Source: Candidatus Woesearchaeota archaeon (GTDB taxonomy: Archaea > Nanobdellota > Nanobdellia > Pacearchaeales > GW2011-AR1). From it: a stretch of DNA of 46,493 bases. The notes under the pieces are model-generated. The model was not told the DNA's origin. It did no database searches and saw only the letters and a list, made by a program, of their open reading frames with translations. How positions within the stretch are numbered: position 1 is the stretch's first letter; the number at the start of each line of letters is the position of its first letter. Shown here piece after piece: positions 1 to 46,493 of this stretch. The translations under genes were made by a program, and so were the position numbers. The stretch lies in the NCBI GenBank assembly GCA_964424875.1, contig CAYRKK010000001.1, positions 1 through 46,493 on the forward strand, written 5' to 3'.

Positions 1-32
1 CCGAGCAAATATCTCCAATAATCCTAAATCAT

Positions 33-932
33 TTAAATTGTATTCAAACCCCCCGACGGAGCGTGTCTAACAATTAGTAAATAAATGCTAATTGTTTTAT
101 TATTAACCCTAATTAATAACTTAACTTGATAACTTATAATTCTTCCGAGAGTTCTTACTTGCATAACTTCCTCCTTACAGGCTTTAAATCTATCTCCAAA
201 TTCATTAGTTAAACTTCCAAACAGACTTTCTCCTCTTCCTCTTTGCCTATAACCGAGCCTGTTTTCAATTAGCCAGTAAAGTTTTCTAGCTTTTCTTCTC
301 CAATAACCATCTGTTCTTCTTTTGTTTGGACATACAATAGGTTCATATCCTTTATTAAACATAACTCCTATCGCTTTGTTTGCATCATACCATGCATCTG
401 CATAAAGTTTACCTGTTCCAGGAGGCAAACATTCTTTCACTGGATCATGTACACTATTAGTTAAAAAACTTACTCCAATTGGATAAATTGTTCCATCTAC
501 AATCCTATTAGCGACGTGAATCTCTACTTCTTGTTTATTCCAAGAAGTAAATTTTGTTGCATCAACAAAAGTAAATGTTTGTTTACATAACTTATCTAAT
601 AACTGCCCTGCTCTTGAGATAATCAATTTTAAACATCTCACAATCTCTGGCTTTTTCTCCCAATAGCTTATCACAGAATGATCTACTCTTTCTCCAATAA
701 CAAGCCTGCTTAATCTCACTTCTGCTCTTCTTAAACTATTTTTCTCAAGTTCTTTAAGAATGATTAATTGAGCATATTCAGTAGGATTATGTTTTGGATT
801 TCTCCCTCTTCCCTCCTTTTTTCTTATTAAGTGCTTACATAATCTTTTCACATTATGAAGCACAAGATTTATATTATTTATTTCTGTTGTCCATCTAGCT
901 AGCATATTAATCACCTCCTTTATGCTAAACAA
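33..932 (-). CDS. DDE transposase (IS4/IS5-like)
   Basis: Candidate catalytic D in FVDATKF and in YADAWYD. A Y-x2-R-x3-E signature (YRQRGRGE) is typical of IS4/IS5 transposases. The ORF reads through the left inverted repeat and the target duplication before stopping in flanking DNA. Confidence 0.8.
   Translation of the reverse strand: MFSIKEVINMLARWTTEINNINLVLHNVKRLCKHLIRKKEGRGRNPKHNPTEYAQLIILKELEKNSLRRAEVRLSRLVIGERVDHSVISYWEKKPEIVRCLKLIISRAGQLLDKLCKQTFTFVDATKFTSWNKQEVEIHVANRIVDGTIYPIGVSFLTNSVHDPVKECLPPGTGKLYADAWYDANKAIGVMFNKGYEPIVCPNKRRTDGYWRRKARKLYWLIENRLGYRQRGRGESLFGSLTNEFGDRFKACKEEVMQVRTLGRIISYQVKLLIRVNNKTISIYLLIVRHAPSGGLNTI
50..58. repeat. Left target-site duplication CCCCCGACG
   Basis: Identical 9-mer at 975-983, immediately outside the other IS end. 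One further C is ambiguous between the inverted repeat and the duplication. Confidence 0.7.
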
Positions 933-974
933 ATGAGGTGAGCTAGCTATTTAATTTTATTTTTAGACACGCTC
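59..974 (-). mobile_element. Insertion sequence of the IS4/IS5 DDE superfamily, about 0.9 kb
   Basis: Perfect 11-bp terminal inverted repeats: GAGCGTGTCTA at 59-69 and TAGACACGCTC at 964-974. They enclose a single transposase ORF and are flanked by a 9-bp direct repeat. Confidence 0.75.
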
Positions 975-983
975 CCCCCGACG
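975..983. repeat. Right target-site duplication CCCCCGACG
   Basis: Identical to 50-58. A GC-rich 9-mer is unlikely to recur by chance in this AT-rich DNA. Confidence 0.7.
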
Positions 984-986
984 CAA

Positions 987-996
987 ATTTTATAAA
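987..996 (+). promoter_or_regulatory. Putative archaeal TATA box for the AI-2E transporter gene
   Basis: TTTTATAAA-like box about 25 nt upstream of the ATG at 1019, suggesting a leaderless mRNA. It lies 4 nt beyond the IS target duplication. Confidence 0.35.
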
Positions 997-1018
997 CAAC
1001 TATTATCTTATAATACAT

Positions 1019-2074
1019 ATGTTAGATAAAGATAATTTCAAAGAGTTATTGAATTATATATTAGTCATTGGACTTTTTATAATAGCATTCATAGTTATAA
1101 AACCAATAATTTTTGCAATAATTTATGGAGTCTTATTTGCGTATGTTCTTTATCCAGTTTACAAATACACTTTATCAAAAATAAAAAATGAAAATGCTTC
1201 TGCTTTTATTATTTGTATGGGATTATTATTTATCCTTCTTATTTTTACTAGTATAATCTTAGGTTCTTTATTAAATCAAGTTCTTAGTCTTTATTCGTCT
1301 TTACAAAAAACAAATTTAACAAATATAATACAAAGCTCCCTCCCTGATTTCTTTTCCTCTGAACTTTCAACAAACATGGTAAGTTCAATAAACTCTTCTA
1401 TTTCAAAATTACTTGCTAAATTTGCTAGCAGTATTGGAGATTTTGTTTTAGATCTTCCTTCTTTTATTCTTCAAATACTTGTAGTATTTCTTATTTTATT
1501 TTATTCTTTAAAAGATGGAGAAAAAGCTTTTGAATATATTAAATCTCTATCTCCTTTAAAAAAAGAAGTTCAAGAAAAATTCTTTCAACATTTTAAAAAC
1601 ATAACAAAATCTGTTTTAGTAGGCCAGATTGTTGTAGGAATTTTTCAAGGAATAATTGCAGGAATAGGTTATTTTATTTTTGGAGTTCCAAATGCCCTTT
1701 TATTAACTCTCTTAACAATGATTATTGGAATAATTCCTATAATTGGACCATGGCTTGTTTGGATTCCAATTGACATTTATTTATTTGCAATTGGAAGAAC
1801 AGGGGCAGGATTAGGCCTTCTTATTTATGGATTATTTTTAATCAACTGGATTGACACAATAATAAGACCTTTAATAGTTTCAAGAAAAACTCAAATAAAT
1901 CCTGCAGTTATTTTAATTGGAATGATTGGAGGACTTTTTGTATTTGGAATCCTAGGACTTATTTTAGGTCCATTGATTTTAGCATATGTTTTATTAGTAA
2001 TTGAAATATATAGAAAACAAAAATTCGATGAAAATATAATCTTTAAAAAAATTGATGATTTTAAGAAACATTAA
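1019..2074 (+). CDS. AI-2E family (PerM/UPF0118) membrane transporter
   Basis: Polytopic membrane protein with the family-typical segment GIIPIIGPWLVWIP and the expected overall length and topology. Confidence 0.75.
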   Translation: MLDKDNFKELLNYILVIGLFIIAFIVIKPIIFAIIYGVLFAYVLYPVYKYTLSKIKNENASAFIICMGLLFILLIFTSIILGSLLNQVLSLYSSLQKTNLTNIIQSSLPDFFSSELSTNMVSSINSSISKLLAKFASSIGDFVLDLPSFILQILVVFLILFYSLKDGEKAFEYIKSLSPLKKEVQEKFFQHFKNITKSVLVGQIVVGIFQGIIAGIGYFIFGVPNALLLTLLTMIIGIIPIIGPWLVWIPIDIYLFAIGRTGAGLGLLIYGLFLINWIDTIIRPLIVSRKTQINPAVILIGMIGGLFVFGILGLILGPLILAYVLLVIEIYRKQKFDENIIFKKIDDFKKH

Positions 2075-2191
2075 TTTACTAAAACGTCTCAACAACATTT
2101 TTATACTCTTTTCTATTATTTTATTTATCTTATTAAAAGAGGCATCTTTAAAGAAAAGTTGCTTTAAGAAAACTATAGGTTGTCTTGGAAA

Positions 2192-3673
2192 ATGAAACTA
2201 AGAATAAAAAAACTAAATTTTTTAACAGGAAAACCAGTCTGCATGATTCATGAAAAAACAGCTAAAAAAATGAGCTTGCATGTTGGAGATAGAGTTTCAA
2301 TTAAAAATAAAAAGAAAAACATAATCTCAGTTATAGATACTATTTCAAAAATAATAACTCCAAGAGAAATTGCCGTCTCAAGAGATATTATCCAATATCT
2401 TAATCTCAAAAATAAAGAAATTGTTAATATAAATATAACAAAATCTCCACGTAGTATATCTTTAATAAAAAAGAAATTAAGTGGCCAAACTTTGAAAAAA
2501 CATGAAATAAAAGAAATTATAGAAAATATAGCAAATAATTCTCTAACAGAAGTTGAAATTGCATTTTTTGTTTCAGCAGTTTATATTCAAGAAATGTCTT
2601 TAACAGAAACTAAATATCTTACTCAAGCAATGATTGACACAGGAAAAAAATTAAAATTAAGCGGGAAAGTTGTAGATAAACACAGCATCGGAGGAATAGC
2701 TGGAAACAGGACAACCCCAATAGTTGTAAGCATTTGTGCAGCAGCAGGACTTAAAATACCAAAAACATCTTCAAGAGCAATAACAAGTGCTGCAGGAACA
2801 GTAGATGTAATTGAAACAATAGCAAAAGTTGATTTTTCATTAAATGAAATAAAAAAAATAATTAAAAAAACAAATGCTTGTTTAGTCTGGGGAGGAGCTT
2901 TAGGTTTAGCACCTGTTGATGATAAAATAATAAAAATAGAAAGAATAGTAAGTATAGATTCAACTACACAAGTATTAGCAAGCATTTTATCAAAAAAAAT
3001 TTCAGTTGGAAGCAAATATATATTGATTGATATTCCTTATGGAAAATCTGCAAAAGTTTCAAAATTACAAGCAAAAAAATTAAAATTAAAATTTATAAAA
3101 TTAGCAAAACAATTTAATCTAAAACTTGAAGTTGTTTTAACTGATGGAACTGAACCAATTGGAAATGGAATAGGTCCTGTTTTGGAAATAAAAGATATTT
3201 TAAAAGTTTTAACAAGAACAGATTCTCCAAAAGATTTAGAAGAAAAATCAGTTTTTTTAGCAGGAGAATTATTAGAACTTGCAGGAAAGGTAAAAAAAGG
3301 TAAAGGCATAGAAAAAGCAAAGGAGATTCTTGATTCAAAAAAAGCTTTTGAAAAATTTAAGCAAATAATAAAAGAACAACAAGGGGATATTAATAAATTA
3401 AACAAATTTAAAGAACAAATATTCCCTCATGTAATAAAAGCAAAAAGAAAAATTAAAATTAAACATATAAATAATAAATTAATCAATCTTCTTGCAAGAT
3501 ATGCAGGATGTCCTGAAGATAAATTAGCAGGAATTTACCTTCATAAAAAAAAGAATCAGATTGCAGAAAAATCAGATAAAATTTTAACTATTTATGCAGT
3601 TTCAAAAGAAAAATTAAATCATGCTGTTTATTTTTATAATAAAAATAAAGAGAAGGTTGTTGAGTTTTGGTGA
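2192..3673 (+). CDS. deoA: AMP phosphorylase (archaeal-type thymidine phosphorylase homolog)
   Basis: About 490 aa with the N-terminal extension typical of archaeal AMP phosphorylases (MKLRIKKLNFLTGKPV...). It has a pyrimidine-nucleoside phosphorylase core (SIGGIAGNRTT, TSSRAITSAAGT). ATG at 2192 is preferred over the TTG at 2180. Confidence 0.8.
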   Translation: MKLRIKKLNFLTGKPVCMIHEKTAKKMSLHVGDRVSIKNKKKNIISVIDTISKIITPREIAVSRDIIQYLNLKNKEIVNINITKSPRSISLIKKKLSGQTLKKHEIKEIIENIANNSLTEVEIAFFVSAVYIQEMSLTETKYLTQAMIDTGKKLKLSGKVVDKHSIGGIAGNRTTPIVVSICAAAGLKIPKTSSRAITSAAGTVDVIETIAKVDFSLNEIKKIIKKTNACLVWGGALGLAPVDDKIIKIERIVSIDSTTQVLASILSKKISVGSKYILIDIPYGKSAKVSKLQAKKLKLKFIKLAKQFNLKLEVVLTDGTEPIGNGIGPVLEIKDILKVLTRTDSPKDLEEKSVFLAGELLELAGKVKKGKGIEKAKEILDSKKAFEKFKQIIKEQQGDINKLNKFKEQIFPHVIKAKRKIKIKHINNKLINLLARYAGCPEDKLAGIYLHKKKNQIAEKSDKILTIYAVSKEKLNHAVYFYNKNKEKVVEFW

Positions 3674-3682
3674 GTGGGATAA

Positions 3683-3696
3683 ATGCCCCCACGATT
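3683..3696 (+). repeat. GC-rich direct repeat ATGCCCCCACGATT, copy 1
   Basis: Perfect 14-mer repeated at 5971-5984, with similar flanks (GGxTAAx upstream). Confidence 0.8.
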
Positions 3697-3755
3697 TTTT
3701 AAACTTCAAGTTTAAGAAATTTGAGAGGAATTAATTTATTAAGAACGACTATAGA

Positions 3756-4232
3756 TTAACCAATTATTTTCTTAATTTCATCTCTTGCCTTGTCGATTTC
3801 ATCAAGAGTTATAGAATTTATTTTATTCTTTATAGTTAGAATAAATTCGCTTAATTCTCTACTATTAATCTCAACAGGTCTATTTTTAAGATAATATTGA
3901 TTGTCTATTCTTAACTCTTTATCATCTTCAAGTTTTTTAGAGCAATCTTCAGGAATTATTTTAATTTCTTCCAATAACTTTGCTATTTCGATTGTGCAAT
4001 CATGTATTTCACACTTAATCCCTAGCTTTTGAAGTAAAGCGTAAATAGAGAAGTATTCAGAATAGTACTTTGTAGTTGCCAGCCACATATTTGATTTGCC
4101 TTTAATGTCCTGCAAAACAGAAAGAGTTTCTTCTGCACTTTGTAGATATTCTCTTGCTAAATTATCATTGGATTTATCTATTTTTAAACCTGCAGATTGC
4201 TTACAACACCATTTTAATTTTTTAACATCCAT
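3756..4232 (-). CDS. HEPN-domain protein, partner of the adjacent nucleotidyltransferase
   Basis: All-helical protein of about 158 aa that overlaps the upstream MNT-type gene by 19 nt, the classic HEPN-MNT arrangement. No clean R-x4-6-H motif was seen (RIDNQYY instead). Confidence 0.55.
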   Translation of the reverse strand: MDVKKLKWCCKQSAGLKIDKSNDNLAREYLQSAEETLSVLQDIKGKSNMWLATTKYYSEYFSIYALLQKLGIKCEIHDCTIEIAKLLEEIKIIPEDCSKKLEDDKELRIDNQYYLKNRPVEINSRELSEFILTIKNKINSITLDEIDKARDEIKKIIG

Positions 4233-4771
4233 TTTATAATTTCTTCAGAGTCTTGAACTATTAAATGTTTCTTTTTTATTTCTTCTTTTAGACTTAGGCC
4301 TATTTCCCCTAATTTTTTTAAGTTAATCAAATGAAATTTTATATTATGTTTTTTTTCAAATTCTTTAAATTTATTTTTTTCAAATTCTTTAATGATAATT
4401 AAATCAATATCATTTGCATTTTTCAAATCAACAGAAGCAGAGCCAAAAATAATAACTGGATTGTTTGACTCATGCAAAAAAGAAACTATTTCTCTTAATA
4501 ATATTTCTTTAGAGCATTTTTTTATCAATTTATTCTTTTCAACTAAAACAAGATAATCTATAATTAAAGGATTAGAATAATTTAATTTGTATAATGTAAG
4601 CCTGCCTTTAATCTGTTTTACAACCACTCCCTCTTTTTCAAAATTACCCAGATATATCCTTGCTGTTGGATGCGGCATTTTTACTTCTCTTGAAATCTCT
4701 GCAAGATGTACCCATTCTTCTTTAAAAAGTAATGGTTCTAAAACTGACAATACTGTTATATTAATAACCAT
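4214..4771 (-). CDS. Minimal nucleotidyltransferase (MNT) with an N-terminal winged-helix domain
   Basis: G-S-x(n)-D-x-D signature in FGSASVDLKNANDIDLI, with an N-terminal wHTH-like region. ATG at 4771 is preferred over the TTG at 4816. Confidence 0.7.
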   Translation of the reverse strand: MVINITVLSVLEPLLFKEEWVHLAEISREVKMPHPTARIYLGNFEKEGVVVKQIKGRLTLYKLNYSNPLIIDYLVLVEKNKLIKKCSKEILLREIVSFLHESNNPVIIFGSASVDLKNANDIDLIIIKEFEKNKFKEFEKKHNIKFHLINLKKLGEIGLSLKEEIKKKHLIVQDSEEIIKWMLKN

Positions 4772-4937
4772 ATTGTTATAAATATAACAGTAGTATTTAA
4801 ATGTTTTGTTAGGCAAAAAATTTAAAAAGCATATATTTTATTATATTAATACCCCCCTAGGGGAAGAGTTCTGTGTAGTACTTTTTATTACGAAATTTAT
4901 AACACATTTTGATACACAAAGTGTGATACTTTTTGTA

Positions 4938-5792
4938 TTACTTTTTTCTTGCTAGATATTGGACAAAAAGGCTTTTTTCTTTCTTTTCTTCTTTGAAATT
5001 GTGATATACCTTTTCTATCACAAAATCCTTACTAAGTATCTCAATCATATCTTGTTGGTAAATTGGGTATAAGTCTAATTTGCTCCATTTCTTATTTTTC
5101 TGGTCATAATAATGAATAACAACAACCGTGTCACTTATATAGGCTGGGAAAGCAATTATATCCTTTTGGAATCCATGATAATAAACCGTGTAATCAAATG
5201 AAAAGTTCTCAAGAATTTTTTCCTTAGGTAAATTTGTTAGTGATCTAATGTAATCATAATTTCTAGAATCAATAAACAAATATCCTCCTTTTTTTAAAAG
5301 GCTAGCAAATTTATCAACAACTATTTGCTGAGCTTTTTTTGTGTATTCTCGAGTTCCTCCACCTATATAAGTTAGAGAGTTTCCTGTTAAAAAACCAAAA
5401 TCAAATAAATGGGTATATGGAGGTTCTGCTTTTGGTAAATCTAACCAATTAGCTTTATGAATAATCACTTCTGGTTTATTTTGTTTGAATAATCTATCCG
5501 CTTGCCTAATAAACTCGTCATCTACCTCATTTGCTTCAGCACCATCTAAATGATAGTTTCTTTCTTTTAGCCCTTGTATAATCCCGTTTAATTCTGTTCC
5601 TCCACCAACACCAAAATCAATAACACTTTTTAGTTTACGTTTAATTATCAAGTTAAGGAAAAAATCTCTTTCTTCTTCTTTTATGTTTCCTTTAAATTTA
5701 GGATAAATATATTTTTCCCAGCTAACAAATTTAAAATCAGAAAATTCTTCTATTGGGTTACTAACATATGGGAGAGTATTAACAAATGACAT
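4938..5792 (-). CDS. Class I SAM-dependent methyltransferase (glycine/sarcosine N-methyltransferase-like)
   Basis: Motif I VIDFGVGGGTE. Also ANWLDL and GNSLTYIGGG segments reminiscent of GNMT-type enzymes. ATG at 5792 is preferred over the CTG at 5873. Confidence 0.65.
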   Translation of the reverse strand: MSFVNTLPYVSNPIEEFSDFKFVSWEKYIYPKFKGNIKEEERDFFLNLIIKRKLKSVIDFGVGGGTELNGIIQGLKERNYHLDGAEANEVDDEFIRQADRLFKQNKPEVIIHKANWLDLPKAEPPYTHLFDFGFLTGNSLTYIGGGTREYTKKAQQIVVDKFASLLKKGGYLFIDSRNYDYIRSLTNLPKEKILENFSFDYTVYYHGFQKDIIAFPAYISDTVVVIHYYDQKNKKWSKLDLYPIYQQDMIEILSKDFVIEKVYHNFKEEKKEKSLFVQYLARKK

Positions 5793-5970
5793 TCTATTAA
5801 AGTAAATATATTGTCCTTTTAAAAGATTTCCAATAATCAATTTAGGAAAACTCGGGGAGCGTTGAACCAGCAAAATTCAGTAAAAAGCTCTCAAAAATGT
5901 GAAAAAAACACGAAATGGATTTCCGTCGATAAAACGAAAAAACTATGTGAGATTATTAACCTTAGGTAAC

Positions 5971-5984
5971 ATGCCCCCACGATT
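5971..5984 (+). repeat. GC-rich direct repeat ATGCCCCCACGATT, copy 2
   Basis: Perfect copy of 3683-3696. Confidence 0.8.
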
Positions 5985-6025
5985 ACTTAATCCCAAATAT
6001 TAACTCCCCTATAACAATTACATCA

Positions 6026-7747
6026 TTAATACAACAACTTATGCACAGAATTCAAATATTTAATATGCTCTCTTCGAATATCTTTTAATTCTGTTATGTT
6101 TCTTTTAGCTTTTTTAATTAACTCTGCTCCTTTTTGACCACTAAGGAGCTTAGGCAAAATAACATAATCAGCACCTTGTTTATATAATTCTAAAGCCTCA
6201 CTTATTCTCGAAGCAACAATGACAATTACTGCCTTTGGATTTATTTTTCTTGTTTTTCTAATTAATAGCATATTATCTTCAAAATCGGGAATAGTGCTCA
6301 CAACAATTTTAGTATTTTTAAGATTTATTTTATCTGTAATTTCTTCATGCATAAAATCACCATAAATGCAAGGGATTTTTTTATCAATTAAACTTTTAAT
6401 TATCTCAGGATTATAATCCACAACTAAAATATCTTTTTTATCTTTTTCAAAATCTTTTAAAATTAAACTTCCCATCCTATGGCATCCAAATATTACCACT
6501 CCTTTTTTATTAATATCAATAAATTCTAATTCTTCTTTTTTTGATTTAATCCCTTCAAGAATATTTAATGGCCAGGCAAACCAATTAACTAATCTTTTTT
6601 CATAAGTTATTAAATAAGATGTAAAAGACATTGTTAAAATAGTTAATAAAACAAGAGTACTAAACAATCCTGAACTAATATGTCCTAAACCAAATCCTAA
6701 GGTAACTATAATTAATGAGAACTCACTTGTTTGCGCTAAAGCATTCCCAGTTAAAAACGCAGTTCTTTTCTTATATCCAAAAATTCTTACAAGAAACATA
6801 AGTAACAAAGGTTTTAGGATTATAACAAGTCCTAATAAAACAAAAAGTAAAAAAACAAAATTTTTTGATATCATGCTTAATTGCATCCCTAATGAAACAA
6901 AAAATATTACTGAAAAAAATTCTCTTAGTGAATTAATATTCCCCTGAATTTCTGTTTTATAATCTGAATTAGCTAAAGCAACACCTGCAAAAAAAGCACC
7001 AATAATTAAAGACAAGCCAGAAAAAAAAGATCCAATTACAAATAAGAACAAAAAAGATATAGAAACCAAAAGAAGCAATTCACGATTCTTAGCTGCAGAC
7101 CTAAAAATAGGATTAGCAATTTTTGATAATATAAATGCAATGACTGCAAATACTGCCGCTTTCCCCAATACAATTGAAATACTATTAAAAGAAAAATCAC
7201 TTGAAAGAACAGTTAATGCAATAATTGCAGCAATATCCTGAATAAGTAAAATACCAATAATAATCCTTCCATGCAGACTATTAATTTCTTTTCTTTCAGC
7301 TAATAAAGTAACAACAATCATAGTACTACTAAATGCAACAACTAATCCAATATAGATAGGAGCTTTTCCAACAAAACCCATCCAACTTGAAATCAAAAAA
7401 CCAATAAAAAATAACAAGACAATTTGCAATATTCCTCCAATAGAAGAAACTTTTCCAACCTCTTTTAATTTTTTAAATTTAATTTCTAAACCTGCTGTAA
7501 AAATTAAAAATGCAATACCTATCTGTGAAAGAGAAGTAATAAGTTGAGGATCTTTAATTAAACCTAAAAACAAGGGGCCAATAAAAATTCCTGTTAAAAT
7601 ATATGCAGGGATTAGTGGCTGTCTCGATAGTCTTACTAGAAAAGCAAAAATAGTAGCAATTATAATTAAAACCCCAATTTCGGTTATGATTACTAACTCT
7701 GAAGGAACTCCTGCCATAAAACTCTGTAAAAAATTAAATATTATCAT
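6026..7747 (-). CDS. CPA2-family cation:proton antiporter (Kef-type) with a C-terminal RCK/TrkA-N domain
   Basis: About 12 transmembrane segments followed by a Rossmann-like segment (VVIFGCHRMGSLILKDF). Confidence 0.85.
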   Translation of the reverse strand: MIIFNFLQSFMAGVPSELVIITEIGVLIIIATIFAFLVRLSRQPLIPAYILTGIFIGPLFLGLIKDPQLITSLSQIGIAFLIFTAGLEIKFKKLKEVGKVSSIGGILQIVLLFFIGFLISSWMGFVGKAPIYIGLVVAFSSTMIVVTLLAERKEINSLHGRIIIGILLIQDIAAIIALTVLSSDFSFNSISIVLGKAAVFAVIAFILSKIANPIFRSAAKNRELLLLVSISFLFLFVIGSFFSGLSLIIGAFFAGVALANSDYKTEIQGNINSLREFFSVIFFVSLGMQLSMISKNFVFLLFVLLGLVIILKPLLLMFLVRIFGYKKRTAFLTGNALAQTSEFSLIIVTLGFGLGHISSGLFSTLVLLTILTMSFTSYLITYEKRLVNWFAWPLNILEGIKSKKEELEFIDINKKGVVIFGCHRMGSLILKDFEKDKKDILVVDYNPEIIKSLIDKKIPCIYGDFMHEEITDKINLKNTKIVVSTIPDFEDNMLLIRKTRKINPKAVIVIVASRISEALELYKQGADYVILPKLLSGQKGAELIKKAKRNITELKDIRREHIKYLNSVHKLLY

Positions 7748-7901
7748 TTTATTCCTCTTCTCTTTATATTAACAAAAATCCCTTATATAAAAACATTTCT
7801 AAACTTTACTTTCATTAACTATACATATCTTTCTAACTCAACTCTATCATACAAGTTTTTTTAAATTGATAATATTTCTAATAAAAATAATAAAACTCAA
7901 A

Positions 7902-8210
7902 ATGGAATATAAACCTCAAAACATCACCCAACAACTAGCAGATTATATAAAAAATAATTTAAAAAAAGGATATACTATTGATTCTCTTAAATTCTCTTTA
8001 TTTAATCAAAGATATTCAAAAATATCTATTGATAATGCAATAGAACTTATGAATAAACAACTTGCAGAAGAAATTCCAAAAATCAAAGAAAAACCTCAGA
8101 TAACTTATAGAATAATAGTTAATGATTTAGATTCAGAAAATAATGCCCCTTCCGAAATAATAGTATCAAATCAAAAAAAAAGTTTTTGGAAAAAATTGTT
8201 AGGGTTTTGA
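7902..8210 (+). CDS. Hypothetical small protein
   Basis: Intact ORF starting MEYKPQNITQQLADYIK. No domain recognised. ATG at 7902 is preferred over the TTG at 7866. Confidence 0.45.
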   Translation: MEYKPQNITQQLADYIKNNLKKGYTIDSLKFSLFNQRYSKISIDNAIELMNKQLAEEIPKIKEKPQITYRIIVNDLDSENNAPSEIIVSNQKKSFWKKLLGF

Positions 8211-8227
8211 AATTGATAAAGGTGTTA

Positions 8228-8308
8228 CGCCGTCGCCCGGAATCGAACCGGGAAGCCCGTAAAGGCACTGGTCTCAAGCCAGTTGGAGTACCATTGTCCC
8301 ACGACGGC
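8228..8308 (-). tRNA. tRNA-Ser (anticodon UGA)
   Basis: Hand-folded cloverleaf. Acceptor stem GCCGTCG/CGACGGC; anticodon stem ACTGG/CCAGT with loop CTTGAGA. A 14-nt long variable arm; T arm CCCGG-TTCGATT-CCGGG; discriminator G. CCA is not encoded. Confidence 0.9.
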
Positions 8309-8332
8309 ATAATAAAAGTATAAGAATGTAGC

Positions 8333-8340
8333 TTTTAAAT
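8333..8340 (-). promoter_or_regulatory. Putative TATA box for tRNA-Ser
   Basis: ATTTAAAA on the minus strand, 25-32 nt upstream of the tRNA 5' end. Confidence 0.35.
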
Positions 8341-8438
8341 GTTTTTGTGTTGATTAATCCTCACAATTACCAACCCAGAATTATTAAAGCCCAACTACAG
8401 CTAAGCCCATCTCTGTTTAGTTTAAAATTAAAAACAAA

Positions 8439-8735
8439 TTAACCAAACAGAGCACTCAAACCTTCTGCTGCAGCTTCTTTCTTTTCTTCTTTAGGAGCTT
8501 CTTCTGCTTTTGCTTCACCATCTCCACCAGCTACACCACTAGAAACAGCTACGCCAGCAACAACAGCATTTTCAAGCTCTTTGTCTATATCTACATCTTT
8601 CAAGCTTACAACAAGGCTTTTCACTTTGCTTTCATCTATTTCCACACCAGTTGCCTGAAGAACTTTTTTAATACTTTCTTCATCAACAGGTTTTCCTAAC
8701 TTGTGCAACAGCAAAGCTGCATATACATATTCCAT
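8439..8735 (-). CDS. rpl12: Ribosomal stalk protein P1 (archaeal L12)
   Basis: MEYVYAALLLH start, an Ala/Gly/Glu hinge and the conserved C-terminal EGLSALFG. Confidence 0.9.
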   Translation of the reverse strand: MEYVYAALLLHKLGKPVDEESIKKVLQATGVEIDESKVKSLVVSLKDVDIDKELENAVVAGVAVSSGVAGGDGEAKAEEAPKEEKKEAAAEGLSALFG

Positions 8736-8736
8736 T

Positions 8737-9315
8737 TTAAGGTCTTTCCTCCTGTTTATTTAATTGAATTTGAAATTCATCTTCTTCATCTAAGAATATC
8801 TCTTCTCCACCTAAAGTTAAAATATTCTCATAATCTCCTCTTAAATCTTCCAATTCCTTAAGCGCTAAATTTTCAATTCTATTATTTCCTATTAAATATG
8901 CTTTAACAGTCATTCTATAAAGTTCTTCATTTAATTCTTTTGCTTCTTGAAAATCCCATCCTCCAACTGCTTCTCCAAACTCTTCTTTAAGTTGTTGATA
9001 AGATTCTCTAAAACTTCTTGGTTTTATTTCCTCTGATTGATTTAGTTGAGCATTTTTTAATTCCCTTAATATTTTTGCTTGTTCACCTAAATACTTTAAT
9101 TCTTCTCCAACTAATTCTTTTTCTTCTGAATCTTTTAAATCAAAATATAATTCTAAAAGTTTATCAATATATGGCCCATTTGTTCTTAATGCCTTTTCAA
9201 CATCAACAATAGTTTCCCCTATTTCTTGATAATGATTCTCTCTAACTTCAGGCAATCCCTTTATAAAATCTTCAGGCAATCTAGCTATTAATCTTTCTAA
9301 TAATTGTTTATTCAT
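8737..9315 (-). CDS. Uncharacterised Glu-rich helical protein inserted between P0 and P1
   Basis: 192-codon ORF in AT-rich DNA. Its ATG overlaps the P0 stop (ATGAATAA), and its TAA lies 1 nt before the P1 ATG. Confidence 0.6.
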   Translation of the reverse strand: MNKQLLERLIARLPEDFIKGLPEVRENHYQEIGETIVDVEKALRTNGPYIDKLLELYFDLKDSEEKELVGEELKYLGEQAKILRELKNAQLNQSEEIKPRSFRESYQQLKEEFGEAVGGWDFQEAKELNEELYRMTVKAYLIGNNRIENLALKELEDLRGDYENILTLGGEEIFLDEEDEFQIQLNKQEERP

Positions 9316-10180
9316 CTTTCTCTGCCTCCTTATTTTCTTCTTTAACTTCAACAGGTTTTTCTTCATCACTCCCTTTTTCTTTCTCCTCAACTTTTCCATC
9401 CTCTTTAATTTCTTCACTCTTCTCTAAATTTCTTAATGCTTCACCTTCTAAATTCGCCTTACTTAATAAATATCCAATTGTATCTTTACAATAATAAACA
9501 ATCTTTTGAGAAAATCCAAGTGCCTTAGAACTAGCAATCTTCAATTTTTCTACAACACTTCCTGTATCAACATTAATCTCTGCATAGATTTTCTCATCTT
9601 TAATATCATAAATAACTAAGGGTTTCAATCCAATATTAAATGGTTGAATATTCAATTTTTGTAACAAAGAAGCAACATTACTATTAATCCCCTGCCCTTT
9701 ATTTACAACAACTTTTGAAACTTTAATTGAAATTTTTCCTTCTTCAACAGCAATCTTGATTCCTAAAGAACCTAATTCACTAATAGCAGGCCCTGGGACT
9801 AAATCAGTCGGTCCAGCTTTAATCTCAATATCATCAGTAGCTATTTGTCCTGCTTTTGCAAAAACAGGAGTTTTTTTCTTAGATAAAATTCCTGCTAATT
9901 CAAAACCTTCTATATCTGAAATTACAAATGCATAATCAGATTTAATATATTTCTCCAAACTCAAAACAGAATCTTTTTCTAATTTTTTAATTACCCTTAA
10001 CATAATATTTTTCTTTGCTATTTTAATTAAAGCAAGTTTCCTGACTGATTTTTTAATTTCATTAAATTGTTTTGAAGGTAAACTCTTGATTGAAACTATC
10101 ATTAAAGTTCTAGCATTTTTTATTTTCTCAGCTAATTCTTGAACTTGCTTTTGTTTTAAATTAATTGAGTCTGATACCAT
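9308..10180 (-). CDS. rpl10: Ribosomal protein uL10 (P0)
   Basis: The N-terminal L10 domain and its position between L1 and P1. The C-terminus is a Lys/Glu-rich tail ending KEAEKDE. Confidence 0.9.
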   Translation of the reverse strand: MVSDSINLKQKQVQELAEKIKNARTLMIVSIKSLPSKQFNEIKKSVRKLALIKIAKKNIMLRVIKKLEKDSVLSLEKYIKSDYAFVISDIEGFELAGILSKKKTPVFAKAGQIATDDIEIKAGPTDLVPGPAISELGSLGIKIAVEEGKISIKVSKVVVNKGQGINSNVASLLQKLNIQPFNIGLKPLVIYDIKDEKIYAEINVDTGSVVEKLKIASSKALGFSQKIVYYCKDTIGYLLSKANLEGEALRNLEKSEEIKEDGKVEEKEKGSDEEKPVEVKEENKEAEKDE

Positions 10181-10189
10181 TTTATCTTC

Positions 10190-10831
10190 TTATAAATCCA
10201 CTTTCACAACTTCACCCATTGTAAATTTAATTTTAATATTTCTAATATTATCTTTTTTTCTTGGAAGAGTTTCTAAAATTTTATTATAAACAACTAAAGC
10301 ATTTTCTACAACAGCTTCATCAATTAAGGATTCTTTTCCAACTCCAATTTTAATACTTGGTTCCTTAACCATAATTCTTACACTCAAATTAATTTTTTTA
10401 ATAAGTTCTTGAATTATTTTTTCATCTTCATTAGGTAAAACACCTAATTGAGGAGAAGGCATCTTGCCAGCAGGACCTAAAATTCTACCAAATGAAGTAG
10501 CAATAGCAGGCATTAATTTTGCATTTGCAATAAAAGAATCATATTTCTTAACTAATTTTTTAATATCTTTTTTTTCTTTATATTTTCCAAAATCATCTTT
10601 TTTAATTACATCAATTAACTTTGAATCTTTTTCAAAAAATCCTGCAACTTTCTTATCTTTAATCTTGTTTGGAAGCTCAACAAATAAATTAAAAGCTTCT
10701 TTTCTAACATCAAAATCTTTTAGATTTATAATTAAGTCCACTGTTTGATCAAATTTCCTTTCCTTCCTTTCCTTATTTTCAATCTCTCTAAGTTTTTTCA
10801 CAGCTTTGAGAAATTTTTCTTCTTCTGCCAT
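10190..10831 (-). CDS. rpl1: Ribosomal protein uL1
   Basis: Typical L1 length and sequence (FDQTVDLIINLK, GRILGPAGKMPSP), directly upstream of P0. Confidence 0.9.
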   Translation of the reverse strand: MAEEEKFLKAVKKLREIENKERKERKFDQTVDLIINLKDFDVRKEAFNLFVELPNKIKDKKVAGFFEKDSKLIDVIKKDDFGKYKEKKDIKKLVKKYDSFIANAKLMPAIATSFGRILGPAGKMPSPQLGVLPNEDEKIIQELIKKINLSVRIMVKEPSIKIGVGKESLIDEAVVENALVVYNKILETLPRKKDNIRNIKIKFTMGEVVKVDL

Positions 10832-10917
10832 TTTATTTCATAATCTCCTTAACTTACTACCTATGCACTTAAACTTCAAGAATTTTGAAGCTAAATGATG
10901 TAGTCAATAGTTAAATA

Positions 10918-10943
10918 GGGGATGGGGATGGGGTTTTTAAGGG
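10918..10943 (+). other. G-quadruplex-forming motif GGGGATGGGGATGGGGTTTTTAAGGG
   Basis: Four G-runs of at least 3 with loops of at most 7 nt, in the divergent intergenic region between rpl1 and the cytidylyltransferase-like gene. Confidence 0.5.
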
Positions 10944-11021
10944 TTTTGGTTTTTGATTTTTGAAAACAAAAATCTTCCTAACCCCAACAAAATTTAAATA
11001 TAATAAAATCCATATAAATAC

Positions 11022-11522
11022 ATGATAATTGATTTAACAAAAACAAATAACAGAGAAGAGGTTGAAAAATATCTTGCTGAATTAAAAACACAAAAAAAAG
11101 TAGTGACAGTTAGTGGTTATTTTGATCCCTTGCATCACGGACATATTGAACTTTTTAAACTTTCAAGAGCCTTGGGAAATCATTTAGTTGTTATTATTAA
11201 TAGTGATAAACAAACAACTATGAAAAAAGGTTTTGTATTTATGCCTCATGATGAAAAAGCAAAAATAATTGTAGAATTAGGATGTGTTGATGATGTTTTT
11301 ATAAGTATTGATGAAGACAGAAGCCAATGCAAAACATTGGAATTTATTAAACCTCATATTTTTGCAAATGGTGGTGATAGATTTACTTATGAAGTACCTG
11401 AAACACCTATTTGCAGACAACATGGAATACAAATAATTGATGGAGTAGGATCAAAAATACAAAGCTCTTCAAAATTAATAGAGCAATCAAAACAATTTCT
11501 TGAAGATAAAAATAATAAGTGA
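11022..11522 (+). CDS. Cytidylyltransferase-like nucleotidyltransferase (RibL/TagD/RfaE-domain-II-like)
   Basis: HxGH motif in SGYFDPLHHGHIELF and a Rossmann-like size of about 165 aa. Confidence 0.7.
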   Translation: MIIDLTKTNNREEVEKYLAELKTQKKVVTVSGYFDPLHHGHIELFKLSRALGNHLVVIINSDKQTTMKKGFVFMPHDEKAKIIVELGCVDDVFISIDEDRSQCKTLEFIKPHIFANGGDRFTYEVPETPICRQHGIQIIDGVGSKIQSSSKLIEQSKQFLEDKNNK

Positions 11523-11666
11523 CATCCCAACACATAAATGTGTGAGCTTCCTCATTATCTTTTTAAGAATACCGCTAGAACTACTCTCCAAATCTTAACC
11601 TGTGTAGTGTTAATGATACCCCATTCTTAAGAACAAGATAAATTTAAAAACTATTTATTCTTAAGA

Positions 11667-11709
11667 TTTATATAGAGAATTTTGAAAAAGTTCAAAAATC
11701 AAAATTCTC
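11667..11709 (+). promoter_or_regulatory. Putative gap promoter: TATA box plus a perfect 11-bp inverted repeat
   Basis: TTTATATA at 11667-11674 is followed directly by GAGAATTTTGA (11675-11685), 13 nt, then TCAAAATTCTC (11699-11709). The repeat spans the predicted transcription start. Confidence 0.4.
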
Positions 11710-11778
11710 TAAGAAGAACTTTGATGCGATTTCCTTCGGAAATGTCAACCATTCAAGGTTCTCTATAAAGAGGTGAAC

Positions 11779-12758
11779 ATGAAAGTTGCAATTAATGGTT
11801 TAGGAAGAATTGGAAGAACTGTTTTAAAATTGGTTTGGAAAAAGGAGTGAATATTGTTGCTGTAAATGATTTAACAGATTCCAAAACATTGGCTTATTTG
11901 ATAAAATATGATTCTGTTTATGGTGTTTATGATAAAAAAATTAAAATTAAAAACGATTTTATTGAAATTAATAATAAAAAAATAAAAATCTTAAAACAAG
12001 AAAATCCTGAAAATCTGCCTTGGAAAGATTTAGGGGTTGATGTGGTTGTTGAATCAACAGGAATTTTTAAAGATAGAGAAGGTGCTGAAAAACATTTAAA
12101 AGCTGGAGCAAAAAAAGTTTTAATATCTGCTCCTGCAAAAAATCCTGATATTACAATAGTCCCTGGTGTTAATGACAATAAATTAAAAAAAGAGCATAAA
12201 ATAATTTCTCTTGCAAGTTGCACAACAAATTGTTTAGCACCTGTTATTAAAGTTCTTAATGATAGTTTTGGTGTTAAAAAAGGTTTTATGACAACTGTTC
12301 ATGCTTATACTGGTGGGCAGAATATTATTGATAGTCCTCAAAAAAAATTAAGAAGAGGAAGAGCAGGAGCTATTAACATAGTTCCAACTACTTCAGGAGC
12401 TACAACAGCTGTTGCCGAAGTTATACCTTCTTTAAAAGGGAAATTAGATGGATTAGCTCTCAGAGTTCCTGTTGCTTGTGGAAGTATTGTTGATTTTGTT
12501 GCCGAATTAAAAAAAAGTGTTACTAAAGAACAGATTAACAAAGCATTTGAAAAAGCTGCAAATAAAAAAATGAAAGAAATTTTAAAATATACCGAAGAAG
12601 AATTAGTAAGTTCTGATATTATTGGAGACTCACACTCTTCAATTGTAGATGGATTATCAACACAAGTTAATGGAAATTTAATTAAAGTTTTAGCTTGGTA
12701 TGATAATGAATATGGTTATAGTTGCAGGATGGTTGATGTGATTAAGATGGTTGGGTGA
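11779..12758 (+). pseudogene. gap: Type I glyceraldehyde-3-phosphate dehydrogenase with a -1 frame break after codon ~17-19
   Basis: The N-terminal MKVAINGLGRIGRTVLK (the NAD-binding GxGRIG) is in one frame and stops at TGA 11848-11850. The rest (EKGVNIVAVNDL ... SCTTNC ... WYDNE) is in the -1 frame from 11835. SD GAGGTGA precedes the ATG at 11779. Confidence 0.85.
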
Positions 12759-12820
12759 GTTATTCAGTTAAATTTAAAATATCTTTATTCTTATATAATA
12801 AATAAAAAGAGGTTAAGATA

Positions 12821-13744
12821 ATGTATGATATAATAATTATTGGTGCTGGACCAGCAGGAATAACTGCTGCAATATATGCAGCTAGAAGAAAGCTAAACTT
12901 CTTAGTTTTAAGTTTAGATATTGGAGGGCAAATGTCTTGGAGTTCTGATGTTGATAATTATCCTGGTCTGCCTGATTTACCAGGAGTAGATGTTGTTGAA
13001 AAATTCCAAAAACATATGAAAGATTATAATATTAAAGTAAAGCAAGAAGAAGTTATTAATGTTCAGAAAAAACTCAGGACTTTTGTTGTTAAAACAAAAA
13101 AATTCAGCTATGAAGCTAAAACAGTTTTAATTGCTTCTGGAAAAAAACCAAAAAAACTAAATGTTCCTGGAGAAGAAGAATTTTTAGGTAAAGGAGTAAA
13201 TTACTGTGCAACTTGTGATGCTCCTCTTCAAAAAAATAAAATACTTGCAGTTATTGGAGGGGGAAATTCAGCTTTAGATGCAGCTAATTTTTTAAGCAAA
13301 TATGCAAAAAAGATTTATCTTCTTGATGTAAACTCAAAATTAGGAGGAGAGCCTGTTTTAAGAGACAAGGTTTTAAAAAACAAGAAAATTACACATATAC
13401 CTGGTGTTAAAGTTCTAGAAATTATTGGAGAAAAGTTTGTTAATAGTCTGAAGTACATTCAAAATAATCAAAACAAAATTTTAAAACTAGAAGGAGTTTT
13501 TATTGAGGTCGGATTAGTTTCTAAAGCTGATTTTATTAAATTAGTTAAAAAAAATAAATGGGGAGAAATAATGATTTTCAGAAGTACCAAATCACATGAA
13601 GAAAATCTCACAAGTGTTCCAGGAATTTTTGCAGCAGGGGATATTACAGATATTCCTGCAAAACAAATAGCTGCCGCAGTTGGAGAAGGTTGTAAAGCAG
13701 CTTTAGCTATTTTTGATTATTTAAATAAATATAAACTTTCTTAG
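12821..13744 (+). CDS. trxB: Thioredoxin reductase
   Basis: FAD motif IIIIGAGPAGITAA, redox-active CATC, second dinucleotide motif VIGGGNSALD, and GDITD. Confidence 0.85.
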   Translation: MYDIIIIGAGPAGITAAIYAARRKLNFLVLSLDIGGQMSWSSDVDNYPGLPDLPGVDVVEKFQKHMKDYNIKVKQEEVINVQKKLRTFVVKTKKFSYEAKTVLIASGKKPKKLNVPGEEEFLGKGVNYCATCDAPLQKNKILAVIGGGNSALDAANFLSKYAKKIYLLDVNSKLGGEPVLRDKVLKNKKITHIPGVKVLEIIGEKFVNSLKYIQNNQNKILKLEGVFIEVGLVSKADFIKLVKKNKWGEIMIFRSTKSHEENLTSVPGIFAAGDITDIPAKQIAAAVGEGCKAALAIFDYLNKYKLS

Positions 13745-13777
13745 AAAGACAAGTTTAATCAAAGAAAAAAGAAAAAA

Positions 13778-14908
13778 ATGAAAACTCTAAATGATTTTAA
13801 TTTTAAAGAAAAAACAGTTTTACTTAGAGCAGATTTAAATTCTGATGTTGTTGGAAAAAAAGTTTTAATAAGCGAAAGAATAAAAGCAAGTGTAGAAACA
13901 ATAAAAGAATTAAAAAAGAAAAAAGCTAAAATTGTTGTAATTGCTCATCAAGGAAATCCTGGAAAATCTAATTTTCTTTCTTTAAAACAACATTCTAAAC
14001 TTTTAAACAAATATACAAAAATTAAATTTGTAAAAGATATTATTGGTAAAAAAGCAGAAAAAGCAATAAAGAGTCTGAAACCAGGACAAGCTTTGCTTTT
14101 GGAAAATATTAGATTTATTAATGATGAGTTTCATCCTGAAAAAGCTCAGAAAAATAAACTAACAACCACATTATCAAAATTATGTGATGTTTATATTAAT
14201 GATGCTTTTTCTGTTTGCCATAGAAAACATACTTCTATTGTTTCATTTCCAAAATACATGAAAAGTTGTGCTGGCAGATTATTAGAAAAAGAAGTCAAAG
14301 CATTAAAAAAAATTAAAATTAAAAACTGTCTTTATATTCTTGGAGGAGCAAAACCTAAAGAAAACATAAGATTATTAAAAGGAAAAAATAAAATTCTTGC
14401 ATGTGGATTATTTGGCCAACTCTGCATTATAACAAAAGGGAAAAATCTTGGGTTTCAAAATAAATATTTAAAAGATGACTTGCCTTTAGTAAATAAACTA
14501 AAAAAGAAATTAAAAAATGTGCAAACTCCTGTTGATTTTGCTATTAAAATCAATAATAAAAGAGTTGAACTAGCTTTAGAAAAATTTCCAAGCAAATATG
14601 AAATTTATGATATCGGCAAAAAGACACAGGAAAAATATATAAAAGTAATAAGAAAAGCAAAAGCAATTTACATGAAAGGCCCTGCTGGATATTGTGCTGA
14701 TAAAAAGTTTTGCAAAGGTACAAACAAGATATTAAAAGCAATTGCAAAAAATAAAGGTTTTAGTGTTATTGGTGGAGGGCATTTAAGTGATGCTATTGAA
14801 AAATCAAAAATAAATAAAAAAAAGTTTAATCATATCAGCCTAAGTGGAGGAGCATTATTAAGATATATTGCAGGAGAAAAACTTCCTGGTTTAGAGGTGT
14901 TAAACTAA
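13778..14908 (+). CDS. pgk: Phosphoglycerate kinase (archaeal type)
   Basis: LLRADLNS, VIAHQGNPG and LLENIRF motifs, with glycolytic gene context. Confidence 0.85.
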   Translation: MKTLNDFNFKEKTVLLRADLNSDVVGKKVLISERIKASVETIKELKKKKAKIVVIAHQGNPGKSNFLSLKQHSKLLNKYTKIKFVKDIIGKKAEKAIKSLKPGQALLLENIRFINDEFHPEKAQKNKLTTTLSKLCDVYINDAFSVCHRKHTSIVSFPKYMKSCAGRLLEKEVKALKKIKIKNCLYILGGAKPKENIRLLKGKNKILACGLFGQLCIITKGKNLGFQNKYLKDDLPLVNKLKKKLKNVQTPVDFAIKINNKRVELALEKFPSKYEIYDIGKKTQEKYIKVIRKAKAIYMKGPAGYCADKKFCKGTNKILKAIAKNKGFSVIGGGHLSDAIEKSKINKKKFNHISLSGGALLRYIAGEKLPGLEVLN

Positions 14909-14979
14909 AACCCTGACAATAAATTAAAACCTTAACAATAAACTAAAATCCTAACAATAAACTAAATTCTGACAAATTA
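14904..14979. repeat. Four tandem 19-bp repeats (consensus ACTAAAAYCYTRACAATAA)
   Basis: Units at 14904-14922, 14923-14941, 14942-14960 and 14961-14979, the last degenerate. They begin within the pgk stop region and sit upstream of the pfkB-family gene. Confidence 0.8.
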
Positions 14980-15029
14980 GAAAAGCTTTTTAATAAGGAT
15001 TGTTTTATTTAATAATAAAAGAGGTAAAA

Positions 15030-15962
15030 ATGTTTGATATAATAACTTTTGGAAGCGGAGTAGTTGATGTTATAGTTGATACTGATTTGAATGAAAAAGG
15101 AAAGTTTATGTGTTATGAAGTTGGAAGCAAAATTCTTTTAAAAAATTTAAGATTTGATATTGGTGGAGGTGGAACTAATACTGCTGTGGCATTTTCAAGA
15201 TTAGGATTAAAAACAGGATGGATTGGAAATATCGGAAAGGATAATAATGGAAAAGAAATATTAAAAACCATTAAAACAGAAAAAATAAAATTCCTTGGTA
15301 AAATTAAAAAAAATGCTGTAAGCGGTTATTCAATAATCCTTGATAGCAAACAGAATAATAGAACTATTTTAACTTATAAGGGAATTAATGACCAGCTTTC
15401 TTTTAATGAAATTGAATTAAGAAAAATTAAAACTAACTGGTTATATTTTACATCTGCTTTAGAAAAAAGTTTTGAAACTCAGAAAAAGATTGCTAGACTT
15501 TTTAAAAAGAAAGGGGTAAAATTAGCATATAATCCAAGTGAGTATTTGATTAAGAGAAAAGATTTATCTGGTTTGTTAAAATTAACAGATATTTTAATAT
15601 TAAATAAACAAGAAGCAGAATTATTATTAAAAAAGAACAAGATTAAGGAAAAAGATTTGTTAAAAGGATTAAGTTATTTAGGACCAAAAATTATTGTAAT
15701 CACTGATAAAAATAAGTTGATTTCATGTTATGATAATCAGGAAGGGAAAAATAAAAAATATTATCTAAAACCAAATAAAATTAAAGTTGTTGAAAGAACA
15801 GGTGCAGGAGATGCTTTTGCTTCTGGATTTGTTGCTGGATTAATTGTTGATTGGAGCATTGAAAAATGTTTGAGACTAGGTTTAAAAGAAAGTGAAGCAG
15901 TTATAAAACATTTTGGAGCTAAAAATGAATTATTAAGGATGAGGTTGAAAAAAAATGTCTAG
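15030..15962 (+). CDS. PfkB/ribokinase-family sugar kinase
   Basis: GGGGTN motif and C-terminal TGAGDAFASGF. SD GAGGT at 15021-15025 precedes the ATG at 15030. Confidence 0.75.
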   Translation: MFDIITFGSGVVDVIVDTDLNEKGKFMCYEVGSKILLKNLRFDIGGGGTNTAVAFSRLGLKTGWIGNIGKDNNGKEILKTIKTEKIKFLGKIKKNAVSGYSIILDSKQNNRTILTYKGINDQLSFNEIELRKIKTNWLYFTSALEKSFETQKKIARLFKKKGVKLAYNPSEYLIKRKDLSGLLKLTDILILNKQEAELLLKKNKIKEKDLLKGLSYLGPKIIVITDKNKLISCYDNQEGKNKKYYLKPNKIKVVERTGAGDAFASGFVAGLIVDWSIEKCLRLGLKESEAVIKHFGAKNELLRMRLKKNV

Positions 15963-16056
15963 AAAGATTATTAATGTTTTACAAAGAATCGGAATTGCAA
16001 TAGGAATAATTGCAATTATAATATTAACAATAATAAATATGGGTAATTGGATATGA
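15955..16056 (+). CDS. Micro-ORF, 33 aa, single-pass membrane peptide
   Basis: MSRKIINVLQRIGIAIGIIAIIILTIINMGNWI. Its ATG overlaps the kinase stop, and its stop overlaps the next ATG (ATGA). Confidence 0.35.
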   Translation: MSRKIINVLQRIGIAIGIIAIIILTIINMGNWI

Positions 16057-16229
16057 AAAACTCACAAATCTTAAATATAATTGCAGCTATGATAGGTATA
16101 TCTCTTATGCTTTATTGGATTACTAGAACAAGTGGAACTGATTGTTTTACTTGGTTTGATTATACAGCAAGTTTTAGTTCATTATTTATTAATCTGGGTA
16201 TAAATATATTTGCTGCAGTAGGTAATTAA
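16053..16229 (+). CDS. Small membrane protein, 58 aa
   Basis: MKNSQILNIIAAMIGISLMLYW..., with two hydrophobic segments. It is chained to the flanking micro-ORFs. Confidence 0.45.
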   Translation: MKNSQILNIIAAMIGISLMLYWITRTSGTDCFTWFDYTASFSSLFINLGINIFAAVGN

Positions 16230-16230
16230 A

Positions 16231-16362
16231 ATGAATAAAGAAAAAACAAAAAAAGATGAATTAACTATTTTTGAAATAATTTTATTAACACTGGGTTCTT
16301 TGTTTTTATTAGGAGGTTTAGGTTTTTTGATTTATGCTTTAAAATTAAGATTTTTTGGATAA
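16231..16362 (+). CDS. Micro-ORF, 43 aa, single-pass membrane peptide
   Basis: MNKEKTKKDELTIFEIILLTLGSLFLLGGLGFLIYALKLRFFG. It starts 1 nt after the previous stop and ends 1 nt before the fba ATG. Confidence 0.35.
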   Translation: MNKEKTKKDELTIFEIILLTLGSLFLLGGLGFLIYALKLRFFG

Positions 16363-16363
16363 A

Positions 16364-17119
16364 ATGGTAAATTTAAACAAACTACTTAAAAAAGGAAAAG
16401 CATTGTTTTTAGCTTATGACCAAGGTTTAGAACATGGGCCAAGCGATTTTAATGATAAAAATGTTAATCCTCTGTATATTTTAGATATTGCAAAAAAAGG
16501 CAAATATAATGGAATTATATTTCAAAAAGGAATTGCGGAAAAATATAATAAGGAAATTAAAAAAAGCAAAGTTTCTTTGATTATAAAATTAAATGGAAAA
16601 ACTAATTTAGTTAAAGGAGAACCAATTTCTCGTCAACTCTGCACTGTTGATGAAGCAATTAAATTAGGGGCCATTGCTGTAGGTTATACTATTTATATTG
16701 GAAGCAAATATGAAAGTATTATGATGCAAGAGTTTGAAAAAATACAAAGAGAGGCACATTCAAAAGCATTGCCTGTAATTGCATGGATATATCCTAGAGG
16801 AAAAAGCATTAAAGGAAAATCAAAAAAAGAATTAATAGCTTATGCTTGTCGTTCTGGTTTAGAACTTGGTGCTGATATTATTAAAATTAATTATAATGGA
16901 AAAACTAATGATTTAAAATGGGCTGTTAAATCTGCTGGTAAAACAAAAGTAGTTATTGCAGGTGGTGTTAAAAAAAATGAAAAAGAATTAATTAAACAAG
17001 TTAAAGATATTATGGATACAGGTTGTATTGGATTAGCAATTGGAAGAAATATATGGCAGTCAAAAAACCCTTTAGAAATTACTAAAAAAATTAAAAACAT
17101 GATTTGGAAAAACCAATAA
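16364..17119 (+). CDS. fba: Archaeal class I fructose-bisphosphate aldolase (DhnA family)
   Basis: LAYDQGLEHGP and the IIKINY region with the Schiff-base lysine context. Adjacent to tpiA. Confidence 0.8.
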   Translation: MVNLNKLLKKGKALFLAYDQGLEHGPSDFNDKNVNPLYILDIAKKGKYNGIIFQKGIAEKYNKEIKKSKVSLIIKLNGKTNLVKGEPISRQLCTVDEAIKLGAIAVGYTIYIGSKYESIMMQEFEKIQREAHSKALPVIAWIYPRGKSIKGKSKKELIAYACRSGLELGADIIKINYNGKTNDLKWAVKSAGKTKVVIAGGVKKNEKELIKQVKDIMDTGCIGLAIGRNIWQSKNPLEITKKIKNMIWKNQ

Positions 17120-17122
17120 AAA

Positions 17123-17752
17123 ATGAAACCAATAATAATTATAAATTTTAAAACTTATAAACAAGGCAAGAAAGTAGTTGATTTAGCAAAAAAAATTGAA
17201 AAAGTAAGTAAAGATATTATCATAGGGGTTCAGGCAAATGATATTTATGAAGTTGCTAAAGCAACTAAACTAAAAGTATTTTCAGAACATGTTGATTATT
17301 TTAAACCAGGAAAATATACTGGTTATATTATTCCTGAAGCTATTAAAAAAGACAAGGCTGTTGGAAGTTTTTTAAATCATTCTGAACATAAATTAAAATT
17401 TGATGTTTTAGTGAAGAGTATTAAAAGATGCAAAGAAGTAAAATTAAAAACTGCTGTATTTGCAAAAGATTTAAAACAAGCAAAAAAAATTGAAAAACTT
17501 AAACCAGATTTTTTAATTTATGAACCTCCAGAATTAGTTGGAGGAAAAGTTTCAGTAAGCAATGCAAAACCTGGAGTGATTAGCAAGATAAAGAAAAATC
17601 TTAAATGTAAATTTCTTGTTGGTGCTGGAATTAAAAATAATGAAGATGTTAAAACAGCTATAAAGTTAGGTGCAAGTGGAATTGCTGTTTCAAGTGGGGT
17701 TGTGAATGCAAGGGATCCTGAGGGGAAGTTAAGGGGGTTGTTGGAGAGGTAG
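17123..17752 (+). CDS. tpiA: Triosephosphate isomerase (short archaeal form)
   Basis: INFKTY, LNHSEH and YEPPELVG motifs, in about 209 aa. Confidence 0.85.
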   Translation: MKPIIIINFKTYKQGKKVVDLAKKIEKVSKDIIIGVQANDIYEVAKATKLKVFSEHVDYFKPGKYTGYIIPEAIKKDKAVGSFLNHSEHKLKFDVLVKSIKRCKEVKLKTAVFAKDLKQAKKIEKLKPDFLIYEPPELVGGKVSVSNAKPGVISKIKKNLKCKFLVGAGIKNNEDVKTAIKLGASGIAVSSGVVNARDPEGKLRGLLER

Positions 17753-17894
17753 AGTTTGGCTTTTAAAAGAGGGTTTTGATGTTAAATGTCCTGACTGGAT
17801 AGAATCCCTTTTCTCTAATAATTAGAGATTTTATTTAGTATGTTAAAATATTAATGGATGAGTTGTTTTAATAATTTTGTACAATTCTTCAATT

Positions 17895-18881
17895 TTATTT
17901 ATTTACTTTTGACCTTAAAATTTCTTTATATGCCGGCATCCATGTTTCATAAATCATAATAAGATGTTCTTGGTTTCTTACAACCTCATGAAATTTCTTT
18001 CTTAGATCATTGATTATTTCATTAAACTTTTGATAATCTTCTACTACAAATTCTAACTCTGCCTCCCATGGTGCAATGCTTCTAATATAATATTGTGAAC
18101 TGGGTTGATTTTGCATCCATTGAAAAAGTCTTTCTTCATCCTTCTTAGATAATTTTTTGAAATAAACTATTGCTTTATAGAATTCTAATCCTAAAATATT
18201 AAGATCAACAGAAACTCTATAACTAAGAATTATCTCTTTTTCTTCTAATTTTTTAATTCTCGAACGAACTATGTCAATAGTCGATTTAACTTTTCTTGAT
18301 AACTCTAATAAAGAGATTCTTGCATCATTAGCTAAAATATCTAATATTCTGTAATCTAACTCATCAATTTTATTATCAACAATATTTCCTGCAAAAATAA
18401 CATAGTTACTTGGCGAATCTTCTAAGAAAATCCGTTTATTATACTGTCTTGTATCAACCATAGTACCAAGAACTTTACTAACAATTAGGTGTTGCCATTT
18501 AGATAATAATGAGTTAATTTTTTCATAATAATCTGTAATGTTTTTAGAAAGGATGGCAAAAACTAAGTCAAAAGCTCCATCAGAAATTCCCATCCAATAA
18601 ATATCTTTATTTTCCTTTAATTCCTTAAAAAATTTCTCTCTTTCTTCTGGGACATTTTCCAATTTTAAATATGCTTTAAACATATAGTATCCAAGTTTAT
18701 TGGGGTTAATTGATGTGATAAATCCTGTAATGATGCCCCTTTCTTGTAATTTTTGAATTCTATATCTAACTGTTTCTCTTGATTTATTGGTTTTCTTAGC
18801 TAATTGAGTATCTGAAATTCTACAATTTTTATCAAGTTCAGTTAATATCTTTCTATCTGCTAAATCTAATTTTATTTTCAT
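17895..18881 (-). CDS. Tandem-duplicated Lrp/AsnC-family transcriptional regulator
   Basis: Two HTH_AsnC-like modules (DLADRKILTELDKNCRISDTQLAKK... and LDYRILDILANDARISLLELSRK...), each followed by a RAM-like region. Divergent from the radical SAM gene. Confidence 0.8.
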   Translation of the reverse strand: MKIKLDLADRKILTELDKNCRISDTQLAKKTNKSRETVRYRIQKLQERGIITGFITSINPNKLGYYMFKAYLKLENVPEEREKFFKELKENKDIYWMGISDGAFDLVFAILSKNITDYYEKINSLLSKWQHLIVSKVLGTMVDTRQYNKRIFLEDSPSNYVIFAGNIVDNKIDELDYRILDILANDARISLLELSRKVKSTIDIVRSRIKKLEEKEIILSYRVSVDLNILGLEFYKAIVYFKKLSKKDEERLFQWMQNQPSSQYYIRSIAPWEAELEFVVEDYQKFNEIINDLRKKFHEVVRNQEHLIMIYETWMPAYKEILRSKVNK

Positions 18882-18997
18882 ATATTAACAAATTGAGGAT
18901 TAATATATAAATCTTTCCATAAATTGGTTAAAATAAGCTAAAAACTTTAATATACTTCTAATGAGTATTAGTATTAACTAAATGGTAGTAAAATAAG

Positions 18998-20587
18998 ATG
19001 AGTTTAGAAAAAATAAGCACGGAAACTGGAAATGATGAGAGAAATATAGATGGAGCTCCAAATTCTGCTTCAAGAATAAAGTCCTTATTTTTAAGTTCTC
19101 CATATCCCGGAGATCAAAAATTTGGAGGACAACCAACAGGCGCCTTATATTCATTAGCAACCTTAGCAGATAGAAAAGAAAAGGAATGTGGATCAAAAGA
19201 AGGTGTTAGAGAAGACATTGAAGTTTGGTGTCCAAAAGGAACTCCTGATTTTGAGGGTTCTGATCTTGAAAGAAAGTTAATAGATTATGTTCAAACTAAT
19301 AAACCTAAAGTAATTGGTATTAGCACATTTAGTGTTTCTTATGATAATACCCGAAGAATTAGAGATCAAGTAAAAAGTATTTCTCCTGAAACAGTAGTTG
19401 TATTTGGAGGAGCTCATGAAGATAATTCTGTTAAAGGATATAGGGAAAGGGGAGAAATAGATGCCGATTTTGTAATCGCGGGAGATGGAACTTATCTTTT
19501 GGATGAATTGCATAGGACTATTGAGCTTAATCCTGAAGATACTGTTGATGAAATAAAAAAGAAAGTTCAAGAGAATAACAGGTTTAGCGAATTACCGGGA
19601 GCAGGAGTTTTAATGTTTAATACTTCTGATAGATTAAGAGAGATAATAACAAAAAGGGATCCTCTAAGATTAGATCAATTACCAATAATTCCAAGATATT
19701 TAATTGAAAATGAAGATGCATCTGCAAGACAGTTTAGTATTTTTTGGGATAATAAAACTGCTCAAGTAATGGTCGGACAAGGATGTCCTTATGGATGTGG
19801 ATTTTGTAGTGAAGGGATTAAAAAAACTTGGTATGCTGAAGACTCACCAAGAGCAGTCAATCCAGCGAGAGATTTAACTCATGTAGAAACTGAGTTAGAA
19901 CAATTAAAGGATTCAGGATATCAGAGCATATTTTTTGATGATAGCACTTTTTTTGCAAAATCTAAAGATTATATGACTGGATTAGTTAAATTACTAAAAA
20001 AATATGATTTTGAATGGGGATGTCAAACAACTCAAAATTCTGTCCATAATATTGAGGGTCTGATCCCTGAAATGGTTCAGTCAGGTCTTAAATATGTTTA
20101 CATGGGTATTGAGCACTATGACGGCCAGATGAGAGATTCATTTGGAAAAAGTATTGGTGGTGGTAGTAAGTTTAATGGACATGCTGTTGAAGATACATTG
20201 AAAATTCTTAAAGATAATGGAATTAGCACAGGACTTTCCTTAACATTTGGTCATCCTGATCCTGAATCTCCAGAAGAAGAAACAAGAGAGACAATGACTA
20301 CTGCATCGTATTCTATTGCCAGAACTACAGAATTGATTGAACAGTTTCCAAATATTCAAGGGGTATCCCTTAATTTGATAACTTACCATCCTGGAACTCC
20401 AAATAGTGAGAGATATGAAAGAAAGGTAGGGGTTGTTGACTATACCTCTCATCCAAATAAAAGAGAACCTTTCACAAAGTTTGAAGAAGGAATTGGTAAC
20501 CATGCGAAGGGTATGACTGAGGAATTAGCACAACATATTCTTGATTATGCTAAAGAAAAAATTCCGGAGGATAGACTATGGATATAA
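18998..20587 (+). CDS. Cobalamin-binding-domain radical SAM enzyme
   Basis: B12-type Rossmann region (KVIGISTFS ... VVVFGGAHED) followed by the CxxxCxxC cluster motif GCPYGCGFCSEG. Confidence 0.85.
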   Translation: MSLEKISTETGNDERNIDGAPNSASRIKSLFLSSPYPGDQKFGGQPTGALYSLATLADRKEKECGSKEGVREDIEVWCPKGTPDFEGSDLERKLIDYVQTNKPKVIGISTFSVSYDNTRRIRDQVKSISPETVVVFGGAHEDNSVKGYRERGEIDADFVIAGDGTYLLDELHRTIELNPEDTVDEIKKKVQENNRFSELPGAGVLMFNTSDRLREIITKRDPLRLDQLPIIPRYLIENEDASARQFSIFWDNKTAQVMVGQGCPYGCGFCSEGIKKTWYAEDSPRAVNPARDLTHVETELEQLKDSGYQSIFFDDSTFFAKSKDYMTGLVKLLKKYDFEWGCQTTQNSVHNIEGLIPEMVQSGLKYVYMGIEHYDGQMRDSFGKSIGGGSKFNGHAVEDTLKILKDNGISTGLSLTFGHPDPESPEEETRETMTTASYSIARTTELIEQFPNIQGVSLNLITYHPGTPNSERYERKVGVVDYTSHPNKREPFTKFEEGIGNHAKGMTEELAQHILDYAKEKIPEDRLWI

Positions 20588-21831
20588 AAAAAGATTTTAA
20601 GGCAGACTGTTATGTTCAAAACAAAAGTCTGTTTAATAGATATAGAAATTATGAAATAGAAGATGAAGAAGTAGTTGATTTTAATCACGCCTCTTTAGCA
20701 AGACCTTATAAGGAAGTTTTCGATGCATTACAAAAAAGTCTTCCTTCACAAGCAAGACTTTATGCAGGTTCTATAGTGGGCATAAATGACCCGACAAAGG
20801 TACTTTTTGGAAGAAATACAACTGAAGCATTAAGTTTAACTTACTGGTTAGCAGGAGTTAAAGAAGGAAATGTAGTATTAACTGATGCAGAAAATGAGTC
20901 AGTTCTTAGAATTTATAGGGAACATAGAGATCATGGAAATACTAATAAAAGCGACGGATGGTCAACTTTTGCAGATGATGTAATCTCTGAAGATTATGAG
21001 GGTATTAGCAATAGTCATGTTACTGGAACATCAGTTAGAACATCAAAGTTTCTTGGAGAATATAATCCTGAATTAATATTAGATCAAGTTGATGAAAAAA
21101 CCAAGTTAGTATTAGTAAGTCATGTTGTTAGAAATGATGGAAGGATTATAGACATTGAAGAGCTGGCAAGAAAGGTTAAGGAAAAAAATCCGGACACATA
21201 TTTTGCAGTAGACGGAGCACAAGCATTAGGTAATCTTTCAAGAATAGATTTTAATGAATTAGAAGAAGCTGGAGTTGACTTTTATGCAGCAACACCTCAT
21301 AAAACATTAGGTAGTTATCCTTTAGGGATCTTATATGTTGGAGAGAGAGTTAAAAAAAGGATAAATGAATTGAATGGAAAACAGCCGACTGAACAAATTA
21401 TAATGGATGGCATGATTCCTTATGATTATAATATTCCTTCTAATGTTGATTCCGTACTTAATCCTCTTAGATATCTTAGTTTGATTACTACAATAGACGC
21501 CTTAAGAGAAAAAGGGTTTTTAAAAGACAGTGACTTTTCAGAAAAATCTAAACAGATTCAAAGAATAAAAGATTCATTTTATGAAAGATTGAAAACACAA
21601 AATGCAGAAATACTTAGTGAAGGAGAAGAGTATTCTCCTGCAATAGCCTCATTTAGATTTAATGGTAGAAATAATGCTAAGGTAGTGAGAGATCTTCAAG
21701 AACAAGGAGTGTTTTGCTCATATATTTCTGAATCAGATAATATTCGAGTTTCTTTTGAAGTGACAAATAATGAAGGGGATATAGATAGATTTTTTGAAGA
21801 ACTAAAAAATAACCAACATCAATTTTTCTAA
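20578..21831 (+). CDS. Class V (fold-type I) PLP-dependent enzyme, cysteine desulfurase / aminotransferase-like
   Basis: FAVDGAQALG and ATPHKTLG (candidate PLP lysine). Its start overlaps the radical SAM stop by 10 nt (ATGGATATAA). Confidence 0.8.
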   Translation: MDIKKDFKADCYVQNKSLFNRYRNYEIEDEEVVDFNHASLARPYKEVFDALQKSLPSQARLYAGSIVGINDPTKVLFGRNTTEALSLTYWLAGVKEGNVVLTDAENESVLRIYREHRDHGNTNKSDGWSTFADDVISEDYEGISNSHVTGTSVRTSKFLGEYNPELILDQVDEKTKLVLVSHVVRNDGRIIDIEELARKVKEKNPDTYFAVDGAQALGNLSRIDFNELEEAGVDFYAATPHKTLGSYPLGILYVGERVKKRINELNGKQPTEQIIMDGMIPYDYNIPSNVDSVLNPLRYLSLITTIDALREKGFLKDSDFSEKSKQIQRIKDSFYERLKTQNAEILSEGEEYSPAIASFRFNGRNNAKVVRDLQEQGVFCSYISESDNIRVSFEVTNNEGDIDRFFEELKNNQHQFF

Positions 21832-21900
21832 CATTATTATTAAGAATTGATTAATTCCCAGATATAACTTCAAAACATCGCCCCAAACCAGCCCCTTTAT

Positions 21901-21966
21901 TTCACCCAACCACATCACTAATCTTTTCAATCAAATCCATAGCTGTTAAAGAAACTTTCTTTTTTT
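21901..21966. repeat. 66-bp direct repeat, copy 1 (relic of the nnr 3' end)
   Basis: TTCACCCAACCACATCACTAATCTTTTCAATCAAATCCATAGCTGTTAAAGAAACTTTCTTTTTT. It matches 22657-22722 apart from about 4 mismatches. Confidence 0.85.
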
Positions 21967-22518
21967 ATTTTTCTTCCTCCAAAAGAACTTATTTGCAATT
22001 TTCTTTGTTATATATCTACATCTATCAACTTCATTAATCAAATTTCTTGATGCAATTTCATCAAACGAAACCATCTCTATTTCCTTATTCTTATCTTTAA
22101 CATATTTTGCCAACTGAGAAAAATCACCATCTCCTGAAAATAAAACTGCTTTATCATATTTGTCTTCCCAAGCATGATTAAGCATATCTAAAGCTAGATA
22201 AATGTCATCTCCTTTTATTGTATAATATTCTTCATCCTCTTTAGTAAATCTTTTTTGCCTTTTACATAAGATAACTTCATATTTAGGTAGTTTTCTTAAT
22301 CTTGCAAGTAGTTTCTGCTGTTCCTTAAATCTTCTTGGATTAACTTCTTGTTTCAGTGAAGCATTGTAATAAAAAATATTCACTATTTTATTTTTGCCAA
22401 CAATCATTTTGATATAATTTTCAAAATCAAAATGATAATCTGAATATTTTGGATGTAGAGATTTCAAACCATAAACAAAGTTAGCACCATCAATATAAAT
22501 AGAAATTCTTTTTGCCAT
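21946..22518 (-). CDS. NYN-domain (LabA/DUF88-like, PIN-related) putative ribonuclease
   Basis: ISIYIDGANFVYG and VLFSGDGDFSQL motifs. The last ~7 codons and the stop lie inside repeat copy 1. Confidence 0.8.
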   Translation of the reverse strand: MAKRISIYIDGANFVYGLKSLHPKYSDYHFDFENYIKMIVGKNKIVNIFYYNASLKQEVNPRRFKEQQKLLARLRKLPKYEVILCKRQKRFTKEDEEYYTIKGDDIYLALDMLNHAWEDKYDKAVLFSGDGDFSQLAKYVKDKNKEIEMVSFDEIASRNLINEVDRCRYITKKIANKFFWRKKNKKRKFL

Positions 22519-22523
22519 TTTGA

Positions 22524-22600
22524 AAAACCGGTATTACCAAAGTAATAGCCGGGAACACGCTTGCGGTATGTCTGAAGACTTAAGGCAATACCTGTTACCT
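22524..22600 (-). ncRNA. Structured leader or candidate small RNA upstream of the NYN gene
   Basis: On the minus strand there is a nested hairpin, GGTAT...GTC-TTCA-GAC...ATACC (22565-22592). A 10-bp bulged hairpin follows, CCGGCTATTAC-TTTG-GTAATACCGG (22528-22552), then TTTTT and the ATG 4 nt later. Confidence 0.35.
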
Positions 22601-22656
22601 TAATATTCTCAAGATACACAATTATTTAAGCTTTTCTATTATCTGACACCAACCCA

Positions 22657-22722
22657 TTCACCCAACCACATCCCCAATCTTCTCAATCAAATCCATAGCT
22701 GTTAAAGAAATTTTCTTTTTTG
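22657..22722. repeat. 66-bp direct repeat, copy 2 (functional 3' end of nnr)
   Basis: Encodes the C-terminal ...KKKISLTAMDLIEKIGDVVG of the dehydratase gene and matches 21901-21966. Confidence 0.85.
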
Positions 22723-23503
22723 TTAATTCACCTGCTTTTCCATTTATATAAGCAGATGCACAAGCTGAATCAAATAAATCATTTCCTTGAGCAATTAAAG
22801 AACCACAAATGCCTGCTAAAACATCTCCTGTTCCACCTTTAGTCATATAAGGATTTCCGGTTTTATTTATTGCAGTTTGTTTACCATCACTGATTATATC
22901 TACATTACCTTTTAGAAGAATAGTTGTGTTTAATTTTTTTCCAGCAAGTTTGACTTGTTTTATTTTTTCATTTAAATCATCTTTTAATTTTATTTTTGTC
23001 AGTCTTTCAAATTCTTTTTCATGAGGAGTAAAAACAAAATTTGAAAGATTTATTTTTTTATTTAAATTCTTTAAAGCATAAATTGCATCTGCATCTATAA
23101 CTCCCAGTATTTTTATTTTTTGCAGATAATTCTGAACTAATTTAATTGTTTTTGGATTTTTTCCAATACCTCCACCCATAACAAATCCTGATTTATTTTC
23201 TGATTCATTTAATAATTTTTTTAAATGATTATTAGTTAAGAAAGATCCTTTTAATGAAATAGTTATTAAATTAGGTGAAAATTTTGCAATCATATTTGCA
23301 GCTCTTTCAGGAGCGGCAATTTCAACAACGTCAACTCCTGTTTTTAGACAAGCTGTTGCTTGTGCTGCAAGTGCATTTAATGCAGGAGCTCCTGAATATT
23401 TTTCACAACCTCCTATAACAAGAAGTTTTCCAAAATCTCCTTTTTTAGAATTTTTAGGTCTAGGTTTGTAGACTTTTTTAAGAATTGAATTATTGATTAT
23501 CAT
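22658..23503 (-). CDS. nnrD: ADP/ATP-dependent NAD(P)H-hydrate dehydratase (YjeF C-terminal domain family)
   Basis: GKLLVIGGCEKYSGAPALNALAA and GGTGDVLAGICGSL motifs. Confidence 0.85.
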   Translation of the reverse strand: MIINNSILKKVYKPRPKNSKKGDFGKLLVIGGCEKYSGAPALNALAAQATACLKTGVDVVEIAAPERAANMIAKFSPNLITISLKGSFLTNNHLKKLLNESENKSGFVMGGGIGKNPKTIKLVQNYLQKIKILGVIDADAIYALKNLNKKINLSNFVFTPHEKEFERLTKIKLKDDLNEKIKQVKLAGKKLNTTILLKGNVDIISDGKQTAINKTGNPYMTKGGTGDVLAGICGSLIAQGNDLFDSACASAYINGKAGELTKKKISLTAMDLIEKIGDVVG

Positions 23504-23552
23504 TATTATAAAAAGTTTTTATTAAATATAAATCTATTGTATATTATTAATT

Positions 23553-24296
23553 TCACAAAACAGCTGTCCAACCACCATCAACTATTATTTCTGCTCCAGT
23601 CATATATGAAGAAGCATCAGAAGCTAAAAATACTACTGGCCCAGCAATATCAATTGGCTTGCCTGTTCTTGCTAAAGGAATTTTTAAAAGCATTACTTGT
23701 TTTGTTTTTTTATCATTTAAAATGCTTTGAGTCATTGCTGTTTCTATAATCCCTGGATGAACTGAATTTACTCTGATTCCTTTATTCCCAAATTCTCCCG
23801 CTAAAGATTTTGTCAAAAGTCTGATTCCTCCTTTAGTTGAACAATAAGCTGCAGCTTGTGAATAACCTATAATTCCTGCAACAGAAGATATATTAATTAT
23901 GCAAGCTCCTTTTTTCATATGTTTCAAAGCTGCTTGAGAACAAAGAAAAGTTCCTTTTAAATTTATATTAATTGTTTTTTCCCAGTCCTCTTCACTTAAT
24001 TTTTCAGTAGCTCCTGGAACAAAAACTCCCGCATTGTTAACAAGCACATCAATTTTTTTAAATTTTTTAATTGTTTGATTAATTAAATCTTCAACTTCAT
24101 TTTTATTTGAAACATCTGTTTTTATAAAAATAGATTTTCTTTTTAATTTTTTAATCTGATTCACTGTTGCATTTCCTGGAATTATATCTGAAACAACAAC
24201 ATCTGCACCATGTCTTGCAAGTTCTACTGCAATTGACTGCCCAATACCTCTTGCAGCACCAGTAACAATAGCAACTTTATTTTTAAGATTAAACAT
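23553..24296 (-). CDS. Short-chain dehydrogenase/reductase (FabG / glucose-1-dehydrogenase-like)
   Basis: TGAARGIGQ cofactor motif, NNAG, and the catalytic YCSTK (YxxxK). Confidence 0.85.
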   Translation of the reverse strand: MFNLKNKVAIVTGAARGIGQSIAVELARHGADVVVSDIIPGNATVNQIKKLKRKSIFIKTDVSNKNEVEDLINQTIKKFKKIDVLVNNAGVFVPGATEKLSEEDWEKTININLKGTFLCSQAALKHMKKGACIINISSVAGIIGYSQAAAYCSTKGGIRLLTKSLAGEFGNKGIRVNSVHPGIIETAMTQSILNDKKTKQVMLLKIPLARTGKPIDIAGPVVFLASDASSYMTGAEIIVDGGWTAVL

Positions 24297-24363
24297 TTTC
24301 CTCTTTTATTAAGATAAAAGAATGGTTAGATATTTAAAGGTTATTGTTTTTAATTATTTGAAA

Positions 24364-25179
24364 ATGGGGAAAATAATAGCAATTGATTTAGGAGGAACTA
24401 ATCTAAGAGTATCTTTAGTTAAAGGAAATAAGATTCTTAAATATATAAAAAAAGAAACTCCTAAAACAGGAAAAGAATTAATAAAAGTTCTTTTTGAAAA
24501 TATTGGCCATTTGATGGATAAAGATGTTATTGGGATTGGAGTTTCAAGTGCAGGCCCTCTTATTAACGGCATTATTAAAAATCCTCCTAATCTCCCATTA
24601 AAGAATTTTAATTTGAAAAAAGCTTTAGAAAAAAAATTTAAAAAGAGAGTTGAAGTTGAAAATGATGCTGCATGTGTTGCACTTGCTGAAACAAAATTAG
24701 GGTGTAAAAAAAGAAATTTTTTTATTCTTACCATTGGCACTGGAATTGGAGGAGGGATTATTATCAATGGAGAATTATACAATGGAGAAGGTTATGGTGG
24801 AGAATTAGGGCATATTATTTTAGATAATGGCAAGGATTTTGAAATACTTTGGAAAGAAAATAAAAAATCAATCTCTAAATATTTTGGAAAAAATTCATTA
24901 GTAAATGACTTGATTAAAATAAAAAATAAAAAATCTAATGCAATATTAGAAAAAATTTCAGATGATTTTGGAAAAGCCATAGGTTCTTTAATTAATGTTT
25001 TTGATCCTGAAATAGTTATTTTAAGTGGAGGAATTAAAGAAACTGGAAAAACATTTTTAAATAAAATAAAAAAGAAAACTAAAAAATATGTGATTCTTCC
25101 TAAAGATATTAAAATAAGCTGGACTAAATTAGAACATCCTGGAACTCTTGGTGCAAGTTTGCTTATTCAGAAAAAATGA
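24364..25179 (+). CDS. ROK-family sugar kinase (glucokinase / N-acetylhexosamine kinase-like)
   Basis: IAIDLGGTNLRV and GTGIGGGIIING motifs. ATG at 24364 is preferred. Confidence 0.8.
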   Translation: MGKIIAIDLGGTNLRVSLVKGNKILKYIKKETPKTGKELIKVLFENIGHLMDKDVIGIGVSSAGPLINGIIKNPPNLPLKNFNLKKALEKKFKKRVEVENDAACVALAETKLGCKKRNFFILTIGTGIGGGIIINGELYNGEGYGGELGHIILDNGKDFEILWKENKKSISKYFGKNSLVNDLIKIKNKKSNAILEKISDDFGKAIGSLINVFDPEIVILSGGIKETGKTFLNKIKKKTKKYVILPKDIKISWTKLEHPGTLGASLLIQKK

Positions 25180-25880
25180 AGATTATAAAAACAAAAGATT
25201 ATAAAGAGATGTCAAAAAAAGCATCTGAAATTATAATTCAAGAAATTAAAAAAAAACCAACTCTCACAATAGGTTTTGCTTCTGGAAAAACTCCTTTAGG
25301 TTTATATAAAAATCTTACAGATTCTTATAAAAAAAGTAAAACTGATTTTTCAAAAATTAAAGCTTTTAATTTAGATGAATATTATCCAATAAAAAGAAAC
25401 AATAAAAAAAGTTTCCACTACTATCTAAACAAAAATCTTTTTAATTATATTAATATTAAAAAAACAAATATTAATCTTTTAAATAGTGAAACAAAAAGTC
25501 CTGATAAAGAATGCAAAAATTACGAGAATAAAATAAAAAAAAATCCAATTGATATTCAGATTTTAGGAGTAGGAATTAATGGACATATTGCATTTAATGA
25601 ACCAGGCTCTAAACTAAATTCTAAAACAAGATTAATAAATTTATCAAAAGAAACAATAAAAATTAATAAATTAAAAAATTCAACTAAAGCATTAACAATG
25701 GGGATTAAAACAATAATGTCTGCAAAAAAAATAATTCTTTTAGCATCTGGAAAAAATAAAAGGGAGGCTGTTAAGCATTTGTTAAAAGGCAAAGAAAATA
25801 AGAATTGGCCTGTTACTTATTTAAAGAAACATAAAGATTTAATTGTTATTATAGATAAAGGTGCAGGTTGTTTTTTGTAA
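25176..25880 (+). CDS. nagB: Glucosamine-6-phosphate deaminase / 6-phosphogluconolactonase family
   Basis: FASGKTP, FNLDEYY and GVGINGHIAFNEPGS motifs. Overlaps the ROK gene stop by 4 nt. Confidence 0.8.
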   Translation: MKIIKTKDYKEMSKKASEIIIQEIKKKPTLTIGFASGKTPLGLYKNLTDSYKKSKTDFSKIKAFNLDEYYPIKRNNKKSFHYYLNKNLFNYINIKKTNINLLNSETKSPDKECKNYENKIKKNPIDIQILGVGINGHIAFNEPGSKLNSKTRLINLSKETIKINKLKNSTKALTMGIKTIMSAKKIILLASGKNKREAVKHLLKGKENKNWPVTYLKKHKDLIVIIDKGAGCFL

Positions 25881-25935
25881 ATCCATAATTTTATCTTTCC
25901 ATTAAATTTAAAACTGCTATTCTCCTTATTTATGA

Positions 25936-27030
25936 ATGGAAATAAAAAAAGAGGCATTTAAAAAAGCAAAAGAAGTTTTAAAAAGTTGTTCAACTCCTAA
26001 TGGGTTTTATGCATCAGGTGGAAAAAAAGGTTATGATGCAGTTTGGGCAAGAGATTCAATGATTACTTCTTTAGGAGCAAGTTTATTATCTGAATTTAAA
26101 AAACCATTTGAAAAAAGTATTATAACTCTTGCAAAAAATCAATCAAAAAAAGGACAGATTTCTAACTGTGTTGATAAATGGTCTGAAAGAAAACCCCATG
26201 TAGATTATCAATCAATTGATTCAACTTTATGGTATATAATTGGACATTTTATTTATAAAAAAAGATTCAACAACAAATTATTTAAAAAATATAAAAAATC
26301 AATTAAAAATGCAATTCAATGGTTAAGTTATCAAGATATAAGTGAAGATAATTTATTAGAGCAATTACCTACAACAGACTGGCAAGATGCATTTCCTCAT
26401 AAATACGGGCACACAATAAACACTCAAGCATTGTATTATAAAACATTAAATTTAATTGAAAAGAAAAAACAAGCAATAGAATTAAAAAAAGGAGTTAATA
26501 AAAATCAAGAGATTTGTTTATGGAATAAAAATTATTATTATGCTTATAGATGGAAAAACCATAACAAGTATAAGGAAATTGGAGATTGGTTTGATTCTTT
26601 AGGTAATTTACTTGCAATAATTTTTGATTTAGCTGATAAAAACCAATCTTTGAAAATTATTAATTATATAAAAACAAAAAAAATAAATCAACCTTACCCT
26701 GTAAAAGCAATTTACCCCTCAATAAAAAAATCAAGTAAATACTGGCAAGATTATTTTTTAGATTGTGATGCAAAAGAAGTAAATCATTATTTAAATGCAG
26801 GGATTTGGGGATATGTTGGTTGTTTTTATATTCTTGCCCTAATTAAATTAAAAAAATTCAAACAAGCTGAAAAAGAACTTAATAAACTTGCAGAATTAAA
26901 TCTAAAAGCAAATTTTCCAGAATGGACAAATCCAATAACAAAAGAATCTCATGGAAAAATGCAAGCATGGGAAGCAGGAATGTATATTTTGGCTTATGAA
27001 TCATTTAAAAATAAAAAAATCTTAATATAA
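25936..27030 (+). CDS. Six-hairpin (alpha/alpha)6 glycoside hydrolase, GDE_C / neutral-invertase-like
   Basis: GFYASGGKKGYDAVWARDS and DWQDAFP segments typical of amylo-alpha-1,6-glucosidase / GH100-like folds. Confidence 0.5.
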   Translation: MEIKKEAFKKAKEVLKSCSTPNGFYASGGKKGYDAVWARDSMITSLGASLLSEFKKPFEKSIITLAKNQSKKGQISNCVDKWSERKPHVDYQSIDSTLWYIIGHFIYKKRFNNKLFKKYKKSIKNAIQWLSYQDISEDNLLEQLPTTDWQDAFPHKYGHTINTQALYYKTLNLIEKKKQAIELKKGVNKNQEICLWNKNYYYAYRWKNHNKYKEIGDWFDSLGNLLAIIFDLADKNQSLKIINYIKTKKINQPYPVKAIYPSIKKSSKYWQDYFLDCDAKEVNHYLNAGIWGYVGCFYILALIKLKKFKQAEKELNKLAELNLKANFPEWTNPITKESHGKMQAWEAGMYILAYESFKNKKILI

Positions 27031-27040
27031 CAAGATAAAA

Positions 27041-27108
27041 AAGGAGGCAAACTTAGGAAAGGTGACTTGTTAGGAAAACCTAGGTTTTCATACGATTTGC
27101 ATACGAAT
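27041..27108 (+). promoter_or_regulatory. Conserved leader element, copy A (upstream of the GH130 gene)
   Basis: AAGGAGGCAAACTTAGGAAAGGTGAC, then hairpin GAAAAC-CTAG-GTTTTC (27074-27089), then ATACGATTTGCATACGAAT before the ATG. It is collinear with 45695-45778. Confidence 0.5.
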
Positions 27109-28329
27109 ATGGTAAAAGTAAAAAAAGAAAAAATTTTAATTAAACCAGGAGATATAGCTCCTTCATCTTCAAAATTAAAGGTTATGGGAGCTTTTAATCC
27201 AGGAGCAATAAGATTGCCTAATGGAGAGATAGTCCTCTATGCAAGGATACTTGAAAAATTAATTACAACAGAAGATGAAAATTATTTTTACTCTCCAAGA
27301 ATGATTGGAAAAAAATCTTTTAAATTAAAAATTGAAAGATTTAGAAAAGATACAATAAAACATGGTTCTGATCTTGATTTTATCTTTAAAGATGGAACAA
27401 AAAGACTTACTTTTATTTGTCATTTAAGAAAAGTTGTTTTAGATAAATCAGGTTTTAATATAAAATCTATTGAACAAAAACCAAGCTTTTATGGATTAGC
27501 ATGGGATGGAGAATTAGGAGTCGAGGATCCAAGAATAGTGCAAATAGGTAAATTATATGTCATGACTTATGTTAGTTTATCAAGAACAGAAAATATTTCT
27601 ACAAGCTATGCAATTTCTAATGATTGTAAGTATTGGTATAGGAGGGGATTAATTTTTGGAGAACAAAATAAAGATGTTGTTTTATTTCCTGAAATAATTA
27701 ATGAAAAATATGTTGCATTTGAAAGACCAGAAGGAAGTTTTCAATTTACACCTCCCCATATTTGGATTTCATATTCAAAAGACCTTGAATTTTGGGGTGA
27801 TAAAAAACCCTTCACACTTTCCAAAAAAGGTGATTGGGATTCAGGAAGAGTAGGAGCAGGACCTCCTCCAATTAAAACAGAAAAAGGATGGTTGTTTATT
27901 TATCACGGAATATTAAATTATAAAAATAAAATAAAAATAAATGAGATAATTAAAAGAATGGAAATTTCAGATTCAATCTCAGGAACAATCAAACCAACAG
28001 ATGTTATATACTGTGTAGGAGCAGTTCTTTTAGATTTAAAAAACCCTAGAAAAGTTATTGCTAAAACAAAAATTCCAATACTTTTTCCAATGAAAAAGCA
28101 TGAAATAGGAACTTTTGAAGATAAAAGAGTAGTCTTTCCAACAGGATTAGTTTTAGATGAAAGTAAAAAATATATTTTATTATATTCAGGTGCAGGAGAT
28201 TTCATAACAACAATAAAGAAAATAAGTTTAGATAAAATTTTCAAGAAGTTGGGAGTTTGGGATTTTTCTCAACATATTTTTTCAACTCCCTCAAATCAAC
28301 ATCATAAGCCCTTACAAAACTATCATTAA
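27109..28329 (+). CDS. GH130-family beta-mannoside phosphorylase/hydrolase
   Basis: GAFNPGAIRLPNGEIVLYARI and GVEDPRIV motifs of the 5-bladed propeller GH130 fold. ATG at 27109 is preferred over the TTG at 27067. The 3' tail overlaps the convergent gene by 89 nt. Confidence 0.75.
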   Translation: MVKVKKEKILIKPGDIAPSSSKLKVMGAFNPGAIRLPNGEIVLYARILEKLITTEDENYFYSPRMIGKKSFKLKIERFRKDTIKHGSDLDFIFKDGTKRLTFICHLRKVVLDKSGFNIKSIEQKPSFYGLAWDGELGVEDPRIVQIGKLYVMTYVSLSRTENISTSYAISNDCKYWYRRGLIFGEQNKDVVLFPEIINEKYVAFERPEGSFQFTPPHIWISYSKDLEFWGDKKPFTLSKKGDWDSGRVGAGPPPIKTEKGWLFIYHGILNYKNKIKINEIIKRMEISDSISGTIKPTDVIYCVGAVLLDLKNPRKVIAKTKIPILFPMKKHEIGTFEDKRVVFPTGLVLDESKKYILLYSGAGDFITTIKKISLDKIFKKLGVWDFSQHIFSTPSNQHHKPLQNYH

Positions 28330-29266
28330 CATGACAATATAATAATCCTTTATCCTTACTTCTTTTAATAAAATCACTTGCAAATGTTATTGTTGTTGCA
28401 TCAGGGTCTTCAAATAAAGGTTCTGAAGATATCCAAGGAATCTCTCCTGTTTTAGGATTAAAAAGAATTAGGCCTGGATGGAATTTTCCATAACTTACTT
28501 TATTTCCTATTTTCTTAGAAGGAGCTCTTCCATTAATTATTCCTACAAAAAGTCCTTTAATTTGAATAGGTAAAAAACAACAAGGAGATAAATGTCCCAT
28601 AACCCAATCATATTTTAATTTTTTAGGATCTAAAATTATTTTTTCAAAATTCCAATTATCCTTAAGATTTTTAGATTTTATTAAAGAAATCACTGACACC
28701 CCTTCAGTTTTATTTTGATTTTTAATAATTCCCATTTCACTTAAATGAAAATTTCCAGGTGAAATAGCAATCTCCTTAAATCCACAAATATCTTTGTTAA
28801 TTGGACCTAACAAAGGGGCTGTTGCTTCCAAATTATCTAGTCTCTTTCCTTTAGCATGCCCTAAAAAAATTGCATACTTTTTTTTATCTTTTAATTTAAA
28901 AGGAATTGTAAAATACAAATGCTTAATTCCTTTTTCATTATAAATATCAGGATCTTCTAGTCCAATAAAAAATCTATCTTTTTTCTCTAAGTTTTTAATA
29001 ACTTCATCAATACCTTTAATCTTTAAATCACAAACTTTTTTCCAATTTAGTAAATCTTTACTTTCAACAATTATCAATTTACTTTTATCTAAATATCCAG
29101 AAACATCTACATTGCCTTTTCTCTTTACAATCACTCTTGCCACTCCTGAATAAGGATTTTTTGATTTTTTATCAACAGCAAGAGCCATAACAGGATTTTT
29201 TCCAGAAACATTTCCCAAAGCAGGCTTAACATACATACTAACAATAGAATTCAACTTCTTTTTCAT
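28241..29266 (-). CDS. Second GH130/DUF377-like beta-propeller glycosidase (divergent)
   Basis: GLEDPDIY resembles the G-x-EDPR motif. Size and context also support the call. Confidence 0.4.
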   Translation of the reverse strand: MKKKLNSIVSMYVKPALGNVSGKNPVMALAVDKKSKNPYSGVARVIVKRKGNVDVSGYLDKSKLIIVESKDLLNWKKVCDLKIKGIDEVIKNLEKKDRFFIGLEDPDIYNEKGIKHLYFTIPFKLKDKKKYAIFLGHAKGKRLDNLEATAPLLGPINKDICGFKEIAISPGNFHLSEMGIIKNQNKTEGVSVISLIKSKNLKDNWNFEKIILDPKKLKYDWVMGHLSPCCFLPIQIKGLFVGIINGRAPSKKIGNKVSYGKFHPGLILFNPKTGEIPWISSEPLFEDPDATTITFASDFIKRSKDKGLLYCHVNDSFVRAYDVDLRELKKYVEKNPKLPTS

Positions 29267-29296
29267 AAAAACAAAAAAACTTCTAATTATTTAAAC

Positions 29297-30436
29297 TTAC
29301 TCCAAACCCAACTTCTCCTTAGTTATATCTAACATTCTCTTAGAAGTAATTCTATAATCAAGATTTTCAACAACATGTTTTCTTCCTTCTTCACCCATCT
29401 TCCTGCACAATTCAGGATCACTTAACAATCTCAGAGTATATTCTTTCAAGTCATTAATATCTGCTCTATATCCGAAGGTTTTAGGTTTATCAAATTTAAT
29501 TATTTGTTTTGTAGCAAACCCCATGCTAGGATGTGCCCATTCTTCATCTAATAAAACTTCTTCAGCAACTCCTGCTAAAAATCCTGTTTTATTATGAATT
29601 ATTGTTTCAGAAGGGCCCATTTTATTTATTGAAATAACTGGTTTTCCACAGGCCATTGCTTCTACCTGAATCATTCCAAAACCTTCTATTCTCGAAGGTG
29701 CAGCATAGATATCACATGCATTTAAAACATTTACCATAAATTCTTGTGAAAAAGCATCATCAAGAAAAACAACTTTATCTTGCAATCCTAATTCTTCAAC
29801 CAATCTTTCTTCTTTATCTCTCCAATCATTTGCACACTCGCTTGGCCATGATTTGCAAACATATCTCCAATCTTTAAAATCTTTATTTAATTCAGCAAGT
29901 GCTTTAATCATTTCCTGTGCACCTTTTGAAGTAACATCTCCTCCCATTGTTAAAATCATTTTTTCATTATCTTTAACACCAAGCATTCTTCTTACAGCAA
30001 GATTAGTTTCTGTTTCATTTATTGGCTTAAAAAAATTAGTATCAATTCCTATATGTGCTGGAATTATTTTGCTTACATCTACACCATCCCTTTCATAAAT
30101 ACTTCTAACCCATTTACTTGTTGTAAACATTAAATCAAGTTTATTAAATTCTTCTTGATAATTAGCAACCCATCCATCTGCATTAAACCATGGGACAGGT
30201 TTAATTCCAAACTTAAGGGGCTCTTGTATTATTTCAGGAACATTTCCCCAAAAACCAACACCAAAACAAACATCAGGTTTTAAATGTCTTAAATAAAATT
30301 CTTTTTGTATATTCCCTATAGGATTGCATGGAATAGCATTAATATTATTTTTTAACAAACCTCTATAGAGCAAATCTCCTTGCAAGCTTTGTCCATCAGA
30401 TTCTACAGGATAAGGATATAAAACTAAACATTTCAT
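29297..30436 (-). CDS. GT4-family glycosyltransferase
   Basis: PSRIEGFGMIQVEAMACGKPVIS (the E-x7-E region of Glycos_transf_1). Confidence 0.8.
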   Translation of the reverse strand: MKCLVLYPYPVESDGQSLQGDLLYRGLLKNNINAIPCNPIGNIQKEFYLRHLKPDVCFGVGFWGNVPEIIQEPLKFGIKPVPWFNADGWVANYQEEFNKLDLMFTTSKWVRSIYERDGVDVSKIIPAHIGIDTNFFKPINETETNLAVRRMLGVKDNEKMILTMGGDVTSKGAQEMIKALAELNKDFKDWRYVCKSWPSECANDWRDKEERLVEELGLQDKVVFLDDAFSQEFMVNVLNACDIYAAPSRIEGFGMIQVEAMACGKPVISINKMGPSETIIHNKTGFLAGVAEEVLLDEEWAHPSMGFATKQIIKFDKPKTFGYRADINDLKEYTLRLLSDPELCRKMGEEGRKHVVENLDYRITSKRMLDITKEKLGLE

Positions 30437-30444
30437 TTTAAATA

Positions 30445-31035
30445 TTATTCAACTTCTGTATCAAAAGTTTCAATTTTTCCACAGCTTTTTTCTTCAAATC
30501 CTCCTTTCTCAAATCCATAAATTTCTATTATCATTTGCTTTTTCTTTAAAAATTCAATCTCATTTAGATTTATAAGCTTATTTGCATTTGAGTTATATAT
30601 ACAATATCCTTGATAATTATTATTTTTTGGAATATAAGAAAAGAAAAATAATTTCCTGCATTTAATCTCTTTATTTTTAATCATTTTTCTAACTGCTTTA
30701 TGAATTTCTTTATGTTTTATATGTCCATACTCTCCATTTCTACCATGTGTAAAAATATAATCATATTCTTTATCTGCAAATTTTAAAATCCTATTAACAA
30801 TTTCTGATATTTCAACAGAATTTAAGTCTTCATCTTCTAAATTAGAAATAAAACTTTTTGCATTCAACAATTCGCAAGCTTTTCTAAACTTAGGAGCTCT
30901 ATCATTATCCTTTTTTCTACATAAACTAATTATTGTAATATCCCATTTATTTTTATTTCTTAACAAAGTTCCACCCATCCAGATTGTTTCATCATCAGGA
31001 TGAGCAACTATAACCAACACTTTTCTTTTTTCCAT
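30445..31035 (-). CDS. PIG-L/LmbE-family N-acetylglucosaminyl deacetylase
   Basis: VLVIVAHPDDETIWMGG motif plus downstream His residues. Confidence 0.8.
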   Translation of the reverse strand: MEKRKVLVIVAHPDDETIWMGGTLLRNKNKWDITIISLCRKKDNDRAPKFRKACELLNAKSFISNLEDEDLNSVEISEIVNRILKFADKEYDYIFTHGRNGEYGHIKHKEIHKAVRKMIKNKEIKCRKLFFFSYIPKNNNYQGYCIYNSNANKLINLNEIEFLKKKQMIIEIYGFEKGGFEEKSCGKIETFDTEVE

Positions 31036-31102
31036 AAAAACACAAGGTTTTTAATTAAATAAATCTTTAGTAATTAATAAAAGAGGTAAAATAATAAAAA
31101 GA

Positions 31103-31948
31103 ATGATAATTAAAAAAGTAAGAGCTCCTGTAAGAATTGATTTTGCAGGAGGAACAACAGATATAGAACCTTTTACAATTAAATATGGAGGAGCTGTTTT
31201 AAATGCATCAATTAACAAATATATTTTTGGAGAGCTTACAGCTACAAATAAAAATGTTAGTTTAAAATATTCTGGAAATATTCCTACATCAAGTGGTTTA
31301 GGAACTTCAAGTTCAATGAGTGTTGTCTGGGTAGCATTAATCACTAATTTAAAGAACAAACAAAAAATTGCAGAAGCTGTTTTCAAAATTGAACAATCTA
31401 TTAAAGAATCATCATCTAATGGAAAACAAGACCAATATGCAGCTGCTTTTGGAGGAATAAATTTCATGGAATTTAAAAAAAATAATGTCATTGTAAAACC
31501 CTTAAAATTAAAAAAAGAATTAATAAAAGAGTTAGAACAAAAACTTGTTTTAGTTTATTCAGGAGCTTCTCATTATTCTGGTTCTTCAAACAAAGCAGCT
31601 ATTGATAATCTTTTAAAAGGAAAAAACATAAAGAATCTTTTAAAAATAAAAAAAATTGCTATTGAAATGAAAAATGCTTTATTAAAAAAAGATTTAAATA
31701 AATTTGCTAAATTAATGAATAAAGAAACAGAAGAAAGAGAAAAACTTTCCAATCTCACAGTTTCTCCTCAATTGAAATCAATAATCTCTAACGGACTTAA
31801 AGCTAATGCAATTTCTGCTAAAGTGTGTGGAAGTGGAGGAGGTGGCAGTGTTTTGTTTTATACAGATAATAGGGAGAAACTTATTAAAAGATTTAAGAAT
31901 AAAGTTATTGATTTTAAATTTGATTTTCAAGGATTGAAGTGGGTGTAG
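31103..31948 (+). CDS. GHMP-family sugar kinase (HddA/fucokinase-like)
   Basis: RAPVRIDFAGGTTDIEPF and PTSSGLGTSSSMSV (GHMP motif II). Confidence 0.75.
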   Translation: MIIKKVRAPVRIDFAGGTTDIEPFTIKYGGAVLNASINKYIFGELTATNKNVSLKYSGNIPTSSGLGTSSSMSVVWVALITNLKNKQKIAEAVFKIEQSIKESSSNGKQDQYAAAFGGINFMEFKKNNVIVKPLKLKKELIKELEQKLVLVYSGASHYSGSSNKAAIDNLLKGKNIKNLLKIKKIAIEMKNALLKKDLNKFAKLMNKETEEREKLSNLTVSPQLKSIISNGLKANAISAKVCGSGGGGSVLFYTDNREKLIKRFKNKVIDFKFDFQGLKWV

Positions 31949-31994
31949 TTTATATTTTTTTAAAGATAATATTTCCAATTAACAATTTTTATTT

Positions 31995-34211
31995 CTAACC
32001 TCTCATCCTCTTTACTTCTTCTAAAAAAATTCTTGAAATTAAATAAGAAACAGTTGATTCTGCTCCTTGATTAAAATTAAGAGAGTGTTTTCCTAAACCA
32101 TCAAAACAACCTCCTGTTGCTTCATCATAGATCATTTGATTTAAATGATTATATCCTAAAAACCAATTAAAAGAAATAACAGCCTTCTCATAATAATCTG
32201 AATTCCCAGTAACTCTATAGGCTATTAAAAAAGCCTGCACCATCGAAGAAGCATCAATTGGCTGTTGGTCAAAAAAAGCTCTCTCATTATCTCGATTATA
32301 CCATCCTTTTTCTCCAATAGGATTTAATTTTTCATTAATTATACACAAATCTGAAAGAAATTTTAAACTATCTTTTCCTATTTTCAAATACCTCATATCT
32401 CCGGTGATTTCATATGCTGAGAATAATGCTTCTGGAAGTTTTGCATTTGCATAAGTTAAATAAGGTTCAAACCATTTCCAATTTTTAGACGATTCATTAT
32501 TATAAAGATTAACTAAATCATTAGCAACTTCTTTTATTTTTACAAATAAAGTTTTATTTTTAAATTCTTTATAATAATGAGCAAGACCTATTAAAGCAAA
32601 AGCTTTTGCTCTTGGAGATTTTAAATCAGATACTTTTTCAAAAGAACATTCGATTAAACTTTTTGCTTTTTCAATTATTTTCCAATTTTTTGATTTATTC
32701 ACTGCAAAACCTAATGCCCATATCATTCTCCCAAAAGAATCCTCACTATAAGGGTTTGTTTTTTCTTCATTGTTTTTATGCTGATTTTTAAAATTCCCAT
32801 TTCCATCTCCAGCATTTTCAATAAAATCAAGATAAATATGGGAAAGCTCAAAAGATTCTTTAGATTTAAAAATCTGATTATGTAATGATGAAAAAATAAG
32901 TGCTCTTGAATTATCATCTAAAGTATAACCGGAATTTCTTGAAGGAGAAGTATGACTTGCAAATTGGATTATTCCAAAATCATCTGTTAATTTTTTAATA
33001 TGCTCTAATTTAATCTCAGGAAACTTTTCAGTTGTTTCTTTTCTTAGTTTCACAACTTTATTAAATATTTTTAAATAACTTAAAGCAACATTAGACCAAG
33101 TCATTTGTCTGCTGAAAAAATAAGCATTTTCTTCAATATTTTTTTTAATAACAGGATTAGAAAGTATTTTTTCTATAGCATTAGTAAATGATTCTGGATT
33201 TTTTAATTTTACAATAATCCCTCTTTCATCTGAAAGAATTTCTTCAGCATAAATAATTGGAGTTGAAATAATAACTTTCCCACAACTAAGAGCATAAGCC
33301 AAGGTTCCACTTGATATTTGTGCTTTTTCAAGATTTGTAAACAAGTAAATATCAGTAGCTAATAAATAGTCTAAGATATCTTTTAATTCAAGATATTTAT
33401 TTACAAACCTTACATTGTTTTCTAATTTTAAATTTTTAATAAGTTCTTCAAGCTCCTCCCTATACTTCACCCCATCTTCTAGACTTGCTCCAGGATGAGT
33501 TCCCCCAATTATAAGATAAAGAAGATTGGGATGTTTTTTTATTAAGGGAGTTATTGATTTAATTGCATATTCTATACCTTTTCCTCTGCTCAACATACCA
33601 AAAGTAGATAAAACTATTTTATTTTTCAAATTTAATTTTTCTTTATATTTTTTTGTATCTTGAAAAGCAACATTTGGTACACCATGGTGAATCATATGTA
33701 TTTTTTCCCTTTCTATTTTATAATCTTTAACAAGTATATCTATTGCAGAGTTAGCAATAACAACAATGGCAGAAACTCTTGAAGCTATTGCTCTAACAAT
33801 TTTTTTTCTATATTCATCAGGATTTGAAAGAACAGTATGGAAAGTTATAACTGCTGGTTTTTCAAGACATTCTAAAAAAGGAATTAAATAACCCCCATAA
33901 TCTCCTCCAAAAATTCCAAACTCATGTTGAATTGATACAATCTTTATTTCATCATTATTATTTAGTTTTTTTGCCATCTCAATATAATCTTCAATATTTT
34001 CTTTATTCATTTCAAAAATAACTTTTTTTGGGTACTCTTGATGTTCATTAGGAGAATTTAAAGCAACTACATTTGATTTTAATTTTGGATTGAATCTTTT
34101 ATCCATTGCATTAGAAAGGTCCCTTGTAAAAGTAGCAATCCCACATTCTTTAGGAGGATAGTTACTTAAAAAACATGTTTTTAACGACGTGATATCTGAT
34201 ATGATTTCCAT
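31995..34211 (-). CDS. GT4 glycosyltransferase fused to a C-terminal (alpha/alpha)6-barrel-like domain
   Basis: The N-terminal ~390 aa are GT4-like (STFGMLSRGKGIEY). The C-terminal ~340 aa have helical-repeat glycosidase-like features. Confidence 0.7.
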   Translation of the reverse strand: MEIISDITSLKTCFLSNYPPKECGIATFTRDLSNAMDKRFNPKLKSNVVALNSPNEHQEYPKKVIFEMNKENIEDYIEMAKKLNNNDEIKIVSIQHEFGIFGGDYGGYLIPFLECLEKPAVITFHTVLSNPDEYRKKIVRAIASRVSAIVVIANSAIDILVKDYKIEREKIHMIHHGVPNVAFQDTKKYKEKLNLKNKIVLSTFGMLSRGKGIEYAIKSITPLIKKHPNLLYLIIGGTHPGASLEDGVKYREELEELIKNLKLENNVRFVNKYLELKDILDYLLATDIYLFTNLEKAQISSGTLAYALSCGKVIISTPIIYAEEILSDERGIIVKLKNPESFTNAIEKILSNPVIKKNIEENAYFFSRQMTWSNVALSYLKIFNKVVKLRKETTEKFPEIKLEHIKKLTDDFGIIQFASHTSPSRNSGYTLDDNSRALIFSSLHNQIFKSKESFELSHIYLDFIENAGDGNGNFKNQHKNNEEKTNPYSEDSFGRMIWALGFAVNKSKNWKIIEKAKSLIECSFEKVSDLKSPRAKAFALIGLAHYYKEFKNKTLFVKIKEVANDLVNLYNNESSKNWKWFEPYLTYANAKLPEALFSAYEITGDMRYLKIGKDSLKFLSDLCIINEKLNPIGEKGWYNRDNERAFFDQQPIDASSMVQAFLIAYRVTGNSDYYEKAVISFNWFLGYNHLNQMIYDEATGGCFDGLGKHSLNFNQGAESTVSYLISRIFLEEVKRMRG

Positions 34212-34398
34212 TATTTTTCCTCTTTTAAAAATTAAGGAAATACGTTTTTATAAATATTTGTATAAATTATATTTTTTATATAATCCAGATTTTATGCTTA
34301 TAGAATTCAAAATTAACAAAATTTTTTAATTATCCAAACATTTAAATATATTATATCAATAGTAAATATATATTGTAAACAATAAAAAGGAGGTAAAG

Positions 34399-34557
34399 AT
34401 GAAGCAACCAAAAACAAAAAAGCAGTGTGATATAAGAATTAAGTCTCTTAAAAAACAGCTTAAAAATACTGAAGTGTTAAAAAAGAAACTTAATACAAAA
34501 AAACCTACAAAGAAAAAACCAGCAAAAAAGAAAGCTGCTAAAAAACGAAAAAGATAA
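34399..34557 (+). CDS. Small, highly basic Lys-rich protein (52 aa)
   Basis: Strong SD AAGGAGGT 5 nt upstream of the ATG. Sequence MKQPKTKKQCDIRIKSLKKQLK...KKAAKKRKR. Confidence 0.4.
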   Translation: MKQPKTKKQCDIRIKSLKKQLKNTEVLKKKLNTKKPTKKKPAKKKAAKKRKR

Positions 34558-34569
34558 TTTTTTTATTTT

Positions 34570-35046
34570 TTATTTTTTTAAATTAAATTTTTCCCCTCTT
34601 TCTAATTTTTCTAATTCTTCAAGATATTCCTTCACCCTATTAATTATTTGAGGAATAATAAACTTTTCAATATTATTTTCAAAAATTTCTTTTAAACATA
34701 ATTGCTCTATTAAATAATAGTCATTACTATTCTTTTCAATAATCATAGCATCTCTAAGTCTCTTCAATTGTCGTCTAATATTTGATTCAGCTAACCCTCT
34801 ATTATCGAGACTATATTTTTTTCTAACCTCTTCAGCCCTTTTTCTAATCTCCTCACTACTTAGTTTTCTTTTATTCTTATTTGCCCCTATTAAAACCATT
34901 AAAATATCAACAATAACATCTCGTGAATCTCCAAGCTGGAGTAATCCTAAAGATAAACATATTTTTCTAATTAATTCTCTTTTTTCTAAACCAAATGGTT
35001 TTTCATATTTTCTTAAAGTTATTTCAGATAATGGAATGTCTTTCAT
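34570..35046 (-). CDS. Putative winged-helix transcriptional regulator (conserved archaeal hypothetical)
   Basis: Helical N-terminal region with a wHTH-like pattern (RELIRKICLSLGLLQLGDSRDVIVDIL). Confidence 0.4.
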   Translation of the reverse strand: MKDIPLSEITLRKYEKPFGLEKRELIRKICLSLGLLQLGDSRDVIVDILMVLIGANKNKRKLSSEEIRKRAEEVRKKYSLDNRGLAESNIRRQLKRLRDAMIIEKNSNDYYLIEQLCLKEIFENNIEKFIIPQIINRVKEYLEELEKLERGEKFNLKK

Positions 35047-35116
35047 AATCTCTACCTCTTTATAATATAATTAATACCACATATAACCTTATAAATATAT
35101 TTCCTTTTTTTACAAT

Positions 35117-35464
35117 ATGGAATTAATAGCATTACTTGGAACAGGCCAAGGAACATGGGGGCAAGTTGCAGGTGTAATTAATCATGGAGATTGGGATAAT
35201 ATAATTCTTCTTGGAGATGATTTTGCAAAACAATTCAATGTTCAAAAAGATTTTGAATTTATAGAAATAAAAACAAACTCAATTCTTGAATTAAAAGATG
35301 AAATAATGCAAAAACTTAAAGGAAAAACTAAAGGAACCGAAGTTGCCCTTTCAATTGCAAGTGGTGATGGAAAACAGCACATGGCTTTAATCTCAGCCCT
35401 TCTCTCACTTCCTGTCGGAATTCGTTTCACAGTTTTAACTAAAGATGGGTTGGTGTTTATGTGA
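35117..35464 (+). CDS. Hypothetical small alpha/beta protein
   Basis: Intact ORF with LLGTGQGTWG and ASGDGKQHMAL segments, a weak resemblance to Rossmann-like ligand-binding folds. Divergent from the wHTH gene. Confidence 0.45.
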   Translation: MELIALLGTGQGTWGQVAGVINHGDWDNIILLGDDFAKQFNVQKDFEFIEIKTNSILELKDEIMQKLKGKTKGTEVALSIASGDGKQHMALISALLSLPVGIRFTVLTKDGLVFM

Positions 35465-35501
35465 ATATTTATAAACTCCTAACTTTTAATAATTAAACAA
35501 A

Positions 35502-35717
35502 ATGAGAGATGATAAATTAATCCTCCCTTTTGAAGAACTTAAAGACTTACAGAGGGGTCAAGAAAGAACCTTTGATTTCAAGGAACATCAAGAGCTTCCT
35601 AGAAACGCTGTTTTAATTGATAGAACTGGCGGAGAATATTACAGTGCTGAAAGACTCTCAATTCAATCTTTGGGAGATTCATTAATAGCAATTTACAGAA
35701 TAGTTGAAGTTTATTAA
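35502..35717 (+). CDS. Orphan 71-aa protein, Arg-rich relative to neighbours
   Basis: Intact ORF whose stop overlaps the convergent taw1 stop by 4 nt. Hand count 7 Arg against 3 Lys. Confidence 0.4.
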   Translation: MRDDKLILPFEELKDLQRGQERTFDFKEHQELPRNAVLIDRTGGEYYSAERLSIQSLGDSLIAIYRIVEVY

Positions 35718-36676
35718 ATATTTTTTATCTTCATCTTCTTTTTATCTTTCCCAATCAAAACAACTTTAGAAAATTTATGCTCATCTAAAATCTTATATCC
35801 TTCACCTAATTCATTGACAATTTTCTTAGCATATTCTTTTACTTCTTCATGACTCGGCATCATTTCATAACCTAATCTTTGACGAGAAAAACCAACACTA
35901 ACAAACCCCTTCACCTCAATAAAATCAGGACAAGCTTTTTTTATCAACTTAACATAATCTTTAACTTGTTCTGATTTCATATTTAAATCTTTAACTAATG
36001 TCATTCGAATAACTGTTCGAGTCTTGTCTTTCAATCCTTTTATAATTTCTAAACTTTTATTAAATTTTTTCCAAGCATTTTTAACAGAGCTTTTATGCCA
36101 CTTATCAAATAATTTTTCATTAGGAGAATTTAAACTAATATAAAGCTGAGTTGGCAACTGTTTATTTTTAGATAATTTTTTCAAAACTTCAGGACATAAT
36201 CCATTACTAACAACAAAACTTGTCTTCCTTTTTTTTCTTAATTCAGAAATCAACTCTCCTATCTTAGGATATAAGGTAGGCTCACCAATTAATGAAATAG
36301 CAAACTGCATTGGTTCTTGAGCTTGTTTTAATTTTTTAAAATTAACTTTTGAATTTCCTTTAAAACCAGTTAATAATTTTCTCTGTTGTTTAATACAATT
36401 GTCAATAATTTCAGAAGGAGAATCAACCTTTTTACTATCCACAACTTTAGAAAAATCAATTTCAATAGGTCTCCAACAATGCAAACATTTATTTTGACAT
36501 CCAAGCCATGGAGACATTTGACAACATAGATGACTTTTAATTCCATAAAACTTTTCTTTATAACAAATCCCTTTATCAACTAAAGATTTCTGTGTCCATC
36601 TACATATTTTAACAACACTATTTTTTCCAACAAATCTATGCCCTTGTTTCTCTAAAACTTTTTTTATGTTTTTCAT
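35714..36676 (-). CDS. taw1: tRNA 4-demethylwyosine synthase (radical SAM, Taw1/TYW1)
   Basis: CYKEKFYGIKSHLCCQMSP and CQNKCLHCWRP cluster motifs characteristic of Taw1. Confidence 0.85.
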   Translation of the reverse strand: MKNIKKVLEKQGHRFVGKNSVVKICRWTQKSLVDKGICYKEKFYGIKSHLCCQMSPWLGCQNKCLHCWRPIEIDFSKVVDSKKVDSPSEIIDNCIKQQRKLLTGFKGNSKVNFKKLKQAQEPMQFAISLIGEPTLYPKIGELISELRKKRKTSFVVSNGLCPEVLKKLSKNKQLPTQLYISLNSPNEKLFDKWHKSSVKNAWKKFNKSLEIIKGLKDKTRTVIRMTLVKDLNMKSEQVKDYVKLIKKACPDFIEVKGFVSVGFSRQRLGYEMMPSHEEVKEYAKKIVNELGEGYKILDEHKFSKVVLIGKDKKKMKIKNI

Positions 36677-36727
36677 GAAGATAGAGAAGAAATCTATTTT
36701 AAAAACCTATTCAAAAAATCATTTTAA

Positions 36728-37069
36728 TCATAAAAATCCCTCTTCTCCTAAATTTCTTAAGACACTCTTAATTTCATCAATAACCTTTTGTTGTGTTTTC
36801 TTATCAGACATCATGACAAATTTTATTAAAAGATCTTTTAATTCTTCAGATTTCAAAAGTTTTATTTTAAATCCATCAACAATAAAATAAAATCGATAAG
36901 ATTTATATCTTAATTCTTTAATTAAAATCCTCCCAACACAACTAACTGGTTTTCCTTTTTTAGGAGAATCCTTAAGAGAGTACATTAATTTAATAATTTT
37001 AATAGATTCTTTTTTGAATTTTTTATTAATTTCTTCTTCTAATTTTTTTGTTATTATCACCCTTGCCAT
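36728..37069 (-). CDS. RelE/ParE-like type II toxin
   Basis: KELRYKSYRFYFIVDG resembles the RelE core. It overlaps the upstream antitoxin-like ORF by 13 nt. Confidence 0.5.
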   Translation of the reverse strand: MARVIITKKLEEEINKKFKKESIKIIKLMYSLKDSPKKGKPVSCVGRILIKELRYKSYRFYFIVDGFKIKLLKSEELKDLLIKFVMMSDKKTQQKVIDEIKSVLRNLGEEGFL

Positions 37070-37263
37070 CTTTTTTTAGCATTTGACAGGGCTTCATCTA
37101 TTTTAATGCAATCTTCTTCACTCATTAATAAATCTTGCAATTGTCTCTCTTTTGCACTTTCAAGTAAACGCAAAATTATTTCTGTATAAGTTTCTCCTTT
37201 ATTCCCAAATTCTTGAATATCCTCCTTTAAAGGTTTTGGTATAGCAATAGTTGTAGTTTCCAT
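37057..37263 (-). CDS. Ribbon-helix-helix-like antitoxin
   Basis: TTIAIPKPLKEDIQEF...YTEIILRLLE pattern, at the first position of a two-gene overlapping module. Confidence 0.55.
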   Translation of the reverse strand: METTTIAIPKPLKEDIQEFGNKGETYTEIILRLLESAKERQLQDLLMSEEDCIKIDEALSNAKKRWQG

Positions 37264-37491
37264 TTTTATAACAGTTATAATAATTATAATAATTATAGTT
37301 TATAAAGATTTTGGTGGTTTTGAATTGGAATGCCCCTGTCGAGATAAGGTGGGCATGGAAATGATTGTTAAAAAAATATTCATACTAGGAGTAAATAATC
37401 AAATGATTGTTTATTTTCTTCTAAAATTAAGATATTGTGTGTAATTTCTTTTTTGTACTATCTAAATAAATTATAGCGAATAAATTCCCGA

Positions 37492-38346
37492 TTAGGTTTT
37501 TGCTCTAATAGAAACTAGAACCTGTCCATAATCTCCTTGTTTCCTATCATAACTTGAAAGATATTCTTCTGGAAAAATATCAACATTAAAACTCCTTCCT
37601 TTCTCATCTGCAAGTTGTAATATACGGGGGCTCCATTTTCTAAATTCTTGTAATCCATTAACAAGTCCTTTCTTGCCATTAAAAACCTTTGAATAGGCTG
37701 TTCCTTCATCATAAATCAAATCACCTTCTTCTAAAAATAATAATTGCGTATTATCTCCTATTAATGAAGTAATTGCCGGATGTGGAATATTTCCTCCTAT
37801 CTTAAGATTAGCATACTCTCTTTTTTCATGATGAACTCCAATTGATAGAAAATGAGCTCCTGCAATCAAACTTGGAAATCCTTTTTCATCAATCAAGGTA
37901 TTGACATTAGGAATTTTCATATCTACTCCTGAAGATTCTGGATGTTTTAATCTTCCTTCAAATCTCATTTGTTTTGCTATTAATATGTTTTCTAAATTGG
38001 CTTCATCAATAACTTTGCATAAGTTTCTATAATAACTAAATTCTCCTTCAACAACAATAATAGGTAAATCCATATGGGGTAAAGCAAGTCTTGAAAATTC
38101 TTCATAAAGAGATAGTGGATGGCACCTTTCAAATTCTTTTTCAAAATCACCTGATGTTCCACAACCTGGAAATGGATTTTTATTTTGAGTTTGTAGATAT
38201 CTAAATGCAATTTCTTTAATTCTTTTATGATTAGAACTTACAGCACTATCTAAATCCGTACCTCCATCAATTGTTTTCTTACAAAGGGCTGAAAATATTT
38301 CTATAGGTCCTACTGGACCAGGCCCTAAAAATAATGAATAATTCAT
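37492..38346 (-). CDS. Orphan 284-aa protein of unknown function
   Basis: Long intact ORF with atypical composition (Gly/Pro/His/Arg-richer), flanked by unusually long intergenic regions of 228 and 295 bp. Confidence 0.6.
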   Translation of the reverse strand: MNYSLFLGPGPVGPIEIFSALCKKTIDGGTDLDSAVSSNHKRIKEIAFRYLQTQNKNPFPGCGTSGDFEKEFERCHPLSLYEEFSRLALPHMDLPIIVVEGEFSYYRNLCKVIDEANLENILIAKQMRFEGRLKHPESSGVDMKIPNVNTLIDEKGFPSLIAGAHFLSIGVHHEKREYANLKIGGNIPHPAITSLIGDNTQLLFLEEGDLIYDEGTAYSKVFNGKKGLVNGLQEFRKWSPRILQLADEKGRSFNVDIFPEEYLSSYDRKQGDYGQVLVSIRAKT

Positions 38347-38641
38347 ATTGAATTATAAAAATAACCCCCATTTTATTTTTATTATCCTTTGACTTCCTAA
38401 TCTTATTTCTTCTTGTTTCTTCAAATCCATTTTATTATTTTATCACAGAACTCTTTTTCCCTTTAGGATTAACTATCTACTCTAACATATACTTTTAAGT
38501 CTTTCTATAGGGCAAACAATCAGATGTTTATTTAGTAAATTTACTGCATAAATACTCCTAGTTTTTTAGAGGGTAGATTATTTTCTTAAGCTGTATAGAT
38601 TATCTAAAATATCTTAATTGTCTAAATGCTCCTGCTGAGCA

Positions 38642-40186
38642 TCAAAACATCGCACTAAACCAACCTAACATCAAAACCAACAAAGCACCTAAAATTAAAT
38701 AAGTAGCTAACTTAAACATAATTTGAGCAAACTTCTCACTACCTGTAATGGCCCAAATACTTAACATAAACATTCTTCCTCCATCAAAAATAGCAACAGG
38801 CCACATATTAATTAAAGCAACACTTAAATTAATTAAAGCCAGCCACCAAATTAAATTATAAATAAAAACAATTAAATCAATATTAAATCTTGGTTCATAA
38901 AAAGTAGCAGGTTTTTTGAAAAAATTAAACATATCTGCAACTGTTCCTAAAACTTTTTGATTTGTGTTCATAAACCCAATTCCAATAACAGCCTTTTTTT
39001 TAACCTCAATATTCTCATTTCCACTTTTTAAACTATAGAACTCTCCTTCTAATCCTTCATACTGATTTGAATCCTCAGCTAATATAATTTCATACTCTAA
39101 TCTTTCTCCTTTCCCTTTAACATCTTTTGTAATAATCTTAACTTTATCACCAACATCATAATCTTTTAATATTAATGCTAAATCATCATGATCTGTAATC
39201 TTAATACCATTAATCTCAATAATAGCTCCCCTTAAACCAGCATTAATAGCAGGCAAATCTTCATACAATGCAACTTTTTCTAAATCTTCTTCTAAACTTT
39301 TTTCTAATTGAACCTTAAAATTTTCAATAGAAATATAATATGTTTTTCCATCTGCAACAATCTTAGTTAATTCCAAGGTATTCCCATTACCTCCTAAAAT
39401 TAAATCATCACTAAGATTGTTCTCTTTAATTATATTTAATAAACCTTGAGCAGAAGCATCATTTACAACTTTTCCACCAACCATATTAATAGAGTTAATA
39501 TTAACTATCCCAGGAGTATAAGTATTAAATATTGCACCAGCAGGAATATATGTTAAAACAAAAAATACAGATAATAATAAAAAAAACAAAATAGCTAATA
39601 TAAGATTAGTAAAAACACCTGCAGATAAAATAGCAATTTGTTGATATTTTGATTTTTTCTCCATTTGTTTTTCATCAGGTTCAACAAATGCAGCTAAAAA
39701 AGGACCTAAAAAACCAAAACCAGTTGTTAAAATTTTAACATTATATAGACGAGCAATTATTCCATGAGCAAATTCATGAAAAATAGCAATAACTGCAATT
39801 GCAATAATCCAATAAGTAAAATAAAAAGGAGGTAAAAAATCAATTTTAAAAGCTTCAGGTAAATAAGGGATTAAGGGCATTAATGGAGGAATTTTAATTG
39901 CTTTAACAATTTCCGGAACAAAAAGATAAATATAAACTAATTTATATAAAAAATACATCATACTTGCCATAAGCAAATATCCACAAACAACTCCAATAAA
40001 ACCTAAAACAGAGAGGGTCTTTTTATATTTTTCTCCAACATAATTAATAAATTTTACACCAACCTGAGTTCTATAAAGATACATAATTCCTTCTCTTTTT
40101 AAATTCTTTTTTCGTTTCCACAAAAAAATCCCAACACCTAAACTAAATATTATTAAAAAAGTTATATCATATATGTAAAAGCTCAT
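38642..40186 (-). CDS. Site-2 protease family (M50) membrane metalloprotease with a PDZ-like insert
   Basis: The HExxH in FHEFAHGII lies within a transmembrane segment. Multiple TM helices and a central soluble domain. Confidence 0.8.
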   Translation of the reverse strand: MSFYIYDITFLIIFSLGVGIFLWKRKKNLKREGIMYLYRTQVGVKFINYVGEKYKKTLSVLGFIGVVCGYLLMASMMYFLYKLVYIYLFVPEIVKAIKIPPLMPLIPYLPEAFKIDFLPPFYFTYWIIAIAVIAIFHEFAHGIIARLYNVKILTTGFGFLGPFLAAFVEPDEKQMEKKSKYQQIAILSAGVFTNLILAILFFLLLSVFFVLTYIPAGAIFNTYTPGIVNINSINMVGGKVVNDASAQGLLNIIKENNLSDDLILGGNGNTLELTKIVADGKTYYISIENFKVQLEKSLEEDLEKVALYEDLPAINAGLRGAIIEINGIKITDHDDLALILKDYDVGDKVKIITKDVKGKGERLEYEIILAEDSNQYEGLEGEFYSLKSGNENIEVKKKAVIGIGFMNTNQKVLGTVADMFNFFKKPATFYEPRFNIDLIVFIYNLIWWLALINLSVALINMWPVAIFDGGRMFMLSIWAITGSEKFAQIMFKLATYLILGALLVLMLGWFSAMF

Positions 40187-40292
40187 TTTAATCTCCTCTT
40201 GTTTTTATTACTAGATAATCTTGATTTATAAATATAAGTATTTTAATTTAATATCTTAAATCCTATTCATTATTAATTACATAAAAATACTC

Positions 40293-40457
40293 TTACTTCT
40301 TCCTCACAGGTCTAAACGCCCTCTTCAAACATTTTCTACATCTAATCTTACCTTCAATAATTTTACGAGGATCTGCCCTAATTTTAGACTTGCAATTCTT
40401 GCAGACAAACATGTTTTTATACAATCTTGCTTGCGTTACTGGTAATTTTGTTGCCAT
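40293..40457 (-). CDS. rpl40e: Ribosomal protein eL40 (L40e)
   Basis: 54-aa ORF absent from the ORF track: MATKLPVTQARLYKNMFVCKNCKSKIRADPRKIIEGKIRCRKCLKRAFRPVRKK, with a CxxC...CxxC zinc ribbon. Confidence 0.8.
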   Translation of the reverse strand: MATKLPVTQARLYKNMFVCKNCKSKIRADPRKIIEGKIRCRKCLKRAFRPVRKK

Positions 40458-40481
40458 TTTAAAATATATAAAAAACCTTTT

Positions 40482-40871
40482 TTAAATCTTCCTCTTAATT
40501 ATTTTAGCTCCTTCAACATCCCAATACTCTACTTGATCTCCTTCTTTTAAATCTTCTTTTAATTCTTCAGGAATAACTATCTCTAATGTTTCAAAACTTT
40601 CTAAATCCATAACACTTGCTTTATCACTTGAAATGGATAATAATTGTGCTTTATTTTTATTAATCAAAGGAACATCTAATCTATCATGCCCACTCATTGC
40701 AAAAACCTTTTTTTTACCATCAATAATCCCAATAGCTTCAATCCTGCATTTAGCATGCCCATGCTTTCCTGTTTTTGAAATATCATTAGAACGAACAATA
40801 CAAGCCACATCATCAACAATAATTGCACTTCCTTGTCTAGCCTCTGTTGCATTAATTAATTTAAATGCCAT
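40482..40871 (-). CDS. eif5a: Translation initiation factor 5A
   Basis: Hypusine-loop motif SKTGKHGHAKCR and an OB-fold C-terminal domain. Confidence 0.9.
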   Translation of the reverse strand: MAFKLINATEARQGSAIIVDDVACIVRSNDISKTGKHGHAKCRIEAIGIIDGKKKVFAMSGHDRLDVPLINKNKAQLLSISSDKASVMDLESFETLEIVIPEELKEDLKEGDQVEYWDVEGAKIIKRKI

Positions 40872-40927
40872 GTTTAATAAATTAAAAATGTGTTTATAAA
40901 ACTTTGGTAAATTTATCCAATAGAAAA

Positions 40928-41561
40928 TTAAGTTCTATAAAATTCTCTTACAGCTTGAGTTATTTTCTCCAAACCTTCCTCCTCTGATCTATAAAATATA
41001 CTTGGATGTTTTTTTAAATCAAACTCACTTGTAACTTCAATTTGAGAATCTTGTCTATAAAAATAAATTCTTGGTTTTTTTGATTCCATGGCACACCCTC
41101 CCACTAATCCCATTATAAAAGAAGGAAGCCCATCAGGCAAAAGAAGTGAAGGAGTTTCTGCATCAAATAAAATCAAATCACAAAAAGGTACAATCCTTCT
41201 TCTCATTATTTCAATAAGCTGGCTCCCAGACCATTGATTCTTCTTTTTTTCATAACCTCCAGTTATTCCTCTACCTTCTAATTCTCGATTTATTCCTTCA
41301 TTAATAGGAGAACCACTTAAAACACTTCCCCCCTTCTAACATTTTTCCATAAGTTTCTTGAAACAATTCTTCCTTTGTTAAATTTCTTTTTATTTCTTTA
41401 TGTGGAAGAAATAATCTTTTTCTTAAGTCTATTAATGAATCTGCAATTTGTCCATAAAAATCAAATCTTTCTCCATTTGTTTCACATCTTTCATAAGGAG
41501 CTGCTAAAACAACTTCAAATCTTGAATTATAATCCTCTCTTGACATTTGTTCATCAACCAT
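40928..41561 (-). pseudogene. Orphan gene of about 210 codons split by a 1-nt frame change at a C6/G6 homopolymer
   Basis: ORF 41301-41561 and the frame containing ORF 40928-41206 are both open across 41301-41335. Deleting one G of GGGGGG (plus-strand C-run 41328-41333) fuses them into one reading frame. Confidence 0.5.
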
Positions 41562-41653
41562 CTTAAAACAAATTTTAAATCCTATAAAAAGATTATTATT
41601 CCCAATTATAAATATTCCAATAATCTTTTAAACCCTTATTTCAGTCTTTAATC

Positions 41654-42454
41654 ATGGAAAAAAACAAAATCCAAAAAAATGATTTTATTGAAATAGAATT
41701 TACAGGAAAAGACCCAGATAATCAGATTTTTGATACAACAAATCCAGAAGAAGCAAAACAAATAGGAATACAAAATCCAGAACAAATAAAATCTATGATA
41801 ATCTCTGCTGGAAATCAAATGCTTTTAAAAGGTTTAGATGAAGCAATTTTAGATAAAGAACTAAACAAAGAATATAAAATACATCTTGAATCAGAACAAG
41901 CTTTTGGAAAAAGAAACCCCCAACTAATGAAAACTTATCCATTATCAGCTTTTAAAAAAAGAGAAATAAATCCTTATCCAGGATTAGTCCTTCAACTTGA
42001 CAACAATATTGCAAAAGTTATCTCTGTTTCAGGAGGAAGAGTAATGATTGATTTTAATAATCCTTTAGCAGGAAAAGAAGTTGATTACACCTTTAAAATA
42101 ACAAAGAAAATCACAAATGACAATGAAAAAATAAATGCCCTTCAGGATTTCTTTTTTAAACAAAGATTTGATTTTAATATTAAAGAAGATGAGAAAACAA
42201 AATCTAAAAAAATTGTTTTTAAAGATGAAAAAATTAAACCCCTCGTTGAAATGATGGCTCAAAAATTTAAAGAAATAACTGGAATGGATTTTGAGGTTGA
42301 AGAAAAGAAAGAAGAACTTAAGAATAAAGAGAATAAACAAGAAAATAAAAATAAAGAAGCTAAAGAAGAGTCTAAAAAAATTGAGGATAAAAAGGAAAAC
42401 TCTAAGAAAGAAAAAGAAGAAGGAAAACAAGAAACAATAACTACAAAACAATAA
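41654..42454 (+). CDS. FKBP-type peptidyl-prolyl isomerase (archaeal long form) with a Lys/Glu tail
   Basis: The motif is DFIEIEFTGK...IFDTT...GLDEAILDK...NPLAGKEVDYTFKI, followed by a low-complexity KE-rich C-terminus. Confidence 0.8.
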   Translation: MEKNKIQKNDFIEIEFTGKDPDNQIFDTTNPEEAKQIGIQNPEQIKSMIISAGNQMLLKGLDEAILDKELNKEYKIHLESEQAFGKRNPQLMKTYPLSAFKKREINPYPGLVLQLDNNIAKVISVSGGRVMIDFNNPLAGKEVDYTFKITKKITNDNEKINALQDFFFKQRFDFNIKEDEKTKSKKIVFKDEKIKPLVEMMAQKFKEITGMDFEVEEKKEELKNKENKQENKNKEAKEESKKIEDKKENSKKEKEEGKQETITTKQ

Positions 42455-42485
42455 TTATTTTAAACTCTTAATTATTCTAAAAAAT

Positions 42486-42845
42486 ATGGAAGATAGAGAT
42501 TCAAGAAGGAAATTAAGTCAAGAATTAATAAGGATGTTGGGAGAAGGAGTTAATTTTTATTTGTGTGATGATGGCAGAGTTTTACATGTTTTCGGAGGAG
42601 GTTTAACAGGAGATAAAAGATGTTTTAGACAAGAAGATTATTGGGTTTTTCATAAACAAGAAAGAGCTGGTAGCTTAAGGTGTATTTATGAAGGATCTAC
42701 TAATGAACTAGTTGTTCTTCATCTAGAAATTTATGGAGAAACTCCATTATCTGTTAATGGAAAAAAATGGTATTCTGGAAGGAACTTTGAGCAACAAAAA
42801 ACTTGGACAAGCAGAGATGATTTTATTATTCCTCAAGTTGCTTAA
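42486..42845 (+). CDS. Orphan 119-aa protein, Arg-rich relative to neighbours
   Basis: Intact ORF between FKBP and ftsZ. Hand count 11 Arg against 6 Lys. Contains Trp, Cys and His. Confidence 0.5.
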   Translation: MEDRDSRRKLSQELIRMLGEGVNFYLCDDGRVLHVFGGGLTGDKRCFRQEDYWVFHKQERAGSLRCIYEGSTNELVVLHLEIYGETPLSVNGKKWYSGRNFEQQKTWTSRDDFIIPQVA

Positions 42846-42947
42846 TCATAAAAAAGAAGGGACTTCAAAACAACTCTAAATCATAATCTTCCAAAGTACA
42901 TATTAAGATTTAACAATCTTTAAATATCAATCCCCTTTCTTTTTCAA

Positions 42948-44216
42948 ATGGAAGAGGATTTTGAAAAACAAGATTATCTAAAAGAGGAATCAGATAATCC
43001 ATGGGAAGAAACATCTGAAAAACAATCAAGTTCATCAGATGATTATTCTTATAAACCTGATAAAGAAACTTCTTCTCAACCACCCATATCTTCTTTTCCC
43101 AAGCCTTCTCCAATAACACCTGTTTCTCAACCAAGACCTTCTTTAATAATTGATAAATCATCAGAACTTTCAGAAATAGATAGAGAATTAGAAGAAATAC
43201 TTAAAAAACAACATGCTAAAGTAAAAGTCTTTGGTTTAGGAGGTGCAGGAGGAAATACAATTTCAAGAATGAAAGAAATTGGAATTAAAGGGGGAGAGTT
43301 TATTGCATTAAACACAGATGCTCAAGATCTTTTATATTCAAATGCAGATTATAAGATTTTAATTGGCAGAGAATTAACAATGGGCTTAGGAGCAGGTTCA
43401 AATCCCAAAATTGGAGAAGAAGCAGCTCATGAATCAGAACAAGAAATCAAGAAAAAATTAGCAGGATGTGACATGGTTTTTATAACCTGTGGTTTGGGCG
43501 GAGGAACAGGAACAGGAGCAGCACCAGTTGTTGCTCAATTAGCAAAAAAACAAGGAGCACTAACAATAGGAGTTGTAACCTTGCCATTTACAATTGAAGG
43601 AAAAAAAAGAATTGAAAACGCAGAATATGGTTTAGAAAGATTAGAATCAATTGTTGACACTTTAATTGTAATACCAAATGATAAACTATTAGAAATTGCC
43701 CCCGAATTACCCTTACAAACTGCATTTAAAGTAGCAGATGAAATTTTAACAAATGCAGTAAAAGGAACAACAGAACTTGTAACAAAATCAGGTTTAGTTA
43801 ATTTAGATTTTGCAGATGTTAAAGCAGTTATGGCTAATGGAGGAGTTTCTTTAATGGGAATGGGTGAATCAGATTCCGCTAACAGAGCTTTAGAAGCAGT
43901 TGAAAAAGCATTGTCTAATCCTCTTTTAGATGTTGATATTTCAAATGCAACAGGAGCTTTAGTTAATATTATTGGAGGGAATGATATGAGTTTAGATGAA
44001 GCTCGGGCAATTATTGCAGCAGTTGGAGACCAACTTTCTCCAGATGCTAAAATGATTTGGGGAGCTCAATTATCCCCTGAAATGGAAAAATCAATTAGAG
44101 TTATGATAATAATAACTGGTGTAAAATCAGCCCAAATTACAGGAGGAGTTTTACCTTCTGATTTACAAAAACAAGTTGAAATGGGAGATGAGTTGGGAAT
44201 AGAGTTTTTGGAGTAG
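42948..44216 (+). CDS. ftsZ: Cell division protein FtsZ with a ~85-aa Ser/Pro/Glu-rich N-terminal extension
   Basis: GLGGAGGN and the tubulin signature [12 protein letters not shown]. Confidence 0.9.
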
Positions 44217-44310
44217 ATGCCCTGATTGAGTGTTCATTACTTCTTAGGAATAAAGAATCAGATGGTATTATAAAGAGTAGTTCATAGATTATTTTTTTGA
44301 ATCATGAACC

Positions 44311-44664
44311 TTGGAAAATAGAATAGAAGAGCGTAGAAAGGAATTATTTGCAATAGCTAATGCTTCCGGATTCCCAGAAGAGGGATCCAATCATGTAAAA
44401 CATATATCTGGAAATTTGTTGAATGGTTTAAGTTGTGTTATTCAATTAGTTTATGAGTTTAATGATCCAAGATATGCTGAAGAGGATTTACCAATATCAG
44501 ACAGAGAAATAGGTGAATATTTATTGCTCTTAGAAGAGTATGATGATTATAGGGAGGGAGAGTTTAACAATTCAAATGGTTTCTTTCCAGATATACTTGA
44601 TTTTGGATCAGATCATGGTGCCCATCATTATGTTACTGAATCAAGATCAAGATTAGAAAAATAA
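44311..44664 (+). CDS. Orphan 117-aa acidic protein (TTG start)
   Basis: Intact ORF between ftsZ and secE. It has no in-frame ATG, so a TTG start at 44311 is required. Hand count 8 Arg against 3 Lys. Confidence 0.4.
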   Translation: MENRIEERRKELFAIANASGFPEEGSNHVKHISGNLLNGLSCVIQLVYEFNDPRYAEEDLPISDREIGEYLLLLEEYDDYREGEFNNSNGFFPDILDFGSDHGAHHYVTESRSRLEK

Positions 44665-44732
44665 AATCCCTCAAAACATTTAAAAACTACTCTCTCCATT
44701 TATTTTTACTAAACAAACAAAGTTTCCATACG

Positions 44733-44906
44733 ATGTTCAACCTAAAATCATTTTCAAAACAATGCCTAAGAGTCTGGTATCTTTTGAAAAAACCAGATAA
44801 AAAAGAATTCACAACAATTTCAAAAGTTTCTGCAATTGGATTAGGCTTAGTAGGTTTAATTGGTTTTGCAATAGCATTAGTAATGGAATTTTTCAGATTA
44901 TCATAA
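44733..44906 (+). CDS. secE: Protein translocase subunit SecE (Sec61-gamma)
   Basis: 57-aa ORF absent from the ORF track: MFNLKSFSKQCLRVWYLLKKPDKKEFTTISKVSAIGLGLVGLIGFAIALVMEFFRLS. One C-terminal TM helix; canonical position upstream of spt5. Confidence 0.75.
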   Translation: MFNLKSFSKQCLRVWYLLKKPDKKEFTTISKVSAIGLGLVGLIGFAIALVMEFFRLS

Positions 44907-45020
44907 CATTTATAAACCCTAAATTTTAAATAATCTTATGGCTTCTATAATAGTTATTAATTAGCTGGAGCCCAATAGTAAAAATAAACAAACTGCAAAT
45001 CAATCTTAGGAAATACAAAA

Positions 45021-45593
45021 ATGATATTTATAATAAAAGTAACAACAAATAAAGAAGACAGAGCATTAGAATTAATCTCTGACAAAATCCATAAGAAAGA
45101 ATTGCAAGTATACTCTTTAGCACGTCCTCATGGGCTTAGAGGTTATATTTTCTTAGAAGCAGAAGACAGAGATTCTGCAGAAGAAGCAGCTTATAATTTA
45201 CCTTATGTTAAAGGAATTATTGGTAAAACAGTTTCTTATGATGAAATTAAAAACATGTTAGAACCTGTTTTAGAAGAAATTAATATTGAAAAAGGAGATA
45301 TTGTAGAGATTATCGGAGAACCATTTAAAAAAGAAAAAGCAAAAGTAATCAGAATTGATAAATCAAAAGGAGAAGCAGTTGTTACTTTATTGGCAGCAGT
45401 TGTTCCAATTCCTGTAACAGTAAAATTAGATAATATAAAAGTTATAAGAAGAGAAAAAGAAGAAACAGAAGAATCAGATTCTAAACCAACAGGTGAAATA
45501 GAAGAAGAAACAATTCCATTAGGAACAGACGAACCAAAAATAAACAATGAATATCAAGAACCAACAGGAGGATTAATCCCAGATGATTATTAA
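45021..45593 (+). CDS. spt5: Transcription elongation factor Spt5 (NusG) with an acidic C-terminal extension
   Basis: NGN domain (IFIIKVTTNKEDRA...GYIFLEA) and KOW motif (GDIVEIIGEPFKKEKAKVIRID). Confidence 0.85.
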   Translation: MIFIIKVTTNKEDRALELISDKIHKKELQVYSLARPHGLRGYIFLEAEDRDSAEEAAYNLPYVKGIIGKTVSYDEIKNMLEPVLEEINIEKGDIVEIIGEPFKKEKAKVIRIDKSKGEAVVTLLAAVVPIPVTVKLDNIKVIRREKEETEESDSKPTGEIEEETIPLGTDEPKINNEYQEPTGGLIPDDY

Positions 45594-45694
45594 AAATCAT
45601 CAGTTAAATTTATATAATCCATAATTAATCTTTTTAAAATCAACAAACAAAATGAAAATAAAACCAATAAGTAAAATAGAAGATAATCAACTGA

Positions 45695-45778
45695 AAGGAG
45701 CTAACTTAGGAAAGGTGACCCTTTAAGGAAGGTTGACTTATTAAGGAAACCGAGGTTTCCTTACGATTTCATACGAAA
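45695..45778 (+). promoter_or_regulatory. Conserved leader element, copy B (upstream of rpl11)
   Basis: AAGGAGCTAACTTAGGAAAGGTGAC, then an internal near-duplicate AGGAAGGTTGAC. The hairpin GGAAAC-CGAG-GTTTCC (45745-45760) follows, then TTACGATTTCATACGAAA before the ATG. It is collinear with 27041-27108. Confidence 0.5.
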
Positions 45779-46444
45779 ATGAAAATAAAACTTTTAATCG
45801 ACGGAGGAGACATGAAACCAGGACCAACAGTTGCTCAGCAATTAGGTCCAATGGGGATAAACATAGGAAAAGTTATTTCAGATGTAAATGAAGCAACAAA
45901 AGAATTTAAAGGAATGAAAGTTCCTGTTGAACTTGATGTTAATGAAAAAACAAAAGAATTCACAGTTCATACTTCTTCACCACCTACTTCAGAATTATTA
46001 AAAAAAGAACTTAACTTAGAAAAAGGCTCTAACAAACACGCAGAAATAAAAGTTGGAAATGCTTCTATAGAAGAAGTAATTAAAATTGCAAAAATAAAAC
46101 ATCCAAATATGCTTGAAAAAAATTTAAAAGCAGCGGTTAAATCAATTCTAGGAACCTGTGCTTCAATTGGAATCTTAGTTGAAAACAAAAATCCTAATGA
46201 ATTAATTCAAGATGTTAATAAAGGAAAATTTGACAAAGAAATTTCAGAAGAAAAAACAGAAACCTCTCCTGAAAAAAGAAAAGAATTAAGCGATTATTAT
46301 GCAGAAATTAAAGCAGCTCAAGATACTAAATTAGCAGAAAAACAAAAACAAGTTGAAGAAGCTGCTGCTAAAGCAGCAGAAAAAGATGGAAAAAAGGAGA
46401 AAAACCAACTGAAGGAGAAGCTAAACCTGCTGAAACAATTGTGA
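45779..46444 (+). CDS. rpl11: Ribosomal protein uL11 with a ~65-aa Lys/Glu/Ala-rich C-terminal extension
   Basis: GGDMKPGPTVAQQLGPMGINIGK and SSPPTSELLKK motifs. Confidence 0.85.
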   Translation: MKIKLLIDGGDMKPGPTVAQQLGPMGINIGKVISDVNEATKEFKGMKVPVELDVNEKTKEFTVHTSSPPTSELLKKELNLEKGSNKHAEIKVGNASIEEVIKIAKIKHPNMLEKNLKAAVKSILGTCASIGILVENKNPNELIQDVNKGKFDKEISEEKTETSPEKRKELSDYYAEIKAAQDTKLAEKQKQVEEAAAKAAEKDGKKEKNQLKEKLNLLKQL

Positions 46445-46493
46445 AACCTACTGAAGAAAAAAAAGAAGAAAAAAAATAAAAGAGTTTTAACAA

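Follow-up and report, generated by a model that had tools for sequence, protein, structure and literature searches.

A tRNA-Arg-derived repeat probably bounds an array piece of small integrase-less cassettes in a DPANN archaeal genome

The 14-mer ATGCCCCCACGATT, which is found at both ends of a 2.3-kb island in the window (the whole stretch of 46,493 nucleotides that was analysed), is with a probability of about 0.8 the att core of a family of tyrosine-integrase elements residing in DPANN archaea of the Pacearchaeota/Woesearchaeota type, the island being a piece of an array of such elements. Relative to related genomes, the island is an insertion. It is composed of two cassettes, one with a HEPN-MNT pair and one with a methyltransferase gene, followed by a truncated third (Table 1), a division that follows from the location of the palindrome CCCCTAGGGG within a rearranged third core. 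A reading made from the sequence alone had described a perfect 14-bp direct repeat enclosing a HEPN-MNT pair and a SAM methyltransferase. Both copies, their common orientation and the gene positions were confirmed, with Pfam matches of the products lying under the cut-offs. Within the window, no other copy was detected when up to two mismatches were allowed, and in the assembly of 1,123,843 bp the two island ends are the only exact copies. The closest variant in the assembly, ATGCCCCCACGAgg, is the 3′ end of tRNA-Arg(TCT) on contig C51. It had also been argued that a 14-mer with eight G/C should never recur by chance in DNA of this composition. This was overstated, as 2.5% of the windows simulated with a first-order Markov model contained a repeated 14-mer with at least eight G/C, and the window has two further repeats of this kind; coincidences are moreover to be expected across many scanned windows. 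A chance match of two unrelated G+C-rich 14-mers in an A+T-rich window is nevertheless refuted for practical purposes, by comparative evidence and not by the repeat count alone, since the core recurs with the same arm types at 82 sites, at tRNA-Arg genes and beside integrases, and a search across the genus gave 70 matches for the true pattern versus 10 for a reversed-pattern control.

Table 1. Positions and properties of the island features in the window.
Feature	Position	Strand	Remarks
Putative att core, copy 1	3683..3696	+	ATGCCCCCACGATT; 9 nt past the deoA stop codon (3671-3673)
Left end of cassette 1	3697..3719	+	TTTTAAACTTCAAGTTTAAGAAA; palindrome AAACTT-C-AAGTTT abuts the core
HEPN-domain protein, 158 aa	3756..4232	-	Putative toxin of the HEPN-MNT pair; cargo of cassette 1
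wHTH-MNT nucleotidyltransferase, 200 aa as listed	4214..4816	-	19-nt overlap with the HEPN gene
Rearranged third core	4849..4869	+	ATACCCCCCTAGGGGAAGAGT where ATGCCCCCACGAGT is expected; includes palindrome CCCCTAGGGG (4854-4863)
C end, conserved left arm of cassette 2	4870..4941	+	Core-adjacent hairpin GTGTARTAC-TTTTT-ATTAC
SAM-dependent methyltransferase, 284 aa from the ATG at 5792	4938..5792	-	Cargo of cassette 2
A end, conserved right arm of cassette 2	5839..5970	+	Modules A5 (5839-5870), Aup (5904-5930) and A1 (5949-5970; ...TTAACCTTAGGTAAC)
Putative att core, copy 2	5971..5984	+	ATGCCCCCACGATT
B arm, truncated and degenerate	5985..6009	+	ACTTAATCCCAAATATTAACTCCCC; consensus ACTTAATCCTAAGGATTAACTCCCC

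The island sits between the convergent deoA and Kef-type genes. In at least nine genomes of the same genus (G003, G015, G034, G023, G022, G030, G026, G017 and G016) these two genes are adjacent, as was found in a comparison that the sequence-only reading had proposed; their intergenic gap measures approximately 10-170 bp, and both island and motif are absent. Neither the core nor a core-like attB or a B arm was found in the deoA-Kef intergenic DNA of these genomes. Thus, these data do not demonstrate that the island entered here by simple attP x attB recombination, and the array piece would have arrived at a site without a tRNA gene and, in the relatives, without a core. The sole tRNA of the window is a tRNA-Ser at 8227-8309 and none is located at the island, for which Rfam searches (gathering threshold on the whole window, E<=10 on 3600-6100) yielded nothing relevant. 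In other species the gap is filled by unrelated inserts of 450-745 bp (G005, G024, G006) or, in G021, by a 2.9-kb set of sugar-modification genes, within which no G+C-rich direct repeats were detected. The G+C content of the island does not differ from that of its surroundings, which means that there is no compositional foreignness. A recombinase gene was found neither between 3683 and 5984, in agreement with the earlier statement for the window, nor elsewhere on the contig. The suggested link between the C-rich motifs and the target duplication of the IS at the window start (CCCCCGACG) was not supported; this duplication is of the usual DDE-transposase kind and occurs at 50 and 975 and nowhere else.

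Read in reverse complement, the first 12 bases of the 14-mer, A[T/C]GCCCCCACGA, are those with which tRNA-Arg genes end at the 3′ side, namely three T-stem bases, the 3′ strand of the acceptor stem, the discriminator base and one base more. The tRNA-Arg(TCT) gene on C51 of the same genome, which ends in ...TCGTGGGGGCAT, agrees in this way with 12 of the 14 nt. A real tRNA-Arg(GCG) gene terminates in the core in the genomes G005, G003, G007, G002 and G065 and in the records underlying L106, L116 and L107; in several of these cases an A1- or A2-type arm abuts the core. The genome under study also carries an A2-type arm at the 3′ end of its tRNA-Arg(GCG) on contig C58, where a degenerate core with a B arm lies 1.1 kb away, with an ORF of 282 aa between the two; the neighbouring gene, encoding 637 aa, was not found in the fetched loci of other genomes. 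Judged by these sequence matches, the 14-mer core derives from tRNA-Arg and is not a generic terminator. The B arm itself was considered as a tRNA without T arm, but this reading was dropped since ARAGORN called neither the B arm nor another part of the island a tRNA, be it in the window or in about 45 related loci.

Genes for tyrosine integrases (PF00589 above the cut-off) adjoin the core at seven places, namely G031:C140, G033:C7, G002:C32 and G065:C4 as well as the metagenome contigs L149, L168 and L205. On G031:C140 the gene belongs to a 5.2-kb element between ACGCCCCCACGAGG and ACGCACCCACGAGA. The core-associated integrases comprise 394-440 aa, several of them with a C-terminal zinc ribbon, and their start codons are 58-205 nt away from the core. 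On L149, L168 and L205, the spacer of approximately 190 nt between start codon and core is homologous to the A end of the window. The integrase of G030, cut at the contig start, is 80% identical to that of L149. On the array contigs G073:C9, G074:C14 and G076:C14, PF00589 was not detected. Tyrosine recombinases, which the earlier reading had proposed to look for outside the window, are encoded elsewhere in the genome and, in other genomes, directly beside the core. Close homologues of the core-associated integrases (E<=1e-25) were not found in the genome under study, which is 75% complete and whose best matches are XerA-like. On its contig C18, an integrase gene starts 59 nt from the contig end, which reads ...ATG; the product is 41.6% identical to the tRNA-Arg-adjacent integrase of G065. 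An overlap of this contig end with other contigs was not found.

To compare the surroundings of the core, 82 non-redundant sites, nearly all from DPANN archaeal DNA, were classified by their left and right arms. The right arms were assigned to tRNA (13), B (18), C-like (13), D (5) and the type of copy 1 (2), with 31 unclassified, and the left arms to A1 (20) and A2 (15), with 47 unclassified. A1 and A2 left arms occur in all combinations with B, C, D and tRNA right arms, and positions 13-14 of the repeat vary with the right arm. In relatives, the motif and its near variants delimit regions whose gene content varies, a point that the earlier reading had proposed to check. Of the 82 sites, 13 lie on tRNA-Arg bodies or remnants, and the others are located between accessory one-gene units. 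The flanks upstream of the two copies, which had been described as similar, proved to be the final bases of two arm types, GGTAAC of A1 and, before copy 1, GGGATAA, which resembles the ends of several A2-type arms. The arms are thereby shown to be mosaic, with breakpoints at the core. Tandem arrays were encountered in several relatives, e.g., HEPN-MNT / MazF / AAA_14-DUF4143 / isochorismatase on G073:C9 and His phosphatase, PIN, HD, MNT-HEPN and AAA_14 on G030:C179, so that MNT-HEPN pairs are cassette cargo in both. G076:C14 harbors five cores within 5.5 kb, and the cargo of the L093 array is Fic. Cargo may lie in either orientation. As it also differs between units, the idea that the A end serves a single gene family as its promoter or 5′ leader was rejected. 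The A end is not claimed as a structured RNA either, because the RNAalifold consensus structures of a nine-copy set were weak on both strands.

These repeats are dispersed, intergenic, rich in palindromes (e.g., TTAATCCTAAGGATTAA) and modular, with up to 16 matches in one genome (G030, the highest number of all). They have features of a REP/BIME- or MITE-like mosaic, which would be spread by a transposase or maintained as terminator or RNA-stability modules, with the enclosed genes as ordinary neighbours. Some genes between copies, such as those for Maf, a deaminase and a RIO kinase on G030:C82, do look like ordinary chromosomal housekeeping genes, contigs often break at the repeats, and within some A ends there is a 55-nt double-hairpin insertion in which changes preserve the hairpins. 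Such a mosaic is nonetheless quite improbable. The units carry cargo, and homology breaks at a 12-nt core equal to the 3′ end of tRNA-Arg, with arms abutting real tRNA-Arg genes. Integrases are situated beside the core and the A end is homologous to their proximal spacer. The entire island, genes and repeats together, is missing from the relatives mentioned above. No case of terminal inverted repeats combined with a variable target duplication was seen, the "duplication" being the constant tRNA-derived core, and the repeats found no counterpart in Rfam.

The two cassettes are not equally well bounded. For cassette 1, the core together with the 23 nt of the left end is 97% identical over 35 nt to G002:C79, where the neighbouring genes differ. 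A conserved A-type right arm was not found and the middle core is rearranged, which makes its bounding weaker than that of cassette 2. The HEPN protein matched Pfam HEPN with E=0.009, under the curated cut-off, and the wHTH-MNT protein gave weak matches to NTP_transf_2 (E=0.0075, under the cut-off), Polbeta and HTH; NCBIfam had no match for either protein. Homologous MNT/HEPN pairs of relatives obtained better Pfam scores than the pair in the window. An alternative ATG start of the wHTH-MNT gene is possible 15 codons past the TTG. At the DNA level, the pair is about 80% identical to pairs of G021, G032 and G025 in unrelated contexts; this homology is confined to the coding region, with no core at the flanks.

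The C-rich palindrome that had been noticed as a separator of the modules, and which occurs only once in the genome, occupies the exact core position before the conserved end of cassette 2. In L019, L017, L126, L116 and L103, A[T/C]GCCCCCACGAGT directly precedes TCTGTGTAATAC..., which corresponds to the window from 4870 onward. The C end is 82-89% identical to segments of G028:C38, G023:C37, G031:C62, G031:C185 and G030:C153 that are linked to unrelated cargo, and its hairpin is kept in a variant of G005 (GTATCATAC-TTTT-TATGATA). The methyltransferase showed a weak match to Pfam Methyltransf_23, under the curated cut-off, and one to the NCBIfam glycine/sarcosine N-methyltransferase (E=3.5e-8) far under the cut-off. 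As listed, its ORF extends to a TTG at 5873. The gene is patchy cargo, found in seven of 201 genomes of the order. A copy in another genus shares 86% of its amino acids and is devoid of cassette arms; likewise, neither A nor C arms were present at methyltransferase homologues of other genera. Upstream of the gene, homology with G176 ends at 5838/5839, next to the A end. The latter has a mean identity of 82% among nine copies from different species and is intact in the window, with 0-3 mismatches to the module consensus. Its pattern was absent from IMG/VR viral contigs. The third cassette starts with a B arm that is cut approximately 16 nt short of the Kef stop codon (6026-6028).

These data are best explained by the following mechanism. 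The element family would have the 3′ end of tRNA-Arg genes as its primary target, and autonomous members would encode an integrase of 394-440 aa close to the core. Small units of 0.7-4.5 kb would have lost the integrase gene, retaining the integrase-proximal arm (the A end, ~130-170 nt), a short arm at the distal side whose hairpin or palindrome adjoins the core (C, B, D and further types) and, as cargo, one accessory gene or one toxin-antitoxin pair. By successive insertions at the core, units would be stacked in tandem. From left to right, the island would accordingly comprise an A2-like arm reduced to 7 nt, core copy 1, the HEPN-MNT unit, the rearranged core, the methyltransferase gene between C end and A end, core copy 2 and the first 25 nt of a B-type unit. 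Presumably the units were moved by an integrase acting in trans, and they could still move. The identity block at the core is short, comprising 12-14 nt.

With regard to present activity, the island might be an inert scar, i.e., a fragment of an array from a tRNA-Arg gene that illegitimate or homologous recombination has relocated or shortened and whose cores are now idle. Its outer ends look as if cut inside neighbouring arms (7 nt A2-like on the left, 25 nt of degenerate B on the right), the middle core has undergone rearrangement, no attB is present in relatives at the empty sites, a cognate integrase was not found in the assembly and the deoA-Kef gap has received unrelated inserts in G005, G024, G006 and G021. 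On the other hand, the two outer cores have kept their identity over all 14 nt and the A end shows no damage, while the genome is incomplete and encodes, on C18, the relative of the tRNA-Arg-adjacent G065 integrase. An idle island is thus considered unlikely, and it would concern the current state only, the origin being the same as in the att-core explanation.

The att-core explanation points to a concrete and testable mechanism of gene flow, for which the 12-nt core and the arms are defined and candidate integrases are available. This is of interest for DPANN archaea, whose genomes are tiny and whose gene gain and loss are little known. It would account for small variable islands (toxin-antitoxin, Fic, PIN, ATPase, methyltransferase) in genomes of the Pacearchaeota/Woesearchaeota type, and for annotation, a search for the core may recognise such islands even where a tRNA gene or an integrase is not nearby. 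More tentatively, and somewhat against the odds, DPANN archaea may run an integron-like gene capture, in which miniature cassettes with a single gene or toxin-antitoxin pair, reduced to the integrase-proximal arm, the tRNA-Arg core of 12 nt and a short arm with a hairpin, would be shuffled in trans by integrases of a few autonomous elements, stack at tRNA-Arg and occasionally seed ectopic arrays, as in the deoA-Kef gap. If true, this system would be a main route by which defence and accessory genes are exchanged in these very small genomes.

Tyrosine-recombinase elements integrate at tRNA genes of archaea and bacteria. Archaeal integrative elements have reportedly been described by She and co-workers, and the tRNA sublocations of att sites are said to have been treated by Williams in 2002. 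The window units resemble such elements in that the core is a tRNA 3′ end, direct repeats flank the unit, partial tRNA copies remain and, in related elements, an integrase adjoins one att site. By contrast, the units of the window are devoid of an integrase, have a size of only ~1.1 kb each, reside at a site without a tRNA and share an identity block of 12-14 nt. Further counterparts are CIMEs and other integrase-less att-flanked elements, as well as tandem accretion at one att site (reviewed in PMC5704250). Like these elements, the units are non-autonomous, keep the att sites of an autonomous relative, stack at its target and are presumed to be mobilised in trans. The window units lack a recombinase, their A end is homologous to the spacer of autonomous elements (L149, L168, L205), and core and arms are common to the window units and to units at tRNA-Arg genes. 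However, the known elements are bacterial, derived from ICEs or IMEs and usually several kb long, whereas the units described here are archaeal, contain one gene each and possess many interchangeable arms. The tycheposons of Prochlorococcus (bioRxiv 10.1101/2020.12.28.424599) are similar with respect to streamlined genomes, tRNA-targeting tyrosine recombinases, variable islands formed by repeated integration, partial tRNAs and degenerate remnants left behind, and adaptive or defence cargo. They belong to another domain and integrase lineage and have replication modules; miniature cassettes with a conserved arm of 130-190 nt are not described there. The ssrA-specific genomic islands of Dehalococcoides (PMC3146451) are likewise arranged in tandem, and the borders of each consist of a short direct repeat taken from a small-RNA gene at its 3′ end, but they depend on a serine recombinase and a tmRNA gene and are much larger.

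The cassette-like layout had also evoked attC-bounded cargo. The att-bounded part of this idea held, the attC or integron identity did not. A classical integron, in which IntI recombines attC-bounded cassettes, would likewise give arrays of one-gene units, often toxin-antitoxin pairs, separated by a conserved palindromic inverted-repeat site and often, as in CALINs, without an integrase nearby, and archaeal MAGs, Nanoarchaeota among them, are reported to contain integrons (PMC9668308). This alternative is extremely improbable, though. The boundaries lie inside a tRNA-Arg-derived 12-mer, A[T/C]GCCCCCACGA, and not at G|TTRRRY; by inspection, the flanks GGTAAC and ACTTAAT do not fit RYYYAAC and GTTRRRY. 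The site is highly conserved in sequence over 130-260 nt and not in structure only, cargo is found in either orientation, and attC signature, IntI and attI are missing. The associated integrases reside within elements next to tRNA genes or the core, and the array contigs carry none. Arising from a tRNA-targeting integrase system, the arrays would rather be a functional analogue of integron arrays, which makes them useful for comparing the evolution of gene capture.

The sequence-only reading described a perfect 14-bp direct repeat of one orientation at positions 3683 and 5971, and both copies of ATGCCCCCACGATT were confirmed on the plus strand. No further copy with up to two mismatches was found in the window, and the two are the only exact copies in assembly G000, which comprises 130 contigs with a total of 1.12 Mb (28% G+C) and is 75% complete. 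The claim that such a repeat should essentially never recur by chance was too strong: recurrence is rare, yet possible, since a repeated 14-mer with at least eight G/C occurred in 2.5% of such windows in a first-order Markov simulation and two others lie within the same window. The case thus rests on comparison across genomes. Other exact G+C-rich repeats of 14-16 nt (CAGGTGCAGGAGAT at 15799/28187, TTCACCCAACCACATC at 21901/22657 and ACTTAGGAAAGGTGAC at 27051/45704) are probably coding motifs shared by paralogues.

The repeats lie between the convergent genes deoA and Kef-type gene. A DNA search in 60 relatives revealed that these genes adjoin each other in many genomes of the same genus. Both gene ends were located by tblastn and the intervening DNA was read: the stop codons are separated by ~10-60 nt in genomes G003, G015 and G034 and by ~170 nt in G023, and none of these four gaps contained the 14-mer core or a B arm (see below). 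Judged from sequence comparison, the DNA from ~3676 to ~6010 is extra DNA in this genome, i.e. an insertion. Unrelated small inserts occupy the gap in G005 (450 bp), G024 (590 bp) and G006 (745 bp), while G021 harbors a 2.9-kb set of sugar-modification genes (contig G021:C20; fetched locus L027, 1724-4627) without G+C-rich direct repeats. Since the inserts vary across species, the gap evidently is a variable slot. By their translations only, the ORFs of the G021 insert were judged to be cupin-type sugar isomerase-like, DegT-type aminotransferase-like and glycosyltransferase-like.

Window 5839-6009 was matched at 83-96% identity at many places in G030, G028, G023, G031, G009, G013 and G024, well above the identity of the flanking genes (70-78%). 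Further matches were obtained for 4866-4941 and, at 97% in G002, for 3685-3719. In a genus-wide search, the 171-nt query (5839-6009) was matched in 22 of 49 genomes, at most 16 times per genome, and the 10-mer GCCCCCACGA occurred 70 times in 25 of the 49 genomes, compared to 10 occurrences of the reversed control. The alignments establish that the arms are mosaic: homology between copies ends at the 14-mer, some copies sharing only the left part (the A end, finishing ...TTAACCTTAGGTAAC) and others only the right part (the B arm, ACTTAATCCTAAGGATTAACTCCCC). Among 82 non-redundant sites in the fetched DNA, the right arm was classified as B (18 sites), C-like (13), tRNA body or remnant (13), D (5), copy-1 type (2) or unclassified (31), the left arm as A1 (20), A2 (15) or unclassified (47). 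A1 and A2 were each found combined with B, C, D and tRNA right arms. Positions 13-14 of the 14-mer vary with the right arm, which limits the shared block to A[T/C]GCCCCCACGA. Like the T-arm of the tRNA itself, every right-arm type begins with a hairpin or palindrome near the core.

The suggestion that the motif and its near variants accompany variable gene content was borne out: apart from the 13 sites at a tRNA body or remnant, these 82 core sites, with their interchangeable arms, are situated between accessory one-gene units. One array (G073:C9) comprises HEPN-MNT, MazF, AAA_14-DUF4143 and isochorismatase genes with a core-bearing repeat between each, another (G030:C179) His phosphatase, PIN, HD, MNT-HEPN and AAA_14 genes. 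In G076:C14, five cores of one orientation lie within 5.5 kb, A end, core and C arm being contiguous, and fetched locus L093 carries a Fic protein. No integrase was found on these array contigs. Some inter-repeat intervals in G030:C82 hold ordinary-looking genes, so that a REP/BIME-like component in the repeats retains a small probability beside the mosaic of att arms.

The core is, by sequence, identical with tRNA-Arg ends. On contig C51 of this genome, tRNA-Arg(TCT) ends with ATGCCCCCACGAgg. A genuine tRNA-Arg(GCG) of G005 is adjoined at its 3' end by an A-type arm, and 960 bp off lies a second core with a C-like hairpin behind it; at tRNA-Arg(GCG) of G003 and G007, one or two units are stacked in the same way. 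Contig C58 of this genome possesses an A2-type arm at the tRNA-Arg(GCG) 3' end and, 1.1 kb away, a degenerate core with B arm, which together enclose a 282-aa ORF (C58:2177-3876, a B/A2-type cassette). Two short ORFs of 82 and 78 aa lie beside this cassette. Downstream of tRNA-Arg(TCT), two more pieces starting with ATGCCC (C51:2600-2695; L004 1440-1515), one of which resembles the 3' part of a different tRNA (ATGCCCAACTCAAGATTCGAACTC), are probably scars of earlier integrations.

As stated by the sequence-only reading, the window lacks a recombinase, and no tyrosine recombinase was found on its whole contig; five are encoded on other contigs of this genome. Linkage of core and integrase is evident from the sequences of four genomes of the genus, in which the distance between a core and the start of a PF00589 integrase (394-423 aa) is 58-205 nt. 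The integrase of G031:C140 belongs to a 5.2-kb element with ACGCCCCCACGAGG and ACGCACCCACGAGA at its flanks, the core of G033:C7 is followed by a B arm, and the cores of G002:C32 and G065:C4 form the end of tRNA-Arg(GCG). The best matches to the G031:C140 integrase in this genome are XerA-like only. The A-end pattern AAAAACACGAAATGGATTT matched GTDB records titled Pacearchaeota, Woesearchaeota or Nanoarchaeota, and 56 of 95 metagenome stretches matching it carry at least one further repeat module. Three of the 56 (L149, L168, L205) encode an integrase of the 440-aa type with a ~190-nt spacer upstream that reaches the core and shows homology to the window's A end. By this homology, the A end is evidently the att arm nearest the integrase in autonomous elements, kept by integrase-less units. 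G030, which has most repeat copies, encodes an integrase that is cut at a contig start and shares 80% identity with that of L149; no homologue of the L149 integrase (E<=1e-25) was found in the 75% complete assembly of this genome. Contig C18 of this genome encodes a 384-aa tyrosine integrase (15002-16214; L123 5002-6215) that shares 41.6% identity with the integrase beside tRNA-Arg in G065:C4. Between its start and the contig end, which reads ...GGTTAGATG, lie 59 nt, the spacing at which a core would be expected; as cognate candidate this integrase is a lead only.

The distal A end (5851-5861) contains an inverted core-like G run, CGGGGAGCGTT, which is half of the palindrome AACGCTCCCCGAGAGCGTT in the integrase-to-core spacers of L149 and L168 and may serve as an additional site for integrase binding or regulation. 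Inside the A ends of L018 (2037-2111) and L020 (2081-2137), a ~55-nt insertion of two hairpins resembles a very small hairpin element nested there; differences between the two copies preserve pairing of both stems (AAAATTTTT-ATA-AAAAATTTT vs AAAATTCCC-ATA-GGGAATTTT). The A ends in L065, L093 and L103 are also ~200 nt long.

Features of the island between deoA and the Kef-type gene
Feature	Position	Strand	Remark
Core copy 1	3683-3696	+	ATGCCCCCACGATT
HEPN gene	3756-4232	-	weak Pfam support
wHTH-MNT gene	4214-4816	-	19-nt overlap with HEPN; weak Pfam support
Rearranged core	4849-4869		reads ATACCCCCCTAGGGGAAGAGT
C end	4870-4941		starts TCTGTGTAATAC...
Methyltransferase gene	4938-5792	-	weak Pfam support
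A end	5839-5970		finishes ...TTAACCTTAGGTAAC
Core copy 2	5971-5984	+	ATGCCCCCACGATT
B arm, 25 nt of one	5985-6009		B arm: ACTTAATCCTAAGGATTAACTCCCC

Between the two cores, the three genes expected from the sequence-only reading, an overlapping HEPN-MNT pair and a SAM methyltransferase, were found. Their division by a third C-rich element also held: since A[T/C]GCCCCCACGAGT stands immediately before the C end at other loci and ATACCCCCCTAGGGGAAGAGT does so in the window, the palindrome noticed there is part of a rearranged third core between the HEPN-MNT unit and the C end. Upstream of the methyltransferase gene, homology to an 86%-identical relative from another genus ceases precisely at 5838/5839, the start of the A end; of 201 genomes of the order, just 7 have the gene. 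GGGATAA, the heptamer preceding the first core, is also how several A2-type arms end; this short match is a hint that the island was truncated on either side within an adjoining unit. A HEPN-MNT pair in G025 (G025:C2, left flank of L033; 80% identical) adjoins the 3' fragment of a different tRNA (GGGCCCTCGAAGAATCGAACCTCCGCC), pointing to transport of the pair by elements with other tRNA cores as well. An IS with a DDE transposase (PF01609) occupies 33-983, flanked by CCCCCGACG at 50 and 975. The proposed tie of this target duplication to the C-rich motifs of the island was not upheld. The 9-mer has only these two copies in the genome and is an ordinary duplication unconnected with the tRNA-Arg core.

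The best reading of these data is site-specific recombination by tRNA-Arg-targeting tyrosine integrases. Such integrases would recombine at the core, integrase-less derivatives would stack in tandem, and the island would be a fragment of such a tandem array. We infer mobilisation in trans, present activity and a route to a site devoid of a tRNA gene or attB. A published description of this tRNA-Arg cassette system was not found in the literature searched, and the archaeal integron paper deals with attC/IntI (PMC9668308). The nearest published concepts are tycheposons (10.1101/2020.12.28.424599) and CIME-type accretion (PMC5704250).

Follow-up and report, generated by a model that had tools for sequence, protein, structure and literature searches.

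The L1-P0-P1 genes are among the most conserved gene strings of archaea, and their products form the GTPase-recruiting stalk of the ribosome. Non-ribosomal genes within ribosomal-protein operons are known from the S10-spc cluster, which holds SUI1, the RNase P protein Rpp29, adenylate kinase and SecY. In phages, free-standing homing endonuclease genes sit between conserved genes and spread by intronless homing. Eukaryotic ribosomal proteins have dedicated chaperones (such as Yar1, Acl4, Sqt1 and Tsr2) that are small, without enzymatic activity and in many cases acidic. They are built mostly from helices or repeats, and each captures a specific ribosomal protein during its synthesis.

The window analysed here, a stretch of 46,493 nucleotides, carries between P0 and P1 an acidic ORF of 192 codons (ORF192). 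Like the genes embedded in S10-spc, ORF192 is a same-strand, tightly packed non-ribosomal cistron in an essential and highly expressed operon, and like them it is presumably expressed through that operon. However, the genes of S10-spc have known functions, an ancient origin and broad conservation, whereas the families to which ORF192 belongs lack annotation, are confined to one DPANN clade with zero to three copies, and come and go between sister genomes.

The four genes lie on the minus strand in the order L1, P0, ORF192 and P1. L1 (10190..10831; Pfam Ribosomal_L1, 4.5e-29; NCBIfam PRK04203, 1.7e-42) is the first gene of the operon. It is followed by P0 (uL10; 9308..10180, 290 aa; Pfam Ribosomal_L10 and RL10P_insert), by ORF192 (8737..9315, 192 codons and TAA), called as an ORF and encoding an acidic, helical two-module protein, and by P1 (8439..8735, 98 aa; TIGR03685 ribo_P1_arch, 3.6e-29; Pfam Ribosomal_60s), which carries the canonical EGLSALFG tail. 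The ATG of ORF192 (9315-9313) lies within the end of P0 (...AAA GAT GAA TAA), creating an 8-nt overlap (ATGAATAA), and its TAA (8739-8737) is separated from the ATG of P1 by the single base 8736; the preliminary description of this locus had placed the ORF in the same way, with coordinates that agree. A Shine-Dalgarno-like AAGGAGG (9325..9331, minus strand) can be read within the coding tail of P0, 9 nt 5' of the ORF192 ATG, and an AGGAGG located in the tail of ORF192 precedes the P1 ATG. Both the co-transcription and the probable translational coupling proposed earlier fit this junction geometry and these sites.

As no transcription signals were recognised for ORF192 itself, the gene presumably shares a transcript with L1-P0-P1. 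Its translation would start from its own Shine-Dalgarno site in the P0 tail, and its last codons would hold the conserved initiation region of P1. Oligo-T tracts are known terminators in archaea, so the T5 run immediately 3' of the P1 stop (8430..8434, minus strand) is likely where the transcription unit ends; ORF192 itself contains no T5 run. A search of positions 7800-11300 against Rfam returned sub-threshold matches only, including a tRNA-Ser gene scored as tRNA-Sec.

Of the 192 residues of the ORF192 protein, 36 are Glu and 10 are Asp; the protein has a pI of 4.5 and a net charge of about -20, and is predicted to be all-helical by single-sequence AlphaFold2 modelling, in which the helix positions alone are usable (pLDDT 41). 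The G+C content of the gene is similar to that of its neighbours. Its stop-free run covers at least 226 codons and is longer than in all 50 shuffles of the window at 28% G+C (mean longest 111, maximum 156), which bears out the earlier judgement that such a frame exceeds chance. The identical protein is encoded by 17 contigs, drawn from ENA, JGI and Logan assemblies that are independent of each other, and the DNA of the ten contigs fetched is 100% identical across whichever portion of L1..P1 each contains; the fused structure is therefore not an assembly error. These ten population copies, being identical, offer no polymorphism usable for a selection test.

Searches of Pfam, NCBIfam, PDB sequences, PHROGs and PADLOC with ORF192 gave no match, much as the preliminary description had recognised no domain, and a word-index search returned ORF192 alone. 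Homologues do exist in related genomes (see below), as expected for the lineage-specific coding gene that had been suggested. For the C-terminal module we obtained dN/dS values of 0.50 and 0.275, compared with 0.20 for P1; the coding constraint that this ratio was proposed to reveal is present (below 1) and weaker than that on P1. ORF192 is a genuine, fast-evolving, lineage-specific gene of unassigned function. It could instead be a decaying or spurious ORF, kept open by chance or by neighbouring constraint, and its fast evolution and its dispensability in many relatives would suit such a relic. We regard this as extremely improbable given a frame far longer than in any shuffle, homologues that retain their frames and key residues over deep divergence, dN/dS of 0.28-0.50 and a strong Shine-Dalgarno site.

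A HMMER scan run in full over 1.84 billion representatives shows that each half of ORF192, N and C, matches separate proteins of ~80 aa. Residues 20-96 match P0002, a protein of ~80 aa, with a phmmer E value of 6.6e-9 and 49% identity, and the N half further matches P0003 and P0006-8 (E range 6.6e-9 to 2.4e-4). Profile searches recover ten clusters (P0002, P0003 and P0006-P0013), which we define here as the N-module family. The N-profile finds ORF192 at 7.9e-36 (hmmsearch), and the conserved pattern ...AExxY...ALxxNxxYxxKLxxLY...ELxYLxEQ... is present in it (alignment A3). Based on phmmer, the profile search and AlphaFold2, the N-module comprises residues 18-88 (9052..9264, minus strand), modelled as a three-helix bundle. 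The 17 residues that precede it (MNKQLLERLIARLPEDF; 9265..9315, minus strand) have no counterpart in free-standing N-modules (alignments A2 and A7). A scan for further homologues with alignment A4 recovered nothing. In all six N-module contexts checked (the window, L011, L015, L017, L019 and L046) the module lies on the same strand in the P0-P1 junction and abuts or overlaps both neighbours.

The C-module comprises residues 100-168 (8812..9018, minus strand; phmmer and C-profile hmmsearch, 1.8e-28). Residues 102-165 match P0004 (phmmer E 3.2e-6, 42% identity), and the free-standing relatives are proteins of ~82-92 aa that form seven clusters in profile searches (P0004 and P0014-P0019), again a family defined here. 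ORF192 contains their core Y(R/E)xx(I/F)x(R/A)YLxG...ALxxLxxL (alignment A6). The single-sequence model places three helices at residues 102-116, 122-143 and 152-168 with low confidence, and the acidic C-terminal tail that follows (residues 169-192; 8740..8811, minus strand), ending in IQLNKQEERP, is predicted to be non-helical (pLDDT about 32-37). Taken jointly, we consider the reality of the gene, the two module families and their fusion to be very probable. The preliminary description rightly saw one ORF here; it did not anticipate a fusion of two modules from uncurated families, with homologues at the same junction as one to three cistrons.

The two halves align in a consistent register (ALxxN..Y) in hhalign, with an E value of 1.5e-5 when the tails are included; after trimming of the tails the comparison gives P 0.0086 and a probability of 4.7%. 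An internal tandem duplication, which would make N and C one superfamily, is no more than tentative. MAFFT always stacked C-modules onto the N half of ORF192.

The tails themselves carry a motif. Directly before the P1 ATG, both free-standing modules and the P0 of insert-free relatives end in (Q/K)LNxPEExA and a stop codon, and ORF192 holds this junction motif twice, at its own end and internally. The internal copy, AQLNQSEE at residues 89-96 (DNA GCTCAACTAAATCAATCAGAGGAA; 9028..9051, minus strand), resembles the ...TQLNLSEETA with which free-standing N-modules terminate, and judging from this resemblance it marks the former 3' end of a free-standing N-module cistron. ORF192 very probably originated by fusion of two adjacent small P0-P1 cistrons, an N-module and a C-module of about 75-90 aa each. 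The terminal copy belongs to a conserved P1 translation-initiation region (8736..8766, minus strand; CAATTAAAT-AAAC-AGGAGGAAAG-ACC-TAA-A), and the same element ends P0 in insert-free relatives. Within it, TTAAA[TC] is found at -23..-33 of the P1 ATG in 27 of the 34 in-clade loci compared with 2 of 18 outgroup loci. What the tails of the inserts and of P0 have in common is this P1 initiation region at the nucleotide level. With the shared tail removed, comparing the N and C profiles with the N-terminus of P1 and the C-terminus of P0 yields hhalign P values of 0.07-0.53, and we rejected the idea that the inserts arose as partial tandem copies of either the 3' end of P0 or the 5' end of P1.

Conservation of this region raises the possibility that what matters is the translating of a spacer ORF ending in the P1 initiation region (TTAAAT... 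GGAGG), the peptide being a by-product. Such an insert would decouple P1 translation from that of P0 and permit an excess of P1, of which canonical stalks need up to six copies per P0 (PMC7768734). Most inserts do share the conserved P1-upstream element at their ends, and their sequences are very diverse while the 3' ends are conserved. Yet in insert-free relatives P0 itself ends in this element and no insert is needed for it, 192 codons far exceed what a spacer requires, and dN/dS values below 1, together with hydrophobic and aromatic positions conserved over homologues of 33-55% identity, point to constraint on the protein. We therefore consider a mere expression device improbable.

The preliminary description had proposed a synteny comparison, and this comparison is informative: P0 and P1 abut in 28 of 50 GTDB relatives, sister taxa of carriers among these. 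Since the two genes abut in most relatives, ORF192 is an insertion relative to the ancestral state. Homologues of its modules occur between P0 and P1 as one to three separate coupled cistrons in related Pacearchaeota/Woesearchaeota genomes. A single N-module is found in L011, L015 and L046, an N-module preceded by a 72-aa ORF in L019, and a single C-module in L035, L037, L042, L043, L075 and L076; in L049 a C-module follows P0 and the contig stops before P1. The nearest relative of the window, L017, has a C-like module, an N-module and a third cistron in this order. A local profile, iterated to convergence, collects 26 ORFs, and each of these lies between P0 and P1 save one case between L32e and L19e; this C-module homologue is found in four assemblies, of which three loci were fetched. 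As far as these searches reach, both families are very small and restricted to one Pacearchaeota/Woesearchaeota clade (GTDB Nanoarchaeota), with zero to three cistrons per junction.

Presence and type of insert vary within the clade, even between sister taxa. The distribution is patchy, with the gene absent from about half of the clade, and the gene is therefore dispensable. At least three insert types without detected mutual similarity occupy the P0-P1 junction, namely N-modules, C-modules and unassigned ORFs (L025, L028, L039 and L052). Carriers of module inserts span a P0 divergence of about 60% identity, and the module copies are old and diverged (20-55% identity), with no near-identical copies at different sites.

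A patchy presence at a fixed junction of essential genes, with unrelated inserts sharing the site across genomes, is also characteristic of homing endonuclease genes, and the earlier description had offered a selfish insertion as an alternative. The modules would then be mini-genes targeting the junctions of ribosomal-protein operons. Sister genomes differ in presence, one family member sits at another junction, and the junction motif is duplicated inside ORF192 and on both sides of the L042 insert, all of which a mobile cassette could produce. The modules differ from homing endonuclease genes in that they have no nuclease, integrase or transposase domain and are far too small for one. Besides the duplicated P1 initiation region, no inverted or direct repeats flank ORF192. 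There has been no recent multi-copy spread, and searches of PHROGs, PADLOC and phage, plasmid and IMG/VR viral collections gave no match. The selfish alternative thus finds little in its favour, and we consider it slightly more improbable still than the expression device.

To gain insight into the fold, we modelled an 83-residue construct (ORF192 residues 18-100, covering the N-module only) with AlphaFold2 and a 19-sequence alignment. The model (pLDDT 77) has three helices at 4-16, 22-42 and 46-78. Most of its top-ranked matches in the PDB are MIT domains, with TM scores of 0.6-0.73, rmsd of 1.7-3.6 Å and non-significant Foldseek E values of 0.15-0.4. The predicted N-module superposes on the MIT domains of Vps4, MITD1, ULK3 and CdvC. 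MIT domains (Vps4/CdvC, katanin p60, MITD1, ULK3 and NRBF2) are, like the N-module, asymmetric three-helix bundles of about 75 residues with helices of roughly 13, 21 and 33 residues. They lack enzymatic activity and act by taking up short helical peptides into their interhelical grooves, and activity of that kind may be expected of the modules.

At the sequence level, Pfam MIT (PF04212) did not match any of 19 module sequences at E values up to 10, and profile searches of PDB sequences retrieved no MIT chain, giving weak matches only: a designed PPR at E 0.005 (a sum over its repeats) and a consensus TPR at E 0.21; Pfam TPR did not match the module sequences. MIT domains are attached to an AAA ATPase or a kinase and are found in the context of ESCRT/Cdv genes, whereas the modules stand alone or in tandem, without an ATPase domain, in a ribosomal-protein operon. 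No Snf7/ESCRT-III or Vps4-type domain was detected among about 24 window ORFs scanned. The window does encode FtsZ. The structural check suggested in the preliminary description thus yielded an MIT-like fold for the predicted N-module and no significant match, so that the N-module resembles MIT domains at the fold level only and may not be homologous to them. Three-helix bundles are generic as a fold.

ORF192 contains no catalytic motifs and for this reason most likely acts by binding a protein or peptide. It is not itself a protein of the P1/P0 type, as judged by the absence of Pfam and NCBIfam matches and by its ...QLNKQEERP end, which has no GLxxLFG peptide. The preferred partner would be the P-stalk, contacted either at P1, by way of its helix-forming C-terminal peptide, or at P0, where the exposed helices and the acidic tail are both candidates. 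Partners of aP1 are bound by its C-terminal domain in the form of an amphipathic helix (PMC4267659), and the same C-terminal tail is present in canonical aP0 (PMC7768734). In the window, the P0 core extends to about residue 249 and is followed by a 40-aa acidic low-complexity tail; the protein aligns to Pyrococcus horikoshii P0 (3A1Y_G) at residues 7-251 only, short of its C-terminal region. Every P0 in this group is without the P1-like factor-binding peptide.

Our tentative best explanation is that ORF192 is a dispensable, lineage-specific fused gene whose product binds the stalk, the binding taken by itself being doubtful. It would serve as an accessory factor in the assembly or modulation of the stalk, its synthesis keeping step with that of P0 and P1. 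The modules are candidate factors of this kind in a group where P0 is already without its canonical factor-binding tail. This putative role is suggested by the position of the gene and by the non-significant likeness to peptide-binding three-helix bundles; co-location with the stalk genes could also reflect vertical descent from one ancient insertion. Since about half of the clade does without the gene, and sister taxa of carriers are among these genomes, any role at the stalk would be non-essential. The C-module homologue found at L32e-L19e instead counts against a stalk role.

In function alone, a factor of this kind can be compared with the eukaryotic ribosomal-protein chaperones: ORF192 is likewise acidic and helical, and is made after P0 and before P1. 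The chaperones have no sequence relation to ORF192 and are not encoded beside their clients, and ORF192 could not act by charge shielding, because P0 and P1 are themselves acidic.

A more specific version, which we consider unlikely, is that the P-stalk has been remodelled, its P0 having lost the factor-binding peptide, with N- and C-modules acting as accessory subunits or regulators of that stalk. Small peptide-binding proteins of MIT-like fold would have been recruited by the clade; synthesised in stoichiometric amounts between P0 and P1, they would bind the helix-forming tail of P1 or the spine of P0. They could serve as a stalk-assembly chaperone or as a gate on translation GTPases, for example a translational brake in an episymbiont. 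More widely, DPANN ribosomal-protein operons might act as nurseries for new small proteins associated with the ribosome, which would arise, duplicate, fuse and disappear there.

The P0-P1 junction is not the only one to hold such ORFs. In 49 related metagenomic ribosomal-protein clusters we found 86 ORFs wedged at -4/+1 spacing (median 96 aa, mostly singletons), at positions among the ribosomal-protein genes that vary from genome to genome. So many unrelated ORFs suggest a general process unrelated to the stalk, and it is quite possible that the modules are small proteins with no relation to the ribosome, kept at P0-P1 by free expression and by the difficulty of a clean loss. DPANN ribosomal-protein operons would then generally be safe harbours or cradles for such genes. 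Consistent with hitch-hiking of this kind are the wedged ORFs and their shifting positions, the mutually dissimilar insert types at P0-P1, the patchy presence among sister taxa, the C-module homologue at L32e-L19e and the relaxed selection relative to P1. Against it, all other ORFs found with the N and C profiles sit at one junction across the whole span of P0 divergence, and the modules were duplicated and fused there rather than scattered. Hitch-hiking predicts no such fidelity to a junction, though vertical inheritance could explain it. Were the modules indeed unrelated to the ribosome, all that would be left of the finding is a hypothetical gene, specific to a lineage and unusually placed.

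The P0-P1 inserts also offer a clean natural example of essential operons gaining and discarding cistrons. We found nothing relevant in the literature searched on inserts in the L1-P0-P1 operon or on intercalated ORFs in DPANN or archaeal ribosomal-protein operons, nor a published description of the wider pattern of unrelated ORFs wedged between DPANN ribosomal-protein genes. That pattern is relevant to small-protein annotation, to the use of ribosomal-protein synteny in binning and phylogenomics, and to gene birth in reduced genomes. As a class, the 86 wedged ORFs have a median pI of 7.4, close to the median of 7.7 for 53 further unlabelled ORFs (120 aa or longer) from the same loci, and we rejected acidic chaperoning of basic ribosomal proteins as a property of the class.

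ORF192, the 192-codon open frame between the ribosomal stalk genes P0 and P1, is the third of four consecutive genes on the minus strand: L1 (10831..10190), P0 (10180..9308), ORF192 (9315..8737) and P1 (8735..8439). They are followed by a T5 run (8434..8430, minus strand) and a tRNA-Ser (8309..8227). Both junctions are as the preliminary description had claimed: the ORF192 ATG lies within the final codons of P0 (AAA GAT GAA TAA), an overlap of 8 nt, and one base separates its TAA from the P1 ATG. AAGGAGG is found 9 nt 5' of the ORF192 ATG, and the P1 ATG is preceded by an upstream AGGAGG. Given this geometry, the Shine-Dalgarno sites and the lack of any T5 run inside ORF192, the gene is probably transcribed together with P0 and P1 and coupled to them in translation. 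Its product is acidic (36 Glu and 10 Asp, pI 4.5) and predicted to be all-helical, the character first assigned to it. In a window of 28% G+C, the stop-free run at ORF192 extends over at least 226 codons, compared with a maximum of 156 among 50 shuffles, and the composition is like that of the neighbouring genes. In line with what its length had first suggested, the open frame is no chance event.

Gene calling finds the ORF192 protein on 17 contigs of independent assemblies, and the 10 fetched contigs are 100% identical in DNA across whatever portion of L1..P1 each of them has. The early impression that it holds no recognizable domain was borne out by searches of Pfam, NCBIfam and PDB sequences, none of which returned a match; likewise, no Rfam family scored above its threshold in 7800-11300. 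ORF192 is a real, unannotated gene, an unusual case of a non-ribosomal gene inside a ribosomal-protein operon, and its evolutionary history is well documented.

A word-index search with ORF192 retrieved ORF192 alone. An exhaustive HMMER scan of 1.84 billion representatives matched residues 20-96 (the N-module) to five proteins of 76-86 aa (E 6.6e-9 to 2.4e-4) and residues 102-165 (the C-module) to P0004, a protein of 82 aa (E 3.2e-6). A further match of 773 aa was discarded as a repeat-protein artefact. Profile searches of 5.8 billion proteins gave 10 clusters for the N family and 7 for the C family, all without annotation. Both halves have homologues, and ORF192 consists of two modules drawn from two families. 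The modules align in a consistent register, ALxxN..Y...Y. With the shared C-terminal tail trimmed, the profile-profile comparison gives P 0.009 and a probability of 4.7%; because similarity falls after trimming, their common ancestry is possible and unproven.

Scanning GTDB with P0, at one genome per species, provided 54 loci (P0 identity 32-70%). All but two are MAGs labelled Pacearchaeota, Woesearchaeota, Nanoarchaeota/Nanoarchaeia, Parvarchaeota or 'archaeon', and the two others carry bacterial labels. The P0-P1 junction could be assessed in 50 loci. P0 and P1 abut (gap -1 to 3 nt) in 28 and are 12-66 nt apart in 5, while 17, counting L049 whose contig ends before P1, hold at least 141 nt of extra sequence.

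All the N-modules examined are located between P0 and P1. The arrangement is P0-[N]-P1 in L011, L015 and L046, and P0-[72 aa]-[N]-P1 in L019. In L017, the nearest relative of the window, it is L1-[38 aa]-P0-[81 aa C-like]-[80 aa N]-[78 aa]-P1, where each gene abuts or overlaps the next and the modules are separate cistrons in a different order. The C-module occupies the junction in L035, L037, L042, L043, L075 and L076/77 and lies immediately 3' of P0 in L049; the sole exception to this location is P0004, between L32e and L19e (L012-14). When a local profile was iterated over all fetched loci (4,930 ORFs), it settled on 26, each at the P0-P1 junction apart from the L32e-L19e case. Hardly any member of the N and C families occurs outside this junction.

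In a neighbour-joining tree of L1+P0+P1, every N/C-type insert falls inside the clade of the window; the only outgroup inserts, in L054 and L063, are unrelated to N/C. Presence and type of insert are patchy within the clade, down to pairs of sisters: no insert in L047 and a C-module in L042, none in L044 and an N-module in L019, none in L029 and an N-module in L015, none in L041 and another type in L028. The ORF192 gene is dispensable and subject to turnover. Other insertions were also seen in these operons. The P0-P1 interval of L054 (1720-3261, a Nanoarchaeota MAG) spans 1.5 kb with a 376-aa ORF then a 92-aa ORF, a much larger interruption than the other inserts. L051 (4302-4718) has a 138-aa ORF between P0 and P1 with a CxCGDCGD motif, unrelated to either module. 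Between L1 and P0, L017 (2373-2489), L027, L033, L040 and L051 contain 114-237 nt with ORFs of 25-76 aa, such as the acidic 38-aa ORF of L017.

A DNA element of ~30 nt directly 5' of the P1 ATG, CAATTAAAT-N3-4-CCGGAGGAAA-N4-6-TAA (window 8736-8766, minus strand), is conserved in the closer relatives (L011-L053) whatever the upstream gene, and its translation is the tail (Q/K)LNxPEE(T/S/K)A*. The element imposes the tail (Q/K)LNxPEExA on P0 or on the insert. P0 ends in it at insert-free loci (L021, L027, L031, L034, L036, L041, L045, L048 and others); at insert-bearing loci it ends the insert and the P0 tail is different, with L042 carrying it on both. ORF192 has the element twice, internally at residues 89-96 (AQLNQSEE, GCTCAACTAAATCAATCAGAGGAA) and at its C-terminal end (IQLNKQEERP, CAATTAAATAAACAGGAGGAAAG). 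Such a double element is the scar to be expected when an N cistron loses its stop codon and the C cistron behind it loses its start codon; ORF192 originated by fusion. Of the 34 in-clade loci, 27 have TTAAA[TC] 23-33 nt before the P1 ATG, as do 2 of the 18 outgroup loci. This spacing would suit an archaeal TATA box for a leaderless P1 mRNA; we infer a promoter role, which would come on top of the Shine-Dalgarno site that serves the polycistron.

Derivation of the modules from the P0 C-terminus or the P1 N-terminus was ruled out (hhalign P 0.07-0.53). The preliminary description had also considered a selfish insertion. The modules have no match in PHROG, PADLOC or IMG/VR, or by tblastn in 50,697 phage and 72,556 plasmid records, and apart from the P1 initiation region no repeat flanks the insert; these searches revealed no mobile signature. 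Elsewhere, an ORF at 33-932 (minus strand) has a faint DDE_Tnp_1 (transposase) match on the identical contig and may be an IS remnant; it lies ~8 kb away from the operon and has no visible connection with ORF192.

The comparison of dN/dS across homologues proposed in the preliminary description gave Nei-Gojobori values below 1 for the C-module, 0.50 for L037 versus L076 and 0.275 for L035 versus L075; P1 gave 0.20 for L037 versus L076. These two C-module pairs, of ~85 codons each, indicate purifying yet relaxed selection, and the constraint on the ORF192 coding sequence is moderate. The N-module is modelled from a 19-sequence alignment as a three-helix bundle (pLDDT 77; helices 4-16, 22-42, 46-78). 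Its top Foldseek matches in the PDB are the MIT domains of Vps4, katanin p60, MITD1, ULK3, NRBF2 and archaeal CdvC, at TM 0.6-0.73 with non-significant E values of 0.15-0.4. A BFVD search with the fold gave nothing useful, the modules do not match Pfam MIT or TPR, and profile searches of PDB sequences gave weak PPR and consensus-TPR matches only. When the whole ORF is modelled from its sequence alone, the C half shows three more helices (102-116, 122-143, 152-168), followed by an acidic tail predicted, at very low confidence, to be non-helical. We conclude that ORF192 has two small helical modules, the first modelled with an MIT/TPR-like fold; sequence and fold searches demonstrate membership in no known family.

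In its canonical archaeal form the stalk, aP0(aP1)6, bears the C-terminal peptide seven times, and canonical archaeal P0 shares the factor-binding peptide of P1 (PMC7768734). In this DPANN group P1 carries that peptide, GLxxLFG, which is absent from every P0 tail (L011-L074). Many of the P0 proteins have only 257-268 aa; other members, the window included (9308-9430, minus strand), have long acidic low-complexity tails. The window P0 can be aligned to P. horikoshii P0 up to residue 251 only, and this points to a stalk that has fewer tails and may also bind P1 at fewer sites. The stalk C-terminal peptide docks into its partners as an amphipathic helix (PMC4267659). Judging from the small size and fold of ORF192 and from its lack of catalytic motifs, the protein probably acts through binding, not catalysis. 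A three-helix module of helix-binding type, produced between P0 and P1, could cap the hydrophobic spine of P0 during assembly, or could bind P1 tails; that the stalk is the partner is a speculation to which we give somewhat under a third of the weight.

The main rival, to which we give about a third of the weight, is that the gene merely uses the operon for expression and has an unrelated activity. Small cistrons occur widely in such operons. With L19e as the seed of a metagenome scan, we obtained 49 ribosomal-protein clusters from DPANN relatives (L078-L126), in which clustering and mapping identified 86 same-strand ORFs wedged between ribosomal-protein genes with a spacing of -4/+1. They have a median size of 96 aa, most are singletons without detectable homologues, and their positions vary among genomes. 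Acidity is not a feature of the class (median pI 7.4), and the N/C profiles detect none of these ORFs. Similarly, the 192-kb contig of P0004 (JGI 3300072015) has unannotated genes of 70-125 aa after L14, L24, L5, S8, L32e, L19e, S5 and S3. The P0-P1 inserts are thus one case of a general tendency of these genomes toward small lineage-specific cistrons inside ribosomal-protein operons, of which we found no description in the literature searched. Unlike most wedged ORFs, a 60-81-aa ORF between L30 and L15 forms a family, conserved in eight loci (including L081, L082, L084, L090, L093, L094 and L116); with its Cys pairs, MTSKGFVWECECGN...CSGCQ, it looks like a zinc ribbon.

Adjoining the stalk operon is a compact sugar-phosphate gene cluster (11779-17752, plus strand) named from Pfam labels on the identical contig L001: GAPDH, pyridine-nucleotide disulfide oxidoreductase, PGK, PfkB kinase, DeoC aldolase and TIM. 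Genes for a TYW1-like radical SAM protein, peptidase M50, aIF5A, FKBP and FtsZ (35714-44216) are 25-35 kb from the stalk operon in the window; on the 74.6-kb contig of P0019, a module homologue, the same genes are upstream of L1-P0-[C-module]-P1, within ~10 kb. The region is therefore rearranged.

What the first reader, a model, noticed from the sequence alone, without database searches (positions are those of the whole stretch)
17895..21831. Compositionally foreign cassette: tandem-Lrp regulator, B12-binding radical SAM and class V PLP enzyme
A divergently transcribed double-module Lrp/AsnC regulator faces two translationally coupled genes that share a 10-nt overlap (ATGGATATAA).

- The first gene is a radical SAM enzyme with a cobalamin-type Rossmann domain and a GCPYGCGFC cluster motif.
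- The second is a fold-type I class V PLP enzyme; the candidate PLP lysine lies in ATPHKTLG.
- The 116-bp divergent region has TATA-like boxes for both directions. These are TTTAATATA at 18946-18954, and ATTTATATATTAA on the minus strand near 18899-18911.
- A small palindrome, CTAAT-GAGT-ATTAG (18958-18971), sits between the TATA box and the radical SAM start, which is an operator-like position.

Both enzymes look richer in Arg, Gly, Asp and Pro than the Lys/Ile/Asn-dominated housekeeping genes on either side. The DNA also looks visibly less AT-rich, which suggests horizontal acquisition.

I cannot assign the pair to a characterised pathway. Radical chemistry (often methylation) plus PLP chemistry under an amino-acid-sensing regulator suggests modification of an amino-acid-derived metabolite or cofactor. 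That would be unexpected in a reduced genome.
Basis: partly seen in the sequence, partly recalled or inferred. Interest (0 to 1): 0.8.

Follow-up and report, generated by a model that had tools for sequence, protein, structure and literature searches.

The report
Lrp-controlled radical SAM–PLP enzyme pair
A tiny symbiotic archaeon carries two tightly coupled, uncharacterised enzymes (a B12-type radical SAM enzyme and a vitamin-B6 enzyme) that are fused into one protein in other microbes; they sit behind a promoter controlled by a widely conserved double Lrp regulator and probably modify an amino acid, but they are not a recent foreign insertion.

Summary

**What changes**
- **Not "foreign".** The extra GC of the two enzyme genes lies in codon positions 1 and 2. 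GC3 and codon usage fall within the window's range.
- **The tandem Lrp is not part of a cassette.** It is a native regulator, about 70% conserved in at least 365 Woesearchaeota/Nanoarchaeota proteins. It carries a conserved bidirectional promoter and operator box (window 18918-18934). Different genomes place different cargo genes behind that promoter.

**What holds up, more strongly than claimed**
- The radical SAM family has only about 30 members. It lies beside the tandem Lrp in 17 of 17 loci.
- The PLP gene follows in 12 of 19 loci.
- Among the next-nearest relatives, 17 cluster representatives are single-chain fusions of radical SAM and this same PLP family, including one from Patescibacteria.
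- The PLP enzyme has a SufS fold but lacks a conserved desulfurase cysteine.
- No characterised family matches either enzyme.

**Most likely function:** consecutive radical and PLP chemistry on an imported amino-acid-type substrate. The actual reaction is unknown.

The parts
17895..18881 (-). Tandem (double-module) Lrp/AsnC regulator, 328 aa ('LRP2'). Module 1 is about aa 1-160; module 2 is about aa 165-328.
   Evidence: Two HTH_AsnC-type/HTH_24 hits. PDB: aa 4-129 match LrpA 1i1g (E = 5e-13) and aa 170-290 match LrpC 2cfx. At least 365 homologues, more than 120 of them at 69-82% identity. Native composition.
18882..18894 (.). Proximal half-site (ATATTAACAAATT). It is the inverted partner of the conserved box and lies between the Lrp TATA and the Lrp start codon.
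   Evidence: Equivalent to TTTACCGTT / TTAACCG in other loci. It forms an inverted repeat with the distal box 23-30 nt away. It is degenerate in the window.
18900..18912 (-). TATA box of the Lrp gene (TTAATATATAAAT on the + strand). It lies 19-31 nt before the ATG, which implies a leaderless or near-leaderless mRNA.
   Evidence: Sequence. Conserved as T(T/A)ATATATAAAT in all Lrp loci. The transcription start is inferred, not shown.
18918..18934 (.). Conserved operator-like box CATAAATTGGTTAAAAT (consensus ATAAANYGGTNAA). It lies between the two promoters.
   Evidence: Window matches: 2 against 0.18 expected. There is one match per related locus, and 19 of 21 matches sit 40-52 nt upstream of the Lrp ATG whatever the cargo gene is.
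18940..18954 (+). BRE/TATA of the radical SAM operon (AAAAACTTTAATATA).
   Evidence: Conserved as AAA(C/G)TTTAATATA in the radical SAM loci and in Lrp loci with other cargo.
18958..18971 (.). It is present but is not a conserved element.
   Evidence: There is no counterpart in the aligned intergenic regions.
18984..18988 (+). Shine-Dalgarno-like GGTAG, 9 nt before the radical SAM ATG.
   Evidence: GGTAG/GGTGA/GGAGT is conserved at this position across loci.
18998..20587 (+). Radical SAM enzyme with a B12-binding domain, 529 aa. The Rossmann domain is about aa 29-200 (19082-19597). The CxxxCxxC motif is at 19784-19807. The radical SAM core is about 19772-20281.
   Evidence: Pfam. Family alignment A1 has only three invariant Cys. 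AF2 model: pLDDT 85, pTM 0.86. Foldseek: TsrM E = 4e-18, then TokK, AprD4, MiaB, with TM about 0.5.
20566..20587 (+). Coupling junction: SD GGAGG (20566-20570) and the 10-nt overlap ATGGATATAA (20578-20587).
   Evidence: The same overlap, CTATGGATRTRA, occurs in L004, L006, L010, L013 and L027.
20578..21831 (+). SufS-fold (class V, fold-type I) PLP enzyme, 417 aa. The Lys242 codon is at 21301-21303 and the Arg390 codon at 21745-21747. There is no conserved desulfurase cysteine.
   Evidence: Pfam. Alignments. AF2 model pLDDT 92.6. Foldseek: SufS and C-DES, TM about 0.67.

Best explanation
**What it is.** The locus has two layers.

1. *Regulatory module.* A native tandem-Lrp transcription factor, conserved across the lineage, sits on its own bidirectional promoter. 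A conserved box (window 18918-18934) and an inverted partner flank the Lrp TATA. The box lies about 12 nt upstream of the BRE/TATA of the divergent gene. The regulator can therefore control its own gene and whichever cargo gene lies behind the divergent promoter, probably in response to an amino acid.
2. *Cargo.* In this genome the cargo is a translationally coupled two-gene operon. It encodes an obligate enzyme pair:
   - a class-B-type radical SAM enzyme (B12-binding Rossmann domain plus one [4Fe-4S]/SAM site);
   - a SufS-fold PLP enzyme that keeps the PLP lysine, the aspartate and the alpha-carboxylate arginine but has no conserved persulfide cysteine.

**How it most likely works.** The two proteins act as a complex, or in direct succession, on a free alpha-amino-acid-type substrate that is probably imported.
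- The radical SAM enzyme functionalises an unactivated carbon. Methyl transfer through cobalamin is the commonest chemistry of this architecture.
- The PLP enzyme then carries out transamination or elimination.

**Shown versus inferred.**
- Shown: the gene anatomy, the co-evolution and fusion of the two enzymes, the conserved promoter and operator, and the native composition.
- Inferred: DNA binding by the regulator, the effector, cobalamin use, the substrate and the reaction.
For: **The pair is a functional unit**
- The PLP gene directly follows the radical SAM gene in 12 of 19 distinct loci. The 10-nt overlap is conserved in the closest relatives.
- An exhaustive profile search finds that 17 of 147 listed cluster representatives outside the family are single-chain fusions. 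All 17 rank among the best ~50 hits.
- The fusion architecture is B12-binding + Radical_SAM + Aminotran_5.
- The PLP halves of the fusions are specific homologues of the window enzyme: 32-45% identity, and 236-478 bits against the family profile. Both domain orders occur.

**An amino-acid-type substrate**
- Arg390, Lys242 and Asp212 are invariant, and R60, R79 and R185 are also conserved.
- Two bacterial fusions lie directly downstream of Liv-type ABC importer genes.
- Archaeal loci have an amino-acid permease or an MFS transporter near the regulator.
- One close relative (L010) adds a fold-type II PLP enzyme to the operon.

**Regulator**
- The tandem Lrp is present in 17 of 17 radical SAM loci that include upstream DNA. 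It also lies beside a deeply divergent fusion in L041.
- Its best structural relatives by sequence are bona fide Lrp regulators.
- The operator box is conserved at a fixed position.

**Radical SAM class**
- Pfam assignments, and fold matches to TsrM, TokK and AprD4.

**Native, not foreign**
- GC3 and codon usage.
Against: - No substrate or reaction is demonstrated.
- No homologue is characterised. NCBIfam best hits score 55-63 bits against cutoffs of 550-600.
- Seven of 19 loci lack an adjacent PLP gene. The radical SAM enzyme may therefore work alone or with a partner encoded elsewhere.
- B12-like domains do not always bind cobalamin; AprD4 is among the fold matches. No cobalamin uptake or salvage gene is visible in the 46-kb window.
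- The tandem Lrp is not specific to this cargo. Five of five Lrp loci sampled from long contigs carry other genes. Radical-SAM-linked Lrp proteins do not form a clade. Adjacency could therefore partly reflect a preferred integration site.
- Other members of the wider radical SAM clade are fused to STAND/AAA NTPases and DUF4062. That hints at conflict systems rather than metabolism.
Confidence: 0.5

Rival explanations
1. Sulfur-insertion system. The PLP protein is a cysteine desulfurase or C-S lyase that mobilises sulfur, and the radical SAM enzyme inserts it into a substrate, as in MiaB, LipA or BioB.
For: - The closest sequence and fold matches of the PLP enzyme are cysteine desulfurases (SufS/IscS/NifS) and the cystine lyase C-DES.
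- MiaB is among the fold matches of the radical SAM model.
- C-DES shows that a persulfide can be made without a catalytic cysteine (established knowledge of that family).
Against: - Cys380 is not conserved. It is C/S/T/V/L/A within the family and V/L/I/N in the fusions.
- The PLP-stacking His of desulfurases is replaced by Asn106 in more than 90% of sequences.
- The radical SAM family has only the three cysteines of the SAM cluster as invariant Cys. It therefore has no auxiliary Fe-S cluster of the kind sulfur-inserting enzymes use.
- The N-terminal domain matches B12-binding, not the UPF0004 domain of methylthiotransferases.
Confidence: 0.1
2. Conflict or defence cargo. The pair makes a toxic or antiviral metabolite, such as an antimetabolite amino acid or a modified nucleotide. 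It sits in a variable, island-like slot beside the tandem Lrp.
For: - The slot behind the Lrp divergent promoter holds different cargo in different genomes. Examples are a 238-240-aa unknown protein followed by a Fic gene or by an HATPase_c-domain protein, an 83-aa protein with a different radical SAM, and an FG-GAP protein.
- In the window a NYN/LabA-like gene with a PADLOC HEC-09 match follows the pair.
- Wider-clade relatives are fused to STAND/AAA NTPases, DUF4062 and HD-CE, and weakly match the PADLOC candidate PDC-M51A.
- Distribution is patchy: about 30 radical SAM proteins against at least 365 Lrp proteins.
Against: - The window radical SAM protein has no PADLOC match at E <= 0.01. The PLP hits to SspA/DndA are generic desulfurase similarity.
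- The window flanks are housekeeping genes: glycolysis, NAD(P)HX dehydratase and ribosomal proteins.
- The bacterial fusions are embedded in nutrient-uptake operons, not defence islands.
- The NTPase-fused relatives lack the PLP domain, so they may be functionally distinct.
Confidence: 0.12
3. Macromolecule modification. The radical SAM enzyme methylates or otherwise modifies a tRNA, rRNA, protein or lipid, as Mmp10, QCMT or the GDGT-modifying enzymes do. The PLP enzyme has a separate or accessory role.
For: - Many archaeal B12-domain radical SAM enzymes act on proteins or lipids (established knowledge; papers listed).
- Seven of 19 loci lack the PLP gene.
- A reduced genome might more plausibly keep a modification enzyme than a small-molecule pathway (inference).
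Against: - Repeated independent fusion to this specific PLP family argues that the two share one substrate path.
- The fusions are linked to amino-acid-type importers.
- There are no RNA-binding, TRAM, RRE or SPASM domains.
- There is no conserved neighbouring substrate gene.
Confidence: 0.1
4. A three-gene cassette of regulator plus two enzymes was acquired recently by horizontal transfer, and the palindrome at 18958-18971 is its operator.
For: - Overall GC of the two enzyme genes is higher, at z = 2.2 and 1.2.
- The enzymes have a patchy distribution.
- Relatives occur in bacteria, including Patescibacteria.
Against: - GC3 (z = 1.0 and 0.3) and the codon-usage likelihood (z = -1.4 and -1.0) lie within the window's range. 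The excess GC is in codon positions 1 and 2.
- The regulator has native composition. It belongs to a family of at least 365 members, mostly without these enzymes.
- The nearest relatives outside the Woesearchaeota family are at most about 32% identical, so any transfer was ancient.
- The palindrome is not conserved.
Confidence: 0.07

Closest known systems
Orf29/Orf30 (Swb7/Swb6) module for 1-amino-2-methylcyclopropane-carboxylate in Streptomyces (PMC7277169; PMC10491745)
   Same: - Adjacent genes encode a B12-binding-domain radical SAM enzyme and a fold-type I PLP enzyme.
- The two act in direct succession on an amino-acid-type substrate. The radical SAM enzyme C-methylates the methionine moiety of SAM, and the PLP enzyme then cyclises it.
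- This is the best known precedent for how the window pair may work.
   Different: - Orf30 is a class I/II-fold aminotransferase-like enzyme, not class V (supplement Table S5).
- Orf29 is a 640-aa TokK/ThnK-like protein. The window family matches TokK only at E = 0.004.
- That module sits in NRPS clusters of actinomycetes. This one sits in DPANN archaea under Lrp control.
- The relationship is analogy, not membership.
Class B (cobalamin-dependent) radical SAM enzymes: TsrM, TokK/ThnK, PhpK, Fom3, and the cobalamin-free AprD4
   Same: - An N-terminal Rossmann B12-binding domain followed by a CxxxCxxC radical SAM barrel.
- The best fold matches are TsrM (E = 4e-18), TokK and AprD4.
   Different: - About 15-17% identity and TM about 0.5.
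- No NCBIfam subfamily or equivalog is approached.
- The family has its own invariant motifs, for example N-terminal PYPG..F.GQPTG and C-terminal FEEGxGxH.
- It has an obligate class-V PLP partner, which none of those enzymes has.
SufS / IscS / NifS cysteine desulfurases and C-DES cystine lyase (PF00266)
   Same: - Same fold, TM about 0.67.
- The PLP Lys in an HK motif, the Asp-x-x-Gln motif and the alpha-carboxylate Arg are conserved.
   Different: - No conserved catalytic Cys.
- The PLP-stacking His is replaced by Asn106.
- There is a family-specific DHGN...WST loop and three extra conserved arginines.
- NCBIfam scores are 63 bits or less against cutoffs above 350.
Archaeal Lrp/AsnC (feast/famine) regulators: LrpA, FL11, LysM, Ptr2
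   Same: - An HTH plus a C-terminal effector/oligomerisation module.
- Divergent arrangement with a target gene, binding sites that flank its own TATA (autoregulation), and a site upstream of the target BRE/TATA (established knowledge of the family).
   Different: - Two complete modules in one 328-aa chain, that is, a covalent dimer.
- The C-terminal halves do not reach Pfam PF01037.
- The cargo behind its divergent promoter differs between genomes.
Sirohaem decarboxylase AhbA/AhbB and NirDL (Lrp-like enzymes, sometimes fused, encoded near radical SAM genes; PMC4145669)
   Same: An Lrp-like fold, two-module fusions, and radical SAM enzymes encoded nearby.
   Different: - Matches are only to the HTH, at E = 1.5e-3 and 7.6e-3 and 16-18 bits against cutoffs of 125-140.
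- None appears among the PDB hits, which are all regulators.
- There is no haem-pathway context.
- A conserved DNA box is present.
- Rejected.

Membership tests
Class B (B12-binding domain) radical SAM enzymes | N-terminal Rossmann-type B12-binding domain (PF02310) | tested here: met
   PF02310 scores 42.9 bits against a cutoff of 32.1, covering aa 92-171. The model shows a Rossmann domain at aa 29-200. Fold matches are TsrM and TokK.
Class B (B12-binding domain) radical SAM enzymes | CxxxCxxC motif for the [4Fe-4S]/SAM site in a (partial) TIM barrel | tested here: met
   C263/C267/C270 are invariant in 27 sequences. PF04055 scores 36.6 bits against a cutoff of 29.5.
Class B (B12-binding domain) radical SAM enzymes | Actual cobalamin binding and cobalamin-mediated methyl transfer | not testable with these tools
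   There is no sequence signature that decides this. AprD4, which has the same domain without cobalamin, is among the fold matches. No B12-related gene is present in the 46-kb window.
Any named NCBIfam radical SAM subfamily (PhpK, KedN5, HpnJ/R, ApyD, TIGR04434 ...) | Whole-protein score at or above the curated cutoff | tested here: not met
   The best hit is TIGR04434 at 62.7 bits against a cutoff of 550. PhpK scores 54.2 against 600.
Cysteine desulfurase (SufS/IscS/NifS) | PLP-binding Lys, pyridine-N Asp and alpha-carboxylate Arg | tested here: met
   K242, D212 and R390 are invariant.
Cysteine desulfurase (SufS/IscS/NifS) | Conserved catalytic cysteine that forms the persulfide | tested here: not met
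   The only candidate, C380, varies (C/S/T/V/L/A/I/N) across the family and the fusions.
Cysteine desulfurase (SufS/IscS/NifS) | His stacking on the PLP ring (E-H motif) | tested here: not met
   The aligned position is E105-N106, with Asn in 92% of sequences. This rests on an alignment, not on a solved structure.
Lrp/AsnC (FFRP) transcription regulators | N-terminal AsnC-type winged HTH | tested here: met
   Two copies: PF13404 at 79 bits and PF13412 at 80 bits, each with two stretches.
Lrp/AsnC (FFRP) transcription regulators | C-terminal RAM (effector/oligomerisation) domain | tested here: inconclusive
   There is no PF01037 hit. However, PDB alignments to full-length LrpA (aa 4-129) and LrpC (aa 170-290) extend well past the HTH. 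No model was made.
Lrp/AsnC (FFRP) transcription regulators | Specific DNA operator in its own or its target promoter | tested here: met
   The conserved box ATAAANYGGTNAA lies at a fixed position upstream of the gene in 19 of 21 matches in loci. It is enriched in the window, with 2 matches against 0.18 expected. Binding itself is inferred.
Sirohaem decarboxylase AhbA/B, NirDL | Score at the family cutoff; haem or d1 pathway context | tested here: not met
   16-18 bits against cutoffs of 125-140, HTH region only. No haem genes are nearby.
MeACC module (Orf29/Orf30) | PLP partner of the class I/II fold homologous to GnmY; TokK-like 640-aa radical SAM enzyme | tested here: not met
   The window PLP enzyme is class V. 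Orf30 is annotated as class I/II-fold. The radical SAM profile matches TokK only at E = 0.004. The Orf29 and Orf30 sequences themselves were not available for comparison.
Known or candidate anti-phage defence systems (PADLOC) | Match of the signature proteins to a PADLOC model | tested here: not met
   The radical SAM protein has no hit. The PLP protein gives only generic SspA/DndA desulfurase similarity.

The most novel reading that the evidence does not exclude
The radical SAM and PLP proteins form one composite three-cofactor catalyst ([4Fe-4S]/SAM, cobalamin and PLP), either as a complex or as a single fused chain. An amino acid held as a PLP aldimine would be attacked by the 5'-deoxyadenosyl radical or by methyl-cobalamin. 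That would be a new enzyme class which makes or destroys an unusual amino acid. Its occurrence in ultra-small DPANN archaea and CPR bacteria would mean it processes a host-derived metabolite central to the episymbiotic lifestyle. In parallel, the tandem Lrp and its conserved bidirectional promoter would act as a plug-in expression platform for swappable accessory genes in Woesearchaeota.
Probability: 0.15. Interest if true: 0.85.

Novelty: new variant of a known kind. Interest (0 to 1): 0.6.

Why it matters
- **A testable enzyme unit.** A B12-type radical SAM enzyme and a SufS-fold PLP enzyme have co-evolved and fused repeatedly. No member is characterised and the papers searched do not mention the pair. 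Pairs like this have produced new chemistry before, for example MeACC formation.
- **An unexpected host.** The pair occurs in organisms with very small genomes (DPANN archaea, Patescibacteria) and next to amino-acid-type importers. A retained three-cofactor enzyme there probably acts on something that matters for life with a host.
- **A rare regulatory handle.** The tandem Lrp, its conserved operator and the interchangeable cargo gene give a concrete regulatory element to study in an uncultured archaeal lineage.
- **A methodological caution.** A GC bump caused by amino-acid content should not be read as horizontal transfer.

Tried and rejected
- **Sirohaem-decarboxylase-like enzyme role for the tandem Lrp.** Rejected. 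Matches are to the HTH only and far below cutoff. All PDB hits are regulators. A conserved DNA box exists.
- **Cysteine desulfurase function.** Rejected. There is no conserved Cys and no stacking His. The radical SAM family has no auxiliary-cluster cysteines.
- **Homology to the MeACC pair Orf29/Orf30.** Rejected as membership, because the PLP fold class differs. Kept as a mechanistic analogy.
- **Phosphonate pathway (PhpK, Fom3, PhnW).** There are only weak partial PhpK-family hits, no PhnW-type hit, and no PEP mutase in any locus.
- **Defence-system assignment.** PADLOC gives nothing for the radical SAM protein.
- **Riboswitch or other RNA element.** Rfam finds nothing in the window at gathering thresholds.
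- **Sigma-70 promoter and intrinsic terminator scan.** No enrichment, and not relevant to an archaeon.
- **Other conserved neighbours.** Clustering ORFs from 19 loci found only the three genes shared.
- **Neighbours of the tandem Lrp.** They are unrelated to each other: TldD/PmbA, NFACT, signal-peptide peptidase and others.
- **Literature searches.** No description was found of a radical SAM-class V fusion or of a tandem Lrp in DPANN.
- **Names and taxonomy for the fusions.** Cluster look-ups named only one, from Patescibacteria.
- **Could not be done.**
  - One contig (168,880 bp) returned gene calls but no DNA.

Full report

- Pfam confirms two AsnC-type HTH modules in the first protein.
- It confirms B12-binding plus Radical_SAM in the second, and Aminotran_5 in the third. 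All score above their gathering thresholds.
- The motifs GCPYGCGFC and ATPHKTLG are present. Their key residues, C263/C267/C270 and K242, are invariant in family alignments.
- The 10-nt overlap ATGGATATAA (20578-20587) is real. GGAGG lies 7 nt upstream of it.
- The same overlap, CTATGGATRTRA, is found in five related loci.
- The two TATA-like boxes are present; the minus-strand one is one base off.
- The small palindrome at 18958-18971 exists. It has only 5-nt arms and has no counterpart in any related locus.

**2. Composition**

The two enzyme genes are more GC-rich than the background: 0.345 and 0.315 against 0.279 +/- 0.029. They are also richer in R/G/D/P/A.

- The excess lies in codon positions 1 and 2.
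- GC3 is 0.177 and 0.158 against 0.148 +/- 0.029, which gives z = 1.0 and 0.3.
- The synonymous-codon likelihood (z = -1.4 and -1.0) lies within the range of other genes in the window.
- FtsZ (42948-44216) and two other genes are just as GC-rich.
- The Lrp gene has native composition.

The bump therefore reflects protein composition. It is not evidence of recent transfer.

The rest of the window is ordinary archaeal housekeeping:
- ribosomal L1 and L10;
- GAPDH, PGK, a PfkB kinase, class I aldolase and TIM;
- a TYW1-like radical SAM enzyme;
- FtsZ and several glycosyltransferases.

Related contigs are labelled Woesearchaeota, Nanoarchaeota or simply "archaeon".

**3. The radical SAM family**

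- A search of 5.8 billion proteins finds only about 30 close relatives, at 43-75% identity. Identity then drops to 32% and 24%.
- No NCBIfam model is approached.
- The only PDB sequence match for the family profile is TokK at E = 0.004.
- A confident AF2 model (pLDDT 85, pTM 0.86) resembles cobalamin-dependent radical SAM enzymes best. The matches are TsrM and TokK, then AprD4 and MiaB, at TM about 0.5.
- Only the three SAM-cluster cysteines are invariant. This argues against an auxiliary cluster.

**4. The PLP family**

- There are about 20 close relatives.
- The model (pLDDT 92.6) has a SufS/C-DES fold, with TM about 0.67.
- K242, D212, Q215, H241 and the carboxylate-binding R390 are conserved.
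- The only candidate catalytic cysteine (C380) is not conserved.
- The PLP-stacking His is replaced by Asn106.
- The clade has its own DHGN...WST loop and three further conserved arginines.
- It is therefore not a persulfide-forming desulfurase. It most likely acts on an alpha-amino acid.

**5. Do the genes belong together?**

I collected 29 loci from genome and metagenome scans.

- The tandem Lrp lies divergently upstream of the radical SAM gene in all 17 distinct loci that include upstream DNA.
- The PLP gene follows directly in 12 of 19 loci.
- Nothing else is shared, and the flanks differ completely.

The strongest result comes from the exhaustive profile search.

- The best hits outside the family are proteins of 941-1408 aa with the architecture B12-binding + Radical_SAM + Aminotran_5.
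- Their PLP halves are specific homologues of the window enzyme: 32-45% identity, and 236-478 bits against the family profile.
- 17 of 147 listed representatives are such fusions, and all 17 rank among the best ~50 hits. Both domain orders occur.
- One fusion is annotated as coming from Patescibacteria.

This is a classic Rosetta-stone signal that the two proteins work as one unit.

**6. Context of relatives**

- Two bacterial fusions lie directly after Liv-type ABC importer genes.
- An archaeal fusion (L041) lies divergent to a tandem Lrp that is 61% identical to the window protein. An MFS transporter sits alongside.
- Woesearchaeal loci have an amino-acid permease or an MFS transporter near the regulator.
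- The closest relative (L010) has an extra fold-type II PLP enzyme at the head of the operon.
- A 32%-identical stand-alone relative lies in a natural-product-like operon.

Together these point to a small amino-acid-type substrate.

**7. The regulator is not part of a cassette**

- The tandem Lrp has at least 365 homologues. More than 120 of them are 69-82% identical to the window protein. That is far more than the radical SAM family.
- It is more conserved than the enzymes: 65-82% identity, against 51-75% for the radical SAM protein and 48-63% for the PLP protein.
- In five Lrp loci chosen only for contig length, the divergent gene is something else:
  - a 238-240-aa unknown protein (two loci);
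  - an 83-aa protein with a different 464-aa radical SAM enzyme and an ABC importer;
  - an FG-GAP protein;
  - no called gene.
- In a neighbour-joining tree, the Lrp proteins linked to this radical SAM enzyme are intermixed with the others. The tree has no bootstrap support.
- The intergenic architecture is nevertheless conserved everywhere. In order, it runs:
  - the Lrp start codon;
  - a proximal half-site;
  - the Lrp TATA;
  - a box with consensus ATAAANYGGTNAA;
  - a BRE/TATA of the form AAAGTTTAATATA;
  - a leader with a GGTAG/GGTGA Shine-Dalgarno sequence.
- The box occurs once per locus. 19 of 21 matches lie 40-52 nt upstream of the Lrp ATG.
- In the window the box lies at 18919-18931, with 2 matches against 0.18 expected.

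The real operator candidate is thus this box (18918-18934) with its degenerate inverted partner (18882-18894).

The geometry fits autoregulation together with control of the divergent promoter: the two sites flank the Lrp TATA, and one lies just upstream of the cargo BRE/TATA. Other archaeal Lrp regulators work this way (established knowledge). Binding and the effector are inferred.

**8. What it most likely does**

A native, amino-acid-sensing tandem Lrp drives a coupled operon for an obligate radical SAM-PLP pair. The pair processes an amino-acid-type substrate in two steps.

- The first step is radical functionalisation. Cobalamin-mediated C-methylation is the commonest chemistry for this architecture.
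- The second step is PLP-dependent transamination or elimination.

The nearest known precedent for this logic is the Orf29/Orf30 module. There a B12 radical SAM enzyme methylates SAM, and a PLP enzyme then makes methyl-ACC (PMC7277169; PMC10491745). That PLP enzyme has a class I/II fold, so the resemblance is analogy, not membership.

I put about 0.5 on the general statement and about 0.3 on methylation specifically.

Rivals are listed with their evidence: sulfur insertion, conflict-system cargo, macromolecule modification and recent horizontal acquisition. Each is weaker.

**9. Novelty**

Both superfamilies are known, and a B12 radical SAM enzyme with a PLP partner has a precedent. The following features were not described in anything I could search:

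- this radical SAM family;
- its obligate, repeatedly fused class-V partner that lacks the desulfurase cysteine;
- its presence in DPANN and CPR organisms;
- the tandem Lrp with its conserved promoter and interchangeable cargo.

I rate it a new variant of a known kind, with interest 0.6.

Noticed in passing
window 16359-16371: A second exact match to the Lrp operator consensus, ATAAAATGGTAAA, lies at the very start of the class I aldolase gene (16355-17119) in the glycolytic cluster. The window has 2 matches against 0.18 expected; 1 of 100 shuffles reached 2. It could be a second target of the tandem Lrp, or chance.
   Followed up: no
L030 4122-4838; L033 1824-2546; L031 3248-4890; L038 4124-4879: The slot behind the tandem Lrp's divergent promoter holds different cargo in different genomes. 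Seen so far are a 238/240-aa unknown protein (45% identical between two loci), an 83-aa protein with a different 464-aa B12-like radical SAM enzyme and a Liv-type ABC importer, and an FG-GAP protein. The promoter and operator are conserved in all of them.
   Followed up: partly
L015 5738-5992 and L031 4639-4890: A conserved small protein of 83-84 aa (66% identical between the two loci) lies between the Lrp-side promoter and two different radical SAM genes. By eye its ...GSNHP...RPCPIAAST... core resembles HicA/YcfA-like proteins. This was not tested.
   Followed up: no
L010 1382-2272: In the closest relative of the window radical SAM enzyme (75% identity), a 296-aa fold-type II PLP enzyme (PF00291) is inserted ahead of the radical SAM gene. 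That operon therefore has two PLP enzymes.
   Followed up: partly
proteins P0219, P0226, P0227, P0239, P0240, P0232 (relatives): Other members of the wider radical SAM clade are fused to AAA/STAND NTPase domains, DUF4062, or PocR plus HD-CE, and not to the PLP domain. They weakly match the PADLOC candidate PDC-M51A. This suggests that a branch of the clade works in conflict or signalling systems.
   Followed up: partly
window 21946-22518 (-): The gene just downstream of the pair, on the opposite strand, encodes a NYN/LabA-like nuclease-domain protein. It matches PADLOC HEC-09 at E = 1e-15. A Fic gene occupies the equivalent position in another locus.
   Followed up: no
window 11835-17752: A compact glycolysis-type cluster lies on the + strand. 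It holds GAPDH, a thioredoxin-reductase-like flavoprotein, PGK, a PfkB-family kinase, a class I (DeoC/LacD-type) aldolase and a short archaeal TIM.
   Followed up: no
window 8227-8309: ARAGORN calls a tRNA-Ser (TGA anticodon) here. Rfam at gathering thresholds reports no RNA family anywhere in the window. The discrepancy was not examined.
   Followed up: no
proteins P0163, P0095: Tandem-Lrp homologues about 70% identical to the archaeal protein are deposited under bacterial names (Candidatus Nomurabacteria, Bacteroidota). Mis-binned archaeal contigs are the likely cause.
   Followed up: no
L043 10551-14676 and L001 12746-15111: An arginyl-tRNA synthetase gene lies within a few kb of the radical SAM gene in two unrelated loci. 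One is bacterial and also has an arginine-deiminase/DDAH-type gene. The other is archaeal and also has a pyruvoyl arginine decarboxylase. This may be coincidence or a hint of an arginine-related substrate.
   Followed up: no

Follow-up and report, generated by a model that had tools for sequence, protein, structure and literature searches.

Why does the 3' end of nnr, the gene for NAD(P)H-hydrate dehydratase, occur twice on a contig of a Candidatus Woesearchaeota archaeon (CAYRKK010000001.1), and how did the small nuclease gene between the two copies come to lie there? The initial annotation of the window, i.e., of the whole 46,493-nt stretch of DNA analyzed here, had read the arrangement as the footprint of an integrating element that targets a gene end and carries a replacement copy of it. 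Our data agree with this reading insofar as the duplication appears to be an insertion scar and one copy may be a replacement, but not with a decayed att-site integrase element, as the module recurs at other loci, the repeats vary, and in L170, the closest relative, the cassette is accompanied by a single copy. We lean towards the view that the 756 bp make up a cassette of promoter, leader RNA and NYN ORF that is complete in itself and is exchanged horizontally among DPANN archaea, and that its recent recombinational insertion or reinsertion by host recombination, with no site-specific integrase taking part, left the duplicated nnr tail as a scar.

The duplicated nnr end and the unit between its copies

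Pairwise alignment of the two copies, whose starts are separated by 756 bp and which enclose unique sequence, gave 61 identical positions out of 65 (Table 1). The initially described duplication of about 66 bp with about four mismatches is thus real, and only its length needs correction, as base 66 is itself a mismatch. A pattern covering the repeat matched the window twice, at these copies, and had no match in 100 dinucleotide shuffles; neither pattern nor alignment revealed a third copy in the window. The target gene itself is 85% identical to its ortholog in L170 and 65–71% identical to the others. Translation in the nnr frame confirmed that the distal copy still encodes the gene end, KKKVSLTAMDLIEKISDVVG*, with a stop codon before it. 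Its Val and Ser states are also present in natural homologs, which suggests that the distal copy once was a functional nnr end, and one of the copies may therefore well be a replacement brought with the cassette. With just four differences between the copies, the argument for a functional distal allele is statistically weak. In an empty allele, the nnr body and one repeat copy would be followed by the aminotransferase side, ATAAAGGGG..., and in a circular or tandem form the NYN 3' end and the repeat would be followed by the TGGGTTGG spacer. The repeat ends exactly one base past a stop codon in the window and at the locus L019, and the repeat at the locus L068 begins at a start codon; such codon-aligned edges are not predicted by random recombination.

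Table 1. Coordinates of the features at the nnr locus and of the neighboring accessory genes in the window.
Feature	Position	Strand	Basis or remark
nnr (NAD(P)H-hydrate dehydratase), duplication target	22658..23503	-	PF01256 E 1.4e-53; TIGR00196
Proximal repeat copy	22657..22721	-	last 62 nt of nnr including stop, +1 base, + 2 nt upstream
Junction filler, 20 nt, TGGGTTGGTGTCAGATAATA	22637..22656	-	unalignable with equivalent L170 stretch
BRE/TATA-like putative promoter GAAAAGCTTAAATAA of cassette	22622..22636	-	recurrent motif
Structured leader RNA, ~84 nt	22519..22602	-	covariance model R1 and covariation
NYN-domain nuclease ORF, 190 aa	21946..22518	-	PF01936 E 2.7e-21
Distal repeat copy, orphan nnr 3' end	21901..21965	-	repeat alignment, comparison with L170
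69-nt spacer and 3-gene accessory module	17895..21900	.	absent from L170, L172, L174
Aminotransferase	20578-21831	+	accessory module
B12/radical-SAM	18998-20587	+	accessory module
Double-HTH regulator	17895-18881	-	accessory module

Between the copies, the NYN gene and its structured upstream region were found as initially proposed, the latter resolving into a putative promoter and a pseudoknotted leader. The promoter function is suggested by the archaeal consensus, and most of 80 genome loci have the motif CGAAAGnCTTAAATAA at a distance of about 25 nt on the 5' side of the leader; the junction filler partly echoes the preceding GGTTGGGTGAA. At its other end, the NYN ORF runs into the distal copy, where it reads the first 20 nt in a frame different from that of nnr (...FFWRKKN-KKRKFL*), as had been noticed, and takes its last six codons and stop, rather than about seven codons, from the repeat. 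The conserved body of the protein stops at ...KKIANKFFWR, beyond which A-rich sequence and the distal repeat supply tail and stop. The mutual similarity of the cassettes ends near the promoter and directly after FFWR, and no conserved sequence was found beyond this span among the compared cassettes. The edges are imprecise, with 0–50 nt of filler upstream and 0–60 nt downstream, and at repeat-flanked loci the distance from repeat to ATG is 109–173 nt and that from stop to repeat −34 to +60 nt. Additional cargo is present in L019, L035, L038, L067 and L082. Neither terminal inverted repeats nor fixed ends were found in the cassette. The BRE/TATA region weakly resembles the reverse complement of the coding end ...NKFFW, and the idea of inverted repeats was dropped because this resemblance is lost at synonymous sites in other cassette copies.

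The leader RNA and the NYN nuclease

The leader consists of hairpin P1, P2 with a UUCA loop, hairpin P3 and a U-tract, after which the ATG follows, and GGUA in the loop of P1 pairs with UACC to form a pseudoknot. Our covariance model R1 matches the window at 22517-22606 with 110.8 bits. Its search of 620 kb yielded 74 matches at E<5e-4, with exactly one leader per NYN locus, located immediately 5' of the ATG; tandem leader arrays were not encountered in this search. In the alignment of the 74 leaders, paired cells amount to 96.7% and compensatory changes occur in 20 of the 24 pairs, a pair score matched in 0 of 500 shuffles. This covariation backs P1, P2, P3 and the pseudoknot, and the U-tract follows P3 in most copies. 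When the spacer was folded as a single sequence, the result was not above shuffles (z = -0.2 and -1.4), and the structure emerged from comparative data only; RNAalifold on a MAFFT alignment recovered P1 only, and the full structure needed a hand-set structure, the covariance model and pair counting. Rfam 15 gave no match in the whole window at the gathering score, matches in 22400-22760 at E up to 10 were at chance level with none credible, and the upstream 'U' element had no Rfam match. The leader appears to be an undescribed RNA, a candidate motif that is strongly backed by covariation and always comes with the same protein partner. The idea of RNA-guided targeting was dropped, as neither leader nor spacer is complementary to the duplicated targets beyond chance.

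The protein partner is a predicted NYN/LabA-like nuclease: PF01936 is matched with 77.1 bits (cut-off 24.2), the AlphaFold model has a pLDDT of 87.9, and Foldseek returned 2QIP (TM 0.71/0.83) and the NYN domain of MARF1 (TM 0.60/0.75), an RNase. Residues D10, D104, D105, D130 and D132 do not vary among 29 NYN sequences, and PADLOC labels the protein HEC-09 / NYN. Pfam and Foldseek found the NYN fold only and no transposase or integrase domain, and there is no second NYN copy in the window. While sequence, fold and conserved acidic residues are shared with the LabA/NYN family PF01936 (2QIP, i.e., VPA0982, and MARF1), the cassette proteins form a DPANN subfamily of their own, which is highly conserved, always has the leader RNA upstream and has no characterized member. 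A literature search for NYN in DPANN, archaeal NYN with transposase, or DUF88 with an RNA motif returned nothing relevant.

Recurrence of the cassette and its relatives at nnr

Leader and ORF occur at no fewer than 74 DPANN archaeal loci, and the gene neighborhood differs almost every time: clustering of the 149 neighbor ORFs from 82 loci gave 139 clusters, and even the closest NYN relatives, with 84–85% amino acid identity, lie in unrelated contexts (60–85% among the aligned homologs). Several MAGs contain two cassette copies, and these are 70–85% identical within a genome, which argues against a burst of transposition. A metagenome scan found an adjoining NYN at 0 of 80 nnr loci, a number that is informative on nnr–NYN adjacency only, as these relatives have at most 55% identity and no synteny. 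Direct repeats of local sequence flank about 16% of the NYN loci versus 2% of control ORFs (at a bit score of at least 35, 11 of 67 versus 3 of 155; Fisher p = 1.6e-4). At L024, L029, L035, L040, L042, L047, L049, L055, L068 and others, these repeats are 19–198 nt long and 80–98% identical, and between loci, including the window and L019, they are unrelated. The order at L068 is X+promoter, C1, X+promoter, C2, X, and as the X+promoter copies are 95% identical and C1 and C2 only 73%, this locus is consistent with homologous integration that took place repeatedly or with a swapping of units. That no integrase is left had been stated initially and held up throughout: Pfam-annotated gene calls contain no recombinase within 10 kb on either side of the nnr site, none was detected among the other scanned ORFs of the window, and none is adjacent at the inspected cassette loci. 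The scanned IMG/VR viral contigs contained no NYN relatives.

Comparison with orthologous nnr loci, which had been proposed as a check for empty sites, indeed found them: in the more distant relatives L172 and L174, TIM lies directly behind SDR–nnr in convergent orientation, which supports the NYN unit being an insertion relative to these relatives. In L170, the closest relative, this site is likewise occupied by the cassette, but the distal copy is missing. The cassette is 98.9% identical between window and L170, whereas the flanks reach 88–92%. The leader has a single difference in 88 nt and the ORF six in 553 nt (three non-synonymous), compared with identities of 88.2% for nnr, 92.3% for SDR and 74.5% for the spacer; the promoter zone is homologous (87%). 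Judged by these alignments, the cassette was evidently exchanged recently between the two lineages, the exchanged tract spanning roughly the stretch between the transcription start and the A-rich ORF end. The nnr end of L170 differs at seven positions from the proximal and at about ten from the distal copy, and as the two copies differ from each other at only four sites, the duplication looks younger than the split of the lineages. Identity along nnr is mosaic, 77–99% per 100 nt, with 92–97% in the last 200 nt and 77–83% in mid-gene. Homology to L170 stops at 21956, at the inner edge of the distal copy, and synteny returns at TIM (17765). At the 3' joint, the NYN tail and nnr have an A-run in common. 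The accessory module has a GC content of 0.31 (flanks 0.27–0.29). Exact look-ups with the nnr and aminotransferase proteins did not find an empty nnr–aminotransferase allele, a donor allele was not found either, and the best aminotransferase homologs are only 63% identical and lie in other contexts.

Routes of insertion and comparison with known systems

How could host recombination have produced the duplication? We propose that DNA of a related strain carrying the order nnr 3' end, spacer and cassette would arrive and pair with the resident nnr via homology, and that an illegitimate joint would form at its far end, in the A-run (AAAAAAG) that lies 65 nt ahead of the stop of the resident nnr. 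A circle carrying the 65 nt could instead have entered and integrated in the Campbell manner. Under this proposal, the proximal copy would have arrived with the cassette, and the distal copy would be the resident's former gene end. In favor of recombination over a precise element are the Val and Ser states of the distal copy, the mosaic nnr identity with its rise in the last 200 nt, the A-run at the 3' joint, the imprecise cassette edges and the order at L068. Such an event would resemble homology-facilitated illegitimate recombination, a term in use in the literature, which de Vries and Wackernagel reportedly described in 2002 and whose usual outcome in bacteria is a deletion of recipient DNA and not a duplication.

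Among the competing explanations, an assembly artefact through a collapsed or duplicated overlap, which the initial annotation had named as a possible refutation, has next to no probability. Short contigs from other assemblies (L003, L004, L178 and L179) do end within 20 nt of a repeat edge, but long contigs from different samples and three pipelines (ENA MEGAHIT, JGI and Logan) span both copies at 100% identity, at least eight independent assemblies reproduce the pair, and the copies differ at four positions and are separated by unique sequence, at a spacing of 756 bp. A decayed site-specific element at the nnr 3' end, in which the repeats would be attL and attR, a replacement copy was carried, and the integrase and the rest were later deleted, is very improbable. 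Tyrosine-recombinase elements leave just such a layout of duplicated gene 3' end, intact gene and cargo between the copies, and the empty sites would fit as well, yet the same 0.7-kb module recurs at 74 or more loci with no adjacent recombinase at the inspected ones. The att model is also unfit because the flanking repeats differ in sequence and length per site instead of sharing one att core, and because their inner edges abut the cassette so closely that no room is left for a deleted element; L170 without a second copy and the lack of NYN relatives among viral contigs argue in the same direction. It is also unlikely that the cassette is a bystander and the orphan nnr end came with the 4.2-kb module of HTH, radical-SAM and aminotransferase genes. 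In that case, the donor nnr would have abutted the module, with a crossover in or beyond TIM and an illegitimate joint in the A-run after NYN. The difference between window and L170 is exactly the distal copy, the 69 nt and the three genes, the three genes belong to a rarely found accessory cluster whose members travel together, for example in L180, its GC content is slightly higher, and the distal copy resembles a functional allele. However, this explanation leaves the cassette-flanking repeats at about 12 other unrelated NYN loci unexplained, a donor with an nnr–aminotransferase junction was not found, and mechanistically it mirrors the host-recombination reading instead of being an independent process.

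A transposition-like insertion at staggered cuts 20–200 nt apart, made by the cassette's own NYN nuclease or a factor acting in trans and followed by fill-in repair, deserves more weight, though we still consider it less than probable. It would leave long target-site duplications of variable length, as seen with IS1634 and IS1549, whose direct repeats measure 8–514 bp and arise by an unknown mechanism (PMC2266710). Direct repeats of local sequence do occur at many unrelated sites, enriched over controls. At L047 and L049 they are clean (65 and 69 nt, 98% and 97% identical) and have joints without microhomology, which speaks against the host-recombination route, and these youngest-looking duplications elsewhere look like clean target-site duplications. 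Moreover, the ORF reaches the very end of the unit, as is typical of compact insertion sequences. On the other hand, the cassette contains no transposase, as the NYN fold (closest to 2QIP and the MARF1 NYN) is all that was found, and it has neither terminal inverted repeats nor fixed ends. Only about 16% of the copies have repeats, same-genome copies give no sign of a burst, the leader lacks complementarity to the targets, and window and L170 share the site and the promoter zone, while only the window has the duplication. That leader RNA and NYN unit represent a novel type of autonomous mobile element, in which nuclease and RNA would cooperate, possibly via the transcript, and insertion would create the long, variable-length target duplications, is unlikely.

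The cassette points to a possible route of gene mobility in DPANN archaea, which have tiny genomes with few recognized mobile elements: a module of about 0.7 kb occupies another place in almost every genome, and duplicated local sequence recurs at its flanks. What looked like the remnant of an integrative element appears to be the whole element, and its loci form a natural set for studying how genes enter archaeal chromosomes without integrase or transposase. The candidate RNA motif with its fixed NYN partner is a possible regulator or antitoxin and directly testable. Judged by the architecture, the leader probably controls or neutralizes the nuclease, as in type III toxin–antitoxin or abortive-infection modules, and such a function would explain a selfish spread of the cassette.

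With homology-facilitated illegitimate or Campbell-type recombination, the locus appears to share one-sided homology at nnr, a short microhomology joint in the A-run of the window, mosaic identity, a variable carried flank and the tandem X-C1-X-C2-X of L068; unlike the usual deletions of the process in bacteria, DNA was duplicated in the window. With IS1634 and IS1549, the cassette shares long flanking duplications whose length varies (PMC2266710), and it is likewise a small unit with a single gene, the ORF extending to the unit's end, but it lacks a DDE transposase, terminal inverted repeats and near-identical copies within a genome, and only a minority of the copies are flanked. Tyrosine-recombinase islands and archaeal pNOB8-type integration likewise have target 3'-end repeats bracketing an insert, an intact gene and empty sites, whereas here the insert measures 0.7 kb, no recombinase is present, the repeats are locus-specific, the ends are imprecise, and L170 has a single copy. 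A functional parallel we would draw, from sequence and architecture, is to type III toxin–antitoxin systems (ToxIN, CptIN and TenpIN), which also combine a promoter, a pseudoknotted RNA, a terminator-like U-tract and a small endonuclease gene in compact, patchily distributed and horizontally mobile modules, and the NYN relatives are PADLOC HEC-09 defense candidates. In contrast to these systems, the cassette RNA is a single copy instead of a tandem array, and the predicted nuclease has an NYN/PIN-like rather than a ToxN/Kid-like fold.

The nnr duplication in the window and the locus in related genomes

The repeated 3' end of nnr, the NAD(P)H-hydrate dehydratase gene, is the scar left by the insertion of a small cassette that is self-contained and exchanged horizontally. 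The direct repeat comprises 65 nt, not 66 as given in the initial annotation, whose location, 756-bp spacing and count of about four mismatches were correct (identity 61/65), and a degenerate pattern over the repeat matched only the two copies in the window and none of 100 dinucleotide-preserving shuffles. The proximal copy forms the end of nnr itself, with the translation ...KKKISLTAMDLIEKIGDVVG*. As had been claimed, the distal copy still encodes the nnr tail in the nnr frame (KKKVSLTAMDLIEKISDVVG*, with a stop codon ahead of it), and its first 20 nt are read by the NYN ORF in another frame (...FFWRKKN-KKRKFL*). Along the direction of the genes, the nnr stop is followed by a 20-nt filler, a promoter motif, 19 variable nt, the leader and the NYN ORF, and the unit between the copies was thus rightly described as the NYN gene with a structured upstream region, the leader structure being backed by pair counting (see below). 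An assembly artefact is ruled out, as the identical arrangement, at 100% identity, is present in several ENA MEGAHIT, JGI and Logan assemblies of different samples. Short contigs of four other assemblies stop at most 20 nt from a repeat-copy edge (L003, L178 and L179 with their ends, L004 with its start), which could reflect an assembly-graph fork due to the repeat, or a coexisting allele.

Coordinates of the features in the window, and of element U in other loci (handle before the colon)
Feature	Position	Strand	Remarks
nnr	22658-23503	minus	PF01256 / TIGR00196
Proximal repeat copy	22657-22721
Filler, 20 nt	22656-22637	minus	between nnr stop and promoter motif
Archaeal BRE/TATA-like motif	22636-22622	minus	GAAAAGCTTAAATAA
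Leader, ~84 nt	22602-22519	minus	directly ahead of NYN ORF
NYN ORF	21946-22518	minus	PF01936
Distal repeat copy	21901-21965
Accessory module, three genes	17895-21831		double-HTH AsnC/MarR-like regulator, B12-binding radical-SAM enzyme, class-V aminotransferase
ORF with weak IS4/IS5-type DDE transposase match	33-932	minus	PF01609 24.7 bits; NF033579
Element U	L022:3410-3887
Element U	L026:3612-3888
Element U	L040:2172-2331
Element U	L041:3582-3868
Element U	L064:3441-3870

Related genomes do contain the empty sites that the initial annotation had suggested looking for: in the more distant relatives L172 and L174 (nnr 65-68% identical), SDR-nnr directly abuts the convergent TIM gene. The syntenic region of L172 holds two more NYN-domain genes (4518-5213, 231 aa; 11098-11691, 197 aa), which are of a different NYN subfamily and lie in operon-like arrays without the leader RNA. 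The closest relative, L170 (nnr 85% identical on amino acid level), has the order SDR, nnr, NYN, 128-aa ORF, TIM, and its cassette, like that of the window, begins about 20 nt past the nnr stop; a second nnr end is absent there. Homology between the window and L170 breaks off at 21956, where the distal copy has its inner edge, and is restored from TIM (17765) onward, so that the extra DNA of the window consists of the distal copy, 69 nt, and the aminotransferase, B12/radical-SAM and double-HTH regulator genes. This accessory module is rare (19 homologues at E<=1e-60 in 5.8 billion proteins), is kept as a cluster in L180 and is absent from L170; elsewhere it occurs as a unit, and it was not found beside nnr there.

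Compared to L170, the window is 92.3% identical in SDR and 88.2% in nnr, the latter being a mosaic of 77-99% per 100 nt; the first ~15 nt past the nnr stop are unalignable, the promoter zone (46 nt) is 87% identical, and the leader and the NYN ORF are each 98.9% identical, with six differences in the ORF, three of them non-synonymous. This unevenness shows that the stretch between approximately the transcription start and the ORF end was recently exchanged between the lineages, and purifying selection is excluded as the cause of the low cassette divergence. The nnr-end copies of the window differ mutually at four sites, as compared to seven (proximal) and about ten (distal) differences from the nnr end of L170; by this measure, the duplication seems to postdate the separation of the lineages. 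The amino-acid differences of the distal copy, Ile to Val and Gly to Ser (via two changes in one codon), lead to states that occur among natural nnr homologues, and the copy faintly suggests another strain's allele, on the strength of four differences only.

The leader RNA and the mobility of the cassette

The same promoter motif and leader precede the NYN ORF at 80 genome loci. A covariance model built on 27 leaders and run over 620 kb gave 74 matches at E<5e-4, one per locus and each just upstream of the NYN start; the rest of the window contained no further match. Pairs were counted in the alignment of these matches for a four-helix structure with P1 (7 bp), P2 (3 bp, UUCG-type loop), P3 (10 bp) and a 4-bp pseudoknot of the P1 loop (GGKA) with a downstream UMCC. 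In total, 96.7% of cells were paired, with compensatory changes in 20 of 24 pairs; none of 500 shuffles was as good, and at most 44.5% were paired with partners slid. The pseudoknot had been left out of the covariance model, and one of its pairs is still GC 47, UA 25 and CG 1 times, with no unpaired cells. The leader is a genuinely structured RNA. Between P3 and the ATG lies a U-tract, and P3 with the U-tract would fit an archaeal terminator or attenuator. No Rfam family matched the leader, and our literature search found no description of the motif. Variants have 60-270 nt between leader and ATG (L021, 1-356; L054, 3751-4001; L076, 3857-4001), a ~57-nt insertion separating P1 and P2 (L185, 4850-5000; L186), or a duplication within P3 (L044, 3895-4000). 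In five different MAGs, the NYN promoter is immediately preceded by another conserved non-coding element, U (~230-400 nt). Its GC-rich helices carry variable insertions, and at its end the hairpin CTTCTTTCTTT..AAGAAAGAAG precedes GAAATAATCTTTT; U recurs as partial copies elsewhere within the same loci and has neither an Rfam match nor an ORF. A degenerate U hairpin is found ahead of the cassette in L010, L016, L018, L062, L074, L076 and L079.

The cassette is mobile: the ORFs lying nearest to it at 82 NYN loci, 149 in number, fall into 139 clusters, and nearly each copy thus has its own neighbourhood; the nearest NYN relatives beyond L170 (84-85% identical on amino acid level) lie in unrelated contexts, none of 80 metagenome nnr loci has NYN beside nnr, and no NYN relatives were found in viral contigs. 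Several MAGs carry two copies on separate contigs, 70-85% identical, with the likeness limited to the span from promoter to ORF end. The conserved protein stops at ...KKIANKFFWR, and tails beyond vary in length and sequence, showing that the ORF runs into whatever lies downstream.

Self-comparison around each NYN gene revealed cassette-bracketing direct repeats in about a dozen loci besides the window, including L047 (65 nt, 98%), L049 (69 nt, 97%), L019 (40 nt, 97.5%), L035 (42 nt), L029 (47 nt), L024 (38 nt), L055 (88 nt), L040 (86 nt), L042 (at least 44 nt) and L068 (56 nt). The repeats differ in sequence between loci, each deriving from the local flank (gene 3' end, gene 5' end, promoter, intergenic). 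Bit scores of at least 35 were reached by 11/67 NYN genes versus 3/155 similar-sized other ORFs of the same loci (Fisher p = 1.6e-4). Two repeat-bracketed control genes, for a CBS-domain protein (L079:4742-6152; 44 nt, 98%) and an unknown 173-aa protein (L084:1971-2689; 50 nt, 86%), suggest that duplication-flanked gene insertion may occur quite generally in these genomes. Insert boundaries vary: the upstream copy ends 109-173 nt ahead of the ATG, the downstream copy begins -34 to +60 nt relative to the stop, and the inserts of L019, L035, L038, L067 and L082 contain extra DNA. In L068 (3803-5360), the pgk 5' end contains two different cassettes (73% identical) arranged in tandem. Each is preceded by a 95%-identical unit of the initial 75 nt of pgk plus promoter, and intact pgk follows both, so that the pgk start (~75 nt) is present three times; both NYN stop codons overlap a pgk ATG (ATGA).

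Origin of the insertion

The initial annotation had proposed an integrating element that targeted the nnr 3' end, carried in a replacement copy of that end and lost its integrase. The insertion stands, with its empty sites, and the integrase model fails, as there is no recombinase, no shared att core and no space for lost cargo. A classical transposon has long variable direct repeats as its sole positive feature here and is rejected, being without transposase and without defined ends; IS1549/IS1634 provide a precedent for such repeats, by a mechanism that is unknown (PMC2266710). Profile and structure comparisons of the NYN protein gave no integrase or transposase likeness. An ORF with a weak DDE-transposase match is present at the left window edge, 21 kb away, and no link to the cassette was found.

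We slightly favor host recombination between a cassette-bearing and a cassette-free allele, which fits the mosaic identity, the imprecise ends with co-transferred flank, the A-run at the 3' joint, the tandem array of L068, and the same-site copy without duplication in L170. The alleles would recombine by the host machinery, either through homology-anchored recombination with one illegitimate joint, or through Campbell-type integration of a circle bearing the flank. The proximal nnr end would have arrived with the cassette, the distal one being the old resident end, and a replacement copy would thus have been carried in as proposed, with host recombination in place of the integrase. However, the youngest repeats (L047, L049) are without microhomology, and repeat edges coincide with ORF boundaries in three loci, lying one base past the stop codon in the window (22657) and L019 (3411) and at the pgk start codon in L068 (3803), for which no mechanism considered accounts. 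A transposition-like mechanism with staggered cuts is a rather improbable alternative to host recombination.

The NYN protein and known systems

Apart from a short basic tail, the protein consists of an NYN domain only (AlphaFold model, pLDDT 87.9). Its best PDB matches are 2QIP, a LabA-like protein whose function is unknown, and the MARF1 NYN domain, and the acidic residues D10, D104, D105, D130 and D132 are invariant across 29 homologues. PADLOC names its relatives HEC-09 and LabA-like NYN nuclease. The more than 300 homologues come nearly all from Pace-, Woese- and Nanoarchaeota MAGs, and the best 104 of these are 65-85% identical.

In conclusion, we describe a mobile gene cassette with target duplication and an undescribed RNA motif. 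By analogy, the leader-nuclease pair may work like a toxin-antitoxin or abortive-infection module, and the leader could equally be autoregulatory; if it were selfish or defensive, this would account for the cassette's patchy, mobile distribution. With a promoter, then a pseudoknotted RNA, a U-tract and a small nuclease, the cassette is laid out much like type III toxin-antitoxin and abortive-infection systems, whereas the RNA is single copy and the fold is NYN and not ToxN-like, and the cassette lies outside the type III family as defined.

Follow-up and report, generated by a model that had tools for sequence, protein, structure and literature searches.

The window, that is, the whole 46,493-nt stretch of DNA that was analysed, carries a GH130 gene on the forward strand (27109-28329), downstream of a gene for a six-hairpin hydrolase whose stop codon, TAA, lies at 27028-27030. 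The 78 nt between this stop codon and the GH130 ATG (27031-27108, forward strand) are occupied by the long form of a small inserted element, which has moved the GH130 gene 78 nt away from the upstream stop codon. The orthologous loci of two relatives (G013 and G005) are empty: the same hydrolase gene is present there, and its stop codon is followed by 1-2 nt and the ATG. The layout of the GH130 copy, read from the sequence, is AAGGAGG-CAAAC-TTAGGAAAGGTGAC-TTGT-(TAGGAAAAC CTAG GTTTTCATA)-CGATTTG-CATACGAAT-ATG. A degenerate 5' module with the Shine-Dalgarno (SD)-like AAGGAGG (27041-27047, forward strand) aligns with the first of the two modules of another copy, found in ValRS. Next comes the purine-rich module TTAGGAAAGGTGAC (27053-27066, forward strand), which holds the SD-type pentamer GGTGA; both SD-like blocks described in an earlier note on this DNA are thus present. 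The hairpin P2, UAGGAAAAC-CUAG-GUUUUCAUA (27071-27092, forward strand), has nine positions with one G.A mismatch, and the 3' end consists of two repeats of CATACGA (27089-27095 and 27100-27106, spanning 27089-27106 on the forward strand), the second of which ends 2 nt before the ATG.

A second copy is located before rpl11 (45779-46444, forward strand). This gene encodes 221 aa with a long Lys/Glu-rich C-terminal tail. The inserted element measures 112 nt (45665-45776, forward strand) and comprises a 5' extension, two modules, the hairpin and two 3' repeats. It is directly flanked by an exact 15/15 repeat, AAATGAAAATAAAAC, a target duplication whose left copy (45650-45664, forward strand) contains the original rpl11 start codon and whose right copy (45777-45791, forward strand) carries the working one (45779). 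From the orphaned original ATG, a 24-codon uORF (MKIKPISKIEDNQLKGANLGKVTL followed by the stop) reads into the element and ends inside it (45652-45726, forward strand). The layout of this copy in the sequence is AAAGGAG-CTAAC-TTAGGAAAGGTGAC-(extra module CCTTTAAGGAAGGTTGAC)-TTAT-(TAAGGAAAC CGAG GTTTCCTTA)-CGATTT-CATACGAAA-ATG, with one purine-rich module more than at GH130. The tandem modules TTAGGAAAGGTGAC and TTTAAGGAAGGTTGAC lie at 45706-45737 and the hairpin UAAGGAAAC-CGAG-GUUUCCUUA, with nine perfect pairs and present in the minimum free energy (MFE) fold, at 45742-45763, both on the forward strand.

In the closest relatives (G054, G055, G041 and G060), the spacer between nusG and rpl11 has no counterpart of this insert, and rpl11 is preceded by a plain TATA box ~25 nt before the ATG. 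Only some genomes have the element at rpl11, and subtypes and junctions differ among them. In many members of the genus nusG and rpl11 overlap (ccagATGATTATTAA), and rpl11 starts inside the last nusG codons at loci L070, L079, L080, L084, L088, L089, L092 and L093. Since this overlap occurs in some members and a separate TATA box in others, the way these two genes are joined in an operon varies within the genus. A related but distinct leader, AACTGCGAAGCAG-CAATCTAAGGAAAGGTTGCATC-TAAATTTAGGAGGTTGCATC-TAGGAACCTAGGTTCCTGGATTAGGATT-ATG, precedes rpl11 at L072, L073 and L090 (genomes G011, G064 and G045); in G011 and G064 it comes after a normal copy located directly behind the nusG stop codon. As for the protein, the C-terminal extension of L11 is rich in Lys, Glu and Ala and reaches ~60 aa past the usual L11 length, and the rpl11 open frames of relatives (222-274 aa) suggest that the long tail is general in the genus.

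The collinearity of the GH130 and rpl11 leaders claimed in the earlier note is real, as 27041-27111 aligns with 45694-45781. For the 17-mer AACTTAGGAAAGGTGAC, two occurrences were counted in the window versus 0.15 expected, and 0 of 100 shuffles gave two. A covariance model (R1) of 49 positions was built from 14 equal-length copies; it matches the core of the GH130 copy (27048-27096) with 75.1 bits (E ~1e-16) and that of the rpl11 copy (45719-45767) with 67.1 bits (E ~1e-14). Regarding the three partial matches that had also been listed, the one at secE (44723-44732, forward strand, noted as 44722) is a genuine truncated relic, TTTCCATACG, composed of the 3' hairpin arm plus CATACG and adjoining the secE ATG (44733), whereas those at 11730 and 5917 are not copies (no model match at E≤1). 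The full element is present at secE in another member of the genus (G059, locus L039), where the string TTTCCATACGATGTTCAA behind it is identical to that of the window. Rfam 15 returned no family at gathering score across the window and none at the element with E≤5 at six loci.

The anatomy of the family and the counts of genomic context rest on 104 full copies aligned to R1. The minimal unit in these copies is a core of ~48-49 nt, which consists, in order, of a short A/T-rich head ((C)TATC or other), a purine module, TTGT, the hairpin P2 and CGA, the right end reading CATACGA. The purine module is the SD-like (T)TAGGAA(A/G)GGTGAC, with the variants GGTTGAC and GATGAC. The nine positions of P2 are U-A, A-U, G.A or A-U, G-C, A-U/G-C, A-U/G-C, A-U, A-U and C-G, closed by a loop of 3-5 nt. 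Forms of 57-112 nt owe their greater length to additional tandem modules, further CATACGA repeats or 5' extensions; both the GH130 copy and the ValRS copy measure 78 nt.

The scan of the genome and its relatives with the covariance model, proposed in the earlier note, revealed numerous further copies. A regex scan and BLAST of the own assembly (G000; 1.12 Mb, 130 contigs, 28% G+C, 75% complete) had more copies before the genes for ArgRS, a Trbp111-like tRNA-binding protein and SMC, and R1 matches this genome nine times. R1 matches were found in 34 of 49 genomes of the genus, with up to 18 copies each, and in 43 of the 151 genomes sampled from the order, distributed over 32 of 84 genera and five families, some of them with 60-70 bits. 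About 64 of the 104 copies are located at start codons and every one of these is in the orientation of the gene; the family thus strongly favours positions just 5' of a start codon. The spacer between CATACGA and the start codon is -1 to 2 nt in 62 of the 64 (0-2 nt in 58, whereas in 4 the ATG overlaps the last A). Another eleven copies run antisense within long ORFs, in parts that tolerate an insert, and leave the host frame open, and ~30 are elsewhere between genes, often 2-7 nt past a stop codon or centred in palindromes of an A-run and a T-run. Among the best-scoring copies examined in other families of the order, several sit in introns of tRNA genes (tRNA-Ser, Gly, Ala and Tyr), mostly antisense to the tRNA, and the element makes up only part of the intron.

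Pfam analysis of 60 downstream proteins identified L11 and SMC/Rad50 (four each), Spt5/NusG (three), SRP54, S8e, eIF-1A, EF-1beta, TrmB and a presenilin-type peptidase (two each), and also GluRS, ArgRS, S12, S6e, eRF1, a tRNA-binding domain, PNP and others. The downstream genes are therefore heterogeneous and mostly related to information processing.

Several observations on the surroundings of the copies are worth recording. In G000, three degenerate antisense copies inside ORFs (C8:522-570, C6:6908-6956 and C57:3038-3086) encode a common peptide, SM(G/E/S)TKVxLTSxxxLDS(E/K)E, located in regions rich in Glu and Lys at the head or the tail of unrelated proteins; one of these host proteins we take, from its start, to resemble ribosomal protein S4. 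Genome-specific repeat units of ~150 nt (L185, L023 and L011 in G008; L163, L164 and L194 in G049) embed the core between covarying flanking stems (e.g. AAAAATTAAG...CTTAATTTTT) and have ~70 nt upstream in common, including AGCTTAAGCT and a TATA-like box. Regarding these copies with flanking stems and an upstream TATA box, a free-standing small-RNA gene was not established, since the longer units are specific to single genomes, three in G008 and three in G049. Ahead of the element there is often a further small hairpin, of opposite polarity (GGTTTC-NNNNN-GAAACC), or else CTGC-GAA-GCAG (C9:1460-1480 and C41:1545-1563 in G000; L039; L012). At smc, one copy (L180, in G020:C23) is located 22 nt before the first ATG, and the frame (AYIKRLVMKGF) is open up to CATACGATC, which would allow a non-ATG start directly behind the element. 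In G000 (C9:1577-1646; ~1571-1640 of L002) the SMC start is duplicated behind the element (ATGACACACA ... TTGACACACA) around a further 47-nt insert with GAGGAG, leaving an 18-codon uORF and a TTG start; this start codon seems to have taken up two small insertions of different kinds.

Concerning the hairpin, the compensatory change of an A-U to a G-C pair between the GH130 and rpl11 copies is real and general across the family. Among 103 distinct copies, the stem pair 28-47 is AU in 57, GC in 39, GU in 3 and unpaired in 2, and the pair 29-46 is AU in 73 and GC in 16. The covariation score of P2 was not reached in shuffles (0/500), double-sided changes occur in five of the nine pairs, and 89.5% of the cells in P2 are paired, versus 38-62% for slid partners. 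The hairpins, rich in A-U, are thermodynamically marginal. In fact, the fold of the GH130 copy has a z-score of -0.5 and its MFE structure lacks the hairpin, which at this locus is supported by comparison among copies, with weak thermodynamic support. The strand signature of an RNA helix, G-U over A-C, was not found in the mismatches (GU 7 versus AC 11 overall; 5 versus 4 in leader copies). As there is no sense-strand bias in the hairpin mismatches, covariation alone is not a proof of selection on RNA, and the palindrome may be kept up at the DNA level, at the RNA level or both.

The earlier note had taken the pattern as selection on RNA structure and not on coding. An indel does shift the frame between the GH130 and rpl11 copies, as it had stated, and because the frames differ between copies and each contains stops, the leaders are non-coding and a coding reading was rejected. 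The claim thus holds for a non-coding element with a covarying hairpin, but the mismatch counts do not uphold its part on RNA-level selection. Moreover, the bases directly 5' of the purine module pair better with GGUGACUUG than controls do (mean duplex energy -4.6 versus ~-3.0 kcal/mol, p ~1e-6, although the copies are not independent), which suggests that a weak helix, P1, encloses the purine block as its loop.

That insertion has occurred is shown by several features. In ValRS of this genome, a 78-nt (26-aa) antisense insert in frame, read as CMESYENLGFPNKSPLLKEGHPTLDS, is the reverse complement of a two-module copy and is placed in a linker. Most ValRS orthologues in the genus lack it: BLAST matches split at this point, and 21 other aligned orthologues are gapped. 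Furthermore, six copies lie between exact direct repeats, the right-hand one beginning immediately behind CATACGA; these repeats measure 15 nt (AAATGAAAATAAAAC, at rpl11 here), 14 nt (rpl11 of G013), and 15, 18, 31 and 10 nt elsewhere. Flanking repeats of at least 12 nt accompany 6% of the copies versus 0.3% in mismatched controls; no flanking duplication was detected in ~94% of the copies. CATACGA is the right end in every copy with flanking duplications, and the shortest inserts delimited in this way (~48-49 nt) coincide with the model core. Some events, then, left a target duplication of variable length, 10-31 nt. A duplication containing the start codon, as at rpl11, is not a general rule (4 of 55 leader copies versus 5.7 expected). 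Terminal inverted repeats were not found, as the ends defined by the duplications (A/T-rich head ... CATACGA) are not complementary, and the inverted repeats that flank some intergenic copies vary from copy to copy.

Taken together, it is likely that the GH130 and rpl11 stretches are independent insertions of one very small, non-autonomous and apparently mobile family of Pacearchaeota-type DPANN archaea, with an SD-like block and a hairpin that would keep the displaced start codon translatable. Judging from the sequences, the resemblance between both leaders would reflect the common descent of the inserts and not co-regulation. The earlier note had proposed a dedicated leader linking a ribosomal protein gene to a glycan-degrading gene, possibly as a regulon. 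This link is not supported, as the same unit precedes dozens of unrelated genes, lies antisense within ORFs (as in ValRS) and in tRNA introns, is absent from orthologous sites in close relatives and is, in some copies, bracketed by target duplications; likewise, the downstream genes form a heterogeneous, mostly informational set and not a regulon. It had also considered a MITE-like fragment with no positional preference as the opposite outcome; the unit is indeed a dispersed insertion element, but its marked preference for start codons remains.

A dedicated cis-regulatory RNA leader, through which one protein, small RNA or metabolite would co-regulate translation, replication and some sugar genes, with selection keeping the copies, could explain why the copies at 64 start codons lie strictly in sense orientation with a fixed spacing, and why the same genes (L11, Spt5, SRP54, SMC/Rad50, S8e and EF-1beta) bear the element in several genomes. 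The covarying hairpin and the weak extra helix P1 would also agree with it. Nevertheless, we regard this explanation as improbable: the element is missing from the same genes of close relatives, one gene holds different subtypes in different genomes, insertion scars exist, and copies antisense in frame within ORFs or in tRNA introns do not fit a leader. Moreover, GU is not favoured over AC in the stem, the gene set is as heterogeneous as GH130, MinD, a presenilin-like protease and PNP, and an Rfam match is absent.

How a gene could tolerate such an insertion depends on how translation starts in this organism. In most genes of its own genome a TATA box is located at -29 to -22 from the ATG (TTT at -29 to -27; 555 long ORFs), which indicates that the mRNAs are mainly leaderless, and an element at the start codon consequently creates a leader. 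SD pentamers (GGTGA, GGAGG and others) are enriched at -15 to -9 of its genes, defining a minor SD class; this positional enrichment was used in place of the 16S 3' end, as the SSU gene was not found in the MAG. How far upstream of the core the TATA box stands varies from copy to copy, between -9 and -70. The core is consequently transcribed as a rule, and a fixed promoter in or beside the element was rejected on the same grounds.

Insertion at the start codon would give a structured leader to a gene that was leaderless or tightly coupled before. In the linear sequence 42-55 nt separate the SD-like block from the AUG, no SD sequence adjoins the displaced AUG, and the block is perhaps partly paired in the weak upstream helix P1. 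Folding of P2 would take out ~22 nt and leave GGUGA at ~8-11 unpaired nt (about 5 plus 3-5) from the AUG, a distance from which ribosomes could still initiate. Where a duplication orphans the old ATG, a short uORF reading into the element would result. The element would in this way be tolerated, and only insertions with a competent spacing would persist. Copies with GGTGA are located at a start codon in 47 of 65 cases, versus 17 of 39 for GTTGA/GATGA (OR 3.4, p = 0.006, with copies that are not independent). This bias, the spacing and the uORF support, but do not prove, the role of a hairpin-bridged ribosome-binding site (RBS) that makes insertions viable, and the SD-like block and hairpin probably keep the displaced start codon translatable. 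Alternatively, start codons could be preferred because the element is targeted to them, and not because translatable insertions are selected. A similar arrangement exists in phage T4, where genes 38 and 25 have a 'split' RBS whose distant SD sequence is brought to a working distance by a stem-loop. The T4 cases are single-gene, non-mobile and bacterial, and were shown by experiment, whereas the same mechanism is proposed here, by analogy, for an archaeal repeat family.

A mainly leaderless organism would also suit an element removed at the RNA level, excised or clipped from transcripts, e.g. by the tRNA-splicing endonuclease, so that leaderless mRNAs are restored and tRNAs cleared. The copies in tRNA introns of several families of the order agree with this, and a right end 0-2 nt from the ATG is what a cleavage recreating a 5'-terminal AUG would give. 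On the other hand, the copies inside ORFs never interrupt the host frame and have lengths divisible by three (78 nt), which points to translation rather than splicing; no bulge-helix-bulge could be drawn at the ends of the element by inspection of the tRNA-Gly intron, and in tRNAs the element is only a part of the intron. We therefore hold removal from RNA to be very improbable. Finally, a DNA-level signal (either a promoter/operator cassette or else a terminator/insulator, with a dimeric protein bound to the palindrome) would be in line with the TATA-like AAATTTAAAG directly upstream of some copies, the copies 2-7 nt past an upstream stop or centred in A5..T5 palindromes between convergent genes, and the symmetric mismatch pattern, but it is hardly credible given the unfixed TATA position (-9 to -70), the GH130 copy within an operon junction, the strictly polar orientation at start codons, and a covariation between half-sites that would be unexpected in a protein-bound palindrome.

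Two candidate mobilisers, Y1_Tnp and RVT_1, were profiled in the 49 genomes of the genus. Y1 transposase genes of the IS200/IS605 type are present in 20 of them with no association with the element (Fisher p = 0.54), and genomes with 8-13 copies have no Y1 match. Mobilisation of this type was rejected for lack of co-occurrence and because duplications exist. RVT_1 genes occur in 33 of the 49 genomes, 27 of 34 bearing the element versus 6 of 15 others (OR 5.8, p = 0.01, confounded by kinship); as the genomes are related and DPANN archaea commonly carry reverse-transcriptase genes, this association is only a lead. G000 has three such genes (C4:3770-4447, C15:8157-8810 and C7:3169-3834). A classical transposase does not fit a unit without terminal inverted repeats and with duplications of varying length.

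Full-text literature searches returned no account of such an element in DPANN or Pacearchaeota; a bulk MITE census mentions a high MITE density in some DPANN genomes, and no more. The closest systems in behaviour are the Rickettsia palindromic elements (RPEs), and the mycobacterial interspersed repetitive units (MIRUs) and Correia-type MITEs are also near. RPEs are palindromic repeats of ~105-150 bp in Rickettsia (Ogata et al. 2000, summarised in PMC10969869). They share with the present family a small, palindromic, non-coding nature, a host with a reduced genome and no known transposase (PMC10969869). They also insert in frame into unrelated housekeeping genes and leave the ORFs intact (PMC10969869), as the ValRS insert and the 11 antisense copies do here. 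The likeness concerns behaviour only. The present family differs in its 48-49-nt core (78 nt in the long form), its DPANN archaeal host, the placement of most copies exactly at start codons in one orientation, and the existence of some 10-31-nt target duplications and of copies in tRNA introns. MIRUs, as the account of Supply et al. (1997) in PMC3184786 presents them, are 40-100-bp repeats at intercistronic junctions that are co-transcribed with the operon and contain small ORFs whose ends meet the neighbouring genes, with empty and filled sites. However, according to the same account they are G+C-rich, have 4-nt direct repeats and form tandem arrays, whereas the element described here is built on an SD-like block and one covarying hairpin and mostly gives leaders to leaderless genes.

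Correia/NEMIS and other prokaryotic MITEs are likewise multicopy and non-autonomous, often lie immediately upstream of genes, are co-transcribed and can supply expression signals (PMC10969869). The small size, copy number, non-coding nature and filled and empty sites are those of a classical MITE, but classical MITEs have terminal inverted repeats and a duplication of fixed length set by the parent transposase (PMC10969869), while here there are no such repeats, the duplications span 10-31 nt and no parent IS is evident. REP/BIME and IS200/IS605-derived elements (PMC3733652) are also short palindromes, with a hairpin that could be the recognition feature for mobilisation; nevertheless, elements mobilised by Y1 (HUH) enzymes make no target duplication, adjoin a fixed tetranucleotide and co-occur with RAYT/TnpA (PMC3733652), in contrast to the duplications found here and the Y1 genes that do not co-occur.

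Among small non-autonomous dispersed repeats, this family stands out by its size, by its placement at start codons and by the way it inserts. Recognising the 'shared leader' as a repeat and not a regulon averts a false link between glycan use and ribosome synthesis in annotation. It also adds a well-delimited family, with its core, ends, insertion scars and order-wide distribution, to the poorly known class of very small elements of tiny DPANN genomes whose sites include start codons, tRNA introns and the interior of essential genes. Two questions become testable: how archaea with leaderless mRNAs tolerate or exploit a sudden structured leader of 50-110 nt, and which machinery inserts DNA with 10-31-nt duplications and no recombinase in view. 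It is conceivable, though we hold it doubtful, that the 48-nt unit represents a novel type of active mobile element, moved by host or unknown machinery through variable staggered joins without terminal repeats, homing to gene starts and acting as a portable hairpin-bridged RBS. If this were true, it would be a natural 'start-codon cassette' that rewires translation start across a whole order, turning leaderless genes into SD-led ones.
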